Made by a program: the position numbers and the translations under genes. The notes beneath the pieces were generated by a model. That model made no database searches, had not been told where the DNA came from, and was given only the letters and a program-made list of their open reading frames with translations. From positions 7,744 through 71,743 of the forward strand of contig JACRKZ010000102.1 of NCBI GenBank assembly GCA_016235455.1: DNA of 64,000 bases. The letters are read 5' to 3'. Positions 1-64,000 of the stretch are shown here, in pieces. Position 1 is the stretch's first letter; each line of letters opens with the position of its first letter. Origin of the DNA: Armatimonadota bacterium. GTDB lineage: Bacteria > Armatimonadota > UBA10988.

Positions 1-1449
1 CGGCGATAGCCTGGGTCCTTGGGCGGGAATTGCATCGATTGGCTTCTCCAGCACACGCTGACCGCTGCCCGGCGCCGGCGGCAGGTCGACCTTCGGCAGC
101 CAGCGCGCCAGCTCCGCGAGGCGCGCGGCCTGGGCGGGGTCGCCCGCCAGATTGCGCCACTCGTTGGGGTCGGCCTGCATGTCGTACAGCTCCTGCGAGC
201 CGTCGGCATAGCGGATGTAGCGCCAGCGCTCGGTGCGCACGGTATGGTTGCCCTGGTTGTGCGTGGTGATCGCCGGCCACGGCCGCGCGGCGCGCGCGTT
301 CCGCAGTTGGGGCACCAGGCTGTGGCCTTCGAGCCCAGGCCGAGCCGGCAGACCGCAGAGCGCGTTCAGCGTCGGGTACATGTCCAGCAGCTCGGCCGGC
401 TGGGTGCAGCGTTGACCGGCCTTCACGCCCGGCCCGGCGAAGATCAGCGGCACCCGCGTGGAGCGCTCCCACAGCGAGTTCTTGCCGGTTATGTCCTTCT
501 CGCCCAGGTGCCAGGCGTTGTCCGACCAGAGCACGACGATCGTGTTGTCGCGACGGCCCGTCTCTTCCAGCGCGGCCAGCAGCCGGCCGATCTGGCTGTC
601 CATGAACGCTGTGCTGGCCAAGTAGGCGTGGACCAGCGGCCGCCATTGGTCGTGCGCCCTCAGCCACGACAACCGCGGCTCGGGCAGCTTCCAGTGCAGA
701 TACCACGAGAACTGCGGCGTGTCGTCGCGGTCACCGGTCAGTACCGGCGGCAGCCGGATGTCCTCGGGCCGGCCGATCAGATCGAACCACGGCTGGCTGG
801 CGAAGCACGGCACATGCGGCAGGCGGAACCCGCAGGCCAGGAACAGCGGCTGGCTCCGGGGCTGCGCGCGCAGGTGCTCTATGGCCCGGTCGGCGATCTG
901 CCAGTCCGCCTGCAGGCGGTCGTCGGTGGGGAATACGCCCCAGTCCACCGCGCGCATGGGGTCGGGCGTCTGCACGAACTTGGTGGGCGGCAGCGGCATG
1001 CCCGGCGCGGGCCCCCAGACGTCGAGTTCCTTGGCTCGTAGCTCGGGCGGGATGGCGCCGTCGTGAAACACCTTACCGAACCCGGCGGTGTGGTAGCCAT
1101 GCTGGGCGAAGTGCTGCGGCAGCGTCACCGCGTCACGCGTGGCCGGCACCGCGCGCAGGCCCGGCACCAGCCCGTAGATGCCCGTGCTCGACGGCCGCCG
1201 GCCGGTCAGCAGGCTGCTGCGCGAGGGGTTGCACAGCGGCGCCTGGCAGTGCGCGTTGCCGAACAGCGTGCCGCGCGCGGCCAGCGCGTCCAGGTGCGGG
1301 GTCCGCGCCTGCGGATGCCCGCCGAGACAGCCGACCCAGTCGTTCAGGTCGTCGATGGCGATGAACAACACATCGGGCCGCTTGGGCTGGGCCATCGCGG
1401 CGGCAGCCATGGCCAGCCCGGCCGTGCGCATGAAGCCTCGTCGGTCCAT
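1..1449 (-). CDS. Formylglycine-type sulfatase, C-terminal end cut by window edge (ORF absent from supplied track)
   Basis: Minus-strand frame is open from ATG at 1449 to base 1 (checked codon by codon). GGGAG lies 8 nt upstream of the ATG. N-terminus MDRRGFMRTAGLAMAAAAMAQPKRPDVLFIAIDDLNDW; sulfatase active-site motif LCNPSRSSLLTGR (CxPSR); C-terminal DPNEWRNLA. Confidence 0.85.
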   Translation of the reverse strand, partial: MDRRGFMRTAGLAMAAAAMAQPKRPDVLFIAIDDLNDWVGCLGGHPQARTPHLDALAARGTLFGNAHCQAPLCNPSRSSLLTGRRPSSTGIYGLVPGLRAVPATRDAVTLPQHFAQHGYHTAGFGKVFHDGAIPPELRAKELDVWGPAPGMPLPPTKFVQTPDPMRAVDWGVFPTDDRLQADWQIADRAIEHLRAQPRSQPLFLACGFRLPHVPCFASQPWFDLIGRPEDIRLPPVLTGDRDDTPQFSWYLHWKLPEPRLSWLRAHDQWRPLVHAYLASTAFMDSQIGRLLAALEETGRRDNTIVVLWSDNAWHLGEKDITGKNSLWERSTRVPLIFAGPGVKAGQRCTQPAELLDMYPTLNALCGLPARPGLEGHSLVPQLRNARAARPWPAITTHNQGNHTVRTERWRYIRYADGSQELYDMQADPNEWRNLAGDPAQAARLAELARWLPKVDLPPAPGSGQRVLEKPIDAIPAQGPRLSP

Positions 1450-1467
1450 CAAGTACGCTCCCAGGGC

Positions 1468-2892
1468 CTACGGCGCCCGACGCGGCGACTGCACCGGCGC
1501 GCCCTGCGCATAGGACACGCTGCCATGCGGCGCCAACGTGTAGCCGAAGCGCTTGAGGTACGCCTCGCGCGGTTCGAACCGGTCGCCGATGCGCCGCAGC
1601 GCGGCCTGCAGGCGGCCGTCAAGTTCGTCGCACAGCGCCTTCTGGTCCACCAAGTTGCGCTGCTGATAGGGGTCGGCCAGGTTGTCGAACAGCAACCACG
1701 GCCCATCGAGCCGCCGCGCATAGGTGTACTGGCGCGAGCGGATCATGCGGTACTCAGGCAGCCGCGCGGTGAACGGCGACACACTCATGACCAGCGCATC
1801 GCGGTCCGGCCCGGGCCCTGTGCCGCGCACGACCGGCGCCAGGTTCTCGCCCTCGACCGTCCTGGGCACATCGAGCCCGACCAGCCCCAGCAGCGTGGGC
1901 AGGACATCCGGCGCATTGATCGGCGTGTCGACCACGCGTGGCGCGACGCCGGGCACGCGCAGCAGGAACGGCACATGCGCCGCCTCGTCATAGGGCCACT
2001 GCTTCTGCGTGGGCGAGACGCCATGCGCGCCCATCATCTCGCCGTGGTCGGAGGTGAAGACGACGATGGTGTTGCTGGCCAGCCCGCTCTGGTCGAGCAT
2101 CTCCAGCAGGTCGCCGACGCACTTGTCCAGCGCGGAGCAGTGCCCGTAGTAGCCCACCAGCTCGCGCCGCGCGGCCTCGGCGTGCTCGGGCGCGACGTTG
2201 GGCGCCAGCTTGAGGTCGTTGGGCGAATACAGCTTGCGGTACTCGGCCGGCGCGGTGGCATGGGGGAAGTGCGGCGCGCCGTAGCTGAGGAACAGGCAGA
2301 ACGGCTTGGAGTCGGGCTGTCGCGAACAGACGAAGTCGGTCGCCGCGCGCGTCTGGTCAAAGGCGTCGTAGCCGTCCCAGAAGCGCTTCTCGGGCGAGTC
2401 GTCGGTGTAGTAGTGCGAGTGCGGGTAGTTGTGATCGCATTCCGCGCCGAACCACGTGGCCCAGCCCTGCCGCCGCGCGGGCGGGATGTAGCTGTCGCGC
2501 CCATGCCCATCAAGATGCCACTTGCCGATGTAGGCGGTGTCATAGCCGCCCGCGGCCAGCGTCTCGGCCAGGCAGACCTCGCCGTCGGGCAGATACGCGT
2601 CGTTGAGGAACATGCCGGTCGAGGTCGGATACCGCCCGGTCATCAGCGCCGCGCGATACGGCGTGCAGACGGGGCAGACGGAGACGGCGTTGGCAAAATG
2701 CACGCTCTGGCCGGCGAGGCGGTCGAGGCGCGGGGTCTGCACGTTCGGGTCGCCGGCATAGCCCAGGGCCGAGGCGCGCCATTGGTCGACGAGGACGAAC
2801 AGCACGTTGGGCCGGCGCGCGGGTTGGGCTCGCAGCGCGGGTGCGGCCAGCGCGGCTGCGCCAGCGCTCTGGAGGAGTTGGCGGCGGTTCAT
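1468..2892 (-). CDS. Sulfatase (arylsulfatase A family), Tat signal
   Basis: Track ORF 1468-2982 trimmed to ATG 2892, giving MNRRQLLQSAGAAALAAPALRA (twin-arginine signal). VCTPYRAALMTGRYP is the CxPxR formylglycine motif; also FTSDHGEMMG. Confidence 0.9.
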   Translation of the reverse strand: MNRRQLLQSAGAAALAAPALRAQPARRPNVLFVLVDQWRASALGYAGDPNVQTPRLDRLAGQSVHFANAVSVCPVCTPYRAALMTGRYPTSTGMFLNDAYLPDGEVCLAETLAAGGYDTAYIGKWHLDGHGRDSYIPPARRQGWATWFGAECDHNYPHSHYYTDDSPEKRFWDGYDAFDQTRAATDFVCSRQPDSKPFCLFLSYGAPHFPHATAPAEYRKLYSPNDLKLAPNVAPEHAEAARRELVGYYGHCSALDKCVGDLLEMLDQSGLASNTIVVFTSDHGEMMGAHGVSPTQKQWPYDEAAHVPFLLRVPGVAPRVVDTPINAPDVLPTLLGLVGLDVPRTVEGENLAPVVRGTGPGPDRDALVMSVSPFTARLPEYRMIRSRQYTYARRLDGPWLLFDNLADPYQQRNLVDQKALCDELDGRLQAALRRIGDRFEPREAYLKRFGYTLAPHGSVSYAQGAPVQSPRRAP

Positions 2893-2897
2893 GGCGA

Positions 2898-4517
2898 CTA
2901 GTCCTTCGCATCCGCCGGCGGCTTGCCGAAGGGCAGCACCGGCCCCGCATCCGCCTTCCACTGCTCGCCCAGCGCCTCCCACCGCGCGGCCATGGCCGTG
3001 ACGCGGTCGGGCTGGGCGGCGGCCAGGTCCTTCTGCTCGCAGCGGTCGGTCTTCAGGTCGAACAGCTCCCAGCGGTCCCCACCCTCGCGCGCCGAGACCA
3101 GCTTGTAGTCGCCGGCACGCAGCGCGTGGTTGCCCTCGTGGTTGAAATACAGCTCGCCCGCGCGCGCGCCCTGGTCGCGGCGCAGGCTCGGCGCGAGGCT
3201 GTGGCCGGGGAACGGCGGCGCTGCGGCCGGGAGCTGGGACTTGGCGCCGGTCAGCTCCAGCAGCGTCGGCGCGAGGTCGATGACGTGGCCTACGTCGTGC
3301 CTGAGCGAGCCGCGCTCCAGCGCGGCGGCCGGCCAGTGGGCGATGAGGGGCGAGGCAATGCCGCCCTCATGCACCCAGATCTTGTGCTTCCGGAACGGCG
3401 TGTTGCCGGCCGACGACCAGCTTGGCCCGAGGCACAGATAGGAGCCGCCCGAGCCGGGCTCGGCCGCGGGATCGTGTCCGTCGCCACGCACCAGAATGGT
3501 CGAATCGGTGCCGTTGTCCGAGGCGAACAGGATCAGCGTGTCGTCCCAGGCGCCCATGGCCCGCACCTGGTCGAGCACGCGGCCGATCTCGCGGTCCATG
3601 CGGTCCACCATGGCCGCGTGGATGGCCATCTTGGTCGCCTGGAAGTGCTTCTGCTCGTCGTTGAGCCGGGCCCAGGGCAGGGTCTTCTCCGTCTCGCCGG
3701 GGCCCAGGTTGCGCAGGAACTCGGGCTTGAGGTAGCGCGGCTCAAACGACTCGTCCAACGGCGCCAGATCGCAGTCGACGATGCCCATCTCGCGCTGCAT
3801 TCGCCAGCGTCGGTCACGCACGGCATCCCAGCCTTCCAGGTAGCGGTCACGGTACCGCGCGATGTCCTCAGGCGGCGCCATGAGCGGGAAGTGCGGCTCG
3901 GTGAAGGCCAGGTAGGAGAAGAACGGCTGCTCCGCAAAGTGCTCCGCGTGGTCGCGCAGGCAGTCGATGGCGTGGTCGGCGAAGGCCGTGGCGGTGTAGT
4001 AGGCGCCGCCCCGGTCCACCGGCGGCAAGGGCTTGTCGTCGCGGCGGTGCAGTTTGGGGTAGAACTTGCGGTCGTGGTCGTCGAGCACGTAGGAATGGTC
4101 GAACCCGCCGTCGGCGCAGGGCTTGGGCGCGCCGTTGACGTGCCATTTGCCGCTGTGATAGCAGCGATAGCCCGCGGGCCGCAGATGGTGCGGCAGCAGC
4201 CGGGCCCAGGCGGGCAGCCGGCCTTGGGGCGGGTCCATGTGCAGTTGCTGCGGGTAGTAGCCGGTGAGCAGCGCGCTACGCGTGGGCCAGCAGCGGGCCG
4301 TGCTGTAGAACTGCGTGAAGCGCACGCCGCCACGCGCCAGAGCGTCCAGCCGTGGCGTGGCGATCTCGCTGCCGTAGCAGCCGATGTCCGAGAAGCCGAG
4401 GTCGTCGGCCAGGACCAGGAGGACGTTGGTGCGTCGCGGCCGCTGGCCCGCGGCGCGCGGGATGCCCAACGCCATCGTGCCGGCGGCGCTGGTCTGCATG
4501 AAATCGCGTCGGTTCAT
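2898..4517 (-). CDS. Arylsulfatase, Tat signal
   Basis: Track ORF 2898-4553 trimmed to ATG 4517 (MNRRDFMQTSAAGTMALG). Motifs LADDLGFSDIGCYG, ARCWPTRSALLTGYYP (CxPxR), FASDNGT. Confidence 0.9.
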   Translation of the reverse strand: MNRRDFMQTSAAGTMALGIPRAAGQRPRRTNVLLVLADDLGFSDIGCYGSEIATPRLDALARGGVRFTQFYSTARCWPTRSALLTGYYPQQLHMDPPQGRLPAWARLLPHHLRPAGYRCYHSGKWHVNGAPKPCADGGFDHSYVLDDHDRKFYPKLHRRDDKPLPPVDRGGAYYTATAFADHAIDCLRDHAEHFAEQPFFSYLAFTEPHFPLMAPPEDIARYRDRYLEGWDAVRDRRWRMQREMGIVDCDLAPLDESFEPRYLKPEFLRNLGPGETEKTLPWARLNDEQKHFQATKMAIHAAMVDRMDREIGRVLDQVRAMGAWDDTLILFASDNGTDSTILVRGDGHDPAAEPGSGGSYLCLGPSWSSAGNTPFRKHKIWVHEGGIASPLIAHWPAAALERGSLRHDVGHVIDLAPTLLELTGAKSQLPAAAPPFPGHSLAPSLRRDQGARAGELYFNHEGNHALRAGDYKLVSAREGGDRWELFDLKTDRCEQKDLAAAQPDRVTAMAARWEALGEQWKADAGPVLPFGKPPADAKD

Positions 4518-5470
4518 GGTTGCTCCACCAGTTCGGCGATGCCGATACCGCATTCACCTGCCACCGAGTACAGCAGGTAGACTTGGCCGTCCGTGTCCAC
4601 GAAGATAGCCGGGTCGCGCAGGGCGTTCTCGGGCCCATTGACCGCCCCAGAGGCGGACTTGCGGAGCGGCAGGTCGGCGCCCTCCCACGGTCGCTCGGGG
4701 CGCAGGACCTCTTCCGAGTCGCCCGCGCGCCACTGCCGCCAGTCGCTGCTCAGCGCCAGCTTGCGCCGCAGAACGCGCTCCGGCGCATCGCCTATGTTGG
4801 TGTAGTAGACCCACAGCGTCTCGTCCACGCGATGCAACGCCACATGCCGCGGGCCAGCGCTGTTGGCCTGCTCGTCGCGACCGTCGCTGTCGGGCAGCGG
4901 GTTGCCGCCTTGGACGAACCCGGTCAGGCCGTCGTCCGAGCGGTACATCCGGCCGCCCTTGGCCATGGCGTACCAGGCGTCCTGCCACGGGAAGGCGCGG
5001 AAGTAGAACAGCCCCAACGGCTCCGGCCCGGCCTTGAAGGTCAGGCCGTCGGACGAACGCGCCGCAAACGACATCTGGCCGCCGCCGCCCTTGGCCGGGC
5101 CATGGAAATAGAGCCGGATCTCCTGGCGCAACCCATCCACGTGGGCATCGGGCGAGGCGATGTGGCCCGAGCAGCCGGGCGCATCTCGTAGCGCGAGCAC
5201 GCCCGGCTCATGGATGCGCCAGGGGCCGGCCAGCGCATCGGCGTAGGCCAGTCGAATGTACTTTCCGTTGTGATGCGCGAAGTACAGGTAGTACCGGCCC
5301 AGCCGGCCTGGCAGCCAGTCGGGCACGCGCACGAGCGATGGGCCGTTGATGTTGGCGCCATCCTTGCCCGGCAGCATGTCGGGGCGGATGATCGGCGCGT
5401 CGGTCAGTCGCCGCGCGGCCGGCGCGGCCGCGGTGGCCAGCACGTTGGCGGCAAGCAGGACCGACACCAT
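4514..5470 (-). CDS. Secreted five-bladed beta-propeller glycoside-hydrolase-like protein (GH43/GH117-like fold)
   Basis: The maximal ORF starts at TTG 5509. ATG at 5470 gives a Sec-like MVSVLLAANVLATAAAPAA, so the start is uncertain. Blade-like motifs NGPSLVRVPDW, YYLYFAHH, DPAIFVDTDGQVYLLYS. The stop overlaps the next gene's start (ATGA at 4514-4517). Confidence 0.6.
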   Translation of the reverse strand: MVSVLLAANVLATAAAPAARRLTDAPIIRPDMLPGKDGANINGPSLVRVPDWLPGRLGRYYLYFAHHNGKYIRLAYADALAGPWRIHEPGVLALRDAPGCSGHIASPDAHVDGLRQEIRLYFHGPAKGGGGQMSFAARSSDGLTFKAGPEPLGLFYFRAFPWQDAWYAMAKGGRMYRSDDGLTGFVQGGNPLPDSDGRDEQANSAGPRHVALHRVDETLWVYYTNIGDAPERVLRRKLALSSDWRQWRAGDSEEVLRPERPWEGADLPLRKSASGAVNGPENALRDPAIFVDTDGQVYLLYSVAGECGIGIAELVEQP

Positions 5471-5540
5471 GGATGAAGCGGTCACGCCGAGCCCTCCATA
5501 CGATGCCAAGGCGGGTTCGCCGGCGCGGCGCCGGGACCTC

Positions 5541-7037
5541 CTACGGCCGCGTCTTCGGCGTGTTGCGGCACCACTCGATCTTCGCCGCCAGCTCGGCGAC
5601 GATCTCGGGGTGGTCGGCGGCGACGTTGCGGGTCTCGCCGATGTCGTCCTTCAGGTTGTACAGCGTGCCCGGCTTGGGATGGCCCGGTCCGACGATCAGC
5701 TTCCAGTCGCCGCGCTTGAGCGCCAGCGGGTTGCCGCCGTTGTTCTGGCTGAGCAGCCACTCGCGGCCGGTCCGGCTCTCGCCCAGCAGCGCGGGCAGCA
5801 CGTTGAGGCTGTCGGGCGCGTCGTTGTCGGCCAGCTTGGCGCCGACCAGCGCCGACAGGCTGGCACAGAAGTCCACCTGGCTGACCACGGCATCGCTCAC
5901 GCCCGGCTTGACCCGCGCCGGCCAGCGCACGATGAACGGCTCGCGTGTGCCGCCCTCAAGCACCGTGTACTTGCCGCCGCGGAACGGGCCGGCGGGCTTG
6001 TGGTCGCCCAGCTTCTCCACGGCGCCGTCGCGGTAGCCATCGTCCAGCACGGGGCCGTTGTCCGAAGACAGGATGACCAGCGTGTTGTCGCTCAGACCGA
6101 GCCGCTCGAGCGCGTCCAGCAGCGTGCCCACGCAGGCGTCGAACTCGACGATGGCGTCGCCGCGCGGGCCCATGGTCGTCGCGCCCTGGAAGCGGGGATG
6201 CGGCACGCGCGGCACATGGATGTCGTGTGTGGCGAAGTACAGGAAGAACGGCTTGGTCCGGTTGCGCTCCATGAACTCGACGCCCTTCGCGGTGAAGGTG
6301 TCGGCCATGTCCTCGTCCTTCCACTGCGCCGCGCGACCGCCTCTGTACCAGCCGATGCGGCCGATGCCGTTAACCACGCCCATGTTGTGGCCGGCGCTCC
6401 AGTCCATCTTGAGGTGGTCGCGCTCGCTGACGCCGGTCGGCTCGCCGGGGAACGGCTGCTTGTAGCTGACCTGCAGCGGGTCGTCGGCGACCAGACCCAC
6501 GACCCGCTGGTTCTCGACGAACACGCAGGGCACGCGGTCGCCGGTGGCGGCCATGACGAACGAGTAGTCGAAGCCGACCTCACGCGGGCCGGGCTTGATC
6601 TCGGCGTTCCAGTCCAGTGTCTGGCCGTCGCCCAGGCCCAGATGCCACTTGCCCACGGCCCCGGTGGCGTAGCCGGCCTGTTTGAGCAGCGCCGGCAGGT
6701 TGGAGCGGTCGGTGGGCACAATGAGTGCGGCGTCGCCCGGCAGCACGCCGGTACCGCGGCGCCGGAAGGCATACTCGCCCGACAGCAGCGAGTAGCGCGA
6801 CGGCGTGCAGGTGGCCGCGGGACAGTGGCCGGCAGTGAAACGCAGACCTTGGCGCGCCAGACGGTCGATGTTCGGCGTCTTGACCGCGACCGCGCCGTTA
6901 CAGCCCACATCGCCATAGCCCAGGTCGTCGGCGTACAGGATGACGATGTTCGGCCTCGTCTCGGCGCTGTGCAGGCGCGAAGCCAGCAGCGTGGCGGCGC
7001 TCAGACCGGCTGCGCCAAGGAAGTTGCGGCGGTCCAT
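5541..7037 (-). CDS. Arylsulfatase, Tat signal
   Basis: Track ORF 5541-7058 trimmed to ATG 7037 (MDRRNFLGAAGLSAATLLA). Motifs YADDLGYGDVGCNG, TCTPSRYSLLSGEY (CxPSR), SSDNGP. Confidence 0.9.
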   Translation of the reverse strand: MDRRNFLGAAGLSAATLLASRLHSAETRPNIVILYADDLGYGDVGCNGAVAVKTPNIDRLARQGLRFTAGHCPAATCTPSRYSLLSGEYAFRRRGTGVLPGDAALIVPTDRSNLPALLKQAGYATGAVGKWHLGLGDGQTLDWNAEIKPGPREVGFDYSFVMAATGDRVPCVFVENQRVVGLVADDPLQVSYKQPFPGEPTGVSERDHLKMDWSAGHNMGVVNGIGRIGWYRGGRAAQWKDEDMADTFTAKGVEFMERNRTKPFFLYFATHDIHVPRVPHPRFQGATTMGPRGDAIVEFDACVGTLLDALERLGLSDNTLVILSSDNGPVLDDGYRDGAVEKLGDHKPAGPFRGGKYTVLEGGTREPFIVRWPARVKPGVSDAVVSQVDFCASLSALVGAKLADNDAPDSLNVLPALLGESRTGREWLLSQNNGGNPLALKRGDWKLIVGPGHPKPGTLYNLKDDIGETRNVAADHPEIVAELAAKIEWCRNTPKTRP

Positions 7038-7093
7038 GGGCTCGGCTCCCAGCCCCATGGTACACGAGCGGAGGGTCCGTCGGCAACGCTTGC

Positions 7094-7744
7094 TCAGACC
7101 GGCCAGCGCAGCAGGCCGTCGCGCACGCGGCAGCGGTTGGCGTTGTCCCAGGCGATGCGCCCGTCGACCCAGCCGCCCGTCGCATCGCGGTAGTTCATCA
7201 CCGAGCGCTCGGGCAGCCGGGTGTCGTCGAGGTCCACCGCGCCGAACCAGTGGCTCATCTCGTGGCAGAGCAGGCCGGTGGTGTAGACGTCGGTCGGCTC
7301 ATGCACCTGCGCCTTGAACAGCAGCCGCGGCCAGGAGGCCATGCCGCCCCAGTTGATGTCAGGCCGCGCGGCGACGGCGATGAGGCAGTTGGCGCGCGAC
7401 CCATGCGGCACGCCGCGGGGCACGTTGTCACGGTACACGGTGGCCAGCCGCGTTGGCCCGTCGGGCAGCGTCCAGCGGCCGGTGCCGGCCACCGACACCT
7501 CCACGCGCCGGCCGGGATAGGCCAACTGGAACTGGCGCGCCGCCAGGTACAACCACTCGTTGAGCCGCGCCCGGCCGTTGCCCGCCAGCGCGCCGAAACG
7601 CGGCTCGAAGTGCTGGTCGACCACCACGAAGGCGGCAATGCGCACCGGCGGCGTGGTGGCGACGGCGCGGGCAGGCGGCCGCGTGCAGCCGGCCAGAAGC
7701 GCTGCGCCGGCCACGGCCAACCATCGGTATCGTGCCGTGCCCAT
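7094..7744 (-). CDS. Lipoprotein, minimal metzincin-like zinc metalloprotease
   Basis: Lipobox LLAGC after MGTARYRWLAVAGAA. CHEMSHWFGAVD matches the HExxHxxGxxD zinc-binding motif and is followed by a Met-turn-like SVMNY. Confidence 0.6.
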   Translation of the reverse strand: MGTARYRWLAVAGAALLAGCTRPPARAVATTPPVRIAAFVVVDQHFEPRFGALAGNGRARLNEWLYLAARQFQLAYPGRRVEVSVAGTGRWTLPDGPTRLATVYRDNVPRGVPHGSRANCLIAVAARPDINWGGMASWPRLLFKAQVHEPTDVYTTGLLCHEMSHWFGAVDLDDTRLPERSVMNYRDATGGWVDGRIAWDNANRCRVRDGLLRWPV

Positions 7745-7787
7745 GCTCGGCTGTGACTCGCGGTGGCGACGACGTTACGCGGCGGTG

Positions 7788-9170
7788 CTACGGTCTCACG
7801 CCCACCTGCGCCCGCTCGCCGATGAGCAGCGGCCAGTCGCACACCGGCACGCGCCACTTCAGCGTGCCGTGCGGGCCCGCCTCGGCCGGCGCCGACCAGA
7901 CTGTCTGGCGGATGGGATCGATGAGCACCGGCTGGCGCGGGCGCAGCGCTGTCGGCAGCCAGGCCGTGAGCTGCCCGGCGACCGGCGGCAGCGGGTTCAT
8001 CACGTCCTGGGCGCGCCAGAAGGCCAGCAGCGGGCCGCGCTCGGTGCCAAAGGCCACGGTGCGGGCGTCGGTGCCGGGCTGGAGCACGGCGTTGATGGAC
8101 GCGTCGACGCTGATCTCGCCGGCCAGCAGCGTGCAGAGCGACTGCGCGGCGAGGAAGGCGGGCTTGCGGCGCATCTCCTTGCCGCCCAGCAGGCCGAAGT
8201 AGTATTCGCGCTCCACGTACTCGTTCTTGATGATGTAGAACTGAAAATCAGCGATGTGGAAGAACGCGGACAGGGCGGCGCCGTTTTGCAGGTCGAGCAG
8301 CGCGCGGCGTGCGTCCCACACCGCCTGGCGGTCCTCGTCGAACTCGCAGTCGGCCAGCGCCTGGCCGGCCACCGCCTTGGACGGCGCGCCGGATTCGCCC
8401 TGCCACAGCGGCAGGCCCGGCCGGTAGCGCTCGACCAGCGCGCGCAGCGTGGGCTGGAGCGGCTCGTAGCGCGGCTCGGGCGTGGGTGTGTAGATGTGGT
8501 AGGAGAAGGCGTCGATGTGCTCGCCCATGCCGGCCTCGAAGCAGCCCTGCACCCACTCGAACCCGTTGTGGCCCAGCGCCATGGCCGTGGCGCCACCGAC
8601 CACCTGCACGCCGGGATGGCCCTGGCGCAGCGCCGGTGCGGTCAGCTTGACCAGTTCGGCGTAGTCGGCGGGCGACGGGTCGTAGGGCGTCCAGAAGGGC
8701 TTGATGTCCGGCTCGTTCCAAACCTCGTAGTAGCGCACGCGGCCAGCATAATGGGCCGCCAGCGCGGTGCAGAAGGCGGCCCACCCCGCGCGCGCCGCGG
8801 GCTCGCGCACGGGCGTCCAGCCGACGGCGGTGGGATGCGGCGCGTCCGGCGTGTAGAGCTGGTTGCCATAGCCGACGTTGAACCACGGCTCGATGCCCAC
8901 CGCGATGAGCTTGTCGACGATGTCGTCCAGCCAGCCGAAGTCGTAGACGCCCGGCTGCGTCTCGCAGCGGCCCCAGCCGGTCTGCACGCGAGCCCACTTG
9001 GCGCCGAGTTCGGCCAGATGAGGCAAGGCTGGGTCGAGCTGCCACATGCCGCGGTCGAGGGTCTCCACGCCGATCGAGAAGCGGCTGCTCGCGATGTCGT
9101 CAGCGCGCCGCGTGGCCAGCAGGCCCAGTGGCGTCAGGTTCAGCTCGGAGGCCAGGTGGTCCAGGTTCAT
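7788..9170 (-). CDS. Glycoside hydrolase, clan GH-A TIM barrel (GH39/GH5-like)
   Basis: 460 aa. YYEVWNEPD (acid/base NEP motif) and LWQGESG (nucleophile Glu) at typical clan-A spacing. No signal peptide. Confidence 0.65.
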   Translation of the reverse strand: MNLDHLASELNLTPLGLLATRRADDIASSRFSIGVETLDRGMWQLDPALPHLAELGAKWARVQTGWGRCETQPGVYDFGWLDDIVDKLIAVGIEPWFNVGYGNQLYTPDAPHPTAVGWTPVREPAARAGWAAFCTALAAHYAGRVRYYEVWNEPDIKPFWTPYDPSPADYAELVKLTAPALRQGHPGVQVVGGATAMALGHNGFEWVQGCFEAGMGEHIDAFSYHIYTPTPEPRYEPLQPTLRALVERYRPGLPLWQGESGAPSKAVAGQALADCEFDEDRQAVWDARRALLDLQNGAALSAFFHIADFQFYIIKNEYVEREYYFGLLGGKEMRRKPAFLAAQSLCTLLAGEISVDASINAVLQPGTDARTVAFGTERGPLLAFWRAQDVMNPLPPVAGQLTAWLPTALRPRQPVLIDPIRQTVWSAPAEAGPHGTLKWRVPVCDWPLLIGERAQVGVRP

Positions 9171-9173
9171 CGC

Positions 9174-10037
9174 TCACTCCTTGTCCAGCCGGCCGAAGCA
9201 GCTCTGCGCCGCGGCCAGGTAATCGAATCCCGCCGAGCCGCGCAGTCCGTGCATGACCAGCGCCCAGCAGCCCTCAAACAGCGTGACCACCGAGGTGATG
9301 CGCGCGGCGCTGGCCAGTTCGTCCTCGCGGTAGCCGCATTCGACCAGGAAGGCCCGCTTGACCGCGTCGTCCCAGCCGGCCGACCAACTCAGCGTGGCCA
9401 CGTCGTACAGCCCGTCACCCAAGCCGCCGAACTCCCAGTCGACCAGCCACAGGCGTTCGCCGTCGTCCATGAAGTTGTTGGTCCACAGGTCGTTGTGGCA
9501 GAGGCAAGGAGCGAATCCAGCGGACGCGCGGCGCTCGTCCTCGAAGGCTACCGCGCGGTCGCGATGGGCCAGCAGGTCCGGCGTGACGGCCAGGCCAAGC
9601 GCGCGGGCGCTGGCCAGCAGTGCGTCGATACGGTCCGTCACCCGGCCGTTGGCGGCCACGGCGCCGATGCCGCGCAGGCGCCGCAGCACATCGGCCAGGC
9701 GTGCGCGATTGGCCTCGTCGGCGAAGTCCTCGGCACGCCAGTGCCGGCCGTCGATCCAAGCCAGCAGGTGATTGCCGCGGGCATCGCTCCAGATCACCTC
9801 GGGCGACACGCCAGCCGCGGCGGCGGCGTGCGCGGCGGCCTCCTCCTCGGCGCGACGAATGCCCAGGTGGCGCCCGTGATCCGAGGCCAGCCGCAGCAGG
9901 TATGTCCGGCCATCGGCGTCGACGCGGAAGTTGTGGTTGTTGAGCATGACCACATCGTGCAGCGGCTGCACCGCCACGGCGCGCGCCGCGCGCAGCGCGG
10001 GGATGGTCGAGGCCAGGGCCTGGGCTGCGTTGAGCAT
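9174..10037 (-). CDS. Phosphotransferase of the APH / choline-kinase family (small-molecule or sugar kinase)
   Basis: LCHNDLWTNNF (Brenner catalytic motif HxDxxxxN) and LVDWEFGG (metal-binding D). Lies 3 nt from the downstream gene. Confidence 0.7.
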   Translation of the reverse strand: MLNAAQALASTIPALRAARAVAVQPLHDVVMLNNHNFRVDADGRTYLLRLASDHGRHLGIRRAEEEAAAHAAAAAGVSPEVIWSDARGNHLLAWIDGRHWRAEDFADEANRARLADVLRRLRGIGAVAANGRVTDRIDALLASARALGLAVTPDLLAHRDRAVAFEDERRASAGFAPCLCHNDLWTNNFMDDGERLWLVDWEFGGLGDGLYDVATLSWSAGWDDAVKRAFLVECGYREDELASAARITSVVTLFEGCWALVMHGLRGSAGFDYLAAAQSCFGRLDKE

Positions 10038-10046
10038 GGTCTGCTC

Positions 10047-11489
10047 CTAAGCCGGCGTCAGCTTCACCAGCACCACGCCGTGCGGCGGCACGTCGGCGGC
10101 GAAATCGTCGTGGCGCTCGCCCAGATCGGCCTGCCGCCACAGGTCGCGCACCTGCTGCGGCCCGGTCAGGCCCAGCTCGCTCCAGGCCACGCCCACGCGC
10201 ACGGTGCTGTCTCCCACGTTGAACAGGCCCACGGCGCGCGTGCCGTCGGCCAGTTCCTTGACCAGCACCTCGCCGCTGCCGCGCGGCTCCAGGTCATAGG
10301 CCTGGTGACCCAGCTCATCCTGGTCCAGCGCCAGCACCTCGTCGTTGGTCAGCAGACCCAGGGTGAACGCGTCGAGCCGCTCGGGCGGACAACCGATGAT
10401 CAACGGCGCCGACCACAGGCACCACAGGCTCACGTGGCTGTATTGCTCATCGGCCGTCAGCCGGGTCGGCCGCAACGGCTGCAGGTCCCAGCCGCCGAGC
10501 AGGCCCACGCGCAGCGGGCACGGCATGTTCCAGTGGCCGGGCCGGTTGTAGGCCTGCCAGGCGCGATGGCCGAGCCAGATGTCGCGCACGCCGAGCGCCC
10601 AGCGCCGTTTGTCGTCGTCGAGTTGCGAGCGATCCCAGACGTCGACGATGTCGCCCGTGGTGCGGCACATCGACGCGATCTCGGTGTAGGCCGTTGCCTC
10701 GGCCAGTGGCGCGCTGTTGGAGAGTTCCAGGACGATATCGCGCCCGGAGTCGCGCAACGCGTTGCCCATGGATCGCGCCAGATCGACACTGTCGATGAGC
10801 CAGTCGTACTTGAAGTAGTCAAAACCCCAGGCGGCCACCTGCTGGGCGTCGGTCTGGTCGAACAGATGCCGGCCGCAGCGCCAGCCGGCGTGGACGGGCG
10901 TGCTCGGCTGCCAGGCGCCGCTGGGCTCGTCGCTGGAACCGCCGCAGAAGCCCGCGTAGCTGCTGACCCAGGGCGTCGAGTAGGTGCCCACCTTGAGGCC
11001 CAGACGATGCAGGTCGGCGCACAGCCGCGCCGGGTCGCCGAACTTGTCGTTCGGCTGGAGCGCGCCGTCGCGGTGGCCCTGCCAGCCGTCGTCGATGTTG
11101 ACATAGCAGTAGCCGTGCTCGGCCAGGCCTGTGTCGAACAGGGCCTGGGCACCCTCGCGCACGTTGGCCTCGGTGACCGCCGGCCCCCAGCCGCCCCAGG
11201 TGTTGAAGCCCATGGGCGGCGTCAGCGCGAAGTCGATGCCGATGACGATGCGCAGTGGCTTCTCGGCGCGGCCGTGGGCGTTCTCGGCATGCAGGACCAC
11301 GTGGTACGTGCCCACCGCGCCGGTCGTGCCGCTGATGACGCCGCTGGCAGCATCGAGCGCGAGCCCCGGCGGCAGGCCATCGGCGCCGAACGTCATCGGC
11401 CGCTCGCCGACCGCGGCGATGTGGAACAGGAGCGGGCTGCCGGGCCGCGCGCCGTAGACCGCGGCGGTGTTCAGGCGGGGTTCGCTCAT
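10047..11489 (-). CDS. Alpha-galactosidase family GH27 with N-terminal Ig-like domain
   Basis: TPPMGFNTWGGWG and YVNIDDGWQG are classic GH27 (melibiase) motifs. The N-terminal ~90 aa (GLPPGLALDAASGVISGT) look like a putative Ig domain. Confidence 0.75.
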   Translation of the reverse strand: MSEPRLNTAAVYGARPGSPLLFHIAAVGERPMTFGADGLPPGLALDAASGVISGTTGAVGTYHVVLHAENAHGRAEKPLRIVIGIDFALTPPMGFNTWGGWGPAVTEANVREGAQALFDTGLAEHGYCYVNIDDGWQGHRDGALQPNDKFGDPARLCADLHRLGLKVGTYSTPWVSSYAGFCGGSSDEPSGAWQPSTPVHAGWRCGRHLFDQTDAQQVAAWGFDYFKYDWLIDSVDLARSMGNALRDSGRDIVLELSNSAPLAEATAYTEIASMCRTTGDIVDVWDRSQLDDDKRRWALGVRDIWLGHRAWQAYNRPGHWNMPCPLRVGLLGGWDLQPLRPTRLTADEQYSHVSLWCLWSAPLIIGCPPERLDAFTLGLLTNDEVLALDQDELGHQAYDLEPRGSGEVLVKELADGTRAVGLFNVGDSTVRVGVAWSELGLTGPQQVRDLWRQADLGERHDDFAADVPPHGVVLVKLTPA

Positions 11490-13513
11490 CGCTCTGCCTC
11501 CCAGGCCAACAGGCGCGCCTCGTGCGCCTCGAGGGGCACATCGACATACCAGCGGCCCGTGCCGCCGTCGCGTTGCGCTGTCAGCAGGCCGGCGCGACCC
11601 GCGGCGCGTGTGCTCAGCAGCGGTCGCAGACTGCGCCGCTCGGGCAGCCAGACGCGTCGCGTCAGCGCTGTCGGCGAGTGCAGGCCGAGCACCTGATTGC
11701 TGGCGTACAGCGGGTGGTCGTCATCGCAGTAGATGTGCGCGCCGGCGCGCTGGGCGATCTCGCGCAGCAGCCAGCCAGGCACGGGCCCGACCGCCGACCA
11801 AGCCACGCGACTGTCACCCAGGCGGCCCTCGACCAGCCCGGCGTGGCCGTCGGGCGTGCGGCCCAGCACGTCCAGGTCGGCGGTGGTCACCGCCACGAAA
11901 CCCGGCTGCTGATCGGCCGCGAAACCGTAGTCATGCTCGCCCACACGCACCGACCGCACGGCGGGCACCTGGGCGAAATGCAGTCCGGTCAGCTCGGCCA
12001 TGGCCTCGACGCTCAGGCCGTCCTCGGCCACGAACCCCGGCGCGTAGGCCCACAGCAGCGTGCGGTCGGCGCCGCGCAGGCGCTTGACCGCCGCGCGCAG
12101 CTTCGCGCTCGGCGCGAACAGGTTGGGGAAGTAGATCAGCCGGTAGGCGTCGGCCGACCAGTCAGGATCGAGCAGGTCGCCGCTGAACACGATGTCGTAA
12201 GGCGTGCCCATGCGGCCCAGGCCGTCGAGCTGCCTAAGCAGCAGGCTCTGGGCCAGGCTGCCGCGCTGGTCCACGTACAGCAGCGAGGTCGTGTCGACGA
12301 CCACGGCCACCTGAGCCACCGAACGGTACGGTTGGTCGAGCAGCGATTCCGCGGCGGTCTGGGCCTGGCGGACAACGCTCCGCAGTCGATCGTCGTCGAA
12401 CCAGCCGCCGAACATGTCGAACCACCACAAGCCCTGGCCCTTGGCCAGCGCCAGGCAGGCGTCGCGGCCCATGACGCCGCTGGCCTGGTCGAAGTCGGCC
12501 AGCCGCGAGTCCTGGCCGGGGATCGGTTGGCCCTCGACATGCGTCACCGCGCTGGGCGTGATGTGGTCGAACTCCAGCAACGCCAGCTTGCCATGCCGGC
12601 GCAGGCTGTCCACCGGCATCATGAAGCTGCTGACCTGGTCGGCGCGGCGGTGATGGTAGTTGGCCGGGCAAAGGAAGAAGTCGAGATCCGCCGAGGCAAA
12701 GACCCGCTCGCAGTCCAGATGCCCGCCGAACAGCAGTTGCTGGCTGCCGAACTGGAGCACATAGCCAAAGAACGCGCCGAGCACTTTGCGATGGTCGAGC
12801 ACGCCTTGGGCCAGGCGTGCGAAATGCAGCAGCAGGTCGGCCACCTGCTCGTTGTGGAAGCGCCAGGCGTCGACGGCAGGCGATGCGGGGTCACGGAACT
12901 GGCCTTGAGCGAACACGCTCTCGCGCTCGGCCCGCGACGGCCACGGCCGACCCAGCGCGCGTTCGGCAGCCTCCACCTTGATCGGCTGGTCGGTGGCGTC
13001 GCGGTGACAGAACCACTCGTGAGTGCGACCGCCGAGCAGCGCATAGCCGGCGATGCGCTGGCCCCAGCGCGCCTCGCAATGGGCCAGCACGGCGGCCAGA
13101 TAGGCGCCGGCGTCCGCGCGCCAGGCCGGCGAGCTGGCCGCCTCGCCCAGGTCGGTGAACGGGTTGGCATGCCCGGGATGCGCCGCCAGCCACCACTCGG
13201 GCGGGTTGAGGTCGAGCATCATCAGCACCAGTTGGCCGCCCGACCAGGCCTCCAGATCGGCCATCTGCCGGTCGACCACAGTGAAGTCGTAGGTGCCCGG
13301 CGCGGTCCAGGCCGAGCCGTACAGGCTGTAGGGCACGCCGAGGCTGCACAGGTTGCCCGAGACCTGGGCATTGACGATGTCCACGCCCAGCGCGGCGAAC
13401 TCGGCCACATAGCGCTGTTGCGGGCGGAACGAGCGGAAGGTCACCGGCGCAATGGGCCGGTCGTCGACCAGCAGGCGCGGGTGGCCGAGCGTGGTGTCGA
13501 GGCGGGTGATCAT
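11486..13513 (-). CDS. Putative glycoside hydrolase (GH42-like beta-galactosidase architecture; family tentative)
   Basis: 675-aa ORF with coding-like composition. The stop overlaps the GH27 start (ATGA at 11486-11489). N-terminal TIM-barrel-like region; I recognise no sharp signature. Confidence 0.45.
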   Translation of the reverse strand: MITRLDTTLGHPRLLVDDRPIAPVTFRSFRPQQRYVAEFAALGVDIVNAQVSGNLCSLGVPYSLYGSAWTAPGTYDFTVVDRQMADLEAWSGGQLVLMMLDLNPPEWWLAAHPGHANPFTDLGEAASSPAWRADAGAYLAAVLAHCEARWGQRIAGYALLGGRTHEWFCHRDATDQPIKVEAAERALGRPWPSRAERESVFAQGQFRDPASPAVDAWRFHNEQVADLLLHFARLAQGVLDHRKVLGAFFGYVLQFGSQQLLFGGHLDCERVFASADLDFFLCPANYHHRRADQVSSFMMPVDSLRRHGKLALLEFDHITPSAVTHVEGQPIPGQDSRLADFDQASGVMGRDACLALAKGQGLWWFDMFGGWFDDDRLRSVVRQAQTAAESLLDQPYRSVAQVAVVVDTTSLLYVDQRGSLAQSLLLRQLDGLGRMGTPYDIVFSGDLLDPDWSADAYRLIYFPNLFAPSAKLRAAVKRLRGADRTLLWAYAPGFVAEDGLSVEAMAELTGLHFAQVPAVRSVRVGEHDYGFAADQQPGFVAVTTADLDVLGRTPDGHAGLVEGRLGDSRVAWSAVGPVPGWLLREIAQRAGAHIYCDDDHPLYASNQVLGLHSPTALTRRVWLPERRSLRPLLSTRAAGRAGLLTAQRDGGTGRWYVDVPLEAHEARLLAWEAER

Positions 13514-13530
13514 CGGCAGCCCTCCCTGTA

Positions 13531-13600
13531 GTCCCCCCGCGAGCGGGGGGACGGTGCAGTGACTCCCTCCCCGCTCGCGCGGAGGGCCGGGGTGGGGGCT
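13531..13600. repeat. GC-rich palindromic intergenic element (REP-like); possible terminator of the SDR gene
   Basis: A perfect 9-10 bp stem GTCCCCCCGC/GCGGGGGGAC at 13531-13552 is followed by an imperfect hairpin CCCTCC...GGAGGG at 13565-13586 and then CCGGGGTGGGGGC. Reads as PSPLARRAGVG in a spurious ORF. Single copy in the window. Confidence 0.5.
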
Positions 13601-13620
13601 GTTCGCGACGCCATCGTAAC

Positions 13621-14382
13621 CTACCCTTCCGCGCCAAGCGGCACCAACTGCACCGACACGCCGCCATCCACCACCAGCCGCGCGCCAGTCACGTTGGCCG
13701 CGTCAAGGGAGGCGAAGTACAGCACCGCCGCCGCCACGTCGTCGGCACTCGCGGGCTCGCCAAGCGGGGCATTGGCCCGCCGCCGCGCGGCGACCTCGGG
13801 GTCCAGTGTCGCCCAGCGCTCGGTGAGGATGTAGCCCGGCGCCACGGTGTTCACGCGGATGCCGTGCGGCGCCAGGTCCAGCGCCATGGCCCGCGTCAGC
13901 GCGTCGATAGCGCCCTTGGAGGCGCAGTAGGCCGTGCGCCCGCGCACCGGCCGCTCGGCCGTGTTGGAGCTGACATTGACGATCGCGCCTCGCGTGCTCT
14001 GGTCGATCATGCGCCGCGCCGCAGCCTGTGCGCAGCGGTAGTAGCCCAGCACGTTGACCGCCATGACCGCCTCGAGCAGCTCGTCATCGACGTCTACGAA
14101 CGTCGGACCCAGGCCCAGATGGGCCGCGTTGTTGACCAGCACGTCCACCCCACCCAGCTCGCGGTCGACGATGTCGAACAGTGTTCGGACTCCGCACGCC
14201 GTGCCGAGGTCGGCGACGGCCGGCACCGCGCCGGGCACGCTGGCCACGGCGGCGTCGACATGGGCCGGGTCGGTGCCGTTGATGGCCACCCGCGCGCCCT
14301 CGGCGGCGAAACGCCGGGCAATGCCCAGACCGGTGTTGCGCGAGGAGCCAGTGACCACCACGCGCGCGCCGTCAAAGCGCAT
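13621..14382 (-). CDS. Short-chain dehydrogenase/reductase (SDR)
   Basis: VVTGSSRNTGLGIA (Rossmann TGxxxxxG), NNAA, YCASKGAIDALT (catalytic YxxxK), IRVNTVAPGYI. Confidence 0.9.
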   Translation of the reverse strand: MRFDGARVVVTGSSRNTGLGIARRFAAEGARVAINGTDPAHVDAAVASVPGAVPAVADLGTACGVRTLFDIVDRELGGVDVLVNNAAHLGLGPTFVDVDDELLEAVMAVNVLGYYRCAQAAARRMIDQSTRGAIVNVSSNTAERPVRGRTAYCASKGAIDALTRAMALDLAPHGIRVNTVAPGYILTERWATLDPEVAARRRANAPLGEPASADDVAAAVLYFASLDAANVTGARLVVDGGVSVQLVPLGAEG

Positions 14383-14383
14383 A

Positions 14384-15553
14384 TCAGGTCTCCTTCATCC
14401 ACGGCACCGCGTCGGGCGGGCGGATCTCGGTCAGCGTGCCCACGTAGTGCCGCAGGTTGCGCCGCTCGTAGGGATGCTGGGCGATGGCTTCCAGGTTCAG
14501 ATCCAGGCCCAGGCCGGGCGCCGTGGGGATGAGCATCTCGCCGGCGGCGAAGCGCACGTCCTCGGTAGTGACATCGCCACGCCAGGGGACATCGGTGTTC
14601 ATCGTCTCCAGCAGCCAGAAGTTGGGCACGCAGGCGGCCAGATGCAGCGTGGCCGCGTTGGCCACCGGGCCGATGGGGTTGTGCGGGCAGACCACGCGGC
14701 TGTAGGTTTCGGTCATGGCGGCGATCTTGCGCAACTCGCCGATGCCGCCCACATGGCTGACATCGGGCTGGAGGATGTCGGCGCAGCCCTGCTCCAGGTA
14801 GGTGCGCGCATCCCACCGCGAGTAGAGCCGCTCGCCGCCGGCGATGGGCACCCGGCTGCGGCGCACCACCTCCGCCATGCCCTCGGGGTGGTCGGGCATG
14901 ATCGGCTCCTCGAACCATGAGATGTCGAAGTCCTCCAGCGCGTGGGCGATGCGAATGGCCGTCGGCACGTCGAACCGGCCGTGGCCCTCGATGAGGATGT
15001 TGACCTCCGGCCCGACCGCCTCGGCGACCGCCGCCACACAGGCGATGGCCTGCCGCAGCTCGGCCTTCTCGATGGTGCGGTAGGCGGAGCCGAAGGGGTC
15101 CCACTTGAGCCCGCGGAAGCCCTGGTCGACCGCGATGCGGGCTTTTGCAGCAAACTCCTCGGGCGTCTTGGCCGGCGAGAACCAGCCGTTGGCGTAGCAC
15201 GGCACGCGGTCACGGCAGCGGCCGCCGAGCAACTGCCAGACCGGCACGCCGAGAGCCTTGCCCTTGATGTCCCAGAGCGCCATCTCGACACCCGACAGAG
15301 CGGTCATCAGCACCGGGCCGCCGCGCCAGTAGCTGTCGCGGTAGCACTCGTGCCAGATGGACTCGATGTCGTGCGGGTCGCGGCCGATGAGGTGGCGCTC
15401 CAACTCCTGCACCGCGGCCGCGGCCGTCGGCTCGCGCATCTCCAGCGTCGCCTCGCCGATGCCGTGCAGACCCTCGTCGGTCATCACCCGCACAAACACC
15501 CAGTTGGCGCGGTAGCAGTGGCAGAGGTAGGTCTCCAGGGCCGTGATCTTCAT
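14384..15553 (-). CDS. Enolase-superfamily sugar-acid dehydratase (galactonate/mannonate dehydratase family)
   Basis: MKITALETY...NWVFVRVMTDEGLHGIGEATL, YWRGGPV, ALWDIKGKALGVPVWQLLGG, EEP...GGE, QPDVSHVGGI. Confidence 0.8.
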   Translation of the reverse strand: MKITALETYLCHCYRANWVFVRVMTDEGLHGIGEATLEMREPTAAAAVQELERHLIGRDPHDIESIWHECYRDSYWRGGPVLMTALSGVEMALWDIKGKALGVPVWQLLGGRCRDRVPCYANGWFSPAKTPEEFAAKARIAVDQGFRGLKWDPFGSAYRTIEKAELRQAIACVAAVAEAVGPEVNILIEGHGRFDVPTAIRIAHALEDFDISWFEEPIMPDHPEGMAEVVRRSRVPIAGGERLYSRWDARTYLEQGCADILQPDVSHVGGIGELRKIAAMTETYSRVVCPHNPIGPVANAATLHLAACVPNFWLLETMNTDVPWRGDVTTEDVRFAAGEMLIPTAPGLGLDLNLEAIAQHPYERRNLRHYVGTLTEIRPPDAVPWMKET

Positions 15554-16386
15554 TCGGCGTCTCCAAACGGTGACTGGCTCATCTCGTCGCGCATGGGGTC
15601 CAGAGGCAGCGTGGCCCAGTCGATGACCGGCATGGGCCCGGGCAGCTCACCGCCGAGTTCGGCCGACAGCTCAACCGCCGCCGACCACAGCGCGGCGGTC
15701 ATGCGCGCGCAACGCTCACCGTCGGCGCGGAACGCTGGGCAGGCCACGCCAATCGACGCCACGGGCGCCCCTTTGGCCACGACCGGCAGCGCCAGCAGCA
15801 CCTGCCCGCCGTCGCGATCGGTGCGCAGCGCGCAGTAGCCCAGCGCGCGCACCCGCCGCAGATCCGCCTGCCAGGCCGCCAGCGAGCAGCCTGGCCGCGT
15901 GTCGGGGCTGCGCTCGACAAAGGCCGGCCAGGCCGCCTCGTCGCCGCAGGCCACCAGCAGTCGGCCCGTGGCCAGCTTGAGCGCCTGGGGCCAGGACCAT
16001 TGCGGGAAGTGGATGGTGATCGCCTCGGTGCCCGGCTGGAAGGCGATGAGCCGGGCCTCGAAGCCCAGCAGGATCGTCGCCGAGGCGGCCTCGCCCGATT
16101 CGCGCGCCACCCGCACGAGTTTGGGCTGGAGGATGTCGGGCAGCGCTTGCACCGGATCCCAGCGCGAAGCCAGCACGCCGGCCGCGGGCCCCAACCGGTA
16201 GCGTCCGTTGTGGTTCAGGAGGAAGTGACGCGTCGCCAGCGTGCGCAGCAGGTTGTGTACCGTGGCGACATGCAGCCCCAGCTCACGCGCCAGCTCCGAC
16301 ACGCCGATCTCGCCCGCTGCGGCCACCGCCTCCAGCAGGTCCAGCGCCCGCTCCACCGACTGCACCAGATTGCCCGTGTTCGCCAC
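15550..16386 (-). CDS. IclR-family transcriptional regulator
   Basis: GTG start with GGAGG 8 nt upstream. N-terminal wHTH: SVERALDLLEAVAAAGEIGVSELARELGLHVATVHNLLRTL. The stop overlaps the dehydratase start (4-nt overlap). Confidence 0.85.
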   Translation of the reverse strand: MANTGNLVQSVERALDLLEAVAAAGEIGVSELARELGLHVATVHNLLRTLATRHFLLNHNGRYRLGPAAGVLASRWDPVQALPDILQPKLVRVARESGEAASATILLGFEARLIAFQPGTEAITIHFPQWSWPQALKLATGRLLVACGDEAAWPAFVERSPDTRPGCSLAAWQADLRRVRALGYCALRTDRDGGQVLLALPVVAKGAPVASIGVACPAFRADGERCARMTAALWSAAVELSAELGGELPGPMPVIDWATLPLDPMRDEMSQSPFGDAE

Positions 16387-16461
16387 GTCGCACGCCTCCG
16401 CATATCAGAATAGCGGATGGCTTATGGCAATGCAAGATGCACCGGGTGCTTGGCGCAGCTA

Positions 16462-16493
16462 TGCGTAGCCCAGCCTGGTCTCGGGGCTACGCA
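16462..16493. promoter_or_regulatory. Inverted repeat TGCGTAGCCC-N12-GGGCTACGCA (terminator of small ORF or operator upstream of the IclR operon)
   Basis: 10-bp arms at 16462-16471 and 16484-16493. Lies 35 nt downstream of the 16527 stop and about 80-100 nt upstream of the IclR start on the minus strand. Confidence 0.3.
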
Positions 16494-16526
16494 CGGCCAA
16501 TCGGTGCGATGCGCTGGTGCTAAGGG

Positions 16527-16775
16527 TCAGTAGGCCCGAGCGGCGCGGGCGGTACGCGCCGGTGCGGCGTAGCCGGTGCGGCGACCGACCGTCGCGGCGC
16601 GCGGCGCGGCCGGCTGCGCGTAGGTGGCATAGAAGGTCGGTTCGTTGCCCACATACGACGGCCAGAGCCACGCGCCGTCCAGCGGCAGTCTGGCGTAGAC
16701 CGTGACATTGGGCGCGTCGGCCGGTGTGACAGGCTCGGCCAACAGGGCCGCAGCGAAGAGTATCGTCAACATCAT
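16527..16775 (-). CDS. Small secreted hypothetical protein (82 aa)
   Basis: AAGGAAG RBS upstream of ATGATG. Signal-like MMLTILFAAALLAEPVTPADA. Third-codon positions are mostly G/C, like neighbouring genes. Confidence 0.5.
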   Translation of the reverse strand: MMLTILFAAALLAEPVTPADAPNVTVYARLPLDGAWLWPSYVGNEPTFYATYAQPAAPRAATVGRRTGYAAPARTARAARAY

Positions 16776-17173
16776 CAGCTTCCTTTGATCCTCACTGTGG
16801 GTGGCCCTGAAATCTGAGCAAGGCAGCGGATCCGGCGTTCGTCACAGCTTCGCCATACTTGCTATGGCGGTCCGACTCGCTCCACAGCTGACGGGAAGGA
16901 CCGTGGGTGGCTGATGGCACACTCCGCGGGGCCAAGGCAGGTCCCAGCCCAGGACCAGACTGCTGTCGTTGAGCAAGGCGCAGTTCGACGAGCGATTCCC
17001 CTCGACGCCATACCCGACGGGAGGTGGGGTGATGCCGGCACCGCCTGCTGCGTTCGCGGCACGTCGTCGGGCCAGACCGACACGAGGCTGTTCGACTGGC
17101 CCGACTGCTGAGCGCCAACGCTGAACCAGGACCGCGGGCCGAGCGTCTATGCTCCACCGAGAGGGAACCGCAC

Positions 17174-18535
17174 ATGGACCGCCGACACTTCCTCGGCGCC
17201 GCCGGCCTCGGCCTGGCGGCGGCTGCCTGTCGTTCACCTTTGCGCGCCGCCGATGCGCCGGCCGGCCGCCGGCCCAACATCATCCTCATCCTGAGCGATG
17301 ACGTGGGCATCGCCGAGCTGAGTTGCTACGGCGGCGAGCACCCCACGCCGCGGCTCGACGCCCTGGCCGGTGCCGGTATCCGCTTCGAGCAGTGCTACTC
17401 CACGCCGCTCTGCGGGCCGTCGCGCTGCCAGTTGCTCACCGGGCGCTATCCGTTCCGCACGGGGCTCAACACCAACCAGAGCGCCACGGCCGTCTCGCCC
17501 CAACGCGAGGTGATGATCCCCACCGTGATGCGCAAGGCCGGCTACGTGACCGGCAGCGTGGGCAAATGGGGCCAGATCTGCCTGGGACCCAAGGAGTGGG
17601 GTTTCGACGAGTGGTTCGTGTTCCAGGGCAGCGGCCGCTACTGGGCCAGCCAGAACATCAGCTACAACGTCAGCGGTCAGAGCAAGACGCTGGGACAGAA
17701 GGAGTATCTGCCCGACCTCATGCACGACTTCGCCGTCGACTTCACCACCCGGCACCGCGACAAGCCGTTCATGCTGTACTACCCCATGTCGCACATCCAC
17801 GGGCCGATCATGCCCACGCCCGACAGCAAGCCGGGCGCCGACGCCAAGCAGCTGTACGCGGACAACATCAGCTACATGGATAAGCTGGTGGGCAAGCTGG
17901 TCGACCATCTGGACCGGCTCGGGCTGCGCGAGAACACGCTGATCCTGTTCGTCGGTGACAACGGCACGGCGCGCTTTGGCGAGGCGACTATTGGCGGCAA
18001 GTCGCTCAGCGGCAAGAAGGGCTCCATGCTCGAAGGCGGCGCGCGCGTGCCGCTGCTGGCCAACTGGCCCGGCACCACGCCCACGGGCCGGGTCAATCGC
18101 GACCTGATCGACTTCTCGGACTTCTTCGCCACCTGCGCCAGCCTCGGCCGCGCCGATCTGCCCGCGGGCGTCACCCTCGACAGCCAGAGCTTCGCCGAGC
18201 AGTTGCGGGGCGAAGCCGGCAAGCCGCGCGAGTGGGTCTATGTCGAACTCGGCGGCAAGAGCTACGTGCGCGACAACCGCTACAAGCTGACCAACGGCGG
18301 CGCGCTCTTCGACCTGTCCAAGGCGCCGTTCGAAGAGATCGCGGTGCCGGACGACACCAAGGACACGCTGGCGCTGGCCTCGCGCGCCAAGCTGCAGGCC
18401 GTGCTCGATACACATCGGGCCAAGCCGGCGGGCGGCGGCGGCGGCGGCGGCGGCGCGGCAGGTGCAGCCGGCAAGGGCAAGGCCAATCGACCGGGCAAGG
18501 CCGGCCGACGCGCGAAGGGTCAAGCGGCGAAGTAG
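17174..18535 (+). CDS. Sulfatase with Gly/Lys/Arg-rich C-terminal tail
   Basis: MDRRHFLGAAGLGLAAAA (Tat-like), ILSDDVGIAELSCYGG, PLCGPSRCQLLTGRYP (CxPSR), FVGDNGT. Tail: KPAGGGGGGGGAAGAAGKGKANRPGKAGRRAKGQAAK. Confidence 0.9.
   Translation: MDRRHFLGAAGLGLAAAACRSPLRAADAPAGRRPNIILILSDDVGIAELSCYGGEHPTPRLDALAGAGIRFEQCYSTPLCGPSRCQLLTGRYPFRTGLNTNQSATAVSPQREVMIPTVMRKAGYVTGSVGKWGQICLGPKEWGFDEWFVFQGSGRYWASQNISYNVSGQSKTLGQKEYLPDLMHDFAVDFTTRHRDKPFMLYYPMSHIHGPIMPTPDSKPGADAKQLYADNISYMDKLVGKLVDHLDRLGLRENTLILFVGDNGTARFGEATIGGKSLSGKKGSMLEGGARVPLLANWPGTTPTGRVNRDLIDFSDFFATCASLGRADLPAGVTLDSQSFAEQLRGEAGKPREWVYVELGGKSYVRDNRYKLTNGGALFDLSKAPFEEIAVPDDTKDTLALASRAKLQAVLDTHRAKPAGGGGGGGGAAGAAGKGKANRPGKAGRRAKGQAAK
18431..18454 (+). 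repeat. (GGC)8 trinucleotide repeat inside the sulfatase tail
   Basis: Eight in-frame GGC codons read directly from the sequence, encoding Gly8. Confidence 0.9.
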
Positions 18536-18572
18536 ACGCTCGGGCTCGTCGCCCCGGCGCCCGGCGTCGGGG

Positions 18573-21500
18573 TCACTTGCCCAGCGGCGTTCCCTCGCTG
18601 ATCACCGTGACCTGGGCGCGCGCTCTCACGCCCGCCGGTGCCTCGGCGGCGAACGTCAGGGCGTTGGTGCCCGGCGCGAGGCTCGGCACCACGCCGCGCG
18701 GCGTCACATGCGCGATGACCGCGCCGCGCTCATCGCGCATGGTAGCCTCGCCGGTCCCCTCGTACTCCAGGTACTGGCCGCTCTCCAAGGTGACCGGGAA
18801 GCTCAGCGCCTGGCCCGCCACCGTTACCGTCGGGTTGGTCAGTTTGACCTTGAGCACGGGCAGCGCCCTGACCGCGCTGAGGTAGCAGGTGATCGGCTCA
18901 CCAGGCGGCAGGTTGTTGGCCCACAGGTTGAACGCCCCCACCCGACCCCGCACCAACGGGCTGCGACCGACCTCGCAGGCCCCGCCATACGGCCAGAAGT
19001 AGTCCTGATGGCGCTGGGCATCACGCTCGCGCAGCAGCAGTTCCACGTAGCGCCAGCCGACGAAGTCGATGTCCACGTAGTGGTCGTCCCAGGCCGTGTA
19101 GTCCTCGCGGGTGTTGTTGAGCTGGAGGTTCAGCAACTCGCCCTTCCCATCGCCATGGATCCACACGCCCAGCGCGCCACACGCGCTCATGTTCAGCGGC
19201 GGCGTGAAGGCCTGGGCCAGTTTGGTCCACGCGCCGCGGCGCTCGGCCGTGGTGTTCGTGGCGGTCAGCCGGCCGCTCACGCTGCCCGCGCGCGCGGGCT
19301 CGGTGGCCGTGGTCAGGCTCTGCGTCGCGCCCGCCGCCTGCGGGGTGAACCGCTCGGGGCGGGTGAAGTCGGTGACCAGCACCCCGTCAGGCGAATCGTA
19401 GGGCTGCACGGCATACAACGCCTCGATCCGCAGCCGCAGCGGCTGGGCGGCGTGGCGATTGATCACCTGCCAGCGGCCGGAGCCGTCGTCGAGCGCGGTC
19501 ACGCGATGGTGCGCGTAGTCCGTGGGTCGCAGCTGCCAGGCGCCGCCCGCGGCCGGCGCGAGCCGGAACTGCTCGCCCGGCGCGCGCAGTCTGGCCAGCA
19601 CCTGCGGCGCGAACGCGCGGTCCAGCCGCAGCCGCTCATAGCGCCCGAGCAGGGCCAGGTACTCGTCCTGGCGCGCATTGGGCGGAGTGGGCCCGGCCTC
19701 GATGCCCTGCAGGCTTGACGAGTGGTCCCAGCCCAGGCACTTGCCGGCGAAGTACTCCATGTCCTCGGGGAACATGCCCGCGTGGTCGGCCGACGGGCCG
19801 TTGAGCACCCACCAGCCCATGTGGCCGGGCAGCATCTCGCCCGTCGCGTAGGTGGCCAGCTCGGCGCAGTGCAGGTCGGTGAAGCGGTTGTAGCCCCACA
19901 GCGGATGGTCCCAGGCGCCCACCCGCGAATGGAACGGCCAGGCGCCCCACGAGCCCGAGCTGGACTCGACCAGCACGCGTCCCTTCAGCCGGCGGAAGAT
20001 GGCCTGCTTCATGACGGCCACCGCGTGCGCGGTCTTCATGCCCTCGGAGCCGTCCATGTAGATCATGTCGAACCCGCAGGTGTTGTAGACCTCGGCGATG
20101 CGCGCGGCCAGTTCATCGACCAGCGTGCTGCCCTCGTCGGGGATGTAGCAGCAGTAGCTGGCCAGCAGATGGTCCGTCGCGTCGCCCTGAGCATGCGCCG
20201 CCGGCCGGGTCCCCCACCGCCCGCGCGTGCAGCCGTTGAAGCCGTAGGGCGGCTGGCTGGCGATGCCGCTGTAGGCGATGATCTCGTCGCCGATCTGGAT
20301 GGTGTTGCCCGTGCTCATATCGCTCCAGAAGGTCTCCAGCCCTTCGGGCCGCTCGACGGTCGGGATCACCTTGTCGTTCGGGCCGATATCGCCGGCCAGC
20401 GTGAAATGGGCGTCCTTGGCCAGCCGCTTGTCGGGCACCGGCGCCACCCAGGGGTCGTCGACCTGGATGCACCCGGTGAGCGTATGCATGCCGGCCTTGA
20501 GCCCGGCCGCATGGACCTTGGCCACCACCTGCGCGAGCCCGGCCAGGCCGTGGGGGAACAGCGCCGGATTGGGCTCGTAGTGCCCCATGGTGCGCCACCA
20601 CGGGTGGAAGTGGATCTCGGCGAAGCCGCCGCGGCGGGCCAGGGCGATCCACTCGTCGACATTGGCCTCGGAGATCGTGGCGAACACGTATGAGCCGCGA
20701 TTCTCGGGCGCGTCGAGCGCGAACGGCCCGCCCAGCGGCGAGTACGGCAGCCCTTCGGCGCGTACGACGTCCTGCAGCACGCTCCTGATGGCCGCCTGCG
20801 GGCACGCGACCAGCGCCACCTTGGCGCCGACGAGGCCGTAGCGGCGCTCGCAGCGCGGCGTGAGCACGGCCGGCTCGCCGCCCTGCACCGCGGCCTCGAC
20901 CTGCAGGTTGAGCGGCACAGTGGCCGCGGCAAAGTCGGCGTTCACCGCCCAGGCTACGGAGGCGCTGGAGCGCTTGGCGCCGGCGAAGGCCACGCGCCCG
21001 AAGACCACCTGCTCGACCTGCGGGTCGCTGACCGACAGTAGCTCGCAGACCAGGTAGCGACCGCGGTCGGTGACCTTGACCCGCGCGCTGACGCCCGACC
21101 GACCAAAGGTGAAGCTGAGCACGCCGTCACGGTACCCGCAGGCGCTCGGCCGGAAGGTCGTCCCGCCACGCCGGATGCTGACGAAGTCGACGGCCGGCTG
21201 GCCACCATGGTCGCGGCCGGTGGCGCGGTCCACCAGCCCCACCACACGACCGCGCTGGTCGAGCAGCAGGCGCGCTGAGCGAGTCTCCAGGGTCACCGCG
21301 GGCTTGGCCGGAACCGTCGGCATCGGTGCGTAGGCGACGCTGGTCCGCTGTGGCGCGCCGGCCCGATAGTCCGCGAGCACCTGCTCGGGCGTCAGCGCGC
21401 GGTTGTAGAGCTTCACCTCGTCGATCAGGCCGGTATGGCCGGGCTGCTCACCGGCCCAGCGCCCGACCTGCAAGTCGCCCGTGGCTCCCACCGGATAGTC

Positions 21501-22046
21501 CCATTGGGCGGTGCCGACCTGCTTGCCATCGAGGTAGGTGGTCACCGTGGGCCGCGCGAAGGTGGCGGCCAGATGGTACCAGCGACCCGGCTCGAAATGC
21601 CCGAGGCCGACGCCGACCTCGGTCCAGTCGGTCATGGCCATCGGCGCGCGGCCAGGCTTGCCCATGCGGAACGAGCAGTCCTGGTCGGAGACGAACAGCA
21701 TGAAGCCGCCGGGGCACCAGTTGCCCGTGGTGAGGATGTTGGGGTAACGCCCGCCACGTTCCCAACAGACCCACGCCTCGACGGTCAGCGCGGCGGCACC
21801 ATCGAGCCCGGCCGGACAGGGGATGGACACCCAAGCGCCGTTGCCACCGAAGCGCAGTGCCGTGCCAAACGCGCCGCGCACCCACGCCGCGCCGTGGACC
21901 TCACCGTCATTGCCCTGACCCGAGCCGTCAACCACGACGTCACCGGCGCCATCGTCGAAGCGCCAGTCGCCCAGCAGCCCTGGGGTCTGGGCGCGGAGCA
22001 GCCCGCACGCCAGCAGCAGCAACAGAACGGCGCTCCGGTTGGCCAT
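18573..22046 (-). CDS. Large secreted LamG (concanavalin-like) domain protein, probable glycan-active enzyme (1157 aa)
   Basis: Track ORF trimmed to ATG 22046 (AGGAGGG 6 nt upstream), giving MANRSAVLLLLLACGLLRAQ. N-terminal LamG pattern: LLGDWRFDDGAGDVVVDGSGQGNDGEVHGAAW ... GLIDEVKLYNRALTPEQV. The rest is large and unassigned. Confidence 0.75.
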   Translation of the reverse strand: MANRSAVLLLLLACGLLRAQTPGLLGDWRFDDGAGDVVVDGSGQGNDGEVHGAAWVRGAFGTALRFGGNGAWVSIPCPAGLDGAAALTVEAWVCWERGGRYPNILTTGNWCPGGFMLFVSDQDCSFRMGKPGRAPMAMTDWTEVGVGLGHFEPGRWYHLAATFARPTVTTYLDGKQVGTAQWDYPVGATGDLQVGRWAGEQPGHTGLIDEVKLYNRALTPEQVLADYRAGAPQRTSVAYAPMPTVPAKPAVTLETRSARLLLDQRGRVVGLVDRATGRDHGGQPAVDFVSIRRGGTTFRPSACGYRDGVLSFTFGRSGVSARVKVTDRGRYLVCELLSVSDPQVEQVVFGRVAFAGAKRSSASVAWAVNADFAAATVPLNLQVEAAVQGGEPAVLTPRCERRYGLVGAKVALVACPQAAIRSVLQDVVRAEGLPYSPLGGPFALDAPENRGSYVFATISEANVDEWIALARRGGFAEIHFHPWWRTMGHYEPNPALFPHGLAGLAQVVAKVHAAGLKAGMHTLTGCIQVDDPWVAPVPDKRLAKDAHFTLAGDIGPNDKVIPTVERPEGLETFWSDMSTGNTIQIGDEIIAYSGIASQPPYGFNGCTRGRWGTRPAAHAQGDATDHLLASYCCYIPDEGSTLVDELAARIAEVYNTCGFDMIYMDGSEGMKTAHAVAVMKQAIFRRLKGRVLVESSSGSWGAWPFHSRVGAWDHPLWGYNRFTDLHCAELATYATGEMLPGHMGWWVLNGPSADHAGMFPEDMEYFAGKCLGWDHSSSLQGIEAGPTPPNARQDEYLALLGRYERLRLDRAFAPQVLARLRAPGEQFRLAPAAGGAWQLRPTDYAHHRVTALDDGSGRWQVINRHAAQPLRLRIEALYAVQPYDSPDGVLVTDFTRPERFTPQAAGATQSLTTATEPARAGSVSGRLTATNTTAERRGAWTKLAQAFTPPLNMSACGALGVWIHGDGKGELLNLQLNNTREDYTAWDDHYVDIDFVGWRYVELLLRERDAQRHQDYFWPYGGACEVGRSPLVRGRVGAFNLWANNLPPGEPITCYLSAVRALPVLKVKLTNPTVTVAGQALSFPVTLESGQYLEYEGTGEATMRDERGAVIAHVTPRGVVPSLAPGTNALTFAAEAPAGVRARAQVTVISEGTPLGK

Positions 22047-22100
22047 GGTCGGCCCTCCTGTGTCGGGTGGAGGCCTTCGGCGGTGGGCTGGCAGGACCTT

Positions 22101-22130
22101 CTGACGGCCGTGCCCGCGACGTGGCATAAT
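22101..22130 (+). promoter_or_regulatory. Candidate sigma70-type promoter with extended -10 for the PtuA-like gene
   Basis: CTGACG (22101-22106), 18-nt spacer, then TGgCATAAT (TG at 22122-22123, CATAAT at 22125-22130). Followed by GGAGG at 22143-22147 and GTG at 22157. Confidence 0.4.
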
Positions 22131-22156
22131 GGGTGGCGGCTTGGAGGCGACGAGCA

Positions 22157-24190
22157 GTGCTTCAGTACCTGCGACTAGAGAACGTCGGGCCGGCGCCCGA
22201 GATGGCGTTCGACTTCGCGCCGCGGCTCAATCTGTTGACCGGCGACAACGGGCTGGGCAAGAGCTTCGTGCTGGATGTCGCTTGGTGGGCGCTGACGGGG
22301 ACGTGGGCCAATGGCATCGCGATCCCTCCGGCGGAGGCTGCAGCCCCAGCGATCGCCTTTCGGCACACGTCTGCCGACGCGGGCGCAACGCGGCCCACGC
22401 TCGCTGTCAAGCGCGCTGACTCGGTTGGGCTGGACTGGCCGCAGCTAGCCAGAGCACGACTGCTCGCACACGGCCATGACCAGAACGAGTGGGGGTCCCT
22501 TCTCCCGGCACTGCTAGAGCAACAGGCAGGCGACACCGACCTGTTGGCGACCGGCCGCGCGTGGCTCATGGGCCGCGAAGACCAGGCGGGCTGGAGCCAG
22601 GTCTGGCAGACGCTGCTAGCCATGCAGCCGGGCGACGCCGACCTGTTGGCGACCGGCCGCACGTGGCTCACCGGCCGCGAGAACCGGGCGGAGTGGGCGC
22701 ACGTCTACCAGACGCTGCTGGCGGCGCAGCCGGGCGACGCCGAGCTGTTTGCGACCGGCCGCGCGTGGCTCGCGGGCCGCGACGACCGGGCGGAGTGGAG
22801 CTACGTCTGGCAGACGCTGCTGGCGGCGCAGGCGGGCGACGCCGAACTGTTGGCGACCGGCCGCGCGTGGCTCGCGGGCCGCGAGGACCGGGCGGAGTGG
22901 AGCCACGTCTGGCGGAGGCTGTTGGCGGCGCAGCCGGGCGACACCGACCTGTTGGCGACCGGCCGCGCGTGGCTCATGGGGCGCGAGGAGCAGGCGGGCT
23001 GGAGCCAGGTCTGGCAGACGCTGCTAGCGACGCAGCCGGGCGACACCGGCCTGCCAATGGGCGAGCTGGCGAAACTACTCGGCCAACTAACCCACGTGGG
23101 CGGACGCGCAGAGACCGTGCACGGCGGCCGAGCGGATCTTGCAGGCGGGTCTGCGTCCAGAGGGCCCCGTGCATCAGCTGGCCCGCAAGACCGCCTTGGC
23201 CTGTACGATCGCGCCACGCAGCAATGGAGGATCGGCAAGGCGTTACCCGGCCACGCTGGCCTTGTCGTCTACATGCGGGTGGACGGTGGGTTCGCAGTTT
23301 GGGATCCGCAGCGCAACGCGGTCAGCGCCGACGGGCCGGGGCGGCCACCAGCGTTTGTGTTCACAGCCGATGAGCTGTGGTCGGGCAACTCAGCCTGCGA
23401 AGGCCTGGTACGCGACTGGACGTCTTGGCAGCGCGAAGGAAACAACGCGTTTCAGCTCCTCTCGAGAGTGCTCGAAGAGCTGGCGCCCGCCGCAGAGGAG
23501 CCGCTGGTGCCCGGTGAGCCGCGACGCATAGCCGTGGGCGACCCCAGAGACTACCCGACTCTGCGGATGCCGTACGGCGAAGACGTTCCGGTGGTGCATG
23601 TCTCCGCAGGCATGAAGCGCATTATCAGTCTGGCCTATCTGCTAGTCTGGACTTGGCGTGAACACCAGGAGATATGCCAGTTGCTCGGGCAGCGGCCAAC
23701 TGACGAACTGGTCCTTCTCGTCGATGAGGTCGAGACGCACCTGCATCCACGTTGGCAACGCTGTATCGTACCCGCCCTTCTGACGGTAATGGACACCATC
23801 ACCGCCGGTTGTCGACTTCAGGCCATCGTGGCCACCCACTCGCCGCTGGTCCTCGCCTCGATGGAAGACACCTTCGACACGAGCACCGACCAGGTCTTCG
23901 ACCTGGAGCTGACCGACGGCCAGGTCGAGGTGCGCCGGCTGCCCTACGAGCCGCTGGGCACCGCCGACGACTGGCTGACCTCCGACGCCATCGGCTTGCG
24001 CTCGGCGCGCGGCTCCTTGGTGCAGGAGGCGCTGCTCGAGGAACTGGCGGCAGCCTGGAACGATCCCGCGCTCACCGAACCGCGTTACCGCGAGCTGTCG
24101 GAGAAGCTGGCGTCGTCGTCCATGCGTGACACCGACCCTGTGCGCAGCCGCTGGCTGGCGCTGGGCGAGCGCCGAGGGTTCGTGTCGTGA
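22157..24190 (+). CDS. PtuA-like ABC/SMC-type AAA ATPase (Septu-like defence) with inserted TPR-like repeat array
   Basis: The track ORF starts at GTG 22133. GTG 22157 (MLQYLRLENVGP) has GGAGG 9 nt upstream. Walker A LLTGDNGLGKS (22241-22264), signature-like VSAGMKRIISL, Walker B VLLVDEVETHLHP (23711-23749), ATHSP. Five 34-aa repeats lie between Walker A and the signature motif. Confidence 0.75.
   Translation: MLQYLRLENVGPAPEMAFDFAPRLNLLTGDNGLGKSFVLDVAWWALTGTWANGIAIPPAEAAAPAIAFRHTSADAGATRPTLAVKRADSVGLDWPQLARARLLAHGHDQNEWGSLLPALLEQQAGDTDLLATGRAWLMGREDQAGWSQVWQTLLAMQPGDADLLATGRTWLTGRENRAEWAHVYQTLLAAQPGDAELFATGRAWLAGRDDRAEWSYVWQTLLAAQAGDAELLATGRAWLAGREDRAEWSHVWRRLLAAQPGDTDLLATGRAWLMGREEQAGWSQVWQTLLATQPGDTGLPMGELAKLLGQLTHVGGRAETVHGGRADLAGGSASRGPRASAGPQDRLGLYDRATQQWRIGKALPGHAGLVVYMRVDGGFAVWDPQRNAVSADGPGRPPAFVFTADELWSGNSACEGLVRDWTSWQREGNNAFQLLSRVLEELAPAAEEPLVPGEPRRIAVGDPRDYPTLRMPYGEDVPVVHVSAGMKRIISLAYLLVWTWREHQEICQLLGQRPTDELVLLVDEVETHLHPRWQRCIVPALLTVMDTITAGCRLQAIVATHSPLVLASMEDTFDTSTDQVFDLELTDGQVEVRRLPYEPLGTADDWLTSDAIGLRSARGSLVQEALLEELAAAWNDPALTEPRYRELSEKLASSSMRDTDPVRSRWLALGERRGFVS
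22529..23038 (+). repeat. Tandem repeat, 5 x 102 bp (in frame, 34 aa each), flanked by degenerate partial units
   Basis: Units start at 22529, 22631, 22733, 22835 and 22937. Consensus: GDxDLLATGRAWLxGRxDxAxWSxVWQTLLAxQP. Units 1 and 5 differ at about 5 of 102 nt, and units 3 and 4 at about 8 of 102 nt (hand comparison). Confidence 0.95.
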
Positions 24191-24753
24191 TCCGTGTCAA
24201 ACCAGCACCAGAACCGCCGTCGTTCGACGAGCGAGTTCGCCAACCCGGCTTGGCGCAGTTGCCTGAGCTGAAGCCGCACTGGCGCCGCTGTCTACCCGAC
24301 CTGCTCGCCGCGTACCAGCACATCTGCGCCTACTCGTGCTTCTACATCCATCCGGTCGCCGGCGCGCGTACCGTCGAGCACTTCGGGCCGAAGTCGGCGT
24401 CGCCCGAGCTGGCCTACGAATGGTCGAACTACCGCCTGGTGTGCAGCCTGATGAACAGCCGCAAACAGGCCTTCGACGATGTCCTCGACCCGTTTGAGAT
24501 CGAGAACGGGTGGTTCGTGCTCGACTTCGTGAATTTTGAGGTCCATCCGGACGTTGAGCTGGCCATTGACCACGCCGCCATCCAGGCCACAATCGACCGG
24601 CTCGGACTCAACGACGCGCCCTGCCCGAGCACGCGCCAGCAGGAGTACGAGATGTATGAGCGCGGCGACGCCTCCTGGCGGCATCTCTGTCGCGTCAGCC
24701 CCTTCGTCGCCGCCGAAGTGGAGCGCCAAGGCCTGCGCCGGGCCGGCGACTGA
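24187..24753 (+). CDS. PtuB-like HNH nuclease-family protein
   Basis: The GTG start overlaps the PtuA-like stop (GTGA, 24187-24190). Core ICAYSCFYIHPVAGARTVEHFGPKSASPELAYEWSNYRLVCSLMNSRKQ resembles the CxYCE...EHxxPKS...W.N...C..CNxxK pattern of the HNH partner found next to such ATPases. Confidence 0.65.
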   Translation: MIRVKPAPEPPSFDERVRQPGLAQLPELKPHWRRCLPDLLAAYQHICAYSCFYIHPVAGARTVEHFGPKSASPELAYEWSNYRLVCSLMNSRKQAFDDVLDPFEIENGWFVLDFVNFEVHPDVELAIDHAAIQATIDRLGLNDAPCPSTRQQEYEMYERGDASWRHLCRVSPFVAAEVERQGLRRAGD

Positions 24754-24769
24754 TTCGTCGGAGACACCC

Positions 24770-25897
24770 ATGCCCAGGCTCAAATGGACCCGCCACGCCG
24801 ACCTGGCCATCTCGCGCGGCTGCTCCGTGCGGCGCGAGGAATACCTCGACCACATGACCTTCGCCGCCAATGCTCGGCCGCTGTTCACCGAGATCTTCGG
24901 CCCGCTCATTGGCCTCAAGGAGGAATGGGAGGAGCAGGGCGCCAGCCCCGAGGAACTCGACTTCTCCGCCTTTCGCTACCGCTGCCCGCTGACCGCGGGC
25001 CTGCCGATCAACACCGGTTGGCTCGGCGGGCCGGCGCCCGAGACGCTGTCCGAGACCGACGACTTCCTGACCTACCGCGATGCCATGGGCCGCACCATGA
25101 AGCTGGCCAAGGGCGTCTCGACGCTGGCGCTGCCCATGGACTGGCCCGTGCGCGGCATGGACGACTGGCTGGCCATCCGGCACCACTACGCCTTCGATGA
25201 GGCTCGTTTCGGCGCCGGCTGGGAGCAGATGGCCCGTGACCACCTGGCCGCCGGCCGCGCCGTGACCGTGTCCCTGCCCGGCGGCTACGACACGTCGCGG
25301 CAGCTCATGGGCGACGAGGCGGCCTGCCTGGCGTTTGCCGACCAGCCGGAGCTGATCGCCGACATCCTGCAGACCGTCGGCGCGATGGTCCAGCGGGTGC
25401 TCGACCGCGTGTCGGCGGCGGTGCAGGTAGACATCCTCAGTGTGCACGAGGACATGGCTGGCCGGAGCGGGCCGATGGTCGGGCCGCGGCAGGTGCGTGA
25501 GTTCATCGCACCCTACTACCGCCGCGTCTGGGACATGCTCGCCGAGCGGGGCGCGCGTCTGTTCGACCAGGATTCCGATGGCAACATGAACCCGGTCATC
25601 GACGCCTTCCTCGACGCGGGCGTCAACGTCATGCACCCCATGGAGCCCGCCGCCGGCATGGACATCGTGCAGGTGCGCCAGCGCTATGGCCGCCGACTGG
25701 CGTTCTATGGCGGCATCGACAAGCATGTGCTGCGCCGCTCGCACGAGGAGATCGACGCCGAGTTGGCGTACCGGGTCCCGCCGCTGCTGGCCTCGGGCGG
25801 GTGCGTGTTCGCGCTGGACCACCGCATTCCCAACGGCACGCCGCTGGGCAACTATCGGTACTATGTGCAGCGGATGTGGGAGATGCTGGGAGATTAG
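24770..25897 (+). CDS. Uroporphyrinogen-decarboxylase (URO-D)-like family protein
   Basis: Track ORF 24536-25897 trimmed to ATG 24770 (GGAGA upstream), giving MPRLKWTRHAD. The URO-D/MtaA-like C-terminal half includes DSDGNMNPVIDAFLDAGVNVMHPMEP. Confidence 0.6.
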   Translation: MPRLKWTRHADLAISRGCSVRREEYLDHMTFAANARPLFTEIFGPLIGLKEEWEEQGASPEELDFSAFRYRCPLTAGLPINTGWLGGPAPETLSETDDFLTYRDAMGRTMKLAKGVSTLALPMDWPVRGMDDWLAIRHHYAFDEARFGAGWEQMARDHLAAGRAVTVSLPGGYDTSRQLMGDEAACLAFADQPELIADILQTVGAMVQRVLDRVSAAVQVDILSVHEDMAGRSGPMVGPRQVREFIAPYYRRVWDMLAERGARLFDQDSDGNMNPVIDAFLDAGVNVMHPMEPAAGMDIVQVRQRYGRRLAFYGGIDKHVLRRSHEEIDAELAYRVPPLLASGGCVFALDHRIPNGTPLGNYRYYVQRMWEMLGD

Positions 25898-26019
25898 GTG
25901 CACCGAGCACGGCCGACTCTCTTTGGTTGTCTCAGAACAAAGAATCCAGAGAACGATGAATCTACATTTACAGCGACGGCACGCATGGCTACATTCGACA
26001 TAGTCGAATGGAGATCGAG

Positions 26020-27606
26020 ATGATATCGTGTCGGACTGGGCTCGCGACGGTGGTTCTGGTCGCGACACTCTCGCCGCTGTCAGCGCAGAACAGCAGCAGT
26101 ACCGGCGGCATCTGCGGCGTCCCGCCGCGCGAAGCCCTGTTGATACTCCGAGAGGCTGGGATGCCGTGGGCACCGTGCAAGGGTTGGGCCGACGTCATGG
26201 CCGCCGGCGGCGGCGAGCCCGGGCTTGACCTGTCGAGCTGGGGCAGCGGACGCACCTGGCGCACGCTCAAGGGCTGGAATCAGGATCTGACGGTCACTCA
26301 GCTCGGTAGCTGGGCGCAGACCTTGCGTGCGCCGGAGCGCGTGGCCAGCATCGAGCGACTCGGAGCCACGGGGCTCCCACAGGCCGTGGACGCACTGGCA
26401 GTGCTGCTTGACTCCAGCGATGTGGGCATCGCCCCGGCCGCAGGCAAGGCCTTGCGCCGACTTGCGGAACGGGGCTTGGTGAAGCCTGACCGGGTGGCGG
26501 ACTGGCTACAGGTCGGCGCCAAGCAAGCCGCAGCGATCAGCGTGGCGGCAGGGGTGAAGGACGAGACTGGCGTTATGGTAGATCGTGTCGCCAGCCTCGT
26601 CCCAGACCTGTTGCTGCGGGCAGACACCACGACCCTGGGTTGTGCGGCGCTGGCGCTGTACCGCAACGGCCGAAGCGAGCAGGTCGATGCTCTGCTCGGG
26701 TCGGGCGCGAAGGGCAGAGACAGGGACCTCGCCTATCAGGCACTCGCCGACATCGCCGGTGACGTGCGCCCCAACGACCTTCACTGGCTGCCCGGCACAT
26801 GGCAGAGCAAGACACGCGCCGATGAGCCTGACGCGTTGGCAGCGGCGGGGCTCCTGCTCCAGGCCAGCCTGGCCGCCCGCGCCGACCCGGCCACCGAGCT
26901 CGCAAGCGCCGCCCTGCTGGACGACCTACTGGCCGCGGACCGACCTGTTTGGCTGCGCGTGCACGTGGCTGACCTGATAGCGCGGCAGGGCCTCCTTGCC
27001 GACTGCCGGCCGCGCCCCGGCGGCGCCACGCTAGGCGAGCACGCCAGCCAGACCCCGGCTGAGATAGTGGCCAGCGGCACGCTGCCAACCGAGTCGATTT
27101 GGTGGCTTGTGTACCACTTCAGTGTGCCCTGCGCGCTCCGCGCGGGGTGGCCACTACCGAACCACACAGGGATCCTCTCATGCAAACCGACGGCAGAGAA
27201 CACCACCTGCGCCGCGCAATGCCGGGCCATCGGCAAGCTGGCCAAGGAGCGAGGTGAGCACATCGTCGCCCGGTACGTCGAGTTGAACGCAGGCACCCAG
27301 CATGCCGCCTGCGGTGTGTTGCTCCGCGACTCATCGTGCGACAAAGCCTGGGATCAGGAGTTCGTGCTCGTTCGCCTGGCCCACACCGCTTGTGCCGAGG
27401 CAAGGACGTTCGCGCGCTGCGTCGAGCTCAACTACGTCAAGCCCGACACGGTCGGCGCCATTGACGTACTTGCATTGTCGTACAGCTGGCACAACGGCAG
27501 GTACGAACTGGTGACGACGGCAAGCGGCGCTGTTGCGCGGAACGCTTTCGCGCGTATGGTCACAAACAATCTCGGCCACCTGAACTGGAAGGAGACGGAC
27601 ACATGA
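26020..27606 (+). CDS. Secreted hypothetical protein, HEAT-like repeat segment plus Cys-rich C-terminal domain
   Basis: ATG 26020 (GGAGA 5 nt upstream; alternative ATG at 26008) gives MISCRTGLATVVLVATLSPLSAQ. HEAT-like IERLGATGLPQAVDALAVLLDSSDVGIAPAAGKALRRL. The C-terminal ~150 aa contain 8 Cys. A lower-GC patch lies upstream. Confidence 0.7.
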   Translation: MISCRTGLATVVLVATLSPLSAQNSSSTGGICGVPPREALLILREAGMPWAPCKGWADVMAAGGGEPGLDLSSWGSGRTWRTLKGWNQDLTVTQLGSWAQTLRAPERVASIERLGATGLPQAVDALAVLLDSSDVGIAPAAGKALRRLAERGLVKPDRVADWLQVGAKQAAAISVAAGVKDETGVMVDRVASLVPDLLLRADTTTLGCAALALYRNGRSEQVDALLGSGAKGRDRDLAYQALADIAGDVRPNDLHWLPGTWQSKTRADEPDALAAAGLLLQASLAARADPATELASAALLDDLLAADRPVWLRVHVADLIARQGLLADCRPRPGGATLGEHASQTPAEIVASGTLPTESIWWLVYHFSVPCALRAGWPLPNHTGILSCKPTAENTTCAAQCRAIGKLAKERGEHIVARYVELNAGTQHAACGVLLRDSSCDKAWDQEFVLVRLAHTACAEARTFARCVELNYVKPDTVGAIDVLALSYSWHNGRYELVTTASGAVARNAFARMVTNNLGHLNWKETDT

Positions 27607-28064
27607 GTGGTACTGCACCGACAGTGATCAGCCGCCGTGCGGGCCGCAAGCGCCTCACCAGCGCTCTCGGCCTGGGCTGCGTCGTTGCGGCGGTCTGCGG
27701 CCTGGCGGCGAGTCTCTATAACCGCGACCACGACATTGTGCGGCTCGCGCAGGCCATCCTGCCAGCCTTCCTGCCCGCGCTCTCGGCCTTGGTGCCACTG
27801 GTGCTGACCCCGCAGAAGGACGACGATGAGCCGCTACCTGATGGGGCCTTGTCGCTGGCCCTGGGTATCTGCGTCATCTACTCGACCGCCTGGTGTGTGC
27901 TGGCCGCGTGCTCCTACACGCTCGATGATCTCGGAGTCGGGCAGCGGCCCCACTTCGACAGCGCCGTGGCGCTGCTCTCAACCATCGGCCAGTCGGTGGT
28001 GGTCGGCATGGTGGTCACGAGTTTGGGCGGCGCGGCGAAGGCCGTCACTCCGCCGGGCAAGTAG
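27603..28064 (+). CDS. Small integral membrane protein (about 4 TM helices)
   Basis: The ATG overlaps the upstream stop (ATGA, 27603-27606). Hydrophobic segments: LGLGCVVAAVCGLAASLY, AILPAFLPALSALVPLVL, LSLALGICVIYSTAWCVLAACSY, ALLSTIGQSVVVGMVVTSLGG. Confidence 0.7.
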   Translation: MSGTAPTVISRRAGRKRLTSALGLGCVVAAVCGLAASLYNRDHDIVRLAQAILPAFLPALSALVPLVLTPQKDDDEPLPDGALSLALGICVIYSTAWCVLAACSYTLDDLGVGQRPHFDSAVALLSTIGQSVVVGMVVTSLGGAAKAVTPPGK

Positions 28065-28098
28065 GATCGGCACGGCATGCCTCGCAGGCGCCCGACCT

Positions 28099-28107
28099 TG
28101 GTATACT
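28099..28107 (+). promoter_or_regulatory. Candidate extended -10 element (TGgTATACT) upstream of the NPCBM/GH gene
   Basis: TG at 28099-28100 and TATACT at 28102-28107, 27 nt before ATG 28134. No good -35. Embedded in the small inverted repeat CCTTGG...CCAAGG. Confidence 0.3.
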
Positions 28108-28133
28108 GACGCCCAAGGCTCAGGGACTTGCTG

Positions 28134-30755
28134 ATGACCGCCATCACCTTCCTCCAAACCGCCCTGCTCGGCCTGGCCCTGACGCAGCCCGGCGCAGCGA
28201 CAGAAACCCGCCTCTCCGAGCTCGACCTGTCGGGCCTGACCCAGGGCTACGGCTCGCCGCAGGTGGACGTCTCGGCCATGGGCCATGCGCCGGCCAAGTG
28301 GACGCTGCGGCTCGATGGCAAGGCGACCGAGTTCAGAGCGGCGGTCGGCGTGCAGGAGTACGCCGACAACGTCGGCGTCGGCAGCGTCGAGTTTGTCGTG
28401 CTCGGCGACGGACGCGAGCTGTTCCGCTCGGGAGTCATGCGCGGCGGGCAGCCGGCCAAGGACGTCAAGGTCGACCTGACCGGCCTCAAGGAGCTGGTGC
28501 TGCAGGTCACCGACGGCGGCGACGGCAACAGCTCGGACCATGCCGACTGGCTGGAGCCGGTCATCGTCCACAACGGCGCGCCGCTGCCCCTGCCGCCGAC
28601 CGACCCGGTGGTGCCCGACCCGCCCGGCGCGCCGCCCAGCCAGGCCGCCAAGGTCGAGTTCGACGCCGGCCGTGGCACGCTGCGGCTGACCTACAACGGG
28701 GGCGTCCTGCTGGATGCGAAGGTCACCGGCCGGGCCAGACTGGAGCAGCAGGTCAGCGAGGCCAAGGGCGCGGTCACTCAGGTGCTGACACTGACCGGCA
28801 CCGGGCTGAAGCTGGCCGGCAGCGTGCAGGCGGGCGAGCAGTCGCTGGCCGCGGAGACGCGCGGCGAGGCGCAGAAGCGCTTCCCGCTGGTGCGCACCAG
28901 CCATGGCGCCAGCCGGAACCTGCGCAACAACGCCGTCTACGACCGCGCGGGCGACTGGTGCCTGCTGGGCCCGGCCGATGGCTCAACCCGCATCACGCCC
29001 ACCGCGAACCATGCCTACCGGCTGGCGTGCACGGGCGACACCATCCGCCTGACTTTCCAGCCGCGGCTGTATAGCCGGCACCGCAACCTGCCCTACTACC
29101 GGCCCTGGACCTACCGCGTGCGGCAGGATAGCATCACCGGTTGGTGCTCGTGGTGGGCTTACATGCGCGGCTTCCGGCAGACCGACCTGGACGGGCTGCT
29201 GGCGGTCTGGAAGGACAAGCGTCTGGCCGACTACGGCTACCGCTTCATCCAGATCGACGACTGCTTCCAGGGCGGCGAGGATGGCGGCCGGCCCGGCACG
29301 CCCAAGACCAACGGCTACCCCGGTGGTCGGCCCGAGACCTGGCTGAAATGGCGGACGGACGCGTTCCCCGGCGGCCTGACCGGCTATGCCGAGGCCTGCC
29401 GGCAGGCCGGCTTCGAGCCGGGCGTGTGGATCGGCAGCGGCATGGGCGACTTGGGGACCGTCGAGGCTCATCCCGACTGGTTCGTCCACGGGCCGGATGG
29501 CAAGCCATTTGCCGGCGACTGGGTGGGCTTCGCCGTGGACAGCACCATCCCCGCGGCGGCCGACGCCCTGGTGCGACCCATCTACCGCGGGATCCGGCAG
29601 GCCGGCTACTCGTATGTCAAGATCGACACGCTGCGCCATCGGCTGTACGACAACCTGCACCACAACCCCGGCTATTGCGCCGAACGCGGCAAGTCGGCCG
29701 CTGAGATCTTCCGCTCTTACGTGCAGGCCGCGCGCGAGGAACTGGGGCCGGACACGTTCCTGCTGGCCTGCTGGGGCGTGTTGCCCGAGGTCATCGGCCT
29801 GGCCGACGCCTGCCGCATCGGCGGCGACGGCTACGGCCCCGTGACCATGCAGTCGTACAACTCGTTCAACGGCATCGTCTGGCGCAACGACCCCGATCAC
29901 TGCGACGTCTACCCGCGCTTCAAGCCGGCCGAGAGCGGCAACGTGACGCACACCAACGTGGTGACCGCGACCAACAGCGAGACCCTCCTGCGGCCGGCGC
30001 TGGCCTCCATCGCCGGGTGCATGCTGATGCTCAGCGACAAGCCCGAGGTGTATCGCGACGACGCCAACCTGATCGGTGCGCGGCGGGCCTCACCGGTGCT
30101 GTTCTCGGTGCCCGGTCAGCTCTATGACTTCGAGCCGGCCAAGTCCGACAACCTGCGGCGCGGCGCCCGGCTGTCGATCACCTCCGGCGGCCCGCCGGCG
30201 CCGGTCGACGCCGACCAGTTCGGCCCGGTCTGCCCCTGGTGGCTCAACGAAATCGACCGGCCGTTTGAGCATTGGAGCGTGCTGCACCACCTCAACTGGA
30301 CCGACCGCCCCATGACGGCGACCACCGTCGCGCTGGCCGACCTGGGCCTCGACGCCGACCGCGACTACCTGGTCTACGAGTTCTGGTCGCAGCGCTTCGT
30401 GGGCAGCGTGCGCGGCAGCCTGGCCGTGCCGGAGCTGGCCGCTCAAGGCCTGGCCAGCTACGCGCTGCGCGAACGGCTCGACCGGCCGCAGTTGCTCAGC
30501 ACGAGTCGCCACCTGACCCAGGGCGGCGTCGACCTGCTGGCGGTGAACTGGCGCGGCAAGACCCTCTCTGGTAGCAGCAAGGTCGTGGCTGGTGACCGCT
30601 ACGAACTGGTGCTCCACGCGCCGGCCGGCTTCACGCTCGCCGCGGCAACGATCGCCGACAAGGCCGCCGAGGCCAAGACCGACGGCGAGGTGCTGCGCGT
30701 GGCCTTCACACCGACCGCCACCGGCACGGTAGCGTGGTCCGTGAGCTTCCACTGA
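28134..30755 (+). CDS. Secreted NPCBM-domain + clan GH-D alpha-galactosidase-like glycoside hydrolase
   Basis: ATG 28134 (the track starts at TTG 28128). Signal MTAITFLQTALLGLALTQPGAA. NPCBM-like module: LSELDLSGLTQGYGSPQVD...VEFVVLGDG...SDHADWLEP. Catalytic region YRFIQIDDCFQGG (compare GH27/36 IDDGWQ). Confidence 0.7.
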   Translation: MTAITFLQTALLGLALTQPGAATETRLSELDLSGLTQGYGSPQVDVSAMGHAPAKWTLRLDGKATEFRAAVGVQEYADNVGVGSVEFVVLGDGRELFRSGVMRGGQPAKDVKVDLTGLKELVLQVTDGGDGNSSDHADWLEPVIVHNGAPLPLPPTDPVVPDPPGAPPSQAAKVEFDAGRGTLRLTYNGGVLLDAKVTGRARLEQQVSEAKGAVTQVLTLTGTGLKLAGSVQAGEQSLAAETRGEAQKRFPLVRTSHGASRNLRNNAVYDRAGDWCLLGPADGSTRITPTANHAYRLACTGDTIRLTFQPRLYSRHRNLPYYRPWTYRVRQDSITGWCSWWAYMRGFRQTDLDGLLAVWKDKRLADYGYRFIQIDDCFQGGEDGGRPGTPKTNGYPGGRPETWLKWRTDAFPGGLTGYAEACRQAGFEPGVWIGSGMGDLGTVEAHPDWFVHGPDGKPFAGDWVGFAVDSTIPAAADALVRPIYRGIRQAGYSYVKIDTLRHRLYDNLHHNPGYCAERGKSAAEIFRSYVQAAREELGPDTFLLACWGVLPEVIGLADACRIGGDGYGPVTMQSYNSFNGIVWRNDPDHCDVYPRFKPAESGNVTHTNVVTATNSETLLRPALASIAGCMLMLSDKPEVYRDDANLIGARRASPVLFSVPGQLYDFEPAKSDNLRRGARLSITSGGPPAPVDADQFGPVCPWWLNEIDRPFEHWSVLHHLNWTDRPMTATTVALADLGLDADRDYLVYEFWSQRFVGSVRGSLAVPELAAQGLASYALRERLDRPQLLSTSRHLTQGGVDLLAVNWRGKTLSGSSKVVAGDRYELVLHAPAGFTLAAATIADKAAEAKTDGEVLRVAFTPTATGTVAWSVSFH

Positions 30756-30772
30756 TGCCAAGCGCTCATTCG

Positions 30773-30841
30773 ATCCACAGATGACACAGATGCCACAGAT
30801 CACGGACCCGACAATCTGTGTAATCTGTGTAATCTGTGGAT
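30773..30841. repeat. CACAGAT-heptamer hairpin repeat, copy A (69 bp)
   Basis: ATCCACAGATGACACAGATGCCACAGATCAC-loop-CAATCTGTGTAATCTGTGTAATCTGTGGAT. Each arm holds 3 heptamers at about 9-bp spacing. Starts 18 nt after the stop at 30755. Confidence 0.9.
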
Positions 30842-30874
30842 GATCATCCACCCAACAGTCTGGAGAGAAACCGC

Positions 30875-31567
30875 ATGCCCCAGCTCAGCCGTTCAGTCAT
30901 CAATGCCGCCATCGAGCAGGCCAAGGCGACGTTTGCCCAGTTTGGCATCGCCTTGCCGCCGTTCGCCTTCTGGACGCCCGAAGACTGGGCCACCAAGGGC
31001 CCGGAGTGCGATGAGATCCGGCACTGCATGTTGGGCTGGGATGTGACCGACTTCGGCAGCCAGCGGTTCGAGCAGATCGGCCGCACGCTGTTCACACTGC
31101 GCAATGGCACGACGCGGCACCTGGGCTATGCCAAGACGTATGCCGAGAAGCTGCTGTTCGACCCCGAGATCCAGCGTGCGCCGGCGCACTTCCACCGCTC
31201 TAAGATGGAGGACATCTGCTGCCGCGCGGGCGGCAACATGCTGGTGCAGCTCACTGCCGCCACACCCGACGGCCAACCGAGCGACCAGCCGCTGACGATC
31301 AAGGTCGACGGCGTGGCGCTGAGCGTGCGGCCGGGCGGCATTGTGCGGCTGCGGCCGGGCATGAGCGTGAACATCCCGCCGCGTACCATCCATCAGTTCT
31401 GGGGCGAGGAGGGCACCGGCCTGACCGTCAGCTCCGAGGTGTCGAGCGTCTGCGACGACTGGAATGACAACGCCTTCCTGGAGCCGGCCGAGCGCTTCCC
31501 CAGCCTGATCGAGGATGCGCCGCGCGTGCACTACCTGTGCCACGAGTATCCGGCGGCGAGTGCGTGA
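30875..31567 (+). CDS. D-lyxose/D-mannose ketol-isomerase (cupin)
   Basis: Track ORF trimmed to ATG 30875 (GGAGAGAAA upstream). MPQLSRSVINAAIEQAKATFAQFGIALPPFAFWTPEDW, MLGWDVTDFGS, YAEKLL, PAHFHRSKMEDI: a typical D-lyxose isomerase pattern. Confidence 0.8.
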   Translation: MPQLSRSVINAAIEQAKATFAQFGIALPPFAFWTPEDWATKGPECDEIRHCMLGWDVTDFGSQRFEQIGRTLFTLRNGTTRHLGYAKTYAEKLLFDPEIQRAPAHFHRSKMEDICCRAGGNMLVQLTAATPDGQPSDQPLTIKVDGVALSVRPGGIVRLRPGMSVNIPPRTIHQFWGEEGTGLTVSSEVSSVCDDWNDNAFLEPAERFPSLIEDAPRVHYLCHEYPAASA

Positions 31568-31585
31568 CGCTCCGGCCGGGCTATG

Positions 31586-31654
31586 ATCCACAGATTATGA
31601 AGATTACACAGATTGGCAGGTCCGCAATCTGTGTGATCTGCGTAATCTGTGGAT
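31586..31654. repeat. CACAGAT-heptamer hairpin repeat, copy B (69 bp)
   Basis: ATCCACAGATTATGAAGATTACACAGATTG-loop-CAATCTGTGTGATCTGCGTAATCTGTGGAT. Sits between convergent genes, and its last base is the first base of the stop codon at 31654-31656. Confidence 0.9.
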
Positions 31655-32025
31655 TATGACTTCGGCTTCTTGTCGGCCAGTTCGGCCAGCCGTAGCGTGA
31701 TGACCTTCTCCACGAGTTCCTCGGGCAAGGGCTCGTCGGGCGGGAAGCGGATGGTGCCCTCGCTGGTCGAGTAGCCGGCCAGGTCGTCGGCCAGCGACTT
31801 GATCACCGCGCGGCTCATGGGATAGAGCGCGCAGTGGTGCTTGGCGGCGCCGAAGCAGACCAGCAGCCGGCCCTGCCAGCGGAAGGCGGGCAGTTGATAG
31901 CTGATGCCCTCGGTCACCTCGGGCACCAGCTCACTCACCGTCGCTCGCAGGTGTTGCAGCGTGCGGCGTTTGTCGCTGGGCAGCGTGTCCAGATAGCCGT
32001 CGATGGGGCTGGGTGCGTCGATCAT
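31654..32025 (-). CDS. DUF1801 (YdhG-like) domain protein
   Basis: 123 aa. IDGYLDTLPSDKRRTLQHLRATV...ISYQLPAFRWQGRLLVCFGAAKHHCALYP is a typical DUF1801 pattern. Confidence 0.7.
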   Translation of the reverse strand: MIDAPSPIDGYLDTLPSDKRRTLQHLRATVSELVPEVTEGISYQLPAFRWQGRLLVCFGAAKHHCALYPMSRAVIKSLADDLAGYSTSEGTIRFPPDEPLPEELVEKVITLRLAELADKKPKS

Positions 32026-32051
32026 CGGGGTGCCTCACCGATATGGTGGGT

Positions 32052-33251
32052 TCACTCCGGGCCGGCGTCAGCCTCGGTGTCGGGTCGCGGTATGGCGGCG
32101 CCTGGCACACCTGCCGCCAGCAGCGCCTGCTCGATGTGGTCGGCGGCCAGTTGGTAGTCCTCGCCGACGGCCAGGATGGAGCGGGCCACTGCCTCGCGCA
32201 CCTCGGTCTGGGCCAGACGGGCGATGTCTTTCTCCTCACCGGGCGCCACGCCGTGTAGCACGGCGCTGTGTTGCAGCGCGGCGACCGCGGCGCGCAGTTG
32301 TTTGGCCATAACCGGCTCGGCCAGCGCGGCGTCGGCCAGGAAGGCCGTGACTCCGCCGCGCTCGACCTGCATGGTCATGCCGTCCCAGTGGCTGTGGAGC
32401 CGTTCCAGCAGCACCTTGGGGTCGTCGGGGAAGAAGTCGTTGGCGCGCATGTCCGCCGCCCAGGCCTCGAACGCGGCCGGGCCGGCGGCATGCCTGCCCA
32501 CGCGCCGCTCGCGCAGTACCTGGACCAACCAGAGCAGCGTATCGCGCCGCAGCTCCGCGGCGGCCGGCGGCGCGGTCTGCTCGCCCAGCAGTAGCAGGGC
32601 GTGGGTGGAGGGGTACCAGTTGCGCAGCCGGAAGTGCCCCGACGGCTCGGTCTCGGCCTTCTCCTCGTCCTGGAAGGTGTTCCAGCCGAGCAGCACCGCG
32701 CCGCCCTCGTCGTAGCCACAGATGACGCAGGCCTCCGGCGGGCCGATGACGCCGAAGGCGATGACCGGGCGGCCCCGGTCGATGCTGTCCACGATGCGGC
32801 GGCGGAAGCCCGACTCATCGGTCGACTCGCCACCAAGCCGGCGCGTGTCGGCCACCAGGATGTCTTCGGGCCAGGCGCCCGGCGCGGCCTTGGCCACCGC
32901 CTGCATGGTCCATCCAGCCGAACGGAACGCCCGGCGCATGGGCTCTAGCGTCTGGCGGGCCATGTGCAGAATGTCGCTGTTGCCGCCGTCCCAGGCTCGT
33001 GCCGACCAGGCCAGCCGTACGCCCGCACCCGACATGGCCATCAGCCGGTCGTACTGCTCGCGCTGACCGACGAACTGCAGGCACGCGTCGAGCGCGTTGC
33101 AGAACGCGGCAAACCGCCAGCGGTCGGTGTGCCACGACACGCGCCGCACGCCCTCCAGCAGCCGCCGCCCAGGCGGCGCGGTGGGTTGGGCCGAGGCTCC
33201 CGCGCCCAGCAGCACGACAAGCGTGACCGCCACCGTGTGCCTTGCCACCAT
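32052..33251 (-). CDS. Secreted hypothetical protein (possible BtrH-N/papain-like fold, tentative)
   Basis: Signal MVARHTVAVTLVVLLGAGASAQ. 399 aa with coding-like composition. GPPEACVICGYDEGG is suggestive only. Confidence 0.6.
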   Translation of the reverse strand: MVARHTVAVTLVVLLGAGASAQPTAPPGRRLLEGVRRVSWHTDRWRFAAFCNALDACLQFVGQREQYDRLMAMSGAGVRLAWSARAWDGGNSDILHMARQTLEPMRRAFRSAGWTMQAVAKAAPGAWPEDILVADTRRLGGESTDESGFRRRIVDSIDRGRPVIAFGVIGPPEACVICGYDEGGAVLLGWNTFQDEEKAETEPSGHFRLRNWYPSTHALLLLGEQTAPPAAAELRRDTLLWLVQVLRERRVGRHAAGPAAFEAWAADMRANDFFPDDPKVLLERLHSHWDGMTMQVERGGVTAFLADAALAEPVMAKQLRAAVAALQHSAVLHGVAPGEEKDIARLAQTEVREAVARSILAVGEDYQLAADHIEQALLAAGVPGAAIPRPDTEADAGPE

Positions 33252-33278
33252 GATGTTCCCCTGCCCAGCGGTCGCGGC

Positions 33279-36200
33279 TCAGTGGCCAGCCGCCTTCCGC
33301 CAGTCCGGAATGCTCACCGGCTTGGTCACCACCGGCCAGCTGGCGCGGAAGTCGTCGTCATAGAGCCCGATCTCGTCGATGGGAATGGGCTTGAAGCCGA
33401 CCTTGGCCAGCAGCTCGCTCTTGGCCTTGAGGTCGTAGTCGCCGGCCTCAGGGTTCACGAACCCTGGATTCGCCTCGGGCCATTCGCCGTTCTCGATGAG
33501 ATCGTAGCCGGCGCGGTTGCCGCGGACCATGTCGCCGCTGCGGTAGAAGACATTGCGCCACAGGTAGTTGATGCCTGGCGGCTTGAGCATGGTCTTCATC
33601 TCTGGGTAGCGCTCCTGGTAGAGCGGGTTGTTGATGTAGGCGGCCGGCGGCGTGGCCTGCGCCATCTGCACCCAGCAGGAGTTGCCGGCGTGCCAGCCGC
33701 CACTGACGCCCTGCTTGCAGTCGACAAACAGGTTGTTGTCCATGATGTTGTCACGGCCGCTGTTGATCTGCACGGCGCCGAAGTTGCCGTTGGCGCTGCG
33801 GATGAACACGTTGCCGTAGACCACCATGCCGCTGATGGCGTCGTCGAAGCGGATCGCCGCCTGGCCGTGCACCGCCGCGCCGGGCTTGTCCTTGCCGCAG
33901 TTCTCAAAACGGTTGTACCGGAAGATCACCCCGCGGTAGGTCGGGTTGCCGAACAGCTCCATCGCGCCCTGGTCGTCGCTCTCGCGTACCGCCGAGTGGA
34001 CGTCGTTGTACTCGATTAGGTGGTCGTTGCCCTCGATGCGCATGACGCTGCTCGGGCAGTCGTACATGAGGTTGTGCGCCACGCGGTTGCCCACGCCCTC
34101 AAGCTGGATGGCCGGCGTGTAGGTACGGTCGATGCGGCCGAAGTTGTGTATCTGGCAGTTCTCGACGAAATGCTGGCCCGGCGTCAGCGTCGCGCGGTCG
34201 CCGCCGATGACTTCCGTGGCGCGGCGGCCGATGGTGTGGATGTCACACCCATAGATGCCGTCGGCCGTGCCGCCGTTGATGGTGATGCCGTTGCCGGCCA
34301 GTCGGCTGACGGTGCAGCCGGCCACCAGCGCGCGGTTGCAGTTGGTCAGCACGAGCCCGTTGGACCGGCCCAGGTCGAAGGTCAGGCCCTCGAACCGCAG
34401 GTCGTTGACGCTGTCGGCGGTGACCATCGGCGTGGCCAGCAGGCCCACCTCCACCGTGGCACCGGCCAGGTCGGTCGGCGGGTAGAGGTAGAGCACACCC
34501 GACTTGCGGTCCAGGTAGTACTCGCCCGGTTGGTCGATCTCTTCGAGCAGGTTGAAGGCGTAGTACTGGATGCCCTGCCCTGGGTCCATGCCCGGCCCGC
34601 CATACTGGTAGGCCTCGTTGCAGGTCATGGTCTTGGTCGCGGGATCGATCTTGGAGACCTTGATGGTCGCGTCGGCCCACAGGTAGCGGAAGTAGCCGAA
34701 CAGCCAGGCGTCGTCGGCCTGCGTCCAGCGCGCATGACGGTCGTCCAGGTACTCGAAGACCGACGGCTTCTTCTGTCCGCGGTCGCCGCGTTCGGTCAGC
34801 TTGCCGATGCCCACGAAACCCTCATTGGGCCAGCGTGCCGGCGTCAGCGCCCGGCCATTGACGAACACCTCCAGCGTCGGCGGCGAGTCGGGCTGGCCGA
34901 AGCCGCGGACGGCGAGTTGGCCATACTCGGTGATGCCTTGTTCCTTCAGATCGCAGCGCATGACCTTGCCGCGGCTGGCCTCGGGCAGGCGCGCGGTGAT
35001 GGCCGCGTCGGTCACGGGGCCGAAGCCGGTCAGGCGCTGGCCGCCATACAGCCGCGTCTTGCCGGGCTGCGAGGCGCGGTAGACCGTGGGGCCGCTGTCG
35101 GTGCCCGAATCCGGCGCGGTCAGCGCCAGCGGGCCGGTGACCCGGTATTCGCCCGGCAGCAGCGTCACGGTCACGGCGCCCTTGACGCCCCGAGCGCGCT
35201 GTGCCCGCACCAGGTCGCGCGCGCGGGTCAGGCTGGCCACGGGCTTGGCCACGCCGTTGGCGGCATCGTCGCCCGTGGGCGAGACGATGATCTCGGCCTC
35301 GAACTTGGTCACTGCGTCGGGCGTGTGGCGGGACGACAGCGGGTTGTGGCCCGGCAGGCCCTTGCCCTCGCGCTCGATCTCGCGCGCGCACGCCAGCGCC
35401 TCGTCGCGATGGACCTGCGGGTACTCGACGTTGTTCGCGATGTCGTTGTAGACGTTCTGAGCCTCTTTGGCCTTGCCCTGGGCCACCCAGGTCTGCGCCG
35501 AGCGCAGGTGGGCGTAGCTGCGCAGCGGCGCCGGCAGCTCCTTGGTGGCGATGAGCGCCACGCAAGCGCGGCGCACGGCGGTGTAGTCGCCGCGAGCCCA
35601 GTCATCGTGCGATTTGGCGAAGTCCTGCATGAGCGCCTCCCGCCGTTCGGCGGCGGCCGCCTCGGGCGAGATGATCACGCCGAAGGTCTTTTGCAGCCGG
35701 TCGAACTCGGCCTTGGCATCGGCCCGGGTCAGCGCTCGGCGGTAGACCTTAGCCTCGTCCATCAGGCCCATGTAGTTGTGCCAGCCGTTGCCCAGGGTCA
35801 GCTCGCCGCCCACCGAGAAGTCACCGCTCCAGCCCGCGGGCAGCGTCGAGCCGCCCTGGTTGAAGCCGTTGAGGAACACGTCGACGCGACCCTTGGCACG
35901 ATCCACGCTGAGCACCAGGTGCGCCCACTCGCCGACCTTGAGGCCCATGGCACCGCCGCCGCCGGTCGAGGCCACCTTGCCATCGGCGCCCTTGTAGCAG
36001 AAGTAGTAGTTGGGCGTGCCGTTGGCCATCAAGTCGAGCACGAGGTACGCATCGGGATACGTACCGCAGCCGAAGATGCGCCGCTGGTTCTGGGCGTCGG
36101 CGATGTCGAACCTGGTGGGCTTGAGCCACAAGCTCACGCTCCACGAGCCCTTGCCGAAGCGCTGGTTGTCAGGCAGCTTGACGCTGACCACGCTGGCGCC

Positions 36201-36410
36201 GGTGCCGTCGCACGACAGCGCCTGGCCCGAGGGCGACGCGACCAGCGTGCCACTCGTGGTGCCGTCGAGCTTGTTGGGCGAGCGGTCGGCGATGACCCGG
36301 CCCGCGGGCTCATCGAACGTGTAGTGCAGCAGCAGGCCATCCTGGGCCCAGAGCACCGCCTGGCTGACCATCAGCGCCAGACAACCCAACAGCATACGAC
36401 GTGCGGACAT
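33279..36410 (-). CDS. Secreted LamG domain + right-handed parallel beta-helix protein (polysaccharide lyase/hydrolase-like)
   Basis: Trimmed to ATG 36410 (GGGAG upstream), giving MSARRMLLGCLALMVSQAVLWAQ. LamG: LLLHYTFDEPAGRVIADRSPNKLDGT...GLMDEAKVYRRALTRAD. Beta-helix repeats: NCNRALVAGCTVSRLAGNGITINGG..., YGNVFIRSANGNFGAVQINSG. Confidence 0.8.
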   Translation of the reverse strand: MSARRMLLGCLALMVSQAVLWAQDGLLLHYTFDEPAGRVIADRSPNKLDGTTSGTLVASPSGQALSCDGTGASVVSVKLPDNQRFGKGSWSVSLWLKPTRFDIADAQNQRRIFGCGTYPDAYLVLDLMANGTPNYYFCYKGADGKVASTGGGGAMGLKVGEWAHLVLSVDRAKGRVDVFLNGFNQGGSTLPAGWSGDFSVGGELTLGNGWHNYMGLMDEAKVYRRALTRADAKAEFDRLQKTFGVIISPEAAAAERREALMQDFAKSHDDWARGDYTAVRRACVALIATKELPAPLRSYAHLRSAQTWVAQGKAKEAQNVYNDIANNVEYPQVHRDEALACAREIEREGKGLPGHNPLSSRHTPDAVTKFEAEIIVSPTGDDAANGVAKPVASLTRARDLVRAQRARGVKGAVTVTLLPGEYRVTGPLALTAPDSGTDSGPTVYRASQPGKTRLYGGQRLTGFGPVTDAAITARLPEASRGKVMRCDLKEQGITEYGQLAVRGFGQPDSPPTLEVFVNGRALTPARWPNEGFVGIGKLTERGDRGQKKPSVFEYLDDRHARWTQADDAWLFGYFRYLWADATIKVSKIDPATKTMTCNEAYQYGGPGMDPGQGIQYYAFNLLEEIDQPGEYYLDRKSGVLYLYPPTDLAGATVEVGLLATPMVTADSVNDLRFEGLTFDLGRSNGLVLTNCNRALVAGCTVSRLAGNGITINGGTADGIYGCDIHTIGRRATEVIGGDRATLTPGQHFVENCQIHNFGRIDRTYTPAIQLEGVGNRVAHNLMYDCPSSVMRIEGNDHLIEYNDVHSAVRESDDQGAMELFGNPTYRGVIFRYNRFENCGKDKPGAAVHGQAAIRFDDAISGMVVYGNVFIRSANGNFGAVQINSGRDNIMDNNLFVDCKQGVSGGWHAGNSCWVQMAQATPPAAYINNPLYQERYPEMKTMLKPPGINYLWRNVFYRSGDMVRGNRAGYDLIENGEWPEANPGFVNPEAGDYDLKAKSELLAKVGFKPIPIDEIGLYDDDFRASWPVVTKPVSIPDWRKAAGH

Positions 36411-36485
36411 GCGCGGCTCCCGTGATGGCGGGGACTTCGACACGGGGCGCGCGGTTCCTTCCGCCGGTGCGCAGGTGCTTCTGGG

Positions 36486-37703
36486 TCAGCCGCCGATCGG
36501 CGTGCGGCCGAGGTCGGCCAGCGCCGCCATCTCGGCAGCGGTCAGCGCGCGCCCGAACACCGCCACGCCGCCGATGTAGCCCGTGAAGCCCACCGACCGG
36601 CCCATGTGAACCACACGGCCGATGGTGAACGGCCCGCCCAGCTCCGGGCTCGACGGCGTGTGGATGTCGTAGGGGAACCACCACGGGTTCTTGCGCACCG
36701 CCACCAGCTCGCGGCCCGCCTCGGTCCAGGCGTCGCCGGCGCGGCGCAGCGTGACCTTGATCTTGGAGTACGGGTACTCGCGCAGCTCGACACGCTCGGC
36801 GTCAGTCTCGCTGACGACGTTGACGCTGACCGTCTTGGTCTCCGGCGGTCGGTAGCGCTGGTCCGGCGGGCAGGCCGGCGCGCCCGACCAGGCGCCGGTC
36901 ACGAAGCGGTCGCGGATGGGCGCTTCGTCCCAGCGCGGGCTGACCACGCCGTTGAGCCAGGCGGCGGCCTCGTCGCGCTCGTTGTCGAAGGTCAGACCGA
37001 TCGTCGACCACGAGCGGCCGAGCACTTCGGGCGGCGAGTCGCCCGGCACGGTGGCCATTAACGCACCGGTGGTCGGCTTGTGGTGGGCGTAGATGTCGCC
37101 AAACGACGCGGCGCCGTTCTCCGAAACGTGGCCGCAGGCCGCGCCGGGATACTCCAGCCCGGCGAACAACGCGTACTGCCTCATGCCGCGCTGCACCTTG
37201 GCCGCGGCGCCTTCGTGCCGGAGGTCGGTGCCCTCGTGCCAGATGCCGGCGACGGCATGGTTGCCGCTCTCGCGGATGACCCAGGCGACAAGCGTCACAC
37301 TACGGCCAGGGCCCTTGATGTCCAGGTCGCTGTCGTGAAAGCGCGCCCGCGGTAGGACGAGCATCGGCCGGAAGTCGCGGTCGGTCTCGGCGCGCAGGCG
37401 GATGGCCTGGCCGAACGGGCCACGGCCGAGCAGCGGGAAGTCGTCGTATGTGGCCTCGCGCCCGGCGTTCCAGAACTCGCGCACGTAGTTGGCCGCATCG
37501 AGCGCGAAGCTGTTGGTCTCCCCCGGCGGCCGGTGAGCGACAAACCGGCGAGAGCCATCGGGTTCACGCTGCACGAAGTCCCACAGGGCGACGAACCCGG
37601 GGATCCGAGTGACAGTGGCGACACGGTCGGCGTAGCCGTCGGCCAGGACCGCCGAACAGAGCCCGGACAGTGTCAGCAACATCGCGCCCGTGCTGGACCT
37701 CAT
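36486..37703 (-). CDS. Secreted LamG/concanavalin-like domain protein
   Basis: Trimmed to ATG 37703 (MRSSTGAMLLTLSGLCSAVLA), which overlaps the stop of the upstream gene (ATGA at 37700-37703). C-terminal GYIGGVAVFGRALTAAEM is typical of LamG. Confidence 0.7.
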   Translation of the reverse strand: MRSSTGAMLLTLSGLCSAVLADGYADRVATVTRIPGFVALWDFVQREPDGSRRFVAHRPPGETNSFALDAANYVREFWNAGREATYDDFPLLGRGPFGQAIRLRAETDRDFRPMLVLPRARFHDSDLDIKGPGRSVTLVAWVIRESGNHAVAGIWHEGTDLRHEGAAAKVQRGMRQYALFAGLEYPGAACGHVSENGAASFGDIYAHHKPTTGALMATVPGDSPPEVLGRSWSTIGLTFDNERDEAAAWLNGVVSPRWDEAPIRDRFVTGAWSGAPACPPDQRYRPPETKTVSVNVVSETDAERVELREYPYSKIKVTLRRAGDAWTEAGRELVAVRKNPWWFPYDIHTPSSPELGGPFTIGRVVHMGRSVGFTGYIGGVAVFGRALTAAEMAALADLGRTPIGG

Positions 37704-40405
37704 CGCGCCGCCCTCATCGTGACCGCCAACGGCGCTTCGCCCTCGGCGACCGCCACGCGCACCAAGCCGTTGCGGTGCGCGAGCAGGTCCGGCTCCAGCC
37801 GCCAATGCGGGCCGCTGAGCTCCACGGCCTGGCCATCGCGCTCGAGCCACAGCCGGTCGCCATCGTTGGCCACCGCCGTGTGCGTTTGGCCGTCGAACTC
37901 CAGGAAGGGCCAGCGCACGGTCCGCGCCCCGGCGCGCTGGAGCAGCAGTCCGTCGCGGCCGAGGGTGACCGTGTCGCCCCAGCCGTCGAAGGCGACCTCG
38001 AAGCGCACTTGCTCAGGGGTCTCGGCCAGGACGCGCGGTCGGCCCGCGGGGCAAGGTTCCTTGTCCAGCAACCCGTCGGACGGGCCCAGCAGCGGGTTGC
38101 CGCCGGCCAGGTGGACGCGGATCAGGCCACTGGGGTTGTACTTGCCATTGCCGTGGGTCATGTACTGCGCATACGTCCCGCCGGCGTTGGCGATGACCAT
38201 GTCGAACCGTGGCAGGACCACGGCGAACCCGCCGACATCGGCCGGCGCAGGCCCCTCGGCGATGCTGTCATCGGCCATCTGCCACGCGGCGCAGAGCTTG
38301 GTGCAGGCCAGCAGGTTGTAGTTGACGTGCTCGGAGTAGCCTTCGTAGCCGAACCGGGCCTCGATGGGGTAACGGTTCTTGACCACATAGCCCGAGCCGT
38401 CGGCGCGAATCCAGCGTGCCACAGCGCCCAACGCCAGCCGCGCGCCGCGCTTGAAGGCCGTGGCCAGGGCTGGTTGACCGGCGGCGGCGTAGTGCCGGGC
38501 GTAAGTCTCGTAGACCGTGGTCAGCTCAGCCTCGTTCCAGATATGTTGCGCGCTGCGGTAGCCTGTGGGCAGCTCGCCCGACGGCGACTGGATGAGCAGC
38601 GAGGTCCAGGCCCCGCGCTGGCAGGCGTCGCGGTAGAACTCGTCGCGCAGACCGTGGTGCAGCATGCCGGTGAGGAAGTAGCGGCTGAAGGCGTCGTAGG
38701 CGAACGGCGCGCCACCTTCCAGGTACAGTCCCTCGGCGGTGATGTGTGGCCGCTGACGGGCCAGCGCACTGGTCACGTAGGCGGGGTCCACCAGGCCCTG
38801 CCGGGCGCGCAGGAACTCGCCCGCGGCGTGAACCAACTGCCAGTTGTTGCCGGGGTTGTCGTAGGTGGCATAGGTCTTGGCCGGGTCGATGGCGGCCAGG
38901 GCCCGGCGCCATGCCGCGAGCCGCTGGGTGGGTGCCACCAGTTCAAACTGCTCCAGCGCCAACATGACCGGGTAGATGTAGAAGTCGGGATGCCGGTCGC
39001 GGAAGGCGGTGAGCCCTTTGGCCAGGGCGTTGACACTGTAGTCCATGGCCAACATGCCCGAGGCCAGCAGATCGGCGTCGGTGTCGTAGCCGCTGGCCGC
39101 CAGCGTGGCCACGCAGTGGGCGTAGCACGGCGCGGCGTAGTAGGTCTTGCCCGACACCGGGTCGGGCAACTCGCCGTTGGGCGCCTGGTAGCGGCGCAGC
39201 GCGCGTACCTGGCCGTCCACGATGCGCAGGTAGTCGTTGCGGCCCAGGCCGGTGGGAGTGAAGCCGTCGACACGGTCGCGGCCGGCGAGGTAGCGGTCGA
39301 TCTGGGCTTGCAGCGGATGAGGCGCGCTGCCGATCAGCGACTCCGGTTGCTCCAACTTCACCATCTCGCTCCCGGCCAGCAACAAGGTGCCCGTGACATA
39401 CTCGTGGCTGTCGCCGGCCTTCACCGGCGCCGGCCGGTCACCGACCAACTGGCCCCATTGCACTTTGCCGTCGTCGGCGACGGAGCGCAGGAGCCCATCC
39501 CAGGCCCGACGCGCGCTCGACAGGTAGGTGGCTCGGTTGAGCAGGCCGCGATTGAGCCCCCAGGCCAGCCCATGGCAGAAGAAGCCCGTGCCGCTGGATT
39601 CGCCCATGGTGAACTGCGCGGGATCGTCCAGGTTCGGCCGCCACAGTCCGTCATCGCCCTGGCACTTGACCAACGCCGCGGCCATGGTTCTGAACAGCGC
39701 GACATAGCGCGGTCGCTGCGGGTCGTTGGCGGGCAGGTGCTCCAGGAGCCGCGCCAGCCCAGCAAACGCCCAGCCGTTACCGCGCGACCACAGCACCCGG
39801 CGGCCCCGGGGCGTGCGCTGACCGGCGAAGCGCTCGTCGCGGTAATACAGACCGACCTCCTTGTCGAAGATCGCGTCGGTGACGTCCCAGAAGAAGGCGT
39901 GCATCCACTCGCGATAGCGCGGGTCGCCCGTCTGTTCGGCCAGCATGGCCAGGCCGGCGGCGCCGTAGAGCGAATCGGCATAGTGCCGGCCGCCTTCGAG
40001 GTACCACAGGCGCGCGCCGGACGGCGAGTTCGGCGCCACGGTGTCGAGCCACCGGATAGCCGGCGCCAGGGCGAACGGGTTGTGGGTGGCGGCGGCGAGT
40101 TCGGCCCAGGTCTGCACGCAGAACAGGCGGTTGGCACCGCCTGACTCGGTGCCCACCTGCCACTGGTGCAGTTCGGCCCAGTCGCGCGCCTGCTTGAGGT
40201 AGGCGGCCTCGCCCGTGGCGCGCCACGCCGCCAACACGCCGGTGTACCACGTGGCGCGCTCCCAGTTGCGGTTGCCCGCGGGCATGACGGGATGCGCCAG
40301 TTGCCAGGCGTTGGCCCGGCGCATGACCGCGGCGATGTCGTCGGGCCGCGCGGTCTGCGCACCGGCCGTGGCCACCAGCAGAACGAGAGCCAGTGTGGCG
40401 CGCAT
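37700..40405 (-). CDS. GH105-like unsaturated rhamnogalacturonyl/glucuronyl hydrolase fused to a second ~500-aa alpha-helical domain
   Basis: Signal MRATLALVLLVATAGAQ. GH105/YteR-type motifs: NWERATWYTG, LWSRGNGWAFAGLARLLEHLP, ESSGTGFF. Residues ~380-901 form an additional helical (toroid-like) region. Confidence 0.7.
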   Translation of the reverse strand: MRATLALVLLVATAGAQTARPDDIAAVMRRANAWQLAHPVMPAGNRNWERATWYTGVLAAWRATGEAAYLKQARDWAELHQWQVGTESGGANRLFCVQTWAELAAATHNPFALAPAIRWLDTVAPNSPSGARLWYLEGGRHYADSLYGAAGLAMLAEQTGDPRYREWMHAFFWDVTDAIFDKEVGLYYRDERFAGQRTPRGRRVLWSRGNGWAFAGLARLLEHLPANDPQRPRYVALFRTMAAALVKCQGDDGLWRPNLDDPAQFTMGESSGTGFFCHGLAWGLNRGLLNRATYLSSARRAWDGLLRSVADDGKVQWGQLVGDRPAPVKAGDSHEYVTGTLLLAGSEMVKLEQPESLIGSAPHPLQAQIDRYLAGRDRVDGFTPTGLGRNDYLRIVDGQVRALRRYQAPNGELPDPVSGKTYYAAPCYAHCVATLAASGYDTDADLLASGMLAMDYSVNALAKGLTAFRDRHPDFYIYPVMLALEQFELVAPTQRLAAWRRALAAIDPAKTYATYDNPGNNWQLVHAAGEFLRARQGLVDPAYVTSALARQRPHITAEGLYLEGGAPFAYDAFSRYFLTGMLHHGLRDEFYRDACQRGAWTSLLIQSPSGELPTGYRSAQHIWNEAELTTVYETYARHYAAAGQPALATAFKRGARLALGAVARWIRADGSGYVVKNRYPIEARFGYEGYSEHVNYNLLACTKLCAAWQMADDSIAEGPAPADVGGFAVVLPRFDMVIANAGGTYAQYMTHGNGKYNPSGLIRVHLAGGNPLLGPSDGLLDKEPCPAGRPRVLAETPEQVRFEVAFDGWGDTVTLGRDGLLLQRAGARTVRWPFLEFDGQTHTAVANDGDRLWLERDGQAVELSGPHWRLEPDLLAHRNGLVRVAVAEGEAPLAVTMRAAR

Positions 40406-40638
40406 GGGCTCAACCTCCGATGGCCGCGAATTTGCCGTTCAGCACGGCCAAGCCTGCCCGGCGCTGGCCTGCCGGGTCGACAGGCCGGGCCAGGAGGCCG
40501 GTGCGGCCGGCGTCTGACCGGTTGGTAGGGACAGCCATGGTCGCGGCTCCGAGCGTGTGGTTGGGCCGCATGGTAGCACCTGGCCACGCCGCTGGCCAGA
40601 CGTCGGCGGATGGCGCCACGGACAGGCGTGCACAGGCG

Positions 40639-40655
40639 GCCCCGAGGTGCGGGGC
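40639..40655 (-). terminator. Small GC hairpin downstream of the PPC-domain gene
   Basis: GCCCCG-aggtg-CGGGGC, 31 nt after the stop at 40686. No U-tract. Confidence 0.25.
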
Positions 40656-40685
40656 TCCTGACGGCGGTCGTCGCGGCTCACCGCA

Positions 40686-42884
40686 TCAGCGCACTATCTC
40701 CACCGCGATGGCCGGCAACGCGCCCAACGGCACGCGCAACTTGTCGTCGGGGATCGGCGGACCGCCCGCGGGCTGTCGTTGCTCGGCGGACACCAGCACG
40801 ATCAGGTTGCCGAGCCAGCCGACCGGGCAGCGGCCGGCCTCGGCGCTCAGCGTCAGCATCGACGGCGAGAGCGTGGCCACCGACACGCCGGCCGGCGGCT
40901 CAAGCAGCTCGAACGCGACGTTGCCGAGCGCCGGGGGCAGCGGCAAGACCACGCCAACGCGAGCGCTGCCGCCGGCGCGCAACAGGACCGGCTCGTCGCT
41001 GGCGAGCTGCATCCGGGCGTCGGGCCGCGACCGCCCGACCACCGCCGCCAGCAGGTCTTGGGCCGGCACCAGATGGCGGTAGGAGAAGGCCTGCGTCTGG
41101 TTGTCCGCGGGCACGGCGGCACGGCTCGTCTGGTGACCGGCGATCACGGCGCGACCGGCGATGCGCAGGCCAAACGGCTCCGGCCACACCTGCGTCGGCG
41201 CCGACACCGTGAACGTCACGCGATCCTGCCCGCTGGGGATGACCGCGCCGGTGACTGCGCAGCCACGTGGCGCGTCGACCAGGGTGAGGGCGATGTCGCC
41301 ATCGAAGCCGTCGCGCCGCTGGGCGAAAGCAGTCACCGGCACGTTGGCGCCGCCGCGCATGGTCAGGCTGGAGGGCGTCACGCGCAGCTCGAAGTCCGGC
41401 CGAGGCGCGCTGAGCCGCAGGCGATAGCGCCACGCCGGGCCGCCGGCCTGCTGCGCGTCGCCCAGTTCCAGCGTGTAGCGGCCCGTGACCGGCAAGGTCA
41501 GCATCAGGTAGGAATCCGCATGGTGCGTCTGCAGACCGGCGGCCTGGTCGTCGCGGTCGTCGTTGGCCGCGATGAGCTGGCCGGTCGGGTCGCGCAGCCG
41601 CAGAACCGAATCGATCGGCGAGTCGAGCCGGCGCCCGTAGACTTCGGCCACCAGTGCCTGGCCGGCGCGCCCCTCGACGGCGAAGCAGTCCCAGTCGCCC
41701 GGCGCATCGAGGCGGCCGTTGACCATGGCCGGCAGGCTCACCGACCGGGCCTGGTCGGGCGTGTCGTTGGGCTCGCGCTCATCGAGTTCGGGCAGGGCGT
41801 CGGCCTGCATGGGCAGCTCGTTGGCCTGCGGCCAGGCCTGCCAGGACTGGAGGCCGGGCGCCTGCGCCAGCGGCTGCCAGTCGACGGGATTGGCGGGCAG
41901 GTTCCAGCCGTCGAGTCGCACGGTGGTGGGCTGACCCAGCCGGCCACCGGCGGGGAAGGCGCCGGTGACGAACGGCAACTCGCCCAGCGTGACGCGGTAG
42001 ACGAAGTCCTCGCGCCCGCGGTACAGCGAGTCGCGCAGGTCCAGACGATAGGTGCCATCGGCGGGGATCTGGTAGCCAAGGACCGGATCGGGCCGGAACA
42101 GGTAGTTGTCGGCATGGGCCACTTCGCGGCCGGCGGGGTCGTAGAGCGTGGCCGTGGCCTGGAGCCAGCCGGGCACGGCGTCGGCGATGTAGGGGATCAG
42201 ATCACGCGCCTTGACGGCCACGGTGAGCCGCTGGCCGGCGCGCGCGGCGAAGCGGTAGTGATCGACGCAGCCGGGTGAGAGCTGGCCGTTGAGCACCAGC
42301 GGCGGCGTCACGTCGACCGGCGCGGGATCGGCGTCATTGGCGGCCGCCATGCTGTCGCGACCCATCGGCACGTCCTTCCAGTCGGGCTTGCGATATTCCG
42401 GCAGGTCGCCTACCCAGAAGGCGCGTGGGTTGGTCAGCCCGGCGCGCGTCAGCAGCCGCACCTCGTGCCGGCCCACGGTGGCATCGGCGGCGATGGTCAC
42501 ACGTAGCGTGATGAACTCGCCCAGAGACGGGTTGGACAGCCGCCGACCAAAAGCGGTCAGCGTGCTCTTGATGGCATCGACCTGCGCTCGCTCTTCGGCC
42601 GTCAGCCGCATGCCGTCGCGCAGCTTGGCCTGCAGCCGGCCCAGCCGGTCGCGCAGATCACGTTGCTCTTCGGGCGTCACCTGCCGCGCCTGCGCCAGCA
42701 CCGCTGCCTGCACGCCGCCGCCGACGAACAGGACGGCGACGGGATCGTTGAGATCGGCGCCGCCGACAACGGCCGAGAAGCTCGTGCCGCGTTGGCCGCC
42801 GGCCGGGTAGACATAGCCCAGCCGCGGCTCTCGAGCCGCAGCCACCGTCACCATCAGCAGGACCAGCCCGACACAGCTTCGCAT
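40686..42884 (-). CDS. Secreted protein with pre-peptidase C-terminal (PPC)-like beta-sandwich domains
   Basis: Trimmed to ATG 42884 (MRSCVGLVLLMVTVAAA). Repeated PPC-like segments: VLNGQLSPGCVDHYRFAARAGQRLTVAV...TLYDPAGREV and MVNGRLDAPGDWDCFAVEGRAGQALVAEV...RLRDPTGQLIA. Confidence 0.65.
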   Translation of the reverse strand: MRSCVGLVLLMVTVAAAREPRLGYVYPAGGQRGTSFSAVVGGADLNDPVAVLFVGGGVQAAVLAQARQVTPEEQRDLRDRLGRLQAKLRDGMRLTAEERAQVDAIKSTLTAFGRRLSNPSLGEFITLRVTIAADATVGRHEVRLLTRAGLTNPRAFWVGDLPEYRKPDWKDVPMGRDSMAAANDADPAPVDVTPPLVLNGQLSPGCVDHYRFAARAGQRLTVAVKARDLIPYIADAVPGWLQATATLYDPAGREVAHADNYLFRPDPVLGYQIPADGTYRLDLRDSLYRGREDFVYRVTLGELPFVTGAFPAGGRLGQPTTVRLDGWNLPANPVDWQPLAQAPGLQSWQAWPQANELPMQADALPELDEREPNDTPDQARSVSLPAMVNGRLDAPGDWDCFAVEGRAGQALVAEVYGRRLDSPIDSVLRLRDPTGQLIAANDDRDDQAAGLQTHHADSYLMLTLPVTGRYTLELGDAQQAGGPAWRYRLRLSAPRPDFELRVTPSSLTMRGGANVPVTAFAQRRDGFDGDIALTLVDAPRGCAVTGAVIPSGQDRVTFTVSAPTQVWPEPFGLRIAGRAVIAGHQTSRAAVPADNQTQAFSYRHLVPAQDLLAAVVGRSRPDARMQLASDEPVLLRAGGSARVGVVLPLPPALGNVAFELLEPPAGVSVATLSPSMLTLSAEAGRCPVGWLGNLIVLVSAEQRQPAGGPPIPDDKLRVPLGALPAIAVEIVR

Positions 42885-43194
42885 GGTGTCTCTGACCTCC
42901 AGCAGCCCCATAGACGCCGTGATGCCGAACTCGGGCTTGCGATCCTGTTAACTGCGGTCGACAGGCGCGGGCGGTCGAGCGCGCGATCGCCAACGACCAA
43001 GGTAGCGGCGGCCACAAGGCGAGGCGTGGCCAAGGGTCTGTCGATGCGATCGCGGCTGATGCTGGTCACGACCGCCCCACCCCGGGATGTTGGCCGCGCG
43101 GATTGCCACGCGGACCGGCGCGCTGCCGCGTTTGGCCTTGCGGTGCTGTTGCACTTGGCTAGGATACGATCGACACACGCCTCGGAGGATCGTC

Positions 43195-43446
43195 ATGTGC
43201 GCCTCGCGCCTATGGGCCATCGTGGCCGGCGCGGCCACGCTCGCGCTGGCCGCCTTCTTCACCGTTCTGCTGCTGGTCAAGACCCTGTGGGCTTGGACCA
43301 TCCCCGACCTCTTCCCCGGCGCTGTGCGGCAGGGCCTGGTGGCCGGCTCCATCTCCTGGCTCACGGCCATGAAGGTGGCGCTGTTCGTGGCCATCTTGTC
43401 GGGGTTCAGCCGCGGTCAGGACGGCCTCCGAACCGGGTCGGCCTAG
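43195..43446 (+). CDS. Small membrane protein (83 aa, 2 TM)
   Basis: ATG 43195 with GGAGGA 5 nt upstream. LWAIVAGAATLALAAFFTVLLLV and ISWLTAMKVALFVAILSGF are hydrophobic helices. Confidence 0.55.
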   Translation: MCASRLWAIVAGAATLALAAFFTVLLLVKTLWAWTIPDLFPGAVRQGLVAGSISWLTAMKVALFVAILSGFSRGQDGLRTGSA

Positions 43447-43483
43447 GCACGGCCGGTGCACTGTTTCTGGGTGAGATCCGGTC

Positions 43484-46225
43484 CTACTCGACGGTCAGCG
43501 CCAGATCATCCAGCTCACAGGAGCCGGCCACGTTGCCGGCGCAGATGAACATGACGCGGCTGAGCGTCTGGAAATCGTCGGCCAGCGGCACCTCGGCCCG
43601 CTGCTCGCGGCCGTCGGGCCAGGTCGCCGTGACGACGGCTCGCCGCGCGTCGGCCCGGCCCAGCGTGAACCGCACGCTCAGCCGCAGCCACTCGCCCGGC
43701 GAGAGCTGGCCGAGCGTCTGGCCGCCGGCCGTGACCCGGCCATCGCCGTTGACCTGCGCGCTAGGCCCACCGGCGAACTCGCGGCCGGTCTTGGGCTGGT
43801 AGTCGCGGAACTCGAAGGACACGCCGCACGGCGCGCCGGGCTCGGTTCGCACGCGGCCCGACAGTGTCACCGTGCCCGACGGCACCGGCCTGGCCAGCGT
43901 GTGCGACAGATACGGCAGGAATGAGCGCGTCGCCAGCACCGTGTCCGTCAGTCGCAGGCAGCGCCGGCCCTCCGCCGCCACCGCGTCGGTGACCCCGACA
44001 TCGGCCTGCCGCCCATCGGCCACCGCGACGACGAACTCGCGCGGCACCATGCCCACGGGCACATCCTCCAGGCTCAGCCGGAACCCCGGCACAGGCTCGG
44101 GAATGGCCGCCGGCTTCATCGCGTAGACCGGCGGCGGGGTCACGCGTACCGGCGCGGCCACGTCGCGGTAGTCCGCGCCGCGCCCCGCCTGGCTGGGATC
44201 GAACGGTACGAAGCCCAAGGCCAGGGCCGGCGACCCGGGCTTGAGCCGGAAGTCGCCGTGCGCCGGATCGACAAACAGCGGATCGGCTCTGACCGAGCCC
44301 TGGTCCTGCCCGAGCGCCTGCCATTCGGCCCAGGTCTTGCCCGCGAAGCCCAACGGCAGGCCGGCGGCGTTCCAGTACAGGTTCCCGCGACAGGCCATCA
44401 GCCCCAGCGGCCACACGGCATCAACCAGGTTGGGGCTGGTCGTGTAGCACAGGTTGCGCTCGAAGACGTTGGCCTTGGCGTACGGATTGGCGTAGCTGCG
44501 CACGAACGGCGCGGATTCGCCGTGCACCGGCCCGAAGATGTTGTTGCGAATGGTGTTCTGTGCGCCGCCGTTGATGTTGAACCCGTGCGTGCCCACGTTG
44601 TAGTCGAGGTTGTTCTCGACCAGCATCTCCGACGACCCTTCATCGAGATACAGGCCCAGTTGCCAGTGTTCCCGAGCGTGCGGGCCCTGCCGGTTGTCGT
44701 AGAGCACGTTGCCGGCGATGACCGTCCCCGGCTGTCGGCCGAGCGTATAGATGCTAGCGCCATCGGCCAGCAGCGACACGACGTTGTGAATGCGGTTGTA
44801 CTCGATGCGGTTGCCTCCGCAGGCGGTGGGCTGGTCGCTCCAGTTCCAGCCCACGGCAATGCCCGAATACGGGAAGTTCCAGATTTCGTTGTGCGCGATG
44901 ACCGTGTTGCGTACGATGCCGGCCCAGATCGCGTTGGCCGAGTAGTACATCAGCCCGCCGTCGGAGACCGCGCAGTTCTCGATGCGGTTGCCCGTCGGCA
45001 CTTCCGGCGCGGTGGCATCGCCCTTCATGGCAATATCGCCGATCTTGATGCCGCCGCCGCCCAGGTCATACAGCCGGCAGCCCGAGACACGATCGTCGGC
45101 GCAGCCCAGGCCCAGGCCGAGACCGTAGTTGCCGGTCTGCGCGATGGTGCAGCGCTCCCACACGCAGCCGCGCGCGCCGACCGCCTCGACCGCGGCGGGC
45201 AGGTCGGGCTGGGCCTGGGAGCCGCCGTAGCCCTCACGCGGCAACGGGGTCTCGGTGTGCGAGAACGTCAGCCGCTCGAACCGCACGTGGTCGACGAACC
45301 GGCCCTTGGCCCAGTCGCCCGCGAGCCGCAGCACACGGTCGAGCCGGGGCGCCACCAGTCGCGTGTCGGCCAGCGCCTCGCCTGGCAGGGGCAGGTAGGT
45401 CAGCGTCCCGGTCGGCCGATCCAGATACCACTCGCCCGGCTCGCGCAGCGCCTCGGCCACGTTCTCCACGTAGTAAGGGTTGTGTGGCCCGACCTGGCCG
45501 ATGGCGAAGGTCGGCAGGCCGGTGAACTCGACGATGCGGCTGGCTTCGTCGACGCGCGCGATGCGCAGGCGCGACGAACTCCACATGTGCAGCGCCACTA
45601 CCTCCACATCGTCCAGGTTGCGCCAGGGCCGAATGTCGCCGGCGAAGTAGACGAAGTCCTTCTGTGCCGCGCGGTGCGCCGCGGCTACGCGCCGGGGCGA
45701 GTAGGTCAGCTGGTCCACGGCCAACATGCCGAGATGCGGCCGGTAGCGCCGCTGATAGGGCCCGTTGCCCGTCGAGACGAACAGCTGCCGGAAGGTCCAC
45801 TGGCCCGCCGCCACCTCGGGCAGCGTGACGGTCCACTGGCGCCGGCCGCCGACCGTGCTCTCGCGCAACCCGCTCAGCGCGCGGCCGCCGCTGATCACCG
45901 GGCGCTCGTCGCGATAGGCGCGCCACACGGTCGGCGCCGCGGCCGTGCCGGAGTCCTCCGGCCCCAAGGTCCACGGCGCGTCCAGCGCGTAGGTCCCGCC
46001 GCGCAGCTCCACCGCCACCGGTCGGGCGGCGGCGCGCACTGCCTGCTGAGCGCGCCCGAGCGTGGCGAACGGACCATCGGTACCCGCGGCGTTGGCGGCC
46101 GGCAGCCGGCCCGACCAGGCGTCGCGGCCGGCGGGCGCCACGTAGAAGGTGGTCTGGCCCAGCGCGGCGACGGCACACAAGCCGGCGCACAACAGCGCTC
46201 GCGCGGGCAGTGGTATCGTGATCAT
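43484..46225 (-). CDS. Secreted right-handed parallel beta-helix repeat protein (glycan lyase/hydrolase-like)
   Basis: Trimmed to ATG 46225 (MITIPLPARALLCAGLCAVAALGQ). TFYVAPAGRD...GPFATLGRAQQAV; beta-helix repeats NRIENCAVSDGG, NTVIAHNEIWNFPYSGIAVGW, NRIEYNRIHN, NTIRNNIFG. Confidence 0.8.
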   Translation of the reverse strand: MITIPLPARALLCAGLCAVAALGQTTFYVAPAGRDAWSGRLPAANAAGTDGPFATLGRAQQAVRAAARPVAVELRGGTYALDAPWTLGPEDSGTAAAPTVWRAYRDERPVISGGRALSGLRESTVGGRRQWTVTLPEVAAGQWTFRQLFVSTGNGPYQRRYRPHLGMLAVDQLTYSPRRVAAAHRAAQKDFVYFAGDIRPWRNLDDVEVVALHMWSSSRLRIARVDEASRIVEFTGLPTFAIGQVGPHNPYYVENVAEALREPGEWYLDRPTGTLTYLPLPGEALADTRLVAPRLDRVLRLAGDWAKGRFVDHVRFERLTFSHTETPLPREGYGGSQAQPDLPAAVEAVGARGCVWERCTIAQTGNYGLGLGLGCADDRVSGCRLYDLGGGGIKIGDIAMKGDATAPEVPTGNRIENCAVSDGGLMYYSANAIWAGIVRNTVIAHNEIWNFPYSGIAVGWNWSDQPTACGGNRIEYNRIHNVVSLLADGASIYTLGRQPGTVIAGNVLYDNRQGPHAREHWQLGLYLDEGSSEMLVENNLDYNVGTHGFNINGGAQNTIRNNIFGPVHGESAPFVRSYANPYAKANVFERNLCYTTSPNLVDAVWPLGLMACRGNLYWNAAGLPLGFAGKTWAEWQALGQDQGSVRADPLFVDPAHGDFRLKPGSPALALGFVPFDPSQAGRGADYRDVAAPVRVTPPPVYAMKPAAIPEPVPGFRLSLEDVPVGMVPREFVVAVADGRQADVGVTDAVAAEGRRCLRLTDTVLATRSFLPYLSHTLARPVPSGTVTLSGRVRTEPGAPCGVSFEFRDYQPKTGREFAGGPSAQVNGDGRVTAGGQTLGQLSPGEWLRLSVRFTLGRADARRAVVTATWPDGREQRAEVPLADDFQTLSRVMFICAGNVAGSCELDDLALTVE

Positions 46226-46292
46226 CGGGGTGGCTCCGCGGGCCGCCTTCGCCGTCGGGCTCAGCACATCCTTCCGCGGCGCCGGACAGGTC

Positions 46293-46321
46293 GAACCGGA
46301 TCATGACATCCGGTGTCTTCA
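46293..46321 (+). promoter_or_regulatory. Candidate ECF-type promoter (GAAC-N19-TCTTCA) upstream of the ECF sigma gene
   Basis: GAAC at 46293-46296 and TCTTCA at 46316-46321; compare the RpoE/AlgU-type GAACTT-N16/17-TCTGA. The spacer contains the inverted repeat CCGGAT-catgac-ATCCGG. Use of this promoter implies the ATG 46337 start. Confidence 0.25.
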
Positions 46322-46336
46322 CTTCGGAAACGGTCG

Positions 46337-46918
46337 ATGCACGCCGAGCAGAATCCCACAACCCGAGACGCGGCTGCGTTCGAGGCGGCTTGTGCGCAGT
46401 GGCGTGGCGAGCTGCAGCGGCTGGCGCTGGGCATTCTGCGCCAACCCGACACGGCCGACGACGTGGTGCAGGAGGCGTTGCTGCGGCTGTGGACCGCCGA
46501 CCCGCCACCATCGACCCAGGGCACGCGGTCCTGGCTGCTCAGGGTCACCACCAACCTGGCGCTCAACGCGCTGCGCAGCGCGCGCCGCCGGCCGGCCGAC
46601 CCGGTCGATCCCGCGAGGCTGGGTCTGGCCCTGGCCGCGGGCGCGGGCCTGGCGGCCGGCAGTCAGCCGCCGGCCACGCCGCATCAGGCATTGGTACGCG
46701 CCGAGACCGACGGCCTGTACCGTCGCGCCCTGGCCGACCTGCCGCCTGCTCAGCGGCAGATCGTGTCGCTGGTCTACGAATCCGAGATGCGCCTGCGCGA
46801 TGTGGCGGAGGCGCTCGGGGTGCCCGAGGGCACCGTCAAGTCGCGGCTGCACGCCGCCCGCGCCAAACTGTCGCGCCGCTGGCGCGAACTGGCCCCCGAC
46901 TGGGAGGATGAGTCATGA
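46337..46918 (+). CDS. ECF (group 4) sigma-70 family RNA polymerase sigma factor
   Basis: ATG 46337 (the track ORF starts at GTG 46313). Region 2: ADDVVQEALLRLW, SWLLRVTTNLALNALRSARRRP. Region 4: LPPAQRQIVSLVYESEMRLRDVAEALGVPEGTVKSRLHAARAKL. Confidence 0.9.
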   Translation: MHAEQNPTTRDAAAFEAACAQWRGELQRLALGILRQPDTADDVVQEALLRLWTADPPPSTQGTRSWLLRVTTNLALNALRSARRRPADPVDPARLGLALAAGAGLAAGSQPPATPHQALVRAETDGLYRRALADLPPAQRQIVSLVYESEMRLRDVAEALGVPEGTVKSRLHAARAKLSRRWRELAPDWEDES

Positions 46919-49881
46919 ACCCCATTCCGCCAACCCCCTGGCACGCCGCCTCGTTTGACCACTGCCTGCGCGGCAGCCTCCCGCGGCTTCTTGCCGAGCG
47001 ACTGCCGTTGAGCGGTTACCACGTCGCGCCCGGCGAGGACGGCCAGGTGCGCGTGACGGTGACCGTCGACGCGGCCGCCGCCGTCTACCACCTGCCGGCG
47101 CCCACGCCGGACGGCGTTTTCCACACGCCGCGCGGACCGCGCGTGGTCACGCCGTTGGTGGCCCATGACGATCTGGCCACGGCGGCGGTGGCCTGCGTGG
47201 GCGAGCAGTTGGCCACCATCGTCGAAACGCGCCTGGGCGTCGCGCCGGCCGACATCCCCTGGGACGAGGCGCTGCTGCGCGCCTGGCTGCCGCTGGACGG
47301 TTGGCTGGCCGAGTTGCTGGCCACCGCCGCGCCGCTGGACGAGCGCAATCTGCTGGCCCGCCTGACGCATCTGCGGCGCATCCGCGTGACCGCCATCGGG
47401 CCCGACGGACCGATCCTGCTGCCCGGTCACTGGGGCCGGGTCTGTCCCGTGGAGTCGCCCGAGGGCGAGAACCTGGGCCGGGTGCTGGTGCTGGCGCGCG
47501 GCGCCGGCATCGCCCACGGCCGTATCCTGCCCGCCGGCGCCGAGCCCGCGGAGCAGCTCGGACCTGGCGCGGCCTGCATCCCGTTCCTGCATCACGACGA
47601 CGGCGTACGCGCGCTGATGGGCGCCAACATGATGCGCCAGTGGCTGCCACCCGAGGCGCCGGAGCCGGCGCTGGTGGTCACCGGCCTGGAGCCCGGTGAG
47701 CCGGCGCTGTGGTGCGGGCGCAACCTGCTCACCGGCTACCTGGATGTGGGCGCCGACACCCACGAGGATGCGCTGGTGGTCAGTGCCTCGGCCGCCTCCC
47801 GCCTGGGCCAGCAGGCGCCGCTGGAGCCCGGTGACAAGCTCAGCAACCGCCACGGCCAGAAAGGCGTGGTCAGCGCGATCTGGCCCGACGCGGCCATGCC
47901 GCGGCTGGCCGACGGCACGCCACTCGACCTCGTCGTCAGCCATCTCGGCGTGCAGACCAGGCTCAACCTCGGCCAACTGCTGGAGGCCGTCGCCGGCCGG
48001 CTGGCCCGCGCGGAAGGCCAGGCCGTGGCAGCGCCACCCTACAGCGGGCCGAGCGTCGACGACCTGCGCCAGCGGCTGCGCGCCGCAGGCCTGCCCGAGG
48101 ACGGCATGGAGCGGCTGAGCCTCGACGGCGCGGCGCTGGAACTGCCGTCGACGGTCGGCTACGTGTACTGGGGCAAGCTCTACTTGCGCGCGGCGCCGGC
48201 CCTGCACAGCCAGCCCGCGGGCCATGCCGGCGAGCGCATGGGGTGGCTGGACCACGCTTGCGTGCGCGAGAGCGGCTGCCGCGCCATCCCGGCCGAATGG
48301 GGCGGTCTGGGCTCGGTGGCACGGCTGGCACCGGGCGAACTCGCCGAGCTGCTGGCCGCCGGCGAGCCGCCACCACTGGGTCCGCCGACGCCCTGGCTGG
48401 CGGCGCTGACGCGGCGCCTGGCGGTGCTCGGCATCGGCGTCGAGATCGACAGTGCCGGCCTGCATTTCGGGCTGCGTGAGCCGGACGACGCGCTGGAACT
48501 GGCCGAGCCGGTGCCGCATCCGTGGCACCGCGACCTGCTGCTGACCCGCCTGGGGCCATGGAGCGGCGACGCCTGGGAGGCCACCCTGGCCGCTAACGCC
48601 AGGTTGGCCCGGCTGCGGGCCGAGGCCGCGCCCGACGCCTTGCTGCAGCCCGCGCGCGGCGCGCTGGCCAGCGCCATCGAGGCGCTGGCGCGGCGGCTGG
48701 TGCGCCGCGAGCACCTGTGCGCCGGCGACCGCGTGGCCTACAGCGGTCGTGCGGTCATCGCGCCCGGCGGCGACCTGTGCTGGGACCAGGTCGGCCTGCC
48801 GCGCGACCTGGCGGAGCCGTTGTTCGCGCCGCTGCTGGCCCGGAGCGGCGAGACGGACTTGGCGGCGGTGATGGCGCGGCACTGGCTGTTGGTGACCCGC
48901 GCGCCGGCCGTGGCGGCCTCCGCTCATGTGGCGCTGCGGCCGGTGCTGGTGCCCGACCGCGTCATCCGGCTGCATGCGCTGACGCTGATGATGCTCAACG
49001 CCGACTTTGACGGTGATCAGGTGGCGGTGATGCTGCCGCTCACCGCCGCCACGCAGGCCGAGGCGGCGCAGCGGCTGAGCATCGGCGCCCACCTGGAGCG
49101 CGATTCAGGCTTGCTGGGCTCGCTGCTGCCGCCCATGTCGGCACGCTGGGGCCTGGCCTGGCTCAGCCTGACCACCGCCGGCCGGCAGCAGATCGCCCAC
49201 CTGCTGGGCTTCGAGCTGCCCGACGATGGCCACTTGACCCGCGCCGGCCTGCTGGAAGCCGCGGCGCAGATACGGCTGCGCGACGGCGTGGACGGCCTGA
49301 TGGGCACTCTCGACGCGTTGACCCGGCTGGGCTTCGCCGCGGCCCGGCGTAGCGGCGCGTCGCTGGCGCCGTTCGCCGGCACCACGCGCGCCCTGCCGCC
49401 GCAGCCGCAAGACGATGATCGCGTGGCCTGGGCGGCCTACGCCGAGCAACTCGTCGAGTGCCTGCGGGCCGTGGAGGACTATGCCAACCCCGACCTCGGG
49501 CCGCAGATCCTCGCCGTCAAGTCCGGCGCGCGCGGTACGTGGCGCTTCTTCGAGCGGATGCTCGGCGGCCAGCTCCTACCCGATGGCGCGGCCGGGCTGA
49601 CCCCGCAGAGGCATTCGCAGATCGAGGGCCTGAGCCCCGAGGAGTACCGCCTGCGCCTGCACTCTGGCCGTAGCGCGCTGGCCATGTGGCTCCAGAGCTG
49701 GACGGCCACCTGCACCAGCATCCGCGAGGGCGCCGGCCCGCATGGCTTCGGCGTGCTGGCGCGCGCCTGCCACTCGGCGCAGCCGGGCGTCATCTTCGCC
49801 CGCGCCGCGCTCACCGGCGAGTGCGACCCCCTGGCTGACGCCGCCAGCCGCCTGTTCGTCGGCGTCGCGGACCGCGGGTAG
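46915..49881 (+). CDS. Miniature collinear RpoB-RpoC (beta-beta') fusion: single-polypeptide two-barrel RNA-polymerase-like protein (988 aa)
   Basis: The ATG overlaps the sigma gene's stop (ATGA, 46915-46918), with GGGAGGA 6 nt upstream. Beta motifs in order: THLRRIRVTAIGPDG, GRVCPVESPEGENLG, FLHHDDGVRALMGANMMRQ, THEDAL, GDKLSNRHGQKG, DGTPLDLVVSHLGVQTRLNLGQLLE, VGYVYWGKL, RLAVLGIGVEID. Beta' motifs in order: ELAEPVPHPW, GDRVAYSGRAVI, NADFDGDQVAVMLPL, SGARG, EGLSPEEYRLRLHSGRSALA. Confidence 0.85.
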   Translation: MNPIPPTPWHAASFDHCLRGSLPRLLAERLPLSGYHVAPGEDGQVRVTVTVDAAAAVYHLPAPTPDGVFHTPRGPRVVTPLVAHDDLATAAVACVGEQLATIVETRLGVAPADIPWDEALLRAWLPLDGWLAELLATAAPLDERNLLARLTHLRRIRVTAIGPDGPILLPGHWGRVCPVESPEGENLGRVLVLARGAGIAHGRILPAGAEPAEQLGPGAACIPFLHHDDGVRALMGANMMRQWLPPEAPEPALVVTGLEPGEPALWCGRNLLTGYLDVGADTHEDALVVSASAASRLGQQAPLEPGDKLSNRHGQKGVVSAIWPDAAMPRLADGTPLDLVVSHLGVQTRLNLGQLLEAVAGRLARAEGQAVAAPPYSGPSVDDLRQRLRAAGLPEDGMERLSLDGAALELPSTVGYVYWGKLYLRAAPALHSQPAGHAGERMGWLDHACVRESGCRAIPAEWGGLGSVARLAPGELAELLAAGEPPPLGPPTPWLAALTRRLAVLGIGVEIDSAGLHFGLREPDDALELAEPVPHPWHRDLLLTRLGPWSGDAWEATLAANARLARLRAEAAPDALLQPARGALASAIEALARRLVRREHLCAGDRVAYSGRAVIAPGGDLCWDQVGLPRDLAEPLFAPLLARSGETDLAAVMARHWLLVTRAPAVAASAHVALRPVLVPDRVIRLHALTLMMLNADFDGDQVAVMLPLTAATQAEAAQRLSIGAHLERDSGLLGSLLPPMSARWGLAWLSLTTAGRQQIAHLLGFELPDDGHLTRAGLLEAAAQIRLRDGVDGLMGTLDALTRLGFAAARRSGASLAPFAGTTRALPPQPQDDDRVAWAAYAEQLVECLRAVEDYANPDLGPQILAVKSGARGTWRFFERMLGGQLLPDGAAGLTPQRHSQIEGLSPEEYRLRLHSGRSALAMWLQSWTATCTSIREGAGPHGFGVLARACHSAQPGVIFARAALTGECDPLADAASRLFVGVADRG

Positions 49882-49895
49882 TCATGCCTGAATCA

Positions 49896-49975
49896 GATCC
49901 ACAGATTACGCAGGTTGCACAGACTGCTCAGAGGCCAGTCCGAGCGATCTGTGTCATCTGTGTGATCTGTGGATC
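49896..49975. repeat. CACAGAT-heptamer hairpin repeat, copy C (80 bp)
   Basis: GATCCACAGATTACGCAGGTTGCACAGACTGC-loop-GCGATCTGTGTCATCTGTGTGATCTGTGGATC. Sits between the convergent stops at 49881 and 49989. Confidence 0.9.
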
Positions 49976-49988
49976 CTCAGGGAGATGG

Positions 49989-51038
49989 CTAGCGATTGGC
50001 GCACCAGGTGCGCAGTGTGGCCAGGATGCGCCGTGCGTCGTCCAGTGGGCGGCCGCCCATGTTGAACAGGAACCGCGTGTCGGGCCGCGCCAGGTCGAGC
50101 ATTTCGCGCACGCCGGCCTCGTCGCGCCAGGCGACCATGTGCACCGTCTCGCCGGCGAACAGATCGAGCGCGGGCTTGGGGCCGGGCGGATACTGGAACA
50201 CGCGGTTGAGCCCGCGCAGCCGCGGCACCCGCGCGAACAGCGGGTAGTGCGCGTCGGCCCGAGCGCAGCAGTGCATCCACATGCCGCCGTAGCGCTCGCT
50301 CATGGCCACCAGGCTGGGCAGGCAGAACTGCTCGAACATGGCCGGCGACAGGCTGCCCGTTTCGTCCTCGGACAGTGAGCAGCCCAGCGCCGGCGGCCCG
50401 TAGGCGGCGCCGGGGCAATGGATGGCGTTGTGGCCAGGGAACGCGCGGCGGAAGTCGTCGAGGAAGCCGGTGAGCAGCGCGTAGGTCTTGTCCACCAGTG
50501 CCAGCACCGCCTCGGGCGTGTCCACCATGGCGATGAACATCTCCTCCTTGTTCCAGATCAGCGCGGCAATGTCGAACGGACTCTGGATGTCCGGGCCGGT
50601 GATCGGCGCGTCAGGCCCCAGTTCGGCCTGCACCAGCTCCGCCAGCTCCCACCAGCGCGCCAACCCGCGACCGGCCGACCAGTCGGGCGTCGGCAAGGCA
50701 TCGGCCTCGGCGGCGGCATGCACGAACGGCAGCGCGGCGGCGTTCGAATCCCGGAACGGCACCACGCGGCAGCCAAAGGCCTCGGCGAAAACGCCGGTGT
50801 GCGTGGTCATCGGCGCCACCGGCACGGTGTCGCAGCCCAGCGCCTCGGTCTGCGCCAGCCAGGCGCGGTACTGAGCAACGATGCCCGGCACCCAATCGCT
50901 CACCGGCCGGTCGGACACCGTCACATCGCCCGGGCTGTCGACGAGGCCGGGCGGATCGAAGGTGATGGCATGGCCGGGGAATGGGCCGCTGAACAGATCG
51001 ATCTGGTACTGACGATTGCGCGCAATGCGATCGGGCAT
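49989..51038 (-). CDS. Uroporphyrinogen-decarboxylase (URO-D)-like family protein (second paralogue)
   Basis: Track ORF 49989-51251 trimmed to ATG 51038 (GGGAGG upstream), giving MPDRIARNRQYQIDLFSG. URO-D-like layout; the C-terminal half aligns loosely with the 24770-25897 product. Confidence 0.55.
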   Translation of the reverse strand: MPDRIARNRQYQIDLFSGPFPGHAITFDPPGLVDSPGDVTVSDRPVSDWVPGIVAQYRAWLAQTEALGCDTVPVAPMTTHTGVFAEAFGCRVVPFRDSNAAALPFVHAAAEADALPTPDWSAGRGLARWWELAELVQAELGPDAPITGPDIQSPFDIAALIWNKEEMFIAMVDTPEAVLALVDKTYALLTGFLDDFRRAFPGHNAIHCPGAAYGPPALGCSLSEDETGSLSPAMFEQFCLPSLVAMSERYGGMWMHCCARADAHYPLFARVPRLRGLNRVFQYPPGPKPALDLFAGETVHMVAWRDEAGVREMLDLARPDTRFLFNMGGRPLDDARRILATLRTWCANR

Positions 51039-51114
51039 GGCCGACCTCCCAGCCGCGTAGCATAGCGCGTTTGGGGCGCGGTTAGGTACAATCCCCCGAC
51101 TGGGAGCCTGTGCC

Positions 51115-52149
51115 ATGGCCGCTCGCTGGCTGCGCTGTCTGTTGTTGGTCCTGCCCCTCGCCGCCGGAGCCGCTCCGGCTCGCACCGAGCATGTCAGCGA
51201 TGGCGCCGAACTGATGGCCGCCGTGGCGCGCGGTGGCGGCGAACGCAGCATCGTGCTCGACGCGGGTACCTATGAGATAAGTGGGACTCTGAGCTTCGAG
51301 CGCGTGAACCAGGTAAGCGTGCTGGGCAGCGGCTGGAATACGGTCATTCGCAAGACCGGGCCCGGCCCGGCCATGGCCTTCGCCGACTGCGGCTTCTGCC
51401 TGGTGCGCGACCTGCTGATCGTCGGTGACGGCAAGGCTCAGGCCGGCATCGTCTTTGGCGGCCAGAGCAGCTCCAACACCGTCGACAAGTGCCGACTGGC
51501 CGACTTCCTGCTGAGCGGCATCCGCTTCCAGGGCGAGGCCGCCCGCCCCATGTCGTCCAACGTGGTGCGCGACTGCCACTTCGTCGACAACGCTGCCGCG
51601 CAGCTCTACAGCGAGTACAACAACGACTACGCGATCAGCGGCTGCCAGTTTGGCGCGCACCACTCGACCCCCGCCGCCGGCGCGCAGTTGTTGCACTCGT
51701 CGGCCGGCAACTACACCGGTAACTTCCATTGGGGCAACCAGAACGCGCTACTGCTGGGGCCCGGCAGCAACTTCAACCGCATCCAGGCCAACCGCCTGGA
51801 GGAGAGCCAGCGCGAGGCGCTGATCATCGGCTCACCCGAGCCCAGCCCCGCCTGGTCGGGTCATTGCAGCCTGAACATCATCACGGGCAACACCTTCCAC
51901 ACCAACTCCAAGCAAGAGAAGGGCCGCTACGACGCCATCGCCGCCTACGACGCGGTGGACACGACGTTCACCTCGAACCAGGTGTTCTCGTGGGACTCCG
52001 ACCACTTCCGCCACCGCGCGGCGTTGGCGCTGGGTCGCGGCTGTGGCACGTGGATCGTCCGGGACAACATCCTGCGGCACCACACCGGGCCGGCGCTCGT
52101 GTTCGATGCCGGTTCGGGGCATCTGGTGAAGGACAACCTGGGCCAGTAG
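51115..52149 (+). CDS. Secreted right-handed beta-helix (pectate-lyase-fold) protein
   Basis: GGGAG upstream. Signal MAARWLRCLLLVLPLAAGAAPA. Repeats: NTVDKCRLADFLLSGIRFQG, NVVRDCHFVDNAAAQL, NFNRIQANRLEES, NIITGNTFHTNS. Confidence 0.75.
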   Translation: MAARWLRCLLLVLPLAAGAAPARTEHVSDGAELMAAVARGGGERSIVLDAGTYEISGTLSFERVNQVSVLGSGWNTVIRKTGPGPAMAFADCGFCLVRDLLIVGDGKAQAGIVFGGQSSSNTVDKCRLADFLLSGIRFQGEAARPMSSNVVRDCHFVDNAAAQLYSEYNNDYAISGCQFGAHHSTPAAGAQLLHSSAGNYTGNFHWGNQNALLLGPGSNFNRIQANRLEESQREALIIGSPEPSPAWSGHCSLNIITGNTFHTNSKQEKGRYDAIAAYDAVDTTFTSNQVFSWDSDHFRHRAALALGRGCGTWIVRDNILRHHTGPALVFDAGSGHLVKDNLGQ

Positions 52150-52399
52150 GCGGGGGAACCAGCTCGATCACGCTGGATTGCCACGGGCCGGCTATGCCTT
52201 GAGGGCGCCGCCACGGGCTCCATGTTCCTGTCAAGGCGATTCCGCTCGCGAACGAGCGCCCGCTGACGATCGCCGCGCCCGGTCGAGTCCTCGTATTGCG
52301 ACATTGTGATCTCCTTCGGTTTACTCCCGGGGGTATTCAGGGTATGAAGCGAAAATAGACCAGGCGTGTCCGATTATGCGGCGCGCCCCGGAGGACGAT

Positions 52400-53656
52400 A
52401 TGGAACTTCGCGGATCCGTGTCAGGACGAGGGCGTACCCTCACTGCTCGACCAACGACGGTGGTGCTGGGGCTGATGGTGGGTGTGCTGCCCTGGCTGAC
52501 CAGCTGCGGTAGCGCCAGCGATGCCGGTGGCAACCCACTGGCCGCGGCCGGCCCGACGAGTGAAGGCGGCCGGGCGGTCGCCTCGAACCCGTATGTGGTC
52601 ATCGGCTGGAACGATCTGGGCATGCACTGCATGAACCAGGACTTCTCGAATCTGATGATCCTGCCGCCGTACAACACACTGCACGCGCAGGTCATCCGGC
52701 GCGGTGAGGAGCCGCAGATCGTCAGCAGCGGCGTGACGGTGAACTACAGCGTGCCGGGCAACACGCGCTCGAGTACCAAGACGAACTTCTGGCAGTACGC
52801 CAAGGCCCTGACCGGCCTGACCTTGGCCAACGATGTCGGCTTGACGGGCCACCGGCTGGCCGGGACCATGACCGCGACGAGCAATCGAGACTGGAGCGTG
52901 ACCGGCGTGCCCATCACTCCGGTGACCGATGTGGGCGCGCTGAACGCCTACCAGATGGCCAGCATCAGTGTGGCTAGCCGGGGTACCACGGTGGCCAACA
53001 CACAGGCGGTGATACCAGTCTCGTGGGAGATAAGCTGCAATCTGTGTCACAACACGCCGGGCATCTCGCCCGATGTGGACATCCTGCGCAAGCACGACAG
53101 CCTGCACGGCACCCAACTGGTCAAGCAGCGGCCGGTGAACTGCGCCAAGTGCCATGCCGAGCCGAACCTGGGCTCGACCGGCGCGCCTGGCGTCAAGAGC
53201 CTGTCGGCCGCCATGCACGGCTCACACGCCAAGCGCATGGCCTCCGCCAAGCTGACCAACGAATGCTACGCCTGTCACCCTGGCGTCAAGACCAACTGCC
53301 AGCGTGACGTGCACAAAGCCAAGGGCATCACCTGCACCGCCTGCCACGGCTCCATGGCCACGGTGGCCGCGCCGAGTAGGCGCCCGTGGGTCGATGAGCC
53401 GAGCTGCGGCAGCTGCCACAAGCGCGCCGGGTTCGAGTTCGAGCAGCCTGGCAAGCTGTTCCGCGACAGCAAGGGCCATCATGGGGTCCAGTGCGCGGCT
53501 TGCCACGGCAGCCCGCACGCCGTCGGGCCCGCTGTGAACGCGGCCGACAACGCCCAGGCCATCGCCCTGCAAGGTCATGCCGGCCCGATCGACACCTGCA
53601 CGGTCTGCCACACCAAGCGGCCGGACGAGGCGTTCGAGCATCGGCTCGACGACTGA
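52400..53656 (+). CDS. Multihaem (7 x CxxCH) c-type cytochrome lipoprotein
   Basis: ATG 52400 with GGAGGA upstream. Lipobox LPWLTSCGS. Haem-binding motifs: CNLCH, CAKCH, CYACH, CTACH, CGSCH, CAACH, CTVCH. Confidence 0.85.
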   Translation: MELRGSVSGRGRTLTARPTTVVLGLMVGVLPWLTSCGSASDAGGNPLAAAGPTSEGGRAVASNPYVVIGWNDLGMHCMNQDFSNLMILPPYNTLHAQVIRRGEEPQIVSSGVTVNYSVPGNTRSSTKTNFWQYAKALTGLTLANDVGLTGHRLAGTMTATSNRDWSVTGVPITPVTDVGALNAYQMASISVASRGTTVANTQAVIPVSWEISCNLCHNTPGISPDVDILRKHDSLHGTQLVKQRPVNCAKCHAEPNLGSTGAPGVKSLSAAMHGSHAKRMASAKLTNECYACHPGVKTNCQRDVHKAKGITCTACHGSMATVAAPSRRPWVDEPSCGSCHKRAGFEFEQPGKLFRDSKGHHGVQCAACHGSPHAVGPAVNAADNAQAIALQGHAGPIDTCTVCHTKRPDEAFEHRLDD

Positions 53657-53684
53657 CGCAATAGCTCATCACCGAGCGCACGGG

Positions 53685-53726
53685 GAGCACAGGGATCGGC
53701 CCGTTCCGGGTTCGCGCCCTGTGCTC
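53685..53726 (+). terminator. Hairpin between convergent cytochrome and serpin genes (candidate bidirectional terminator)
   Basis: GAGCACAGGG (53685-53694) pairs with CCCTGTGCTC (53717-53726). 22-nt structured loop, followed by TCTGTGTGCTT. Starts 29 nt after the stop at 53656. Confidence 0.45.
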
Positions 53727-53759
53727 TCTGTGTGCTTGGTGACGATGCGGCGGCGCGCA

Positions 53760-55043
53760 CTAAGCCGACGGGTCGGCCACGCGGCCCAGGAACAGCACCG
53801 CGCCGGTGGGCCGGTCGCGCAGCACCAGCAGGAACGGCCGGTCGATGGTCAGCGTGACGTGGTCACCGGGTGCCGAGGTGGCGCCGATGACCACCGCCGT
53901 GGCCGCGGCGGCTTCGGTGCCGGTCTCGTCGATACGCACGTACGCCTTGTGCAGCACATCGCTGATGGCCAGGTCGCGCCGGCCGTCGATGCCGCTCAGG
54001 TCGGCCAGGGATCCGTCGAAGGCGTCGGTCATGCCCAGCGACTGGAGCGCGGCACTGAGCGGCAGGCTGCTCTCCACCTTGAACTTGGGTAGCGCCAACG
54101 AGACGTCGGTGTTTCTCAACCCACCGAGGATCGCCGTCAGCCGCGCCGCGTCGAGCGCGTTCTCCACCGCGGCGAAGCGGCCGGCGTCGGGCACGAGCAG
54201 CAGCAAGGACAACTGCTCGCCGGCGTAGGGCAGTTCCACCGCGCGCCAGCCGTCGCCGGCCGCATACGGCAGGGCTTGGCGCTGGTTCATGAACGTCACG
54301 GTGACGCTGACGCCAGCCAGCGTGGTGAAGGAGCGGTCGGCGGTCTGCGCCACCTCGAACGGCGTGGCCCAGGGCGCCAGGAAGTAGATGGCGTTGGTCA
54401 GCACCAGCCGCGTCAGCGTCGTCACCGCGCCCGGCGGCAGGAGATTGTTGATGCGGTCGGCGGTCTGGTCGCTGACCCACTGGTTGATGGTGCCGCGCGC
54501 CGCCTCGGCGTTGGCCTGGTAGTCCACCACCCTCATGCCCGCGCCGTAGTTGACCGCCAGCGTGTCCAGGAAGGCCGACTGGAACGTCTCGCCGCGCTGG
54601 CCCCAGATGGCGTTGGCCACGCGCAGCCGGAAGCCCTGGTTGCCGTTTTGCCCCGCCTCGCGCGCGGCCAGCGCCAGGTCGAGCGCGTCGAACGCCGGGT
54701 GCAGCCGCGCCGCGGGCAGGTCGTAGCCGAGCGCGGCGGCCATCTGCGTCGCGGTGTTGCCAGCGGCGCCGGCATAGGCCATGGCCAAGGCCAGCGACAC
54801 GCTGTAGGGTGAGAAGAAGAGGTTGCCCGAGCGGCTCTGGGTGCCATACAGGTTGAGTGCAAAGCGCGTGTTGCCCGCCACCAGCGCGGCCAGATCGCCA
54901 GCGGGCACAACGGGTGACGTGTTGCGCGGCAGATCCGAGGCGATGCGCGACGAGTCGCCCGACTTGCCGCTCGAGCCGCAGCCGCCCAAAGCGGCATAGC
55001 CGGATGCCAGCGCCAGCATCCGCAGGAGAGAACGCCTGTCCAT
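53760..55043 (-). CDS. Serpin (serine protease inhibitor) lipoprotein
   Basis: Trimmed to ATG 55043 (GGGAG upstream). MDRRSLLRMLALASGYAALGGCGS (lipobox). NLFFSPYSVSLALAMAYAGA, LVLTNAIYFLAPW. Reactive-centre hinge: IDETGTEAAAATAVVIGATS...FTIDRPFLLVLRD. Confidence 0.85.
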   Translation of the reverse strand: MDRRSLLRMLALASGYAALGGCGSSGKSGDSSRIASDLPRNTSPVVPAGDLAALVAGNTRFALNLYGTQSRSGNLFFSPYSVSLALAMAYAGAAGNTATQMAAALGYDLPAARLHPAFDALDLALAAREAGQNGNQGFRLRVANAIWGQRGETFQSAFLDTLAVNYGAGMRVVDYQANAEAARGTINQWVSDQTADRINNLLPPGAVTTLTRLVLTNAIYFLAPWATPFEVAQTADRSFTTLAGVSVTVTFMNQRQALPYAAGDGWRAVELPYAGEQLSLLLLVPDAGRFAAVENALDAARLTAILGGLRNTDVSLALPKFKVESSLPLSAALQSLGMTDAFDGSLADLSGIDGRRDLAISDVLHKAYVRIDETGTEAAAATAVVIGATSAPGDHVTLTIDRPFLLVLRDRPTGAVLFLGRVADPSA

Positions 55044-55183
55044 GATCGACTCCCGCCAGATAGGATGCCACTGCAACGCGGCGACGGCCATGGGTGTTCA
55101 AGACGATGGTACGCGCCACGGGGCGATTATCCTCAGAGAACAGTAGTCGCCCCTCTGACTTCCCGGGGTAATCGCTGTCCGCC

Positions 55184-56173
55184 CTACCAGTGCGGCTCGA
55201 TGGCCGGCGGCGTGGCGATGCCGGCCAGGGGATGCTCGCTGACTACCTTCCACACCACCTGCTGCACAAGCTCGGCGAAGCGGGCGTCGGTGACCTTGTA
55301 GGGCTCGGTCGGGAAGCCCTTGGGGTCGCGCCGCAGCAGCGTGGCGTAGAAGGTCGCGCCGACCACGTAAGAGCCCGCGTTGGTCAGGTGGATGGCGTCC
55401 TTGTAGAGGTCGTAGGCGCCCTTGAAGCCGGGCATGTCGCCGGCGCGGAAGCGGCGGTCGAGTTCCAGCAGCACATGGCCGACGGGGATCATCAGCGGCG
55501 GCTTCTTGGCCTTGGGGTTGATGTTGCGCAACGTGCGCGTCAGCGTCTCGAAGTAGTCGGCCGTCTCGTTGGTGGTGTCCCAACCGCCGGTGTACTTCGC
55601 GGTGAAGCGGCCCTCGAACGGGTCGACCTTGCTCCAGTCGGCGGTCTTGCCCTCGACCGGCTTGTCGTAGGCGTCCTTGTCGTAGGGCACGCCCTGGCGG
55701 CCGATCAACATGCGCGGCCAGCGAGCGTAGATGTAGACCTGCACGTCGGGGCTGCGGCGCGTGGCCAGGTCGAAGTACTTCTGGGCATAGAGGATATCGC
55801 CCTGCTCGTCGGCGTTCTTGGGGTCGGCGTTGGCCAGCAGCCGGTCGAAGGGCTGGAGGGTGACGGCGTCCCACTCGTAGTTGGCCAGCGCGTTCAGACC
55901 GCTGCCAAAAGGCTTCTCGACGAACCCGCAGTTGTCGGGCCGGCTCTCGGCCGCGCGCCACAGGCCGAACAGCGGGCAGCCGGGTATCATCTGGCGGCCC
56001 CAGAGCACCTTGGTGCCCAGGCTCTCGGCGCACTGGGCGAAGGCGCGGTAGTTGACGGTATCGGTGACGCTGTTGCCCAGGTAGAAGACGCGCAAGGGCG
56101 GGTCGGCGGCCAGGGCCGAGCCCGCGACGACGGCCAGAGTCAGCAGAACGGTGCCGAGTCGCCTCAGGTCCAT
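55184..56173 (-). CDS. Secreted SGNH/GDSL-like hydrolase (carbohydrate esterase-like)
   Basis: AAGGAAG RBS. Signal MDLRRLGTVLLTLAVVAGSALA. VFYLGNSVTD (block I, Ser) and DAIHLT (block V, DxxH). Confidence 0.65.
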   Translation of the reverse strand: MDLRRLGTVLLTLAVVAGSALAADPPLRVFYLGNSVTDTVNYRAFAQCAESLGTKVLWGRQMIPGCPLFGLWRAAESRPDNCGFVEKPFGSGLNALANYEWDAVTLQPFDRLLANADPKNADEQGDILYAQKYFDLATRRSPDVQVYIYARWPRMLIGRQGVPYDKDAYDKPVEGKTADWSKVDPFEGRFTAKYTGGWDTTNETADYFETLTRTLRNINPKAKKPPLMIPVGHVLLELDRRFRAGDMPGFKGAYDLYKDAIHLTNAGSYVVGATFYATLLRRDPKGFPTEPYKVTDARFAELVQQVVWKVVSEHPLAGIATPPAIEPHW

Positions 56174-56282
56174 GGTTCAACTTCCTTGTCTGGTGCAAGT
56201 TCGGCGCGGCGCAGGGCCGATCCTGCACTGCGGCGGCAGGAACTCATGGCACGCAGCCGAACCGACTCACGGGAGGGCACCC

Positions 56283-56576
56283 ATGGACGACGGCCGACAG
56301 CGCCGACGCGAGGTGGAGGCTCGGCAGATCGAGCGTCGAGCGCGGCTGCTGGCGCGCTATGGCCTGGGCATCGACGAGCCGCACCGCCTGGCGCACAAGC
56401 TGCGCTGCTGTCGCCGTGGCTGCCTCTACTGCCGTCTGGAAGCCGACCGCCGATCCGTGCTGCGCACCGAGCGCCGGTTGGTGCTCGACGATGACGACCG
56501 GGCAGCGCTCGGCGCGCACGCGACCGACCGGCTGAGCCGGCTGCGCACGCGTCGTCGCCACCGGCAGGTGCCCTAG
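56283..56576 (+). CDS. Hypothetical Arg-rich small protein (97 aa) with CCxxGCxxC
   Basis: ATG 56283 with GGGAGGG 5 nt upstream. Third-codon positions are mostly G/C. ARYGLGIDEPHRLAHKLRCCRRGCLYC. Convergently overlaps the ADH stop by 4 nt (CTAG). Confidence 0.35.
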   Translation: MDDGRQRRREVEARQIERRARLLARYGLGIDEPHRLAHKLRCCRRGCLYCRLEADRRSVLRTERRLVLDDDDRAALGAHATDRLSRLRTRRRHRQVP

Positions 56577-57607
56577 CGCTTCAACCTCACCAGCGCCTTC
56601 ACCGTCCGCCGCGCGCGCACCGCGTCGAACGCCTCGCCGATGCGCGCCAGCGGCCAGGCCGCCTCGACGTCGTACCACAGCCGCGCGTCGAGCTTGCCGC
56701 ACAGCACGAACTCGGACACCCGCTGGTGCGTCTCGGCCTCGTCGTAGTTGCCGCCGCCATAGACCGTGAACGCGCCGCGGGCGCGGGTCGGATCGAGCCG
56801 GATCTGCCCCAGGTCATCGATGCCATACGTGGCGTACTTGCCGCCGGGCTTGAGCACAGGCAACACCGCGTCGGCCACGCTCCGGCGGCCCACGGCGTCG
56901 ATGATGATGTCCACGCCACCCGGCAACGCGGCGGCCAGCGCCGCGCCGAGATCCTCGCGGCGGTAATCCAGGTACGTATCCACCCCGGCCAGCGCCTGCG
57001 CCGGCTCAGCCAGCGCGGCCGAGCCGACCATGGCCACCGTCGCCGCGCCCACGTTGCGCGCGTGCGCCGCATAGCTCAGCCCATTGCCGCCCGAGCCCAC
57101 CACCAGGATCGACTGCCCGGCGGCAAACCCCAGTCGCGTCAGGTAGGACAGCGTCTCGCGCCAGGTGGTGAACATCGGCGCGACGCGCTCATCGATGCCA
57201 TGCGGCACGACCTGGTTGACGCGATGGCCCATCCACTGCTCGGCGGGCAGGCCGTCGGCGGCCATGGCCCACCAGTCACGTGCCAGACCATACTCGGCGA
57301 ACCCGCCCCAGGTCACCGACAGCCCCACCTCGGGCGCCGCGGGCGTGCCCACACGGGTCACCAGATCGCCCACGCGCAGGTGCCGCACCTTGGCGCCAAG
57401 CTCCACCACGCGGCCCACCGACTCATGCCCGAACACCGTGGGCAGCGGCGAGAGGTAGGGGAACCCGCCGTCGATGATGTGTGTGTCGGTGCCGGTGCAA
57501 CTCGCGCCGTAGACCAGCTCGCACAGCGCCTCATACGGCCCGGGCCGGGGCTCGGGCATCTCACGCACGACCAGTTGACCGGGACCCTCGACGACGGCTG
57601 CCAGCAT
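56573..57607 (-). CDS. Zinc-dependent medium-chain alcohol/polyol dehydrogenase
   Basis: Track ORF 56573-58606 trimmed to ATG 57607 (AAGGAAGGG upstream). MLAAVVEGPGQLVVREMPEP, CGTDTHII, GHESVGRVVELG, VVGSGGNGL (Rossmann). Confidence 0.85.
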   Translation of the reverse strand: MLAAVVEGPGQLVVREMPEPRPGPYEALCELVYGASCTGTDTHIIDGGFPYLSPLPTVFGHESVGRVVELGAKVRHLRVGDLVTRVGTPAAPEVGLSVTWGGFAEYGLARDWWAMAADGLPAEQWMGHRVNQVVPHGIDERVAPMFTTWRETLSYLTRLGFAAGQSILVVGSGGNGLSYAAHARNVGAATVAMVGSAALAEPAQALAGVDTYLDYRREDLGAALAAALPGGVDIIIDAVGRRSVADAVLPVLKPGGKYATYGIDDLGQIRLDPTRARGAFTVYGGGNYDEAETHQRVSEFVLCGKLDARLWYDVEAAWPLARIGEAFDAVRARRTVKALVRLKR

Positions 57608-57612
57608 GTCCA

Positions 57613-60576
57613 CTACCCTTCCTTGCTCGCCTGGCCCAGAAGGACCACCTCGCGGTACACACAGAACCCCAACGGCCCATCGCCAAAGCTCAGGCGCACG
57701 GCCACCACGCGCTTCGCCAGCAGCGCGCCGTTCCCTGCGGCCAGGCGCACCTGCGAGCTGCCGCCCGCGCAGACCAGCCGGGCCTCGCCCAGCGGCTCGA
57801 AGCGGTCGGGCGCATCCGCGGTCGCTGCCGACACCGCGTAGCTCTGGCTCGCGCGCTGGTCGTCGTGGCCGGCGAAGGTGCGGATCTCGCTCAGGTCGCA
57901 CGCTCGCGCCAGCCGCAGCGTCAGCGTCTGGCCGGCGGCATAGCCGCGGAAGGTCTTGCCGTCGGTGGCGGTCGCGTCGCCACCCGCCGCGTTGAGCGTC
58001 GTGCCGTTGAGCAGCGCGGCCGGCGTGGGCGCGCCGCCGTCGTGCGCGGCACCGCTCTCCTCGGTGCCGGCGATGGCCAGGCGCTCGGCCGTGGTGATGT
58101 CGCTCTCGAAGCCGGCCAGCGAGGCGTCCGTGGTGCGGCCGGTAACCACCGGCGTGGCTCCCTCGGCCGACAGGCGCTGCTCGACAACGGTGGTGGCGGG
58201 CGCCGGCGGCGGCGCTGGGGCGGTGGTGACCGTACCCGCGTGTGCGCCGGCGCCCAACTCGGCGCAGACGTAGCGGCCATCGACCGTGGCCTTGGCCGGC
58301 TTGCCGTCGACGATCAGCGTCTTCGCCTCGGCGTCGGGCAGGCGCAATCTGGCCCGCGTGCCGGGGGGCACGTCCAGGTTGAAGCGGAGTTGCCGGCCCT
58401 CCCGGCGCCACGCGACCGGCACCGGCCCGAACTCCGTGCAGACGACGCCGCCGGCCTCCGTCAGGTCGGCCAGGCGCGGCTCGATGATCAGCCGCCGCCC
58501 GCTCACCGGCCCGTCGAGCCGCACGCCCAGCACATAGGAGCTGAGGAACCAGGCCGGCACCGAGCCGTAGTTGTGGCACGACTCCGGTCCGCTGAACATT
58601 TCCCACAGCGTGCCACAGTCGTCCGGCTTGACCATCCGCGCCCAGCGCCGGCGCATCTCGCCCAGCGCCAGCGCGTCGGCCGAAGCGCTGTCCATGCGGT
58701 ACAGCTCGCCGAACACCCAGTAGTAGGTGACCGGCATGCCGATGCCCGCGCGCCGGGCCACCGACTGCTCGTAGTCGTTGTTGTCACCGCAATGCCACAC
58801 CGCCGGCCGCTGGTAGTTGGCCTGGAACCAGGCTCGAGTCGAAGCCACGCGCTCGGCCGGCACCACGCCGCGGGCCAGCGCCAGCAGCGCCGCGTGCGCC
58901 GTCGGGCCGAGCCGTTTGTCCTTGACATACCCCGAGTCATACGTCCCCTCGGCCGCGTTCCACAGGTGCTGGTGTATGGCCGTGGTCAGGTCGGCCGCCT
59001 CGCGCGCGTAGCCCGGCTGCCCGATGACCGCGCCGAGCGCCGTGGCATCGCGCAGCGCCTGGGCCACGAAGGCGTTGAGCGCGGTGCCCTCGCAGGTCAC
59101 ATAGGCCAGCGGGTCGTCGAACGAGGTGTACTGCCGGGCTGAGACCAGCCCGCGCGGCGTGCGATGGTCGAGGAACCAGCGCATCTGGCGGACCAGCGCC
59201 GGCCACATCTCGCGCACGAAGGCGTCGTCGCCGGTGGCCAGCCAGTAGAGCCGCAGCGACTCCACCCACTGGCAGGCGTAGTCTTCGATGTAGCCGTGGA
59301 TGTCCCAGCGGTCGGAGATGGAGTGCGCCTTGAGCCGGCCGTCGGGCGTCTGCGACAGGGCGATATGGCGCAGCAGGTTCTTCAACAGCCGCGGGTCGGA
59401 GTAGACCGGCCGACCACCTTCGCCCGGCCCGGCCAGCGCCACGCGGCTGGTGATGAAGTTGGGCTGGGCCGGATCCTGCAGCCACTCGTTGCGCTCGCGC
59501 GCGTCGGCGCCGTAGGCGTCGTCGCAGGTGGACTCGATGGTGTTGACCGCCATCTCCCACAAGCGGTTGAGGAACGGATCGCTGCACGCGAACCGCCCGA
59601 CCCGCTCGAACGGGTAGCGCCGGTCGGTCATGGTCAGGCCGAGCACCTTCACGCGGCCGACCGCGCAGCGCAGCGTGACGTAGTGACAGCCCCATTCGTC
59701 GCCGGTGACGAAGCTCTGCCGGCCGGCGCGTGCGGTGTAAGTGGTGCCCTCGCCGTAGGTCTCGGTGGGTTGGCCGTTAATGCTGCGCAGCGAGTAGCTC
59801 AGCTTGAGCACGCTGTCGGCGTCCGCCTCCAGATCGACCGCGGCCCAGGCCATGGCCATGCGGCCCAGGTCGACGGTCACCTGCTGCCCAGCGCTCAGTT
59901 CGGCGGGAATGCCGCGCAGGCCGGTCAGCTCGCGCTCGCGGGCCAGCGGGATAGCCCGCGGCTGCAGAGCGCCCCACAGCGCCCCATCGACCGCCCGGGC
60001 CGCCTCCCAGGCGGAATCGTCGAAGTCGGGCTGGGTCCAGTCGCCGGTCTCCAGGCGCGCGTCGATGACATCGGGGATGGAGCCCCAGGCCGCGGGCGAC
60101 GGGCGGTACCGCGTGCGGCTGCTGCAGCGCCACGCGGTGTCGGTGCGCACGGTCTCCGCACCGCCGACGGTCAGCACGGCACCGAATCCGGGCGCATGCT
60201 CGATGACCTTCGAGTTGTGCCCGCCGGCATAGCCATGCACCAGCGCCACGAGCACGTTGCGGCCGGCGCGCAGGTACGGCGCGACCTCGACGCTGTCGTA
60301 CTCGGGGCGCTGCGGGTCGAACCGGCACGGCCCGCGCAGCACATAGCGCCCGTTGATCCACAGGATGTAACGCGAGTCGGCAAACAGATGCAGCGTCGCG
60401 GCCGTCGGCGCCTGCGGCAGGTCGACCGCGCGGCGGAAGGCGACGTACGCCTGTTGACCCGCCGGCACCGCGGGCGACCAGACCAGCGAGGCTTGCAGCC
60501 GCGGGCCGAGGTCGGCGGCGTGAGCGCTGGCCAGGCAGGTCAGCAGCGTCAGCAGGCGGAGGGGATGGCTGTGCAT
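57613..60576 (-). CDS. Secreted GH78-like alpha-L-rhamnosidase with C-terminal discoidin/CBM-like domain
   Basis: Signal MHSHPLRLLTLLTCLASAHA. N-terminal LHLFADSRYILWINGRYVLRGP...YLRAGRNVLVALVHGY (GH78 N-domain pattern). Six-hairpin region with DDAYGADARERNEWLQDP. C-terminal beta-sandwich ~150 aa. Confidence 0.65.
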   Translation of the reverse strand: MHSHPLRLLTLLTCLASAHAADLGPRLQASLVWSPAVPAGQQAYVAFRRAVDLPQAPTAATLHLFADSRYILWINGRYVLRGPCRFDPQRPEYDSVEVAPYLRAGRNVLVALVHGYAGGHNSKVIEHAPGFGAVLTVGGAETVRTDTAWRCSSRTRYRPSPAAWGSIPDVIDARLETGDWTQPDFDDSAWEAARAVDGALWGALQPRAIPLARERELTGLRGIPAELSAGQQVTVDLGRMAMAWAAVDLEADADSVLKLSYSLRSINGQPTETYGEGTTYTARAGRQSFVTGDEWGCHYVTLRCAVGRVKVLGLTMTDRRYPFERVGRFACSDPFLNRLWEMAVNTIESTCDDAYGADARERNEWLQDPAQPNFITSRVALAGPGEGGRPVYSDPRLLKNLLRHIALSQTPDGRLKAHSISDRWDIHGYIEDYACQWVESLRLYWLATGDDAFVREMWPALVRQMRWFLDHRTPRGLVSARQYTSFDDPLAYVTCEGTALNAFVAQALRDATALGAVIGQPGYAREAADLTTAIHQHLWNAAEGTYDSGYVKDKRLGPTAHAALLALARGVVPAERVASTRAWFQANYQRPAVWHCGDNNDYEQSVARRAGIGMPVTYYWVFGELYRMDSASADALALGEMRRRWARMVKPDDCGTLWEMFSGPESCHNYGSVPAWFLSSYVLGVRLDGPVSGRRLIIEPRLADLTEAGGVVCTEFGPVPVAWRREGRQLRFNLDVPPGTRARLRLPDAEAKTLIVDGKPAKATVDGRYVCAELGAGAHAGTVTTAPAPPPAPATTVVEQRLSAEGATPVVTGRTTDASLAGFESDITTAERLAIAGTEESGAAHDGGAPTPAALLNGTTLNAAGGDATATDGKTFRGYAAGQTLTLRLARACDLSEIRTFAGHDDQRASQSYAVSAATADAPDRFEPLGEARLVCAGGSSQVRLAAGNGALLAKRVVAVRLSFGDGPLGFCVYREVVLLGQASKEG

Positions 60577-60625
60577 GGACGTTGCTCCCAGGGCCGCTGG
60601 CCCGTCTCGAACTGCGCCGCCCGGG

Positions 60626-61546
60626 TCACAACCCCAGCAGCGGATCCGGCATGGTCAACCACGCCGCCCCGGCATCGCTGACACCGGCGAACAGCGTCGC
60701 CGTGCCATCCCAATGCCGCTGAAGCCCGCCGCTGAAGACCACGTCGACCAGGTCGGGCCGCTTGGCCGGGCCGGGCGGGAACTGCGCGCGCGTGGCGATG
60801 ATGCGCACCGGCGTCGTGGCCAACGTATCGGGGTCGACGGCGAAGACCATCGGGTAGTAGTGGCGGATATCGCCGGCCTCCATCCAGGCGATATGGCCCA
60901 GCACGCCGAACCGGCCGTCGGGCAGCAGGTGCGCCTCGTTGGCCCCACCCCACTCGTAGGGCACGAAGTTGGTCGTCAGCAGCGGCGCTTCGGCGATCCG
61001 CTCGGCGGTCAGGTCGGCGAGCCGGTCGACCGTGGTCAGGCCGATGCGCGCGCGCCACTCGGCGGCGCCGTGCGGGCGGCTGAAGACCGTCACCCGGCCG
61101 TCACGCCGTTGGGCCAGGCGGATGTCCTTCATGTGGTCGGGCCCGCTGAGGAAGTGTTCCAGCCCGTCCAGCCGCCGGCCGCGATAGAAGTCCATGCGCC
61201 AGCCGATCTGGCCGCTCGGCAGCGTGACCGGGTAGCGCACGCCACCCAGCACCAGTTCGCCGTCGACGAAGGCCACGCACGGGTCCTGCAAGGCCTCGAA
61301 GGTCGGCGCCTCGGGACACGGATGCCAGACGCCGTCGGCCGCGCGCTCGAACAGCATCAGCGTCGAATACTCGGTGGCCCGTGACTCCACGCGGCCGGCC
61401 AGCAACAGGCGTCCGTCGAACCAGAACGGCGCGGCGATGTTGTAGACGTCGCAGTCGCCCACGCCGCCGAAGCGCAACGTGCCGGTGGCGAGCGGCGGCG
61501 CCGGCAGGTTGGCCAGCAGTTGCGCACAGGTCAGGGGCGAGGCCAT
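60626..61546 (-). CDS. DUF1861-like beta-propeller protein (GH130-related fold, tentative)
   Basis: Trimmed to ATG 61546 (AAGGAGA upstream), giving MASPLTCAQLL. DVYNIAAPFWFDGRLLLAGRVESRATEYS, LQDPCVAFVDGELVLGG. Confidence 0.5.
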   Translation of the reverse strand: MASPLTCAQLLANLPAPPLATGTLRFGGVGDCDVYNIAAPFWFDGRLLLAGRVESRATEYSTLMLFERAADGVWHPCPEAPTFEALQDPCVAFVDGELVLGGVRYPVTLPSGQIGWRMDFYRGRRLDGLEHFLSGPDHMKDIRLAQRRDGRVTVFSRPHGAAEWRARIGLTTVDRLADLTAERIAEAPLLTTNFVPYEWGGANEAHLLPDGRFGVLGHIAWMEAGDIRHYYPMVFAVDPDTLATTPVRIIATRAQFPPGPAKRPDLVDVVFSGGLQRHWDGTATLFAGVSDAGAAWLTMPDPLLGL

Positions 61547-61562
61547 CGATCCGTCTCCTTGG

Positions 61563-63416
61563 TCAGGTTCGCGTCCACCGGCCAAAGTCCCACACCATCC
61601 GCCGCCCGCCGTGCTCGACGATCAGCGTGTCGCCGCCAACGGCCTGCTTGACCCACGGGCTGTCGGTCAGCGGGAAGGCGCGGTAGTCCACGGTCTTGCC
61701 GTCCACCCGGTGCTGGTCGCGATAGGCGGTGCCGTGTGGCGTGTAGGTGAGGTCCAGCCGGTGGCCGGCCAGGTTGGTGTAGACCAGTCGTGGCGTCTTC
61801 GCGGCCAGCCCCGTGGCGTCGAGCCGGGTCCTGGCGCCCAGCGCATCGGCGAAGCGCGCCAGTTCCGCGTCGATGCCGCCACCGGCATACGGCGCCAGCT
61901 CGCTGGCCTCCAGCACCCAGGCGTTGCGCCGTTCGTTCGACCAGAGCACATCGCAGCCGTTCTCGGGCTTGCCCCAGGCGCCGGGCTTCACCAGCCGATA
62001 GGCAAAGAGCGTCGAGCCGCCGTGGCAGACCACCCAGCCTTCGCGCTCGACGCGCCGGACGATGGCGCCGGACAGCGGGAAGGGCACGTACAGCCGGTAG
62101 AACGGGAAGGCCGCCGGCACGTCGTAGAGCGCGATCTGCGTGGCTTCGTGTTGCAGGATCTGCTCATACGGGTTGTCGCCGTAGCCGAAGGCGTTCTTGG
62201 TCACGTCCTTCGGCCGGTAGGGACGCAGCAGGTTCTCCTGCTGCACCGCGAAGGTGCTCATCGGCTTGTCGGACACCCACTTGAGCATCTGCCGCTTCTG
62301 CTCCTTGTAGAGCCCGTCATCGCGGCTGGGGATGCTCTCCCACTGGCTGGCCAGGCTGTAGCTGGAGGTGTGCCAGGTCTGCAGTCGGATATCACGACCG
62401 CCCAGCGAAGCCACCGTCTGGCGCAGCAGGTGCGGCGCGGCACGGTCGTTGGCCACCTCGGCCACCAACGGCGGCAGGTGCCAGCGGCCGGGCCAGGCCA
62501 TCCAGAAGACGTGATACGGGCCCGTGGGCGACACGGCTATGCCGCGCCGGCCACCGAAGTACAGCCAGCCCACGCCGCCCGTGGAGCCGTTGGCGTCGGG
62601 GCTGGTGGCCACTGAGAACCAGTACTTGGCGCGTGAGCAGGCGCTGACGTAGTAGCCCTGGTTCCAGGCGCACGCCAGGTTGATCATCATCGCGTCAAGT
62701 GTCAGCTCCGCCTGCCGGCGGATGGTCTCATCCTGGGCGAACTCGGCGATCATACGCACCGGCATCAGGTCGCAGGCGAAGTAGATGGGCGCGTTGTACT
62801 CGTCCAAGCCGCGCGTGCAGATGCTCCGGAAGTACTCGCTGAGCCGCCGTCCGCAGGCCGTGCGAATCGCCGGGGCATCCAGCCCGTCCGCGTCGACCAG
62901 GTCGGGCCAGCGCTCGGCGGCGAGGTAACCTGCGCCGTCCTTCATGAGCCGGTAGTTCATGGCGCCGTAGCCGGTGTATTCGCGGTGCCGCCAGGTGGCC
63001 ACGAGGTCGCGGATTTTGAGAGCCGTGGCGGCGGGTATCTTCTCGGGGCAGAGGAGGTAGCCGTTGACCAGCGCATGTTTGTCGAACGGGTCACCAGGGT
63101 TGTTGTCGGTGGGATTGGCCTTGGATTTGGCTCGCGCCGCCGGCAGGACCGCGCTCACGGCCGCATCGATGCCTTTCAGCGCATACGCCGTGTCCTGGTC
63201 GAGGATCAGCCGCGCGGCGTAGTAGCCCATGGCTTCCTTGGGGTAGTTCGGCTTGGATGGTTTGTTCGTCGCACACCAGCGCAGGTACGCGGCGCAGCGC
63301 GCCTCGGCGCTCGCGCCGTTGATCGTCGCGCCGCCCGCGGCACCCGCGGGCACGTCGTCACCCTCCTGCGCCAACGCAGGCGTCAACAGCAGCGCCAGCA
63401 GCCAGACCACCCTCAT
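61563..63416 (-). CDS. Secreted hypothetical protein (617 aa), probable glycan-active enzyme of unknown family
   Basis: Signal MRVVWLLALLLTPALAQ. Long ORF with coding-like composition, in an operon with the GH78-like and DUF1861-like genes. I recognise no motif. Confidence 0.75.
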   Translation of the reverse strand: MRVVWLLALLLTPALAQEGDDVPAGAAGGATINGASAEARCAAYLRWCATNKPSKPNYPKEAMGYYAARLILDQDTAYALKGIDAAVSAVLPAARAKSKANPTDNNPGDPFDKHALVNGYLLCPEKIPAATALKIRDLVATWRHREYTGYGAMNYRLMKDGAGYLAAERWPDLVDADGLDAPAIRTACGRRLSEYFRSICTRGLDEYNAPIYFACDLMPVRMIAEFAQDETIRRQAELTLDAMMINLACAWNQGYYVSACSRAKYWFSVATSPDANGSTGGVGWLYFGGRRGIAVSPTGPYHVFWMAWPGRWHLPPLVAEVANDRAAPHLLRQTVASLGGRDIRLQTWHTSSYSLASQWESIPSRDDGLYKEQKRQMLKWVSDKPMSTFAVQQENLLRPYRPKDVTKNAFGYGDNPYEQILQHEATQIALYDVPAAFPFYRLYVPFPLSGAIVRRVEREGWVVCHGGSTLFAYRLVKPGAWGKPENGCDVLWSNERRNAWVLEASELAPYAGGGIDAELARFADALGARTRLDATGLAAKTPRLVYTNLAGHRLDLTYTPHGTAYRDQHRVDGKTVDYRAFPLTDSPWVKQAVGGDTLIVEHGGRRMVWDFGRWTRT

Positions 63417-63429
63417 GCCCTTGTCTCCG

Positions 63430-63455
63430 CGTCGGCGCAGTATAGCGCGCCGACG
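63430..63455 (-). other. Intergenic hairpin between the glycyl-radical enzyme gene and the next gene
   Basis: CGTCGGCGC (63430-63438) pairs with GCGCCGACG (63447-63455). 8-nt AT-rich loop, no U-tract. Confidence 0.25.
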
Positions 63456-63469
63456 GGTCGGCGACGAGG

Positions 63470-64000
63470 TCAGAACCCGTGGCGATGCCGCGCCATGATG
63501 TGCTGTTGGTAGACCTCGTCGAGCTCACAGAAGTAGCCGCTCCAGCCCCACACCCGCACGATCAGGTTGCGGTGCTGCTCGGGATGGCGCTGCGCGTCCT
63601 CCAGCGTGTCCAGGTCCAGCGTGTTGAGCTGGAGTTGCTGCCCGCCGGTCTGGGCGAAGGCGCGCACCAACATGGCCACTTTGTCCAGCGCCTCGTCGTT
63701 GCGGAAGGCGGTGTCGCTCAGTTCAAGCGTGATCGGCCCGCCGTTGCAGACACGCTGGTAGGGGATCTTGGCAAAACTCTGCAACACGCTCAGCGGCCCG
63801 CGCACGGTCGCGCCGGGCGTGGGGGCGAGGTTGGCGCCGAAGAACTCGCCCGCGTGGCGACCGTCGGCGGTGGCGCCGACCACCGGCTCGCGCATGCCCT
63901 CATGGCCGCGCGCCAGCCACACGTAGTACATGGCCGAACCCGTGCCGGGCCGCACAATGCCGCCGCGACCGTTCTCGCCTACCGCCTCGCAGGCGTCGGC
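63470..64000 (-). CDS. Glycyl-radical enzyme (pyruvate formate-lyase superfamily), C-terminal part; 5' end outside window
   Basis: The frame stays open from 63955 to 64000 (…ADACEAVGENGRGGIV-RPGTG…). VGATADGRHAGEFFGANLAPTPG (compare ATPDGRxAGEP), GGQQLQLNTLDLDTLEDAQRHPEQHRNLIVRVWGWSGYFCEL (Gly-radical loop RVxG). Confidence 0.85.
   Translation of the reverse strand, partial: ADACEAVGENGRGGIVRPGTGSAMYYVWLARGHEGMREPVVGATADGRHAGEFFGANLAPTPGATVRGPLSVLQSFAKIPYQRVCNGGPITLELSDTAFRNDEALDKVAMLVRAFAQTGGQQLQLNTLDLDTLEDAQRHPEQHRNLIVRVWGWSGYFCELDEVYQQHIMARHRHGF

What the first reader, a model, noticed from the sequence alone, without database searches (positions are those of the whole stretch)
22101..24753. 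Septu-like two-gene defence module (ABC-type ATPase + HNH protein) inserted between glycan-utilisation genes
A 677-aa ATPase carries Walker A GDNGLGKS, signature-like SAGMKR, Walker B LLVDEVETHLHP and ATHSP. It is followed, with a 4-nt GTGA overlap, by a 188-aa protein with an HNH-type core (VEHFGPKS...EWSNYRL...MNSRK). This ATPase-plus-small-HNH architecture is that of PtuA/PtuB (Septu). The pair is transcribed divergently from a LamG gene, has its own promoter-like TGgCATAAT element, and interrupts an otherwise carbohydrate-focused region, consistent with an accessory island. It differs from the Septu proteins I recall in its repeat insertion and its degenerate zinc-finger cysteines.
Basis: partly seen in the sequence, partly recalled or inferred. 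Interest (0 to 1): 0.7.

Follow-up and report, generated by a model that had tools for sequence, protein, structure and literature searches.

The report
Septu defence pair with borrowed sensor repeats
This is a genuine two-gene Septu anti-phage system (an ATPase plus a DNA/RNA-cutting HNH nuclease), ordinary in kind, but its ATPase uniquely carries an inserted block of helical repeats otherwise seen in the sensor arms of bacterial NLR-like immune proteins.

Summary
PtuA is at 22157-24190 (677 aa) and PtuB at 24187-24753 (188 aa). The Septu reading is strongly supported:
- PADLOC models score PtuA at E=4.7e-143 and PtuB at E=3.1e-64.
- The predicted PtuA fold matches solved PtuA chains best.
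- Every homologous locus examined keeps the same ATPase plus ~200-aa partner with a 4-nt overlap. One of these lies inside a BREX locus.
- There is no reverse transcriptase or retron RNA, so this is a stand-alone (type I) Septu.

The new element is a 264-aa in-frame insertion in a beta-hairpin of the ATPase head (residues 72-335).
- It forms six 34-aa helix-hairpin units plus a cap. Five units make a 102-bp tandem DNA repeat.
- The top 120 PtuA homologues and the closest syntenic relative all lack it.
- It is homologous (E down to 2e-209) to the C-terminal repeat arrays of nSTAND5-type NTPases that carry TIR, Fic or nuclease domains.

I read it as Septu with a captured sensor or regulatory array. 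That function is inferred from one metagenome-assembled genome. The "accessory island" claim could not be tested.

The parts
22101..22130 (+). Promoter-like site: CTGACG, 18-nt spacer, CATAAT with a TG extension
   Evidence: One search found it as a consensus match only. Four sites were found in the region against 0.3 expected from shuffles. It lies 27 nt upstream of the PtuA start.
22143..22147 (+). Ribosome-binding site GGAGG, 9 nt before the GTG start
   Evidence: Read directly from the sequence.
22157..24190 (+). ptuA: 677-aa ABC-type (AAA_15/AAA_21) ATPase of the Septu family, carrying an internal insertion
   Evidence: PADLOC PDLC00307 E=4.7e-143, split into two stretches by the insertion. 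Pfam AAA_21 1.7e-17 and AAA_15 2.7e-11. There is an exact NCBI record, 'AAA family ATPase [Armatimonadetes bacterium]'. The AlphaFold2 core has pLDDT >90. The best fold matches are solved PtuA chains.
22241..22264 (+). Walker A GDNGLGKS (residues 29-36, K35)
   Evidence: Invariant or near-invariant in 41 family members. It corresponds to K99 of Ec78 PtuA and K43 of Septu EcB88 PtuA, both required for function (PMC13376987, PMC13096335).
22370..23161 (+). In-frame 264-aa insertion (residues 72-335) in the beta-hairpin after the Walker A helix. It consists of a linker, a helical repeat array and a second linker.
   Evidence: Absent from the 40 homologues aligned with it and from L005; the other listed homologues are too short to hold it. 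The AlphaFold2 model shows 13 helices at residues 94-314 with pLDDT about 78-88, flanked by segments with pLDDT <50 at 75-92 and 311-339. It is homologous to repeat arrays of nSTAND5-type NTPases.
22427..22528 (+). Degenerate repeat unit 0 (residues 91-124)
   Evidence: 42-49% DNA identity to the other units, but the helix-hairpin is predicted. Homology to STAND arrays extends back to insert residue about 17.
22529..23038 (+). Five well-conserved 102-bp / 34-aa units (GDxxLLATGRAWLxGREDRAEWSxVWQTLLAAQP)
   Evidence: Tandem Repeats Finder. Unit-to-unit DNA identity is 81-95%; units 1 and 5 are 95% identical and units 3 and 4 are 92% identical. The unit consensus matches the STAND-type consensus Ll..GR.WL.GREDRpeW.hVWqrLle.
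23603..23620 (+). ABC signature-like motif SAGMKR (residues 483-488)
   Evidence: It aligns with the LSDGQR signature (357-362) of Ec78 PtuA (PMC12819146). The family consensus is SAGMRR, and K487 is unique to the window.
23714..23734 (+). Walker B LLVDEVE (D523, E524)
   Evidence: D523 and E524 are invariant in 41 of 41 members. E524 aligns with Ec78 PtuA E396, whose E396Q mutation abolishes defence (PMC12819146).
23831..23845 (+). H-loop ATHSP (H561)
   Evidence: T560 and H561 are invariant.
24017..24175 (+). Three C-terminal helices of PtuA (residues 621-673), the predicted PtuB-docking extension
   Evidence: Predicted helices at 621-634, 641-653 and 661-673. In solved complexes, two PtuA C-terminal extensions and three PtuB helices form a nine-helix bundle (PMC12819146). 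The docking role here is inferred by analogy.
24187..24753 (+). ptuB: 188-aa HNH (beta-beta-alpha-metal) nuclease partner, start overlapping the ptuA stop (GTGA)
24325..24465 (+). HNH core, residues 47-93: C47, C51, H65, N81, C86, N90, K93
   Evidence: C47, H65, N81, N90 and K93 are invariant, and C51 and C86 are at least 90% conserved in 38 homologues. H65 aligns with Ec78 PtuB H57, whose H57A mutation abolishes defence (PMC12819146). The H65-N81 spacing of 16 equals the H75-N91 spacing of Septu EcB88 PtuB (PMC13096335).

Best explanation
The locus is a stand-alone (type I) Septu anti-phage system in an Armatimonadota metagenome-assembled genome.

How Septu works in characterised systems (by analogy):
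- ATP-bound PtuA, an ABC-type ATPase, oligomerises through its head domains.
- It docks the HNH nuclease PtuB through its C-terminal helices and keeps the nuclease quiescent.
- Infection relieves this control. PtuB then cuts nucleic acid (DNA nicking or tRNA-Tyr cleavage in characterised systems), which stops phage replication at the cost of host growth.

What is particular here:
- PtuA has acquired an in-frame insertion of about 264 aa. It is an alpha-solenoid of six 34-aa helix-hairpin repeats plus a cap, tethered by two flexible linkers in a surface beta-hairpin of the ATPase head.
- The repeats belong to the family that forms the C-terminal arrays of nSTAND5-type (NLR-like) NTPases with TIR, Fic or nuclease effector domains.
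- I propose that the array gives this PtuA a cis-encoded protein-binding surface. It would either recognise a phage component directly or gate PtuA oligomerisation and ATP turnover. That would couple recognition to release of PtuB.

Shown: the identity of both proteins, intact catalytic motifs, the operon structure, the existence, position, fold class and homology of the insertion, and its absence from relatives.

Inferred: anti-phage activity of this particular pair, the PtuA-PtuB docking mode, and any sensing or regulatory role of the repeats.

Rough probabilities: Septu membership 0.93, the insertion real and translated 0.85, the insertion functional as sensor or regulator 0.35-0.4. The overall confidence of 0.6 is for the statement as a whole, with the sensor role taken as the most likely but unproven reading.
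For: Septu identity:
- PADLOC PtuA 4.7e-143 and PtuB 3.1e-64.
- Family profiles hit only PtuA, PtuB and then AriA chains in the PDB.
- The PtuA model matches retron I-A and E. coli Septu PtuA best, then Rad50 and SMC heads.
- Walker A K35, Walker B D523/E524, H561, PtuB H65 and N81 are all present. They align with residues shown by mutagenesis to be essential (PMC12819146, PMC13096335, PMC13376987).
- Both proteins have three C-terminal helices, as needed for the nine-helix docking bundle (PMC12819146).
- The gene pair with a 4-nt overlap is conserved in L001, L002, L003, L005 and L006. L003 lies inside a BREX locus.
- No RT or retron RNA is present.

Insertion:
- The 40 homologues aligned with the window protein lack it. 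The top 120 homologues are all 396-456 aa, too short to hold it.
- The syntenic relative L005 has a complete 411-aa PtuA that matches PDLC00307 end to end.
- It interrupts a loop without loss of PtuA residues and keeps the frame. GC3 within it is 0.87.
- An independent Logan assembly confirms the 3' junction at 100% identity.
- The helical-repeat prediction has pLDDT about 78-88.
- An exhaustive phmmer search gave 339 hits, the best at 2e-209. Of the 35 top hits, 29 match Pfam nSTAND_NTPase5, and some carry TIR_2, Fic, Mrr_cat or NACHT domains.
- Differences between units fall on predicted solvent-exposed positions while core positions are invariant. Pooled pN/pS is 1.18.

Precedent: Septu PtuA cores are known to gain added elements that change what is sensed, as in the retron type II systems (PMC12819146, PMC12640716).
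Against: - This is a single instance in one metagenome-assembled genome.
- No independent assembly covers the 5' junction, and short-read contigs break inside the array. The copy number is therefore uncertain.
- The closest relative works without the insertion, so it is not needed for the basic system.
- The window PtuA has unique substitutions at near-invariant positions: A373M, Q374R in the putative Q-loop, and R487K in the signature motif. It deviates at 18 of 151 conserved columns against a median of 2. This could mean relaxed constraint, although its insertion-less clade-mates P0002 and P0003 also deviate at 14 each.
- pN/pS of about 1 among units fits neutral drift as well as diversification.
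- No subfamily member has been tested experimentally.
- Sequence similarity to validated PtuA and PtuB is remote: NCBIfam equivalogs score far below their cut-offs.
Confidence: 0.6

Rival explanations
1. An ordinary Septu system in which the repeat block is a recent, functionally neutral or mildly damaging passenger. On this view a piece of a STAND gene was captured by illegitimate recombination and amplified by unequal crossing-over, with no role in sensing. The PtuA may even be on its way to inactivation.
For: - The insertion is found in one genome only, and the nearest relative lacks it.
- Unit-to-unit DNA identity of 81-95% indicates recent amplification.
- pN/pS of about 1.2 is compatible with neutrality.
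- There are unique substitutions at the putative Q-loop (Q374R) and the signature motif (R487K), and the window protein has the highest count of deviations in the family.
Against: - The 2034-nt ORF is intact, with GC3 of 0.87 in the insert.
- Walker A, Walker B and the H-loop are untouched.
- PtuB shows no deviation at the 53 conserved columns.
- The insertion sits in a surface hairpin with long flexible linkers and is predicted to fold autonomously.
- Repeat core positions are strictly conserved while changes fall on exposed positions.
Confidence: 0.3
2. The insertion is an assembly or binning artefact. On this view a STAND-gene repeat fragment was wrongly joined into a normal 411-aa ptuA.
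For: - Short-read Logan contigs of the same organism break inside the repeat.
- No independent contig covers the 5' junction.
- Tandem repeats are a classic source of misassembly, so at the least the number of units is uncertain.
Against: - Two junctions would both have to be in frame and fall in the same loop without loss or duplication of any PtuA residue.
- Logan contig L007 independently joins the last repeat unit to the PtuA C-terminal half at 100% identity.
- Codon-position GC in the insert fits the PtuA frame.
- No other copy of the repeat exists in the 64-kb window.
Confidence: 0.06
3. A housekeeping or non-defence ABC/RecF-like ATPase with an unrelated small partner, or a different ATPase-based defence system such as PARIS AriA/AriB or OLD/Gabija, rather than Septu.
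For: - There are weak hits to RecF (E about 0.007) and SMC_N (E 0.008).
- AriA models score 2.6e-25.
- No other defence gene lies within about 10 kb.
Against: - PtuA models outscore AriA by more than 100 orders of magnitude.
- RecF models are far below their cut-offs (15 bits against 172-386).
- There is no TOPRIM domain.
- The partner is structurally a PtuB.
- Homologous pairs occur in unrelated contexts across phyla, including inside BREX. That pattern is typical of mobile defence genes, not housekeeping ones.
Confidence: 0.02

Closest known systems
Stand-alone (type I) Septu, PtuA/PtuB, e.g. E. coli Septu (PDB 8EE4, 8EE7, 8EEA) and Septu EcB88
   Same: - A two-gene operon of an ABC-type ATPase and an HNH nuclease.
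- Walker A, Walker B, H-loop and signature motifs in PtuA, and the H...N(16)...N motif in PtuB.
- C-terminal helices in both proteins for docking.
- No RT or ncRNA.
   Different: - Only remote sequence similarity to the validated proteins: about 15-20% identity, with profile E-values of 5e-9 for PtuA and 2e-5 for PtuB.
- It belongs to a compact (~415 aa) PtuA subfamily (PADLOC PDLC00307/PDLC00348) that, as far as I know, has not been tested experimentally.
- It carries the 264-aa repeat insertion, which no other PtuA found here has.
Retron type I-A / type II Septu (Ec78/Eco7, Ec83/Eco4 PtuAB)
   Same: - The same effector pair.
- The best sequence matches in the PDB are these PtuA chains.
- They set the precedent that elements added to the PtuA core (N-terminal extension, helical flap, msDNA-contacting loops) retarget what the system senses (PMC12819146).
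   Different: - No reverse transcriptase, no msr/msd RNA and no N-terminal extension.
- NCBIfam equivalogs NF041760 and NF041761 score 53 and 27 bits against cut-offs of 500 and 150.
- The added element here is a protein repeat array inside PtuA, not a separate RT-msDNA partner.
nSTAND5-type STAND (NLR-like) NTPases with C-terminal 34-aa repeat arrays and TIR, Fic or nuclease effector domains
   Same: - The inserted repeats are homologous to their C-terminal arrays. E-values go down to 2e-209, identity is 45-55%, the period is the same 34 aa and the consensus is the same GRxWLxGREDRxEWxxVWxxLL.
- High unit-to-unit similarity is also seen in those arrays.
   Different: - The window protein has no STAND NTPase domain and no TIR, Fic or nuclease effector fused to the repeats.
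- The repeats are internal to an ABC ATPase rather than C-terminal to a STAND NTPase.
- It is therefore not a member of that family. Only the repeat module is shared.
PARIS AriA and other AAA_15/AAA_21 defence ATPases (OLD, Gabija GajA)
   Same: The ABC-type ATPase head of the same Pfam families. AriA is the next-best PADLOC and PDB match.
   Different: Much weaker scores, no TOPRIM nuclease domain, and the partner is an HNH PtuB rather than AriB or GajB.

Membership tests
Septu (PtuA/PtuB), type I | PtuA is an ABC-type ATPase (AAA_15/AAA_21) with Walker A, signature, Walker B and H-loop motifs | tested here: met
   Pfam AAA_21 1.7e-17 and AAA_15 2.7e-11. All motifs are present and conserved in the family. 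The best fold matches are PtuA chains.
Septu (PtuA/PtuB), type I | PtuB is an HNH (beta-beta-alpha-metal) nuclease of the TIGR02646 type with a catalytic His and Asn | tested here: met
Septu (PtuA/PtuB), type I | The two genes are adjacent, co-oriented and co-transcribed | tested here: met
   GTGA start/stop overlap. The same 4-nt overlap occurs in L001, L002, L003, L005 and L006.
Septu (PtuA/PtuB), type I | Matches to curated Septu profile HMMs for both proteins | tested here: met
   PADLOC PDLC00307 4.7e-143 and PDLC00348 3.1e-64. DefenseFinder was not available.
Septu (PtuA/PtuB), type I | PtuA oligomer docking PtuB through the PtuA C-terminal extension and the PtuB C-terminal helical domain | tested here: inconclusive
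   Three C-terminal helices are predicted in each protein. This fits the nine-helix bundle of solved complexes (PMC12819146). No complex prediction or experiment was done.
Septu (PtuA/PtuB), type I | Protection against phage that depends on the ATPase and HNH motifs | not testable with these tools
   Needs heterologous expression and phage challenge.
Retron type I-A / type II Septu | Adjacent reverse transcriptase and msr/msd ncRNA, and a PtuA with an N-terminal extension | tested here: not met
   No RT among the neighbours. No Rfam family in 20-29 kb. NCBIfam PtuA and PtuB equivalogs are far below their cut-offs. PtuA starts directly with the ATPase strand.
nSTAND5 / NLR-like STAND NTPases | A STAND P-loop NTPase domain | tested here: not met
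   Pfam finds only AAA_21, AAA_15 and AAA_23 in the window protein. The insert alone has no significant Pfam hit.
nSTAND5 / NLR-like STAND NTPases | An array of the 34-aa GRxWLxGREDRxEWxxVWxxLL repeats | tested here: met
   339 hits in the exhaustive search, the best at 2e-209. 29 of the 35 top hits carry nSTAND_NTPase5. The unit consensus and the 34-aa period are shared.
TPR (Pfam clan) repeats | A match to TPR-type profile HMMs | tested here: not met
   No TPR family appears even at E<=1. Only the 34-aa helix-hairpin geometry is TPR-like.
PARIS (AriA/AriB) and OLD/Gabija | An AriA-type ATPase with an AriB TOPRIM partner, or a fused TOPRIM nuclease | tested here: not met
   AriA scores 2.6e-25 against 4.7e-143 for PtuA. 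There is no TOPRIM domain. The partner is PtuB.
RecF/SMC housekeeping ATPases | Reaching the RecF or SMC family thresholds | tested here: not met
   RecF scores 15.5 bits against cut-offs of 172-386. SMC_N scores 16 bits against 40.

The most novel reading that the evidence does not exclude
The inserted NLR-type repeat array is a working sensor. It would bind a phage protein directly and, from its position in the ATPase head, control PtuA oligomerisation or ATP turnover, and so release the PtuB nuclease. Septu would then be converted into a cis-sensing, NLR-like ABC ATPase. Because the 102-bp in-frame units can expand, contract and recombine, the array would also act as a rapidly evolvable specificity cassette. 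The locus would be natural evidence that sensor arrays are exchanged between mechanistically unrelated immune systems.
Probability: 0.3. Interest if true: 0.75.

Novelty: new variant of a known kind. Interest (0 to 1): 0.5.

Why it matters
Septu is one of the commoner bacterial defence systems, but how stand-alone Septu recognises infection is still poorly defined. Retron-linked versions show that elements bolted onto the PtuA core decide what is sensed (PMC12819146).

A PtuA carrying a repeat array otherwise confined mostly to NLR-like STAND proteins would be a natural experiment in sensor swapping between unrelated immune machines. It offers three things:
- A concrete, testable handle, by comparing the system with the insertion against a version lacking residues 72-335, on how ligand binding could be coupled to an ABC-ATPase/HNH effector.
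- A first functional context outside STAND proteins for a widespread 34-aa repeat family that has no Pfam model.
- A possible design principle for engineering new specificities into compact defence systems.

If the insertion proves inert, the locus is simply one more Septu system in an under-sampled phylum.

Tried and rejected
1. Recurrent insertion hot spot. I first inferred from PADLOC model PDLC00270 (627 positions) that other PtuAs carry an insertion at the same hairpin. Scanning the N-terminal 72 aa alone showed that the extra 214 positions are an N-terminal extension. The idea was dropped.

2. Donor search with the word-indexed database. Using the insertion alone returned one weak hit and missed even the parent protein. 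This was uninformative, so no donor or taxonomic source for the repeats was identified. No second copy exists in the window.

3. Synteny test of the "island" claim.
- 80 genome loci with UROD homologues (56-74% identity) and 11 metagenome loci with LamG homologues (63-72%) were fetched.
- None has PtuAB, and none shares the window's gene order. The relatives are too distant to say whether the pair was inserted.

4. An exact look-up of the PtuA protein found no contig on record. The PtuB look-up gave only short Logan contigs that break in the repeat.

5. UROD as a third system gene. This was rejected. It follows PtuB by 16 nt in the window and in L005, but it is absent next to the other family members, and it is widespread without PtuAB.

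6. A retron association was rejected.

7. PADLOC and Pfam scans of neighbouring genes found no further defence genes.

8. No paper linking PtuA with TPR or repeat insertions was found.


Full report
**Observation**

- ptuA runs 22157-24190. Its GTG start is fixed by homologue N-termini (MLxYLRLENVGP) and by a GGAGG box 9 nt upstream. The product is 677 aa.
- ptuB runs 24187-24753 (188 aa). Its GTG start overlaps the ptuA TGA stop.
- All quoted motifs are present.
- A promoter-like site, CTGACG-18-CATAAT with a TG extension, lies at 22101-22130.
- Tandem Repeats Finder reports a 102-bp unit, 5.1 copies, 87% matches and no indels at 22529-23053.
- The exact proteins exist in NCBI as an 'AAA family ATPase' and a 'hypothetical protein HZB16_16700' of an Armatimonadetes MAG.

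**Identity**

Sequence evidence:
- PADLOC Septu models hit PtuA at 4.7e-143 (PDLC00307) and PtuB at 3.1e-64 (PDLC00348). AriA is next at 2.6e-25.
- Pfam gives AAA_21 and AAA_15.
- NCBIfam retron-Ec78 PtuA/PtuB, TIGR02646 and RecF models are all far below their cut-offs.
- Family profiles built from 41 PtuA and 38 PtuB homologues hit only PtuA, PtuB and AriA chains in the PDB.

Structural evidence:
- AlphaFold2 models are confident. The PtuA core has pLDDT >90 and PtuB has a mean of 89.
- The PtuA model matches retron and Septu PtuA chains first, then Rad50 and SMC heads.

Catalytic residues:
- PtuA K35, D523/E524 and H561 and PtuB H65, N81 and N90 are invariant in the family.
- They align with residues whose mutation abolishes defence in characterised systems: Ec78 PtuA K99 and E396, Ec78 PtuB H57, EcB88 PtuA K43 and D316, and EcB88 PtuB H75 and N91 (PMC12819146, PMC13376987, PMC13096335).
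- C47 is invariant, and C51 and C86 are at least 90% conserved. The cysteine pattern is therefore a subfamily trait, not degeneration.
- Each protein ends in three predicted helices. This matches the nine-helix PtuA2-PtuB docking bundle described for solved complexes (PMC12819146).

**Pairing and context**

- In five other loci from Armatimonadota, Myxococcota, Gammaproteobacteria and metagenomes, the ATPase is always followed, with a 4-nt overlap, by a ~190-220-aa partner that has no Pfam hit.
- In Plasticicumulans the pair sits between the PglX-like methyltransferase and PglZ of a BREX locus.
- No RT, retron RNA or other defence gene is near the window pair.
- The neighbours are a sulfatase, LamG, UROD-family, NPCBM/melibiase-like and D-lyxose isomerase genes.
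- GC3 of ptuA and ptuB (0.82 and 0.84) is somewhat below that of the flanking genes (0.91-0.93).

**The insertion**

Position and absence from relatives:
- Alignment with homologues shows a clean insertion between T71 and about R336. It lies in the hairpin that follows the Walker A helix, and no PtuA residues are lost.
- The best 120 homologues are all 396-456 aa.
- The closest relative is JGI contig L005. It has the same ptuA-ptuB-UROD order, and its UROD is 89.5% identical to the window's. Its PtuA is complete at 411 aa, has no insertion, and matches PDLC00307 in one stretch.

Structure and repeat organisation:
- The model shows 13 helices at residues 94-314 with pLDDT about 78-88. That is six helix-hairpin units of 34 aa plus a cap.
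- These are bounded by low-confidence linkers at 75-92 and 311-339.
- Units 1-5 are 81-95% identical at the DNA level. Unit 0 is degenerate.
- Substitutions between units fall at positions predicted to be exposed, while the core (G1, D2, L5, G9, R10, W12, L13, G15, R16, W22, V25, L29, L30) is invariant. Pooled pN/pS is 1.18.

Homology:
- An exhaustive phmmer search of 1.84 billion representatives with the insertion alone gave 339 hits, 80 of them below 1e-30 and the best at 2e-209.
- Of the 150 listed, 110 are at least 900 aa long, with the repeats in the C-terminal 40%. Of those 110, 99 have a Walker A motif.
- Of the 35 best, 29 match Pfam nSTAND_NTPase5. Accessory domains include TIR_2, Fic, Mrr_cat, NACHT and S1.
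- None of the 150 matches the PtuA-family HMM even at E<=10.
- The repeat has no Pfam or PADLOC model of its own.
- Its consensus and 34-aa period match those of the STAND arrays.

Authenticity:
- Both junctions are in frame, and GC3 in the insert is 0.87.
- Logan contig L007, from an independent per-run assembly, joins the last unit to the PtuA C-terminal half at 100% identity.
- The 5' junction has no independent support, and short-read contigs break in the array. The copy number is therefore provisional.

**Mechanism**

The best-supported reading is a type I Septu that works like the characterised systems.
- ATP-dependent PtuA oligomers hold PtuB in check.
- Infection relieves this, and the HNH nuclease damages DNA or tRNA (PMC12640716, PMC13096335, PMC13376987).
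- The insertion is most plausibly a captured protein-binding array. It would act as a cis sensor or regulator. The precedent is that retron-associated PtuAs acquired added elements that changed what is sensed (PMC12819146).
- This step is inference.

**Cautions**

- The window PtuA has unique changes at near-invariant positions: A373M, Q374R in the putative Q-loop, and R487K in the signature motif.
- It deviates at 18 of 151 conserved columns against a median of 2. Its insertion-less clade-mates deviate at 14.
- PtuB deviates at none of 53 conserved columns.

**Island claim**

This could not be tested. Relatives of the flanking genes at 56-74% identity share no synteny. The one close relative already has the pair next to UROD.

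**Verdict**

The nSTAND-type repeat array inside PtuA is a new architectural variant, seen once. It is of moderate interest until read-level confirmation and a functional test are done.

Noticed in passing
window 26008-27606 (+) and 27603-28064 (+): A 532-aa ORF has a signal-peptide-like N-terminus. It overlaps by 4 nt a 153-aa hydrophobic ORF. Both have lower GC3 (0.80 and 0.83) than the flanking glycan genes and no Pfam, NCBIfam or PADLOC match. They may be another accessory pair of unknown function. Promoter-like sites lie just upstream at 25967-26024.
   Followed up: partly
L003 6001-7940 (Plasticicumulans lactativorans SLWY01000003.1): A PtuA/PtuB pair of the same subfamily is embedded inside a BREX locus, between the PglX-like methyltransferase and PglZ, with BrxC upstream and BrxL downstream.
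   Followed up: partly
L005 (JGI Ga0307786_1031988) compared with window 22157-25897: The downstream UROD-family protein is 89.5% identical between the two organisms. PtuA is only 62-72% identical and PtuB 74%. Either the defence pair evolves much faster than its neighbour, or a diverged allele replaced it by recombination.
   Followed up: partly
window 22529-23038, and proteins P0241-P0390: The 34-aa repeat GRxWLxGREDRxEWxxVWxxLL occurs in more than 300 representative protein clusters, mostly nSTAND5 NTPases but also S1-domain proteins such as P0276 and P0310. It has no Pfam model.
   Followed up: partly
window 23273-23278 (PtuA M373, R374) and 23615-23617 (K487): The window PtuA alone has M-R where 39-40 of 41 family members have A-Q, the putative Q-loop glutamine. 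It has K where 40 of 41 have R in the signature motif. The consequence for ATP hydrolysis is unknown.
   Followed up: partly
window 22044-22127 (- strand): The divergent LamG-domain gene most likely starts at the ATG at 22046 (MANRSAVLLLL..., signal peptide), not at the longest-ORF start at 22127. This leaves a ~110-nt intergenic region that holds the ptuA promoter-like site.
   Followed up: partly
window 24754-24769: Only 16 nt, and no terminator-like structure, separate ptuB from the UROD-family gene. The same spacing occurs in L005. The metabolic gene is therefore probably co-transcribed with the defence pair.
   Followed up: partly
L006 929-2833 and L001 4776-5948: Other members of this Septu subfamily also sit next to sulfatase or enolase-superfamily (MR_MLE) genes, as in the window. 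This may be coincidence, or a shared habitat and genome type.
   Followed up: no

What the first reader, a model, noticed from the sequence alone, without database searches (positions are those of the whole stretch)
22529..23038. Five near-identical 102-bp (34-aa) TPR-like repeats inserted into the ATPase head of the PtuA-like protein
Between Walker A and the signature motif the ORF contains 5 complete in-frame units of GDxDLLATGRAWLxGRxDxAxWSxVWQTLLAxQP. They are flanked by degenerate half-units (NEWGSLLPALLEQQA upstream, GDTGLPMGELAKLL downstream). The pattern is helix-turn-helix-turn with a 34-residue period, the TPR period, so it suggests an alpha-solenoid. By hand comparison, units 1 and 5 differ at about 5 of 102 nt and units 3 and 4 at about 8 of 102 nt. 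That implies recent duplication or gene conversion and potential copy-number variation. Repeat solenoids are the sensor modules of NLR/Avs-type defence proteins. A solenoid grafted into a Septu-type ATPase would be an unusual sensor-effector hybrid.
Basis: partly seen in the sequence, partly recalled or inferred. Interest (0 to 1): 0.7.

Follow-up and report, generated by a model that had tools for sequence, protein, structure and literature searches.

The report
NLR-type repeat solenoid inside Septu ATPase
A bacterial anti-phage ATPase (Septu PtuA) carries, in one surface loop, a helical repeat domain otherwise found in the sensor region of NLR-like immune proteins, so recognition modules may be swappable between unrelated immune machines.

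Summary
Window 22529-23038 contains five in-frame 102-bp units (TRF: 5.1 copies, 87% match).

The host gene is a Septu PtuA ATPase (PADLOC E 4.7e-143). It is translationally coupled to a PtuB HNH nuclease.

All 119 closest homologues have an 8-17 residue loop where this protein has 277 residues. The insert is therefore neither a conserved feature nor a coiled-coil equivalent.

AlphaFold2 predicts a confident alpha-solenoid (insert alone: pLDDT 88, pTM 0.80). Two disordered linkers tether it to the ATPase core.

An exhaustive HMMER search finds the same repeat family in 346 representative proteins. Most are 1000-2000 aa nSTAND5-type STAND NTPases with TIR, Fic, nuclease or S1 domains. None of the 150 listed is PtuA-like.

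The repeat family shows whole-unit copy-number differences between otherwise identical alleles in public assemblies.

Most likely this is an NLR-type sensor or regulatory array grafted into the loop between Walker A and the putative Q-loop of PtuA. Its function is inferred, not shown. The gene is a singleton from one metagenome-assembled genome.

Verdict: a new variant of a known kind, of moderately high interest.

The parts
22157..24190 (+). ptuA coding sequence (Septu ABC-type ATPase). The ORF opens at GTG 22133. The likely start is GTG 22157, the start used in the public record (P0001, 677 aa).
   Evidence: ORF. (PADLOC PtuA PDLC00307, E 4.7e-143). (Pfam AAA_21, AAA_15). (identical public protein P0001). 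(Foldseek best hits are solved PtuA structures).
22241..22264 (+). Walker A motif GDNGLGKS (aa 37-44).
   Evidence: K43 is invariant in 120 of 120 sequences.
22379..22432 (+). N-terminal linker of the insert (aa 83-100), predicted disordered.
   Evidence: pLDDT below 50 for 83-100. Absent from all homologues.
22427..22528 (+). Degenerate N-cap repeat unit (aa 99-132, GLDWPQLARARLLAHGHDQNEWGSLLPALLEQQA), two helices.
   Evidence: weak match to the unit. (helices 102-112 and 120-130).
22529..23038 (+). Five near-identical 102-bp / 34-aa units (aa 133-302). Each unit is helix A (positions 3-13), an 8-residue loop (14-21), helix B (22-32) and a QPGD turn.
   Evidence: TRF. (unit comparison). (pLDDT above 90 in the central units). 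(repeat family in STAND NTPases).
23039..23089 (+). C-cap half unit (aa 303-319, GDTGLPMGELAKLLGQL), one helix.
23090..23182 (+). C-terminal linker of the insert (aa 320-350), predicted disordered.
   Evidence: pLDDT below 50 for 319-348. Absent from homologues.
23276..23278 (+). Arg382 at the near-invariant Gln of the YAQVDGG motif (putative Q-loop). R occurs only in this protein among the 120 aligned.
   Evidence: Q in 116 of 120, R in 1. That this motif is the Q-loop is inferred from its position after the core strand.
23603..23617 (+). Signature-like motif SAGMK (aa 491-495).
   Evidence: S491 and G493 invariant.
23711..23728 (+). Walker B VLLVDE (aa 527-532), including the catalytic Glu532.
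   Evidence: D531 and E532 in 120 of 120.
23837..23839 (+). H-loop His569.
   Evidence: H in 120 of 120.
24187..24753 (+). ptuB (HNH nuclease partner, 188 aa). Its GTG start overlaps the ptuA stop (GTGA).
   Evidence: (PADLOC PtuB PDLC00348, E 3.1e-64). (weak matches to TIGR02646 and NF041761). (4-nt overlap).

Best explanation
The array is a real, in-frame, independently folding alpha-solenoid. It has about seven helical hairpins: an N-cap, five near-identical 34-residue units and a C-cap. Two flexible linkers of roughly 18 and 30 residues splice it into a short surface loop of the N-terminal lobe of a stand-alone Septu PtuA ATPase. The loop lies between the Walker A helix and the putative Q-loop.

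The repeat belongs to the family that forms the C-terminal repeat arrays of nSTAND5-type (NLR-like) STAND NTPases. The module was most likely acquired from such a gene, or from a shared pool. It was then amplified or homogenised in place by unequal recombination or gene conversion.

Inferred mechanism: the solenoid is a ligand-binding (sensor or regulatory) module displayed on each PtuA subunit. Binding of a phage-derived molecule would change PtuA nucleotide state or oligomer geometry. That change would license the partner HNH nuclease PtuB. On this reading an NLR-type recognition module is wired to an ABC-ATPase/HNH effector chassis.

Shown here: the anatomy, the fold prediction, the homology of both parts, and the uniqueness of the combination. 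Inferred: the direction of transfer, ligand binding, and coupling to PtuB.
For: **Host system**
- PtuA E 4.7e-143 and PtuB E 3.1e-64 in PADLOC.
- The genes overlap by 4 nt.
- Solved PtuA structures are the top Foldseek hits.
- All catalytic motifs except the putative Q-loop Gln are intact.

**The insert is lineage-specific**
- The 119 best homologues are 396-456 aa, with 8-17 residues at the site against 277 here.
- A PtuA carrying both parts should have scored above 500 bits. Only two insert-less proteins did.

**Fold**
- Full-length model: core pLDDT above 90, insert 70-88, flanking linkers below 50.
- Insert-only model: pLDDT 88, pTM 0.80, 13 regular helices.

**Repeat family**
- 346 representative proteins at E up to 1e-3, and 83 at E up to 1e-30.
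- 27 of 38 sampled carry nSTAND_NTPase5 and 12 of 38 carry S1. TIR, Fic and Mrr nuclease domains also occur.
- Genomic examples in Pseudomonas and Acidobacteriota are nSTAND5 proteins.
- None of the 150 listed proteins is PtuA-like.

**In-place amplification or homogenisation**
- The units are 68-94% identical to each other but at most 76% identical to any unit elsewhere.
- Units 1 and 5 differ by 5 nt.

**Scaffold kept**
- Positions that vary among the five units are the family-variable ones (entropy 2.44 against 1.46 bits, P=0.01).

**Precedents from the literature**
- Retron-type PtuA gained lineage-specific elements in the ATPase domain that bind its ligand (PMC12819146; PMC12475279).
- A STAND protein (Avs7) and a non-STAND protein (Dsr1) share a homologous TPR-like sensor (PMC13581612).
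Against: - The gene is a singleton. One protein on one contig of one metagenome-assembled genome carries it, so there is no evolutionary replication.
- The locus is not in a defence island. Its neighbours are a sulfatase, a LamG-domain protein and a URO-D-like gene.
- The near-invariant Gln of the putative Q-loop is Arg only here. This could mean decay rather than re-tuning.
- Differences between units give pN/pS near 1, which does not differ from neutrality (P=0.29). There is no positive evidence for selection acting in the PtuA context.
- No ligand, oligomer model or interface was computed. The orientation of the solenoid relative to the core is not predicted with confidence (full-length pTM 0.64).
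- The copy number rests on a short-read assembly that could not be re-examined.
Confidence: 0.55

Rival explanations
1. The solenoid is not a phage sensor. It is a regulatory or assembly element: an autoinhibitory lid over the nucleotide- or nucleic-acid-binding face, or an extra oligomerisation or scaffold surface that changes PtuA stoichiometry.
For: - In retron-type PtuA, acquired inserts such as the helical flap (PMC12819146; called the IS2 coiled coil in PMC12475279) mainly determine oligomer state and enclose the msDNA, while the m loop/IS1 contacts the msDNA.
- The insert lies in the Walker A to Q-loop segment of the ATPase lobe, whose loops face the bound nucleic acid in retron PtuA.
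- The unique Q382R change suggests altered nucleotide handling.
- Alpha-solenoids are generic protein-protein interaction scaffolds.
Against: - In its usual hosts the repeat family occupies the position taken by sensor domains in STAND NTPases. Recent work shows that such arrays bind phage proteins directly (PMC13581612).
- Long disordered tethers of about 18 and 30 residues fit a displayed domain better than a rigid lid.
Confidence: 0.22
2. The insertion is a recent, neutral or mildly deleterious accident in a decaying or orphaned Septu gene. A piece of a repeat gene was captured by illegitimate recombination and has no adaptive role.
For: - The gene is a singleton among 5.8 billion clustered proteins.
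- pN/pS between units is about 1.
- The near-invariant Gln382 is lost only here.
- The locus is isolated among housekeeping or carbohydrate-active genes.
Against: - The 2-kb reading frame is intact, and ptuB is intact and translationally coupled.
- The insertion falls exactly in a surface loop, has flexible linkers on both sides, and has complete N- and C-caps.
- Scaffold residues are strictly preserved in all five units, and variation is confined to family-variable positions.
- All other ATPase motifs are intact.
Confidence: 0.15
3. The array, or its copy number, is an assembly artefact. It could be a chimeric join, or a collapse or expansion of repeats in a short-read metagenome assembly.
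For: - The source is a metagenome-assembled genome with one contig on record.
- In a relative (the P0128 cluster), alleles identical outside the array differ by whole units across assemblies. This could partly reflect collapse.
Against: - The insert is flanked on both sides by collinear PtuA sequence in one frame.
- All five units are distinct, and the longest exact repeat is 44 bp, so de Bruijn paths with k above 44 are unambiguous.
- GC and GC3 are close to those of the surrounding genome.
Confidence: 0.06

Closest known systems
Type I (stand-alone) Septu PtuA-PtuB, e.g. E. coli PtuAB (PDB 8EE4/8EEA)
   Same: An ABC-type ATPase with Walker A, signature, Walker B and H-loop, followed by a coupled HNH nuclease gene. 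There are strong PADLOC PtuA/PtuB matches and the top Foldseek hits are PtuA structures. There is no reverse transcriptase or ncRNA nearby.
   Different: It belongs to a compact PtuA clade of about 416 aa (PADLOC PDLC00307) and carries a 277-residue solenoid insert that is absent from all 119 closest relatives. The putative Q-loop Gln is replaced by Arg.
Retron type I-A (Ec78/Eco7, Ec83) PtuA
   Same: It shows the same evolutionary principle. Lineage-specific elements added to the conserved ATPase core (N-terminal extension, m loop/IS1, helical flap/IS2) create the ligand-binding surface (PMC12819146; PMC12475279).
   Different: Those elements are short loops or coiled coils that bind msDNA or RT. 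Here the element is a folded repeat domain of NLR type and there is no retron. The NCBIfam PtuA equivalog model scores 53 bits against a cut-off of 500.
nSTAND5-type STAND NTPases with C-terminal repeat arrays (e.g. P0122, P0127; Pseudomonas sp. GD04091 locus L001)
   Same: The repeat family is the same (E down to 1e-174; unit consensus GDxxLxxxGRxWLxGREDRPEWxYVWQxLL). Identity between units within one protein is high, and the commonest period is 34 residues.
   Different: Those proteins have a STAND NTPase, 6-20 units at the C-terminus, and often TIR, Fic, nuclease or S1 domains. Here five units sit inside an ABC ATPase, with no STAND domain and no S1 domain.
Avs7 / Dsr1 shared sensor (PMC13581612)
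   Same: It is a precedent for one homologous alpha-helical repeat sensor serving both a STAND and a non-STAND defence protein.
   Different: The repeat family is different and the recipient chassis differs (a SIR2 protein against an ABC ATPase). In those proteins the sensor is a terminal domain rather than an internal loop insertion, and its ligand is known.
Highly internally conserved repeats of fungal NLRs (e.g. Podospora TPR-like repeats, PDB 4Y6W)
   Different: Different kingdom, 42-residue TPR-like units, and no sequence relationship was shown.

Membership tests
Septu (PtuA/PtuB) | PtuA: ABC/SMC-like ATPase matching PtuA profiles | tested here: met
   PADLOC PDLC00307 E 4.7e-143 over both halves. 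Pfam AAA_21 and AAA_15 match. Solved PtuA structures are the best Foldseek hits.
Septu (PtuA/PtuB) | Adjacent, co-oriented PtuB HNH nuclease gene | tested here: met
   ORF 24187-24753, PADLOC PtuB PDLC00348 E 3.1e-64. It overlaps the ptuA stop by 4 nt.
Septu (PtuA/PtuB) | Intact ATPase motifs (Walker A, Q-loop, signature, Walker B, H-loop) | tested here: inconclusive
   Walker A, the signature-like motif, Walker B DE and the H-loop His are intact. The near-invariant Gln of YAQVDGG is Arg here. That this is the Q-loop is inferred, not shown.
Septu (PtuA/PtuB) | Confers phage resistance | not testable with these tools
   Needs a plaque or growth assay.
Retron type I-A PtuA (NCBIfam NF041760 equivalog) | Score above the equivalog cut-off, and an associated RT plus ncRNA | tested here: not met
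   53 bits against a cut-off of 500. No Rfam family in 15-30 kb. The neighbours are a sulfatase, a LamG-domain protein and a URO-D-like gene.
Tetratricopeptide repeat (TPR) | Match to TPR sequence profiles | tested here: not met
   Only TPR_24 appears, at E 0.4 and 10.8 bits against a cut-off of 27.
Tetratricopeptide repeat (TPR) | 34-residue helix-turn-helix unit with TPR superhelical packing | tested here: inconclusive
nSTAND5-associated repeat family (unnamed; not in Pfam) | Significant sequence similarity of the units to the arrays of nSTAND5 proteins | tested here: met
   346 representative proteins at E up to 1e-3, best 3e-174. 27 of 38 sampled carry PF25199. The nearest unit is 76% identical.
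STAND / NLR-like (Avs-type) defence NTPases | STAND NTPase domain (NACHT, NB-ARC or nSTAND) in the same protein | tested here: not met
   Pfam, NCBIfam and PADLOC find only ABC-type ATPase domains in the 685-aa protein. It shares the repeat module but is not a STAND protein.
Highly internally conserved (HIC), copy-number-variable NLR repeats | High inter-unit identity and unit-number polymorphism between alleles | tested here: inconclusive
   Inter-unit identity is 68-94% at the amino-acid level. Polymorphism of 9/7/6/4/4/2 units is seen in a relative, the P0128 cluster. No second allele of this gene exists in the databases.

The most novel reading that the evidence does not exclude
Recognition arrays of NLR-like STAND proteins are portable cassettes that can be spliced into a surface loop of an unrelated immune ATPase. 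In this Septu, the grafted solenoid would bind a phage component directly and gate PtuA assembly or nucleotide state. That step would in turn gate the PtuB nuclease. Repeat-unit turnover would provide rapid retargeting. This would be the first ABC-ATPase defence system with an NLR-type, copy-number-evolvable sensor. It would also give a natural template for reprogramming Septu specificity by swapping repeat arrays.
Probability: 0.3. Interest if true: 0.75.

Novelty: new variant of a known kind. Interest (0 to 1): 0.58.

Why it matters
How stand-alone Septu senses infection is still poorly understood. The cited papers differ: PMC12475279 calls the viral activator unknown, while PMC12819146 cites sensitisation by the phage tail fibre.

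A PtuA that carries a recognisable NLR-type repeat array offers a concrete and testable handle on that question:
- delete or swap the array;
- pull down its ligand;
- test whether PtuA assembly and PtuB activity respond.

More broadly, this extends the emerging idea that sensor modules are shared between STAND and non-STAND defence proteins. Here the recipient is an ABC/SMC-like ATPase, and the graft is an internal loop insertion rather than a terminal fusion. It also flags a large uncatalogued repeat family, absent from Pfam and with a variable 34-44 residue period. That family shows unit-number differences between otherwise identical alleles.

Tried and rejected
1. **Word-indexed search with the repeat region.** It returned one weak hit and missed even the protein itself. 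I discarded it in favour of the exhaustive HMMER search.
2. **Pfam, NCBIfam and PADLOC scans of the repeat alone.** There were no meaningful hits. The TetR_C_28 and NTase_sub_bind matches are below cut-off and were judged to be chance.
3. **Locus search with an alignment of repeats.** The single-protein version gave six loci, none from the source organism.
4. **Mapping the insertion site onto solved PtuA structures by sequence profile.** The alignments cover only Walker A and the Walker B region, so equivalence to the 'm loop' or IS1 remains an inference.
5. **Test for diversifying selection among units.** pN/pS is about 1 and does not differ from neutrality (P=0.29), so I make no positive-selection claim.
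6. **Search for target-site-duplication-like direct repeats flanking the insert.** Nothing exceeded chance, so there is no sign of transposon-type insertion.
7. **Retron hypothesis.** Rejected: no Rfam hit and no RT neighbour.
8. **Alternative-frame ORFs across the array.** These are by-products of GC-rich repeats.
9. **AFDB Foldseek library.** It was unavailable.
10. **Papers not held.** These were Li et al. 2024 on the Septu structure and Krishnan et al. 2020 on ABC ATPase classification.
Full report
**1. The observation**

Tandem Repeats Finder reports a single array at window 22529-23053: period 102, 5.1 copies, 87% matches, no indels. The units lie in frame in the ORF 22133..24190(+), 685 aa. 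They translate to GDxDLLATGRAWLxGRxDxAxWSxVWQTLLAxQP.

Units 1 and 5 differ at 5 of 102 nt and units 3 and 4 at 8 of 102 nt. Other pairs differ at 13-19 nt.

A diverged unit precedes the array (aa 99-132) and a half unit follows it (aa 303-319). No other copy exists in the 64-kb window at protein or DNA level.

The longest exact DNA repeat within the array is 44 bp, between units 1 and 5. The five units are thus distinguishable by any assembler using k above 44. The copy number still cannot be verified without reads.

**2. The host gene**

The 685-aa protein matches the PADLOC PtuA profile PDLC00307 at E 4.7e-143. The next ORF (24187-24753, 188 aa) matches PtuB PDLC00348 at E 3.1e-64. Pfam finds AAA_21, AAA_15 and AAA_23.

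The ptuB GTG start overlaps the ptuA stop in the sequence GTGA, which indicates translational coupling.

The identical protein is in public databases as 'MAG: AAA family ATPase [Armatimonadetes bacterium]'. That record is 677 aa, on one contig of 72.6 kb, and starts at the GTG at 22157.

Foldseek of the full-length AlphaFold2 model against the PDB returns retron type I-A and E. coli Septu PtuA structures first.

The neighbours are a sulfatase, a LamG-domain protein on the opposite strand and a URO-D-like gene. There is no reverse transcriptase and no Rfam match. This is therefore a stand-alone (type I) Septu pair and it is not in a defence island. The retron-type PtuA equivalog model is not met: 53 bits against a cut-off of 500.

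**3. The insert is lineage-specific**

- The 119 best homologues out of 5.8 billion clustered proteins are 396-456 aa. The closest are 64%, 61% and 55% identical over the alignment.
- In the alignment they have 8-17 residues between the strand after the Walker A helix (I.FRYTK) and the next strand. This protein has 277 residues there.
- A homologue carrying both the PtuA core and the repeats should have scored well above 500 bits. Only two insert-less proteins did.
- No PtuA-like protein is present among the 150 best repeat-bearing proteins.

The insert is thus neither conserved nor a coiled-coil equivalent. It lies before the YAQVDGG motif, which I take to be the Q-loop from its position. That places it in the Walker A to Q-loop segment of the N-terminal lobe. 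The coiled coil (IS2) of SMC-like ATPases emerges at a different site.

In retron type I-A ATPases, this general segment contributes the flexible loops that face the bound msDNA. Those loops are called 'IS1' in PMC12475279 and the 'm loop' and helix-grip loops in PMC12819146. Exact equivalence could not be established, because profile alignments to solved chains cover only the Walker A and Walker B regions.

**4. Fold**

The full-length model was built on a 120-sequence alignment and has mean pLDDT 83. The ATPase core is above 90 and the insert is 70-88. Residues 83-100 and 319-348 fall below 50, so the insert has two disordered tethers.

A model of the insert alone was built on an alignment with homologous arrays. 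It has pLDDT 88 and pTM 0.80, with 13 regular helices of about 11 residues. Each unit consists of:
- helix A (positions 3-13);
- an 8-residue loop (positions 14-21);
- helix B (positions 22-32);
- a QPGD turn.

A solenoid is therefore well supported. 'TPR' is not:
- No Pfam TPR model reaches its threshold.
- Foldseek's best PDB hits are TPR proteins, but only at E at least 5e-3 and TM about 0.26.

**5. What the repeat is**

The word-indexed search failed. The exhaustive HMMER search of 1.84 billion representatives found 346 proteins at E up to 1e-3 and 83 at E up to 1e-30. Most are 1000-2000 aa, with the match in the C-terminal half.

Domain content of these proteins:
- Among 38 sampled, 27 carry Pfam nSTAND_NTPase5 and 12 carry S1 RNA-binding domains.
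- Others have TIR, Mrr-type nuclease or NACHT-associated domains.
- The top hits include TIR-nSTAND5 (P0123) and nSTAND5-repeats-Fic (P0127).
- Loci in Pseudomonas sp. GD04091 and an Acidobacteriota genome encode nSTAND5 proteins with these repeats.
- Shorter hits are mostly repeat-plus-S1 fragments.

The unit consensus is GDxxLxxxGRxWLxGREDRPEWxYVWQxLL. The family period varies: 34 is the commonest, followed by 40, 35 and 39, up to 44. Proteins hold a median of 6 and up to 20 units.

This protein shares its repeat family with NLR-like STAND NTPases but lacks a STAND domain.

**6. Evolution of the array**

The five units are 68-94% identical to each other. They are at most 76% identical to any unit elsewhere; the best match is unit 4 against P0127. 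This fits amplification or homogenisation in place after acquisition.

Units 1 and 5 sit at opposite ends of the array yet differ by only 5 nt. That points to a recent conversion or duplication event.

Differences between units are mostly non-synonymous. Nei-Gojobori pN/pS is 0.8-2.6 for most pairs (0.21 for units 1 and 5). The count of unique substitutions is 6 synonymous against 25 non-synonymous, which does not differ from neutral expectation (P=0.29). I therefore claim no positive selection.

The positions that vary among the five units are the positions that vary across the family (mean entropy 2.44 against 1.46 bits, Mann-Whitney P=0.01). The scaffold residues (G1, D2, L5, G9, W12, L13, G15, R16, W22, V25, L29, L30) are untouched.

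There is no flanking direct repeat of the kind a transposon would leave.

In a relative, the P0128 cluster, seven assemblies encode proteins that are nearly 100% identical outside the array (one member carries a few substitutions). They carry 9, 9, 7, 6, 4, 4 and 2 units of 39 aa. This is copy-number polymorphism, assembly collapse, or both. No second allele of the PtuA gene exists against which to test it.

**7. Mechanism**

Shown:
- an intact PtuA-PtuB pair;
- a confidently predicted solenoid on flexible tethers in a surface loop;
- homology of the solenoid to the repeat arrays of NLR-like NTPases;
- uniqueness of the combination.

Inferred: the solenoid acts as a ligand-binding sensor or regulatory module. 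Its occupancy would alter PtuA nucleotide state or oligomer geometry and so PtuB nuclease activity.

Two published precedents make this plausible:
- Retron-type PtuA proteins acquired lineage-specific elements in the ATPase domain that bind their controlling ligand and reset the oligomeric state (PMC12819146; PMC12475279).
- A STAND protein (Avs7) and a non-STAND protein (Dsr1) share a homologous helical-repeat sensor that binds phage capsid protein (PMC13581612).

One further detail may be connected. The Gln of YAQVDGG is present in 116 of 120 family members. It is Arg only in this protein. This could reflect re-tuned ATP handling or the beginning of decay.

**8. Rivals**

- **Regulatory or assembly role without direct sensing (0.22).** This fits the retron precedents, where the inserts set stoichiometry.
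- **Neutral or deleterious recent insertion in an orphaned gene (0.15).** The singleton status, pN/pS near 1 and Q382R favour it. The intact frame, the coupled ptuB, the loop placement with linkers and caps, and the preserved scaffold argue against it.
- **Assembly artefact (0.06).** Collinear in-frame flanks and the absence of any exact repeat over 44 bp argue against it. Only reads can settle the question.

**9. Verdict**

The fold is a generic alpha-solenoid of the nSTAND5-associated repeat family rather than a canonical TPR. The insertion site is the Walker A to Q-loop loop rather than the coiled-coil site.

I found no description of a PtuA with such a repeat insert in the searchable literature. 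I rate it a new variant of a known kind. Its interest is moderately high because it offers a testable handle on Septu sensing and extends sensor-module sharing to an ABC-type ATPase. That interest is tempered because this is a single gene from one metagenome-assembled genome with no functional data.

Noticed in passing
window 23276-23278 (aa 382 of PtuA): The Gln of the YAQVDGG motif (putative Q-loop) is present in 116 of 120 family members. It is Arg only in this insert-bearing protein. The neighbouring Ala (117 of 120) is Met here. This may indicate altered ATP hydrolysis or early decay.
   Followed up: partly
P0128 cluster (proteins P0128, P0274, P0283, P0284, P0281, P0285, P0286; not in the window): Seven assemblies encode an nSTAND5-like protein that is nearly 100% identical outside its array (one member has a few substitutions) but carries 9, 9, 7, 6, 4, 4 and 2 units of 39 aa. 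This is repeat-number polymorphism, assembly collapse, or both, in the same repeat family.
   Followed up: yes
repeat-bearing proteins (e.g. L001:3616-7935, P0190, P0221, P0251): About a third of the proteins with this repeat family end in one to three S1 RNA-binding domains after the array. This suggests that the usual nSTAND5 sensor region may engage RNA or a nucleoprotein.
   Followed up: partly
PADLOC profile PDLC00270 against window 22133-24190: A second PtuA profile (627 positions) aligns its positions 299-624 to aa 358-682. This implies a PtuA subfamily with roughly 215 extra residues ahead of the same point. It may be another insertion at this loop, or an N-terminal extension. No sequences were available to resolve it.
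   Followed up: no
window 23400-24750 against the window as a whole: The C-terminal half of ptuA dips to 60-65% GC in 300-nt windows at 23400-23999, and ptuB is 65% GC overall. The whole window is 70% and the repeat array 74-78% (GC3 0.97). This hints that the Septu pair was acquired horizontally and that the insert has a different compositional history, or simply an Ala/Gly/Arg/Trp-rich composition.
   Followed up: partly
(tool behaviour): The word-indexed protein search with the repeat region returned one weak hit and missed the query's own protein. The exhaustive HMMER search found 346 relatives. Repeat-rich, Ala-rich queries seem to saturate the candidate pre-filter.
   Followed up: no
window 26008-27606 (+) and 27603-28064 (+): Two co-oriented ORFs (532 aa and 153 aa, 4-nt overlap) about 1.3 kb downstream of ptuB, beyond the URO-D-like gene, have no Pfam match. 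The first begins with a signal-peptide-like segment. No link to Septu was established.
   Followed up: no
window 22133-22157: The ORF opens at GTG 22133. Homologues and the public record start at the GTG at 22157 (MLQYLRLENV). The divergent upstream 1184-aa gene probably also starts downstream of its first ATG, at the signal peptide MANRSAVLLLL. That would leave an intergenic promoter region of about 110 bp.
   Followed up: partly

What the first reader, a model, noticed from the sequence alone, without database searches (positions are those of the whole stretch)
30773..30841. Family of long hairpin repeats built from CACAGAT heptamers at gene 3' ends (copies at 30773-30841, 31586-31654, 49896-49975)
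The three elements share the termini (G)ATCCACAGAT...ATCTGTGGAT(C). In each, one arm holds three copies of CACAGAT (or 1-2-nt variants) spaced about 9 bp apart, and the other arm holds three inverted copies (ATCTGTG). The arms are separated by a 9-20-nt GC-rich loop. All three lie immediately after stop codons, two of them between convergent genes, and none has a U-tract. The roughly one-helical-turn periodicity looks iteron-like (protein-binding). The long imperfect stem could act as a bidirectional terminator or RNA-stabilising structure, or be a MITE/REP-type mobile repeat. The elements generate the spurious ITQITQI / ICVICVICG peptides in the ORF track.
Basis: seen in the sequence. Interest (0 to 1): 0.55.

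Follow-up and report, generated by a model that had tools for sequence, protein, structure and literature searches.

The report
Heptamer-array hairpin repeats linked to GxxExxY nuclease
The three hairpins are real, gene-free copies of a repeat found in at least ten bacterial phyla; its full-length form brackets a small nuclease-like gene (GxxExxY), which points to an apparently undescribed mobile-element system.

Summary
There are three 69-80 bp palindromes (30773-30841, 31586-31654, 49896-49975). Each arm holds three CACAGAT-type heptamers at a 9-nt period. All three lie 14-18 nt after stop codons and none has a U-tract.

The repeat is not private to this Armatimonadota genome. The outermost unit is always C-CACAGAT. 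The 2-3 nt outside it vary by lineage but stay complementary. Spacers between heptamers do not covary, and fold stability shows no bias towards the transcribed strand. Only about 20% of copies have a T-run. So the heptamer sequence is what is conserved, not an RNA structure or a classical terminator.

The key result is a longer form: the same inverted arms, 390-430 nt apart, bracket a 125-aa GxxExxY (PD-(D/E)XK, Cas4-like) ORF. I saw this in independently sampled metagenomic loci and in isolates (Bacteroides, Bernardetia, Sphingomonas, Treponema). The unit sequence co-varies with lineage. Filled and empty sites exist for both the ORF form and the hairpin-only form.

Best reading: the window copies are ORF-less, MITE/REPIN-like derivatives. 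No literature or Rfam description was found. The nuclease's role is inferred, not shown.

The parts
30773..30841 (.). Element 1. It is an ORF-less heptamer-array palindrome: left arm 30773-30800 (ATC-CACAGAT-GA-CACAGAT-GC-CACAGAT), loop 30801-30813, right arm 30814-30841 (ATCTGTG-TA-ATCTGTG-TA-ATCTGTG-GAT). It sits in the tandem gap between the NPCBM/melibiase-like gene (stop 30755) and D-lyxose isomerase (ATG 30875).
   Evidence: (I3)
31583..31657 (.). Element 2. Its arms are 31583-31615 and 31625-31657 (core 31586-31654), with a 9-nt loop. One unit per arm is degenerate. It sits in the convergent gap between D-lyxose isomerase (stop 31567) and the DUF1801 gene (31654-32025, minus strand).
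   Evidence: (I2)
49896..49975 (.). Element 3. Its arms are 49896-49932 and 49939-49975. The left arm is degenerate (CACAGAT, CGCAGGT, CACAGAC); the right arm has three exact ATCTGTG units. Its termini are GATCCACAGAT...ATCTGTGGATC. It sits in the convergent gap between the RNAP beta/beta'-like ORF (stop 49881) and the URO-D-like gene (stop 49989).
   Evidence: (I1)

Best explanation
The three elements are ORF-less members of a cross-phylum family of palindromic insertion modules. Each end of a module is an array of about three 9-nt units: a CACAGAT-type heptamer plus a 2-nt spacer, with the outermost unit C-CACAGAT.

The full-length form is about 440 bp. In it, the two inverted arrays bracket a single 125-aa GxxExxY gene (TIGR04256 / PF13366), which has a Cas4/RecB-like PD-(D/E)XK nuclease fold and intact E...D...(E/D)xK residues. 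The short hairpins, including those in this window, are the same arms joined by a 6-20-nt loop. This is the relation of a MITE to its IS, or of a REPIN to its RAYT.

What is shown:
- the family exists and is widely distributed;
- arm-ORF-arm is a conserved architecture;
- the arm unit sequence co-varies with lineage;
- ORF-carrying and ORF-less copies on one contig have identical arms;
- elements occur nested inside each other;
- filled and empty orthologous sites exist for both forms.

What is inferred:
- the heptamers are binding sites for the GxxExxY protein;
- that nuclease cuts at or near the arms or the extruded hairpin, and the module is copied or moved to new intergenic sites, with hairpin-only copies mobilised in trans or left behind when the ORF is lost by recombination between arms;
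- sitting just after stop codons, the very stable stems may incidentally block 3' exonucleases or impede read-through. That is a side effect, not the reason the sequence is conserved.
For: (1) Family and breadth. Nearly all hits carry internal CACAGAT/CGCAGAT units at a 9-10-nt period in both arms.

(2) Sequence rather than pairing is conserved. The outermost unit is always C-CACAGAT. The outer 3 nt covary (148 Watson-Crick pairs against 108.5 in shuffles). The spacers do not (68 vs 61; 59 vs 52). There is no strand bias relative to transcription: the sense strand folds better in 26 cases and the antisense in 29, Wilcoxon p = 0.47.

(3) Link to GxxExxY.
- In the hairpin-selected loci, GxxExxY is the fourth most recurrent protein cluster (7 loci), always next to or inside elements, and no transposase family recurs.
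- In L072 the ORF exactly fills the loop of a 29-nt, 100%-complementary arm pair. An ORF-less copy 2 kb away has identical arms, spacers included.
- Five GxxExxY homologues chosen without regard to repeats (P0182, P0126, P0203, P0141, P0136) all carry the arms.
- More distant homologues (30-55% identity) on isolate replicons show the same architecture with lineage-specific units. Bacteroides finegoldii has 30-nt arms, 90% complementary, unit CACAGAG. Bernardetia has 28-nt arms. Sphingomonas has 25-nt arms, 92% complementary, unit CGCGAAG. Treponema has a 16-nt inverted repeat. Gemmatirosa has a CGCGGAT hairpin.

(4) Discrete insertion.
- The roughly 437-bp Sphingomonas parapaucimobilis module sits between fabD and fabG. 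S. paeninsulae has a 32-nt spacer there.
- An ORF-less hairpin is present in L173 and absent from the orthologous gap in L212.
- Nested copies occur in L017, L064 and L249/L250.

(6) GxxExxY ORFs point the same way as their neighbours in nearly all loci and have no room for a promoter of their own.
Against: - No GxxExxY gene lies in this 64-kb window. I could not check the rest of the genome.
- No transposition, binding or cleavage has been observed.
- No target-site duplication could be defined, because the intergenic flanks were too diverged.
- The metagenomic GxxExxY sample came from the best hits to queries that were themselves hairpin-associated, which is a bias. It is only partly offset by the eight PLSDB isolates. 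Of those, one (Persicobacter) shows no arms and one (Prevotella) has different repeats.
- In 50-kb stretches of Gemmatirosa and Bernardetia, ORF-less copies are rare. Amplification is therefore lineage-specific.
- The association is equally compatible with the ORF targeting pre-existing hairpins.
- The gene calls used for the context statistics are crude ORF calls.
Confidence: 0.6

Rival explanations
1. The hairpins are pre-existing targets (landing pads), not derivatives. On this view the GxxExxY gene is a free-standing homing-endonuclease-like cassette. It recognises the heptamer palindrome and is copied into or beside it, and the hairpins themselves spread or persist by some other means.
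For: Loops are recurrent insertion points: other hairpins in L017, L064 and L249/250; a roughly 230-nt unrelated insert in L019; a roughly 150-nt insert in L117; and the ORF in L072. The 'three-arm' forms (F-ORF-F-loop-R in L286 and L308; F-loop-R-ORF-R in L309 and L306) look like an ORF plus one arm integrated at an arm of an existing hairpin. The direct repeat extends about 11 nt beyond the arm.
Against: The model does not explain how ORF-less hairpins become multi-copy. The two-arm forms in Bacteroides, Bernardetia and Sphingomonas sit in gaps that are simple short spacers in relatives, with no hairpin at the empty site in S. paeninsulae. In L308 the loop of the hairpin part begins with the 5' end of the ORF, as expected of a deletion derivative.
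Confidence: 0.2
2. The elements are host-selected RNA elements. Stable 3' hairpins would act as factor-independent or bidirectional terminators, or as mRNA 3'-end protectors, and the sequence similarity would be secondary.
For: The elements lie 3-30 nt after stop codons in most loci, and divergent gaps are under-represented: 11 of 82 classified, against about 25% expected. The stems are very stable. The flank logo shows an A-rich left side and a T-rich right side in mid-GC genomes.
Against: - The same heptamer is conserved in at least ten phyla, whereas a structural role needs only pairing.
- The spacers do not covary.
- G-U versus A-C asymmetry does not follow the transcribed strand.
- A T-run of 4 or more occurs in only about 20% of copies, against 14% in a wrong-polarity control, and in none of the window copies.
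- The same arms bracket an ORF.
- No Rfam family matches; only sub-threshold miRNA-like hairpin noise was found.
Confidence: 0.12
3. The elements are arrays of binding sites for a universal host DNA-binding protein, with DnaA as the obvious candidate because the termini resemble the DnaA box TTATCCACA. They would act as titration or regulatory sites.
For: The terminal ATCCACA matches 7 of 9 DnaA-box positions. TT precedes it in 24 of 121 left ends and 33 of 119 right ends. The same 10-mer pattern also retrieved true DnaA-box clusters in a phage group.
Against: With an unbiased pattern, the 2-3 nt before C-CACAGAT vary by lineage (ATC, AAC, CAC, GTC, AGC, TCC), so most subfamilies have no DnaA box. 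Internal units match only the CACA part. The related units CACAGAG, CGCGAAG and CGCGGAT are not DnaA boxes. The phage DnaA-box clusters lack the heptamer arrays.
Confidence: 0.03

Closest known systems
REP / REPIN elements with their RAYT (TnpA-REP, HUH Y1) transposase
   Same: Both are short extragenic palindromes in many copies, often just after genes. In both, inverted doublets form long hairpins, and a single small nuclease-type gene is flanked by the same repeats in inverted orientation. In both, the repeat sequence co-varies with the protein lineage.
   Different: The associated protein is a PD-(D/E)XK (Cas4-like) GxxExxY protein, not an HUH tyrosine transposase. The arms are tandem 9-nt units rather than a single imperfect palindrome with a 5' GTAG. 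The core heptamer is conserved across many phyla, whereas REP sequences are species-specific (the last point is from my own knowledge). The ORF lies inside the palindrome loop.
MITEs derived from IS elements (e.g. Correia/NEMIS, ERIC, RUP, Nezha)
   Same: Both are non-coding, under 100-150 bp, with terminal inverted repeats identical to those of a longer coding relative. Both are dispersed in intergenic DNA, occur nested, and show presence/absence polymorphism.
   Different: There is no DDE transposase and no target-site duplication could be defined. The coding relative is only about 440 bp and carries a 125-aa nuclease-fold protein of unknown activity. The TIRs are internally repetitive heptamer arrays.
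Free-standing homing endonuclease genes, and ORF-bearing intervening sequences in 23S rRNA (ORF in the loop of a long stem)
   Same: A small selfish-looking nuclease gene is inserted between co-oriented host genes without a promoter of its own. The ORF is bracketed by a long stem. This comparison rests on my own knowledge and was not tested here.
   Different: No recognition site or homing has been shown. Hairpin-only copies far outnumber ORF copies. The elements are not located in rRNA or introns.
Integron attC sites / gene cassettes
   Same: Both are imperfect palindromes of 57-141 bp after ORFs, and single genes are sometimes flanked by two elements, as with the lyxose isomerase in this window and in L037, L121 and L221.
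   Different: There are no R''/R' core sites (RYYYAAC...GTTRRRY), no integrase nearby and no cassette arrays. The flanked genes include large glycosidases.
Plasmid iterons / intrinsic terminators
   Same: Like iterons, they are directly repeated short units with roughly one-turn spacing. Like terminators, they are stable stems after stop codons.
   Different: There is no origin or Rep gene. They are dispersed, chromosomal and inverted. There is no U-tract in the window, and only about 20% of copies family-wide have one.

Membership tests
REP/REPIN-RAYT system | Associated RAYT gene (HUH Y1 transposase, Y1_Tnp) flanked by the repeats | tested here: not met
   All-vs-all clustering of ORFs from about 250 hairpin loci found no recurrent transposase family. 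The recurrent small family is GxxExxY. No such gene lies in the window region that was scanned.
REP/REPIN-RAYT system | Unit is a 20-40-nt imperfect palindrome with a conserved 5' GTAG-type tetranucleotide | tested here: not met
   The arms are tandem 9-nt units (CACAGAT plus 2 nt). There is no GTAG, and a single arm is not itself palindromic.
REP/REPIN-RAYT system | Extragenic, multi-copy, with inverted doublets forming hairpins | tested here: met
   There are 3 copies in 64 kb, all intergenic.
MITE | Short non-coding element with terminal inverted repeats matching those of a longer coding element | tested here: met
   In L072 the ORF-less copy (5707-5779) and the ORF-carrying copy (3471-3918) have identical 29-nt arms. 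The arm-ORF-arm architecture recurs in many loci.
MITE | Target-site duplication and a DDE-type transposase in the parent element | tested here: inconclusive
   The filled/empty pairs (L173/L212; L320/L323) are too diverged at the junctions to call a TSD. The parent ORF is a PD-(D/E)XK fold, not DDE.
Intrinsic (Rho-independent) terminator | GC-rich stem immediately followed by a U-tract | tested here: not met
   None of the three window copies has a T-run. Family-wide, a T-run of 4 or more within 18 nt occurs in 49 of 250 copies, against 36 of 250 in the wrong-polarity control.
Structured RNA family (Rfam) | Match to a curated covariance model; strand-specific structure conservation | tested here: not met
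   There were no hits at gathering thresholds in the window. In seven loci the only hit at gathering threshold was one tRNA, unrelated to the elements. At E <= 10 only sub-threshold miRNA-precursor hits appeared. There is no sense-strand bias.
DnaA-box cluster | Multiple TTATCCACA-type 9-mers | tested here: not met
   The terminal trinucleotide varies by lineage. Internal units match only CACA. True DnaA-box clusters retrieved by the same 10-mers form a separate class.
Integron attC | R''/R' core sites (RYYYAAC / GTTRRRY) and an integron integrase or cassette array | tested here: not met
   The termini are NNC-CACAGAT...ATCTGTG-GNN. No integrase appears among the recurrent neighbours.
GxxExxY (TIGR04256 / PF13366 PDDEXK_3)-associated palindromic module (proposed here, not a curated family) | Inverted arms of about three 9-nt CRCRGRK-type units with the outermost unit C-CACAGAT or its lineage equivalent | tested here: met
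   All three window elements hit the arm HMM at E = 3e-10 to 8e-6. Their arms are the same as those flanking GxxExxY ORFs in L072, L306 and L309.
GxxExxY-associated palindromic module (proposed here) | A GxxExxY gene with matching arms in the same genome | not testable with these tools
   None is present in the 64-kb window. The rest of the Armatimonadota MAG (contig 72.6 kb) could not be retrieved.

The most novel reading that the evidence does not exclude
The arm-GxxExxY-arm module would be a previously unrecognised class of minimal mobile or homing element. It is about 440 bp and carries a 125-aa Cas4-like PD-(D/E)XK nuclease bracketed by inverted arrays of three 9-nt binding units. The protein family comprises 16,000-37,000 clusters at 50% identity. 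The module would seed REPIN-like hairpin-only repeats in the intergenic DNA of at least ten bacterial phyla, and the nuclease would recognise the heptamer arrays directly.
Probability: 0.4. Interest if true: 0.85.

Novelty: new variant of a known kind. Interest (0 to 1): 0.75.

Why it matters
GxxExxY / PDDEXK_3 is a very large protein family. It has 37,244 clusters at 50% identity with E <= 1e-3. It has no assigned function: the 2012 PD-(D/E)XK survey lists it as 'Unknown' with multiple transfers between divisions (PMC3424549).

A fixed architecture with heptamer-array arms gives that family a concrete, testable substrate. It would also explain three things: its patchy multi-copy distribution, its tendency to sit on tiny contigs, and the origin of a hairpin repeat that interrupts operons and breaks assemblies in soil, freshwater, gut and wastewater bacteria.

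If the nuclease mobilises the arms, this is a REP/RAYT-like system built on a different enzyme fold, and possibly one of the smallest autonomous bacterial elements.

For annotation, the hairpins produce spurious ITQITQ/ICVICV ORFs and should be masked.

Tried and rejected
- **DnaA-box hypothesis for the termini.** Rejected after the unbiased pattern showed lineage-variable terminal trinucleotides.
- **RNA-level selection.** A sense versus antisense comparison of MFE and G-U counts in 64 elements of known transcription direction showed no bias.
- **Spacer covariation.** My first impression of compensatory spacers was anecdotal. A count over 56 elements with three units per arm shows no excess over shuffles.
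- **Canonical terminator.** The logo suggested A/T tracts, but run counts show only a weak excess.
- **Rfam.** Nothing was found at gathering or permissive thresholds.
- **Literature.** Exact strings, heptamer plus keywords, GxxExxY, PDDEXK_3, PF13366 and TIGR04256 returned no description of the repeat or of the association.
- **Transposase or RAYT near the elements.** None recurs.
- **Empty-site comparison for the window's own elements.** I tried this through lyxose-isomerase homologues. The nearest are at most 78% identical and not syntenic.
- **GxxExxY in viral contigs.** No confirmed hits.
- **PDB sequence relatives of GxxExxY.** None.
- **Hairpin at 53666-53745.** I considered it as a decayed fourth copy, but the arm HMM does not detect it.
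- **Solo arms as ends of larger IS elements.** Most are degenerate hairpins, nested copies or arms next to GxxExxY. No transposase lies inward of them.

Full report
**1. Checking the observation**

CACAGAT occurs 17 times in the window against 4.5 +/- 2.2 in dinucleotide-preserving shuffles, and no shuffle out of 100 reached 17. Fourteen of the 17 occurrences lie in the three elements. The 10-mer ATCCACAGAT and its complement mark both ends of each element.

The three elements are the three longest inverted repeats of the window. Their arms are 28, 33 and 37 nt long and 89, 88 and 78% complementary, with 13, 9 and 6 nt between them. Either strand folds far better than shuffles, at z = -5.0 to -9.6.

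Gene context was worked out from ORFs, codon-position GC and Pfam:
- Element 1 lies 17 nt after the stop of an NPCBM/melibiase-like gene and 33 nt before the start of a co-directional D-lyxose isomerase.
- Element 2 lies 18 nt after the isomerase stop and abuts the stop of a convergent DUF1801 gene.
- Element 3 lies 14 nt after the stop of ORF 46915-49881 and 13 nt before the stop of a convergent URO-D-like gene.

No T-run follows any of them. So the description is correct, with one amendment: element 1 sits in a tandem gap, not a convergent one. An HMM built from 171 arms found elsewhere detects only these six arms in the window. The window is about 70% G+C. The identical lyxose isomerase is named in NCBI as coming from an Armatimonadetes MAG.

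**2. The repeat is a cross-phylum family**

I scanned one genome per species for ATCCACAGAT-N36-66-ATCTGTGGAT. Hits came from these groups:
- Acidobacteriota (many Pyrinomonadaceae and Terriglobia)
- Chloroflexota
- Planctomycetota
- Verrucomicrobiota
- Lentisphaerota
- Chromatiaceae and other Gammaproteobacteria
- Asticcacaulis
- 'Deltaproteobacteria'
- Treponema
- Flavobacteriales

The pattern fixed only the termini. Even so, nearly every hit has internal CACAGAT/CGCAGAT units at a 9-nt period in both arms, or 10 nt in Chromatiaceae. A handful of hits without internal units (L011, L069, L075) are chance matches.

It showed that the outermost unit is always C-CACAGAT. The 2-3 nt outside it differ by lineage but remain complementary: ATC/GAT, AAC/GTT, CAC/GTG, GTC/GAC, AGC/GCT, TCC/GGA.

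A few copies occur in high-GC viral or prophage contigs. Rfam has nothing at gathering or permissive thresholds. Full-text searches for the strings found nothing relevant.

**3. What is conserved**

- *Strand bias.* In 64 elements whose direction of transcription is unambiguous, the sense strand folds better in 26 and the antisense in 29 (p = 0.47). G-U pairs number 66 versus 74. There is no sign of selection on one RNA strand.
- *Covariation.* In 56 elements with three units per arm, the spacer dinucleotides pair no more often than after shuffling partners (68 vs 61; 59 vs 52). The outer three bases do covary (148 vs 108.5). So the heptamers pair because they are the same word inverted. Their sequence is what is kept, not base pairing as such.
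- *Terminator signature.* A flank logo looked like an A-tract, hairpin, T-tract arrangement. Counting runs shows that only about 20% of copies have four or more T within 18 nt, against 14% in a wrong-polarity control.
- *Gene context.* In crude gene calls the contexts are tandem 53, convergent 18 and divergent 11. Elements are typically 3-30 nt after a stop codon.
- *DnaA box.* The terminal resemblance to TTATCCACA was tested and dropped. It holds only for the ATC subfamily. The pattern also pulled out a separate class of true DnaA-box clusters in a phage group.

**4. Signs of gain, loss and nesting**

L173 carries a copy in a gap that, in the orthologous 85%-identical region of L212, is an 18-nt spacer.

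Complete copies lie inside the loops of other copies in L017, L064 and L249/L250. Other inserts occupy loops in L019 and L117.

**5. The partner gene**

In L072 the two arms are 29 nt long and 100% complementary, but 390 nt apart. The interval is exactly filled by a 128-aa ORF. This ORF matches NCBIfam TIGR04256 'GxxExxY protein' at E = 6e-42.

A phmmer search of all ORFs in the fetched loci found the family in seven loci, always beside or inside elements. It is the fourth most recurrent protein cluster, after ABC ATPases, histidine kinases and a TPR family. No transposase recurs.

For a sample not selected by the repeat, I took GxxExxY homologues from the protein database and fetched contigs for proteins chosen only by contig number or length. 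Five independent ones all carry the arms: P0182, P0126, P0203, P0141 and P0136. In L286 and L308 the ATG lies inside the third heptamer (CGCAGATGA), and the stop abuts the next arm.

More distant homologues (30-55% identity) on replicons of cultured bacteria gave the following:

| Organism | Locus | Arms or repeats | Unit | Note |
|---|---|---|---|---|
| Bacteroides finegoldii | L318 | 622-651 / 1064-1093 (30 nt, 90% complementary) | CACAGAG | ORF 680-1054 |
| Bernardetia | L319 | 28 nt, 86% complementary | CACAGAG | |
| Sphingomonas parapaucimobilis | L320 | 25 nt, 92% complementary | CGCGAAG | |
| Treponema saccharophilum | L313 | 16-nt inverted repeat | CACGGAT | |
| Gemmatirosa | L315 | adjacent hairpin | CGCGGAT x3 | |
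| Fusobacteria | L316 | direct repeats containing ATCCGTG | | |
| Prevotella | L317 | other repeats | | |
| Persicobacter | L314 | none seen | | |

The architecture [three 9-nt units]-ORF-[inverted units] is therefore conserved across phyla, and the unit sequence changes with the lineage.

On the L072 contig, an ORF-less copy 2 kb away has arms identical to those of the ORF-carrying one, spacers included.

The Sphingomonas module (about 437 bp) sits between fabD and fabG. S. paeninsulae has a 32-nt spacer at that position, and other alphaproteobacterial replicons show the same short span.

GxxExxY ORFs point the same way as their neighbours in nearly all loci and leave no room for a promoter.

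**6. The protein**

E34, D74 and K86 are invariant, with E or D at position 84. No solved structure is a sequence relative.

The family is large: 37,244 clusters at 50% identity with E <= 1e-3, and 16,038 with E <= 1e-10. The 2012 survey of the superfamily lists PDDEXK_3 as function unknown, with multiple inter-division transfers (PMC3424549). Only three papers in the library mention GxxExxY, and none in this context.

**7. Interpretation**

*Shown:*
- The window elements belong to a widespread family of inverted heptamer arrays.
- The same arms bracket a nuclease-fold ORF in a conserved, lineage-co-varying architecture.
- Both forms occur as discrete insertions relative to related genomes.
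- Copies nest inside one another.

*Inferred:*
- The heptamers are the nuclease's binding sites.
- The nuclease drives copying or movement.
- The hairpin-only copies are non-autonomous derivatives, by internal deletion or by recombination between arms. The three-arm forms in L286, L308, L309 and L306 would allow such recombination.

The main rival is that hairpins are targets into which the ORF homes. The data do not separate the two cleanly. I give the derivative model 0.6 and the target model 0.2.

A terminator or stabiliser role is possible as a side effect, but it does not explain the conservation.

**8. Limits**

- Both large scans were truncated at 120 rows, so counts and taxon lists are lower bounds.
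- Gene calls in the loci are crude ORF calls.
- The metagenomic GxxExxY sample is biased towards relatives of hairpin-associated queries.
- No GxxExxY gene lies in the window, and the rest of the genome was out of reach.
- No TSD could be defined.
- No experiment bears on binding, cleavage, mobility or transcript ends.

**9. Verdict**

The family is apparently undescribed, and its link to GxxExxY nuclease-like genes makes it a new variant of the REP/RAYT or MITE/IS theme. It comes with a concrete, testable hypothesis for a large family of unknown function.

Noticed in passing
window 46313-49881 (+): This is a two-gene operon. An ECF-type sigma-70 factor (46313-46918; Sigma70_r2 + r4) has a stop that overlaps the start of a 988-aa single-chain protein. 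That protein carries both RNA polymerase catalytic barrels. Residues 297-436 match bacterial beta 1057-1158 (SNRHGQKGV). Residues 598-807 match beta' 339-571, including NADFDGD. So it is a compact beta-beta' fusion-like 'mini-RNAP' with its own sigma, set among glycoside-hydrolase genes. Hairpin element 3 follows its stop.
   Followed up: partly
window 53666-53745: Another long imperfect hairpin lies in a convergent gap between a multihaem cytochrome c gene (52376-53656) and a serpin gene (53760-55091). It has 29-nt arms, 83% complementary. It has CTGTG/CACAG cores at a 9-nt period and TCACC/GGTGA outer bases, but the arm HMM does not detect it. It could be a decayed relative or unrelated.
   Followed up: partly
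viral loci L123-L156 (e.g. L123 2082-2162, L126 1214-1317): About 24 related phage contigs (55-58% GC) share a dense cluster of perfect DnaA boxes in both orientations (GTTATCCACAGATTCCTGTGGATAAC...ATCTGTGGATAACT). This is probably a phage replication origin or a DnaA-titrating region. It is unrelated to the hairpin family but was retrieved by the same 10-mers.
   Followed up: no
L306 1177-, L309 1299-, L296/L299/L174 downstream of the GxxExxY ORF: In several independent loci, the gene immediately downstream of the GxxExxY module is a large N6/N4 DNA methyltransferase-type gene (N6_N4_Mtase; N-terminus MNKAKLKTYAPQARRDFI... in L174/L296). In L310/L221 a Polbeta nucleotidyltransferase/HepT pair follows. 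This may indicate a preference for restriction-modification or defence islands.
   Followed up: no
table; L249 400-1900, L250 1-1200: Many GxxExxY proteins sit on very short contigs (0.5-1.5 kb), as expected if the flanking repeats break assemblies. L249 and L250 show extreme local density, with 8 and 5 hairpins in 5-6 kb, in nested or tandem composite arrays around one GxxExxY gene.
   Followed up: partly
(P0241, P0242, P0243 and others, 250-295 aa): Some GxxExxY family members are tandem two-domain proteins, with two matched stretches.
   Followed up: no
window 24536-25897 (+) and 49989-51251 (-); L284 3930-4534: Two URO-D-like (uroporphyrinogen decarboxylase family) paralogues lie in the window among glycoside-hydrolase and beta-helix genes. 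Another Armatimonadota MAG also has a URO-D-like gene convergent with its lyxose isomerase. These are probably methyltransferase-like or sugar-metabolism paralogues rather than haem-synthesis genes.
   Followed up: no
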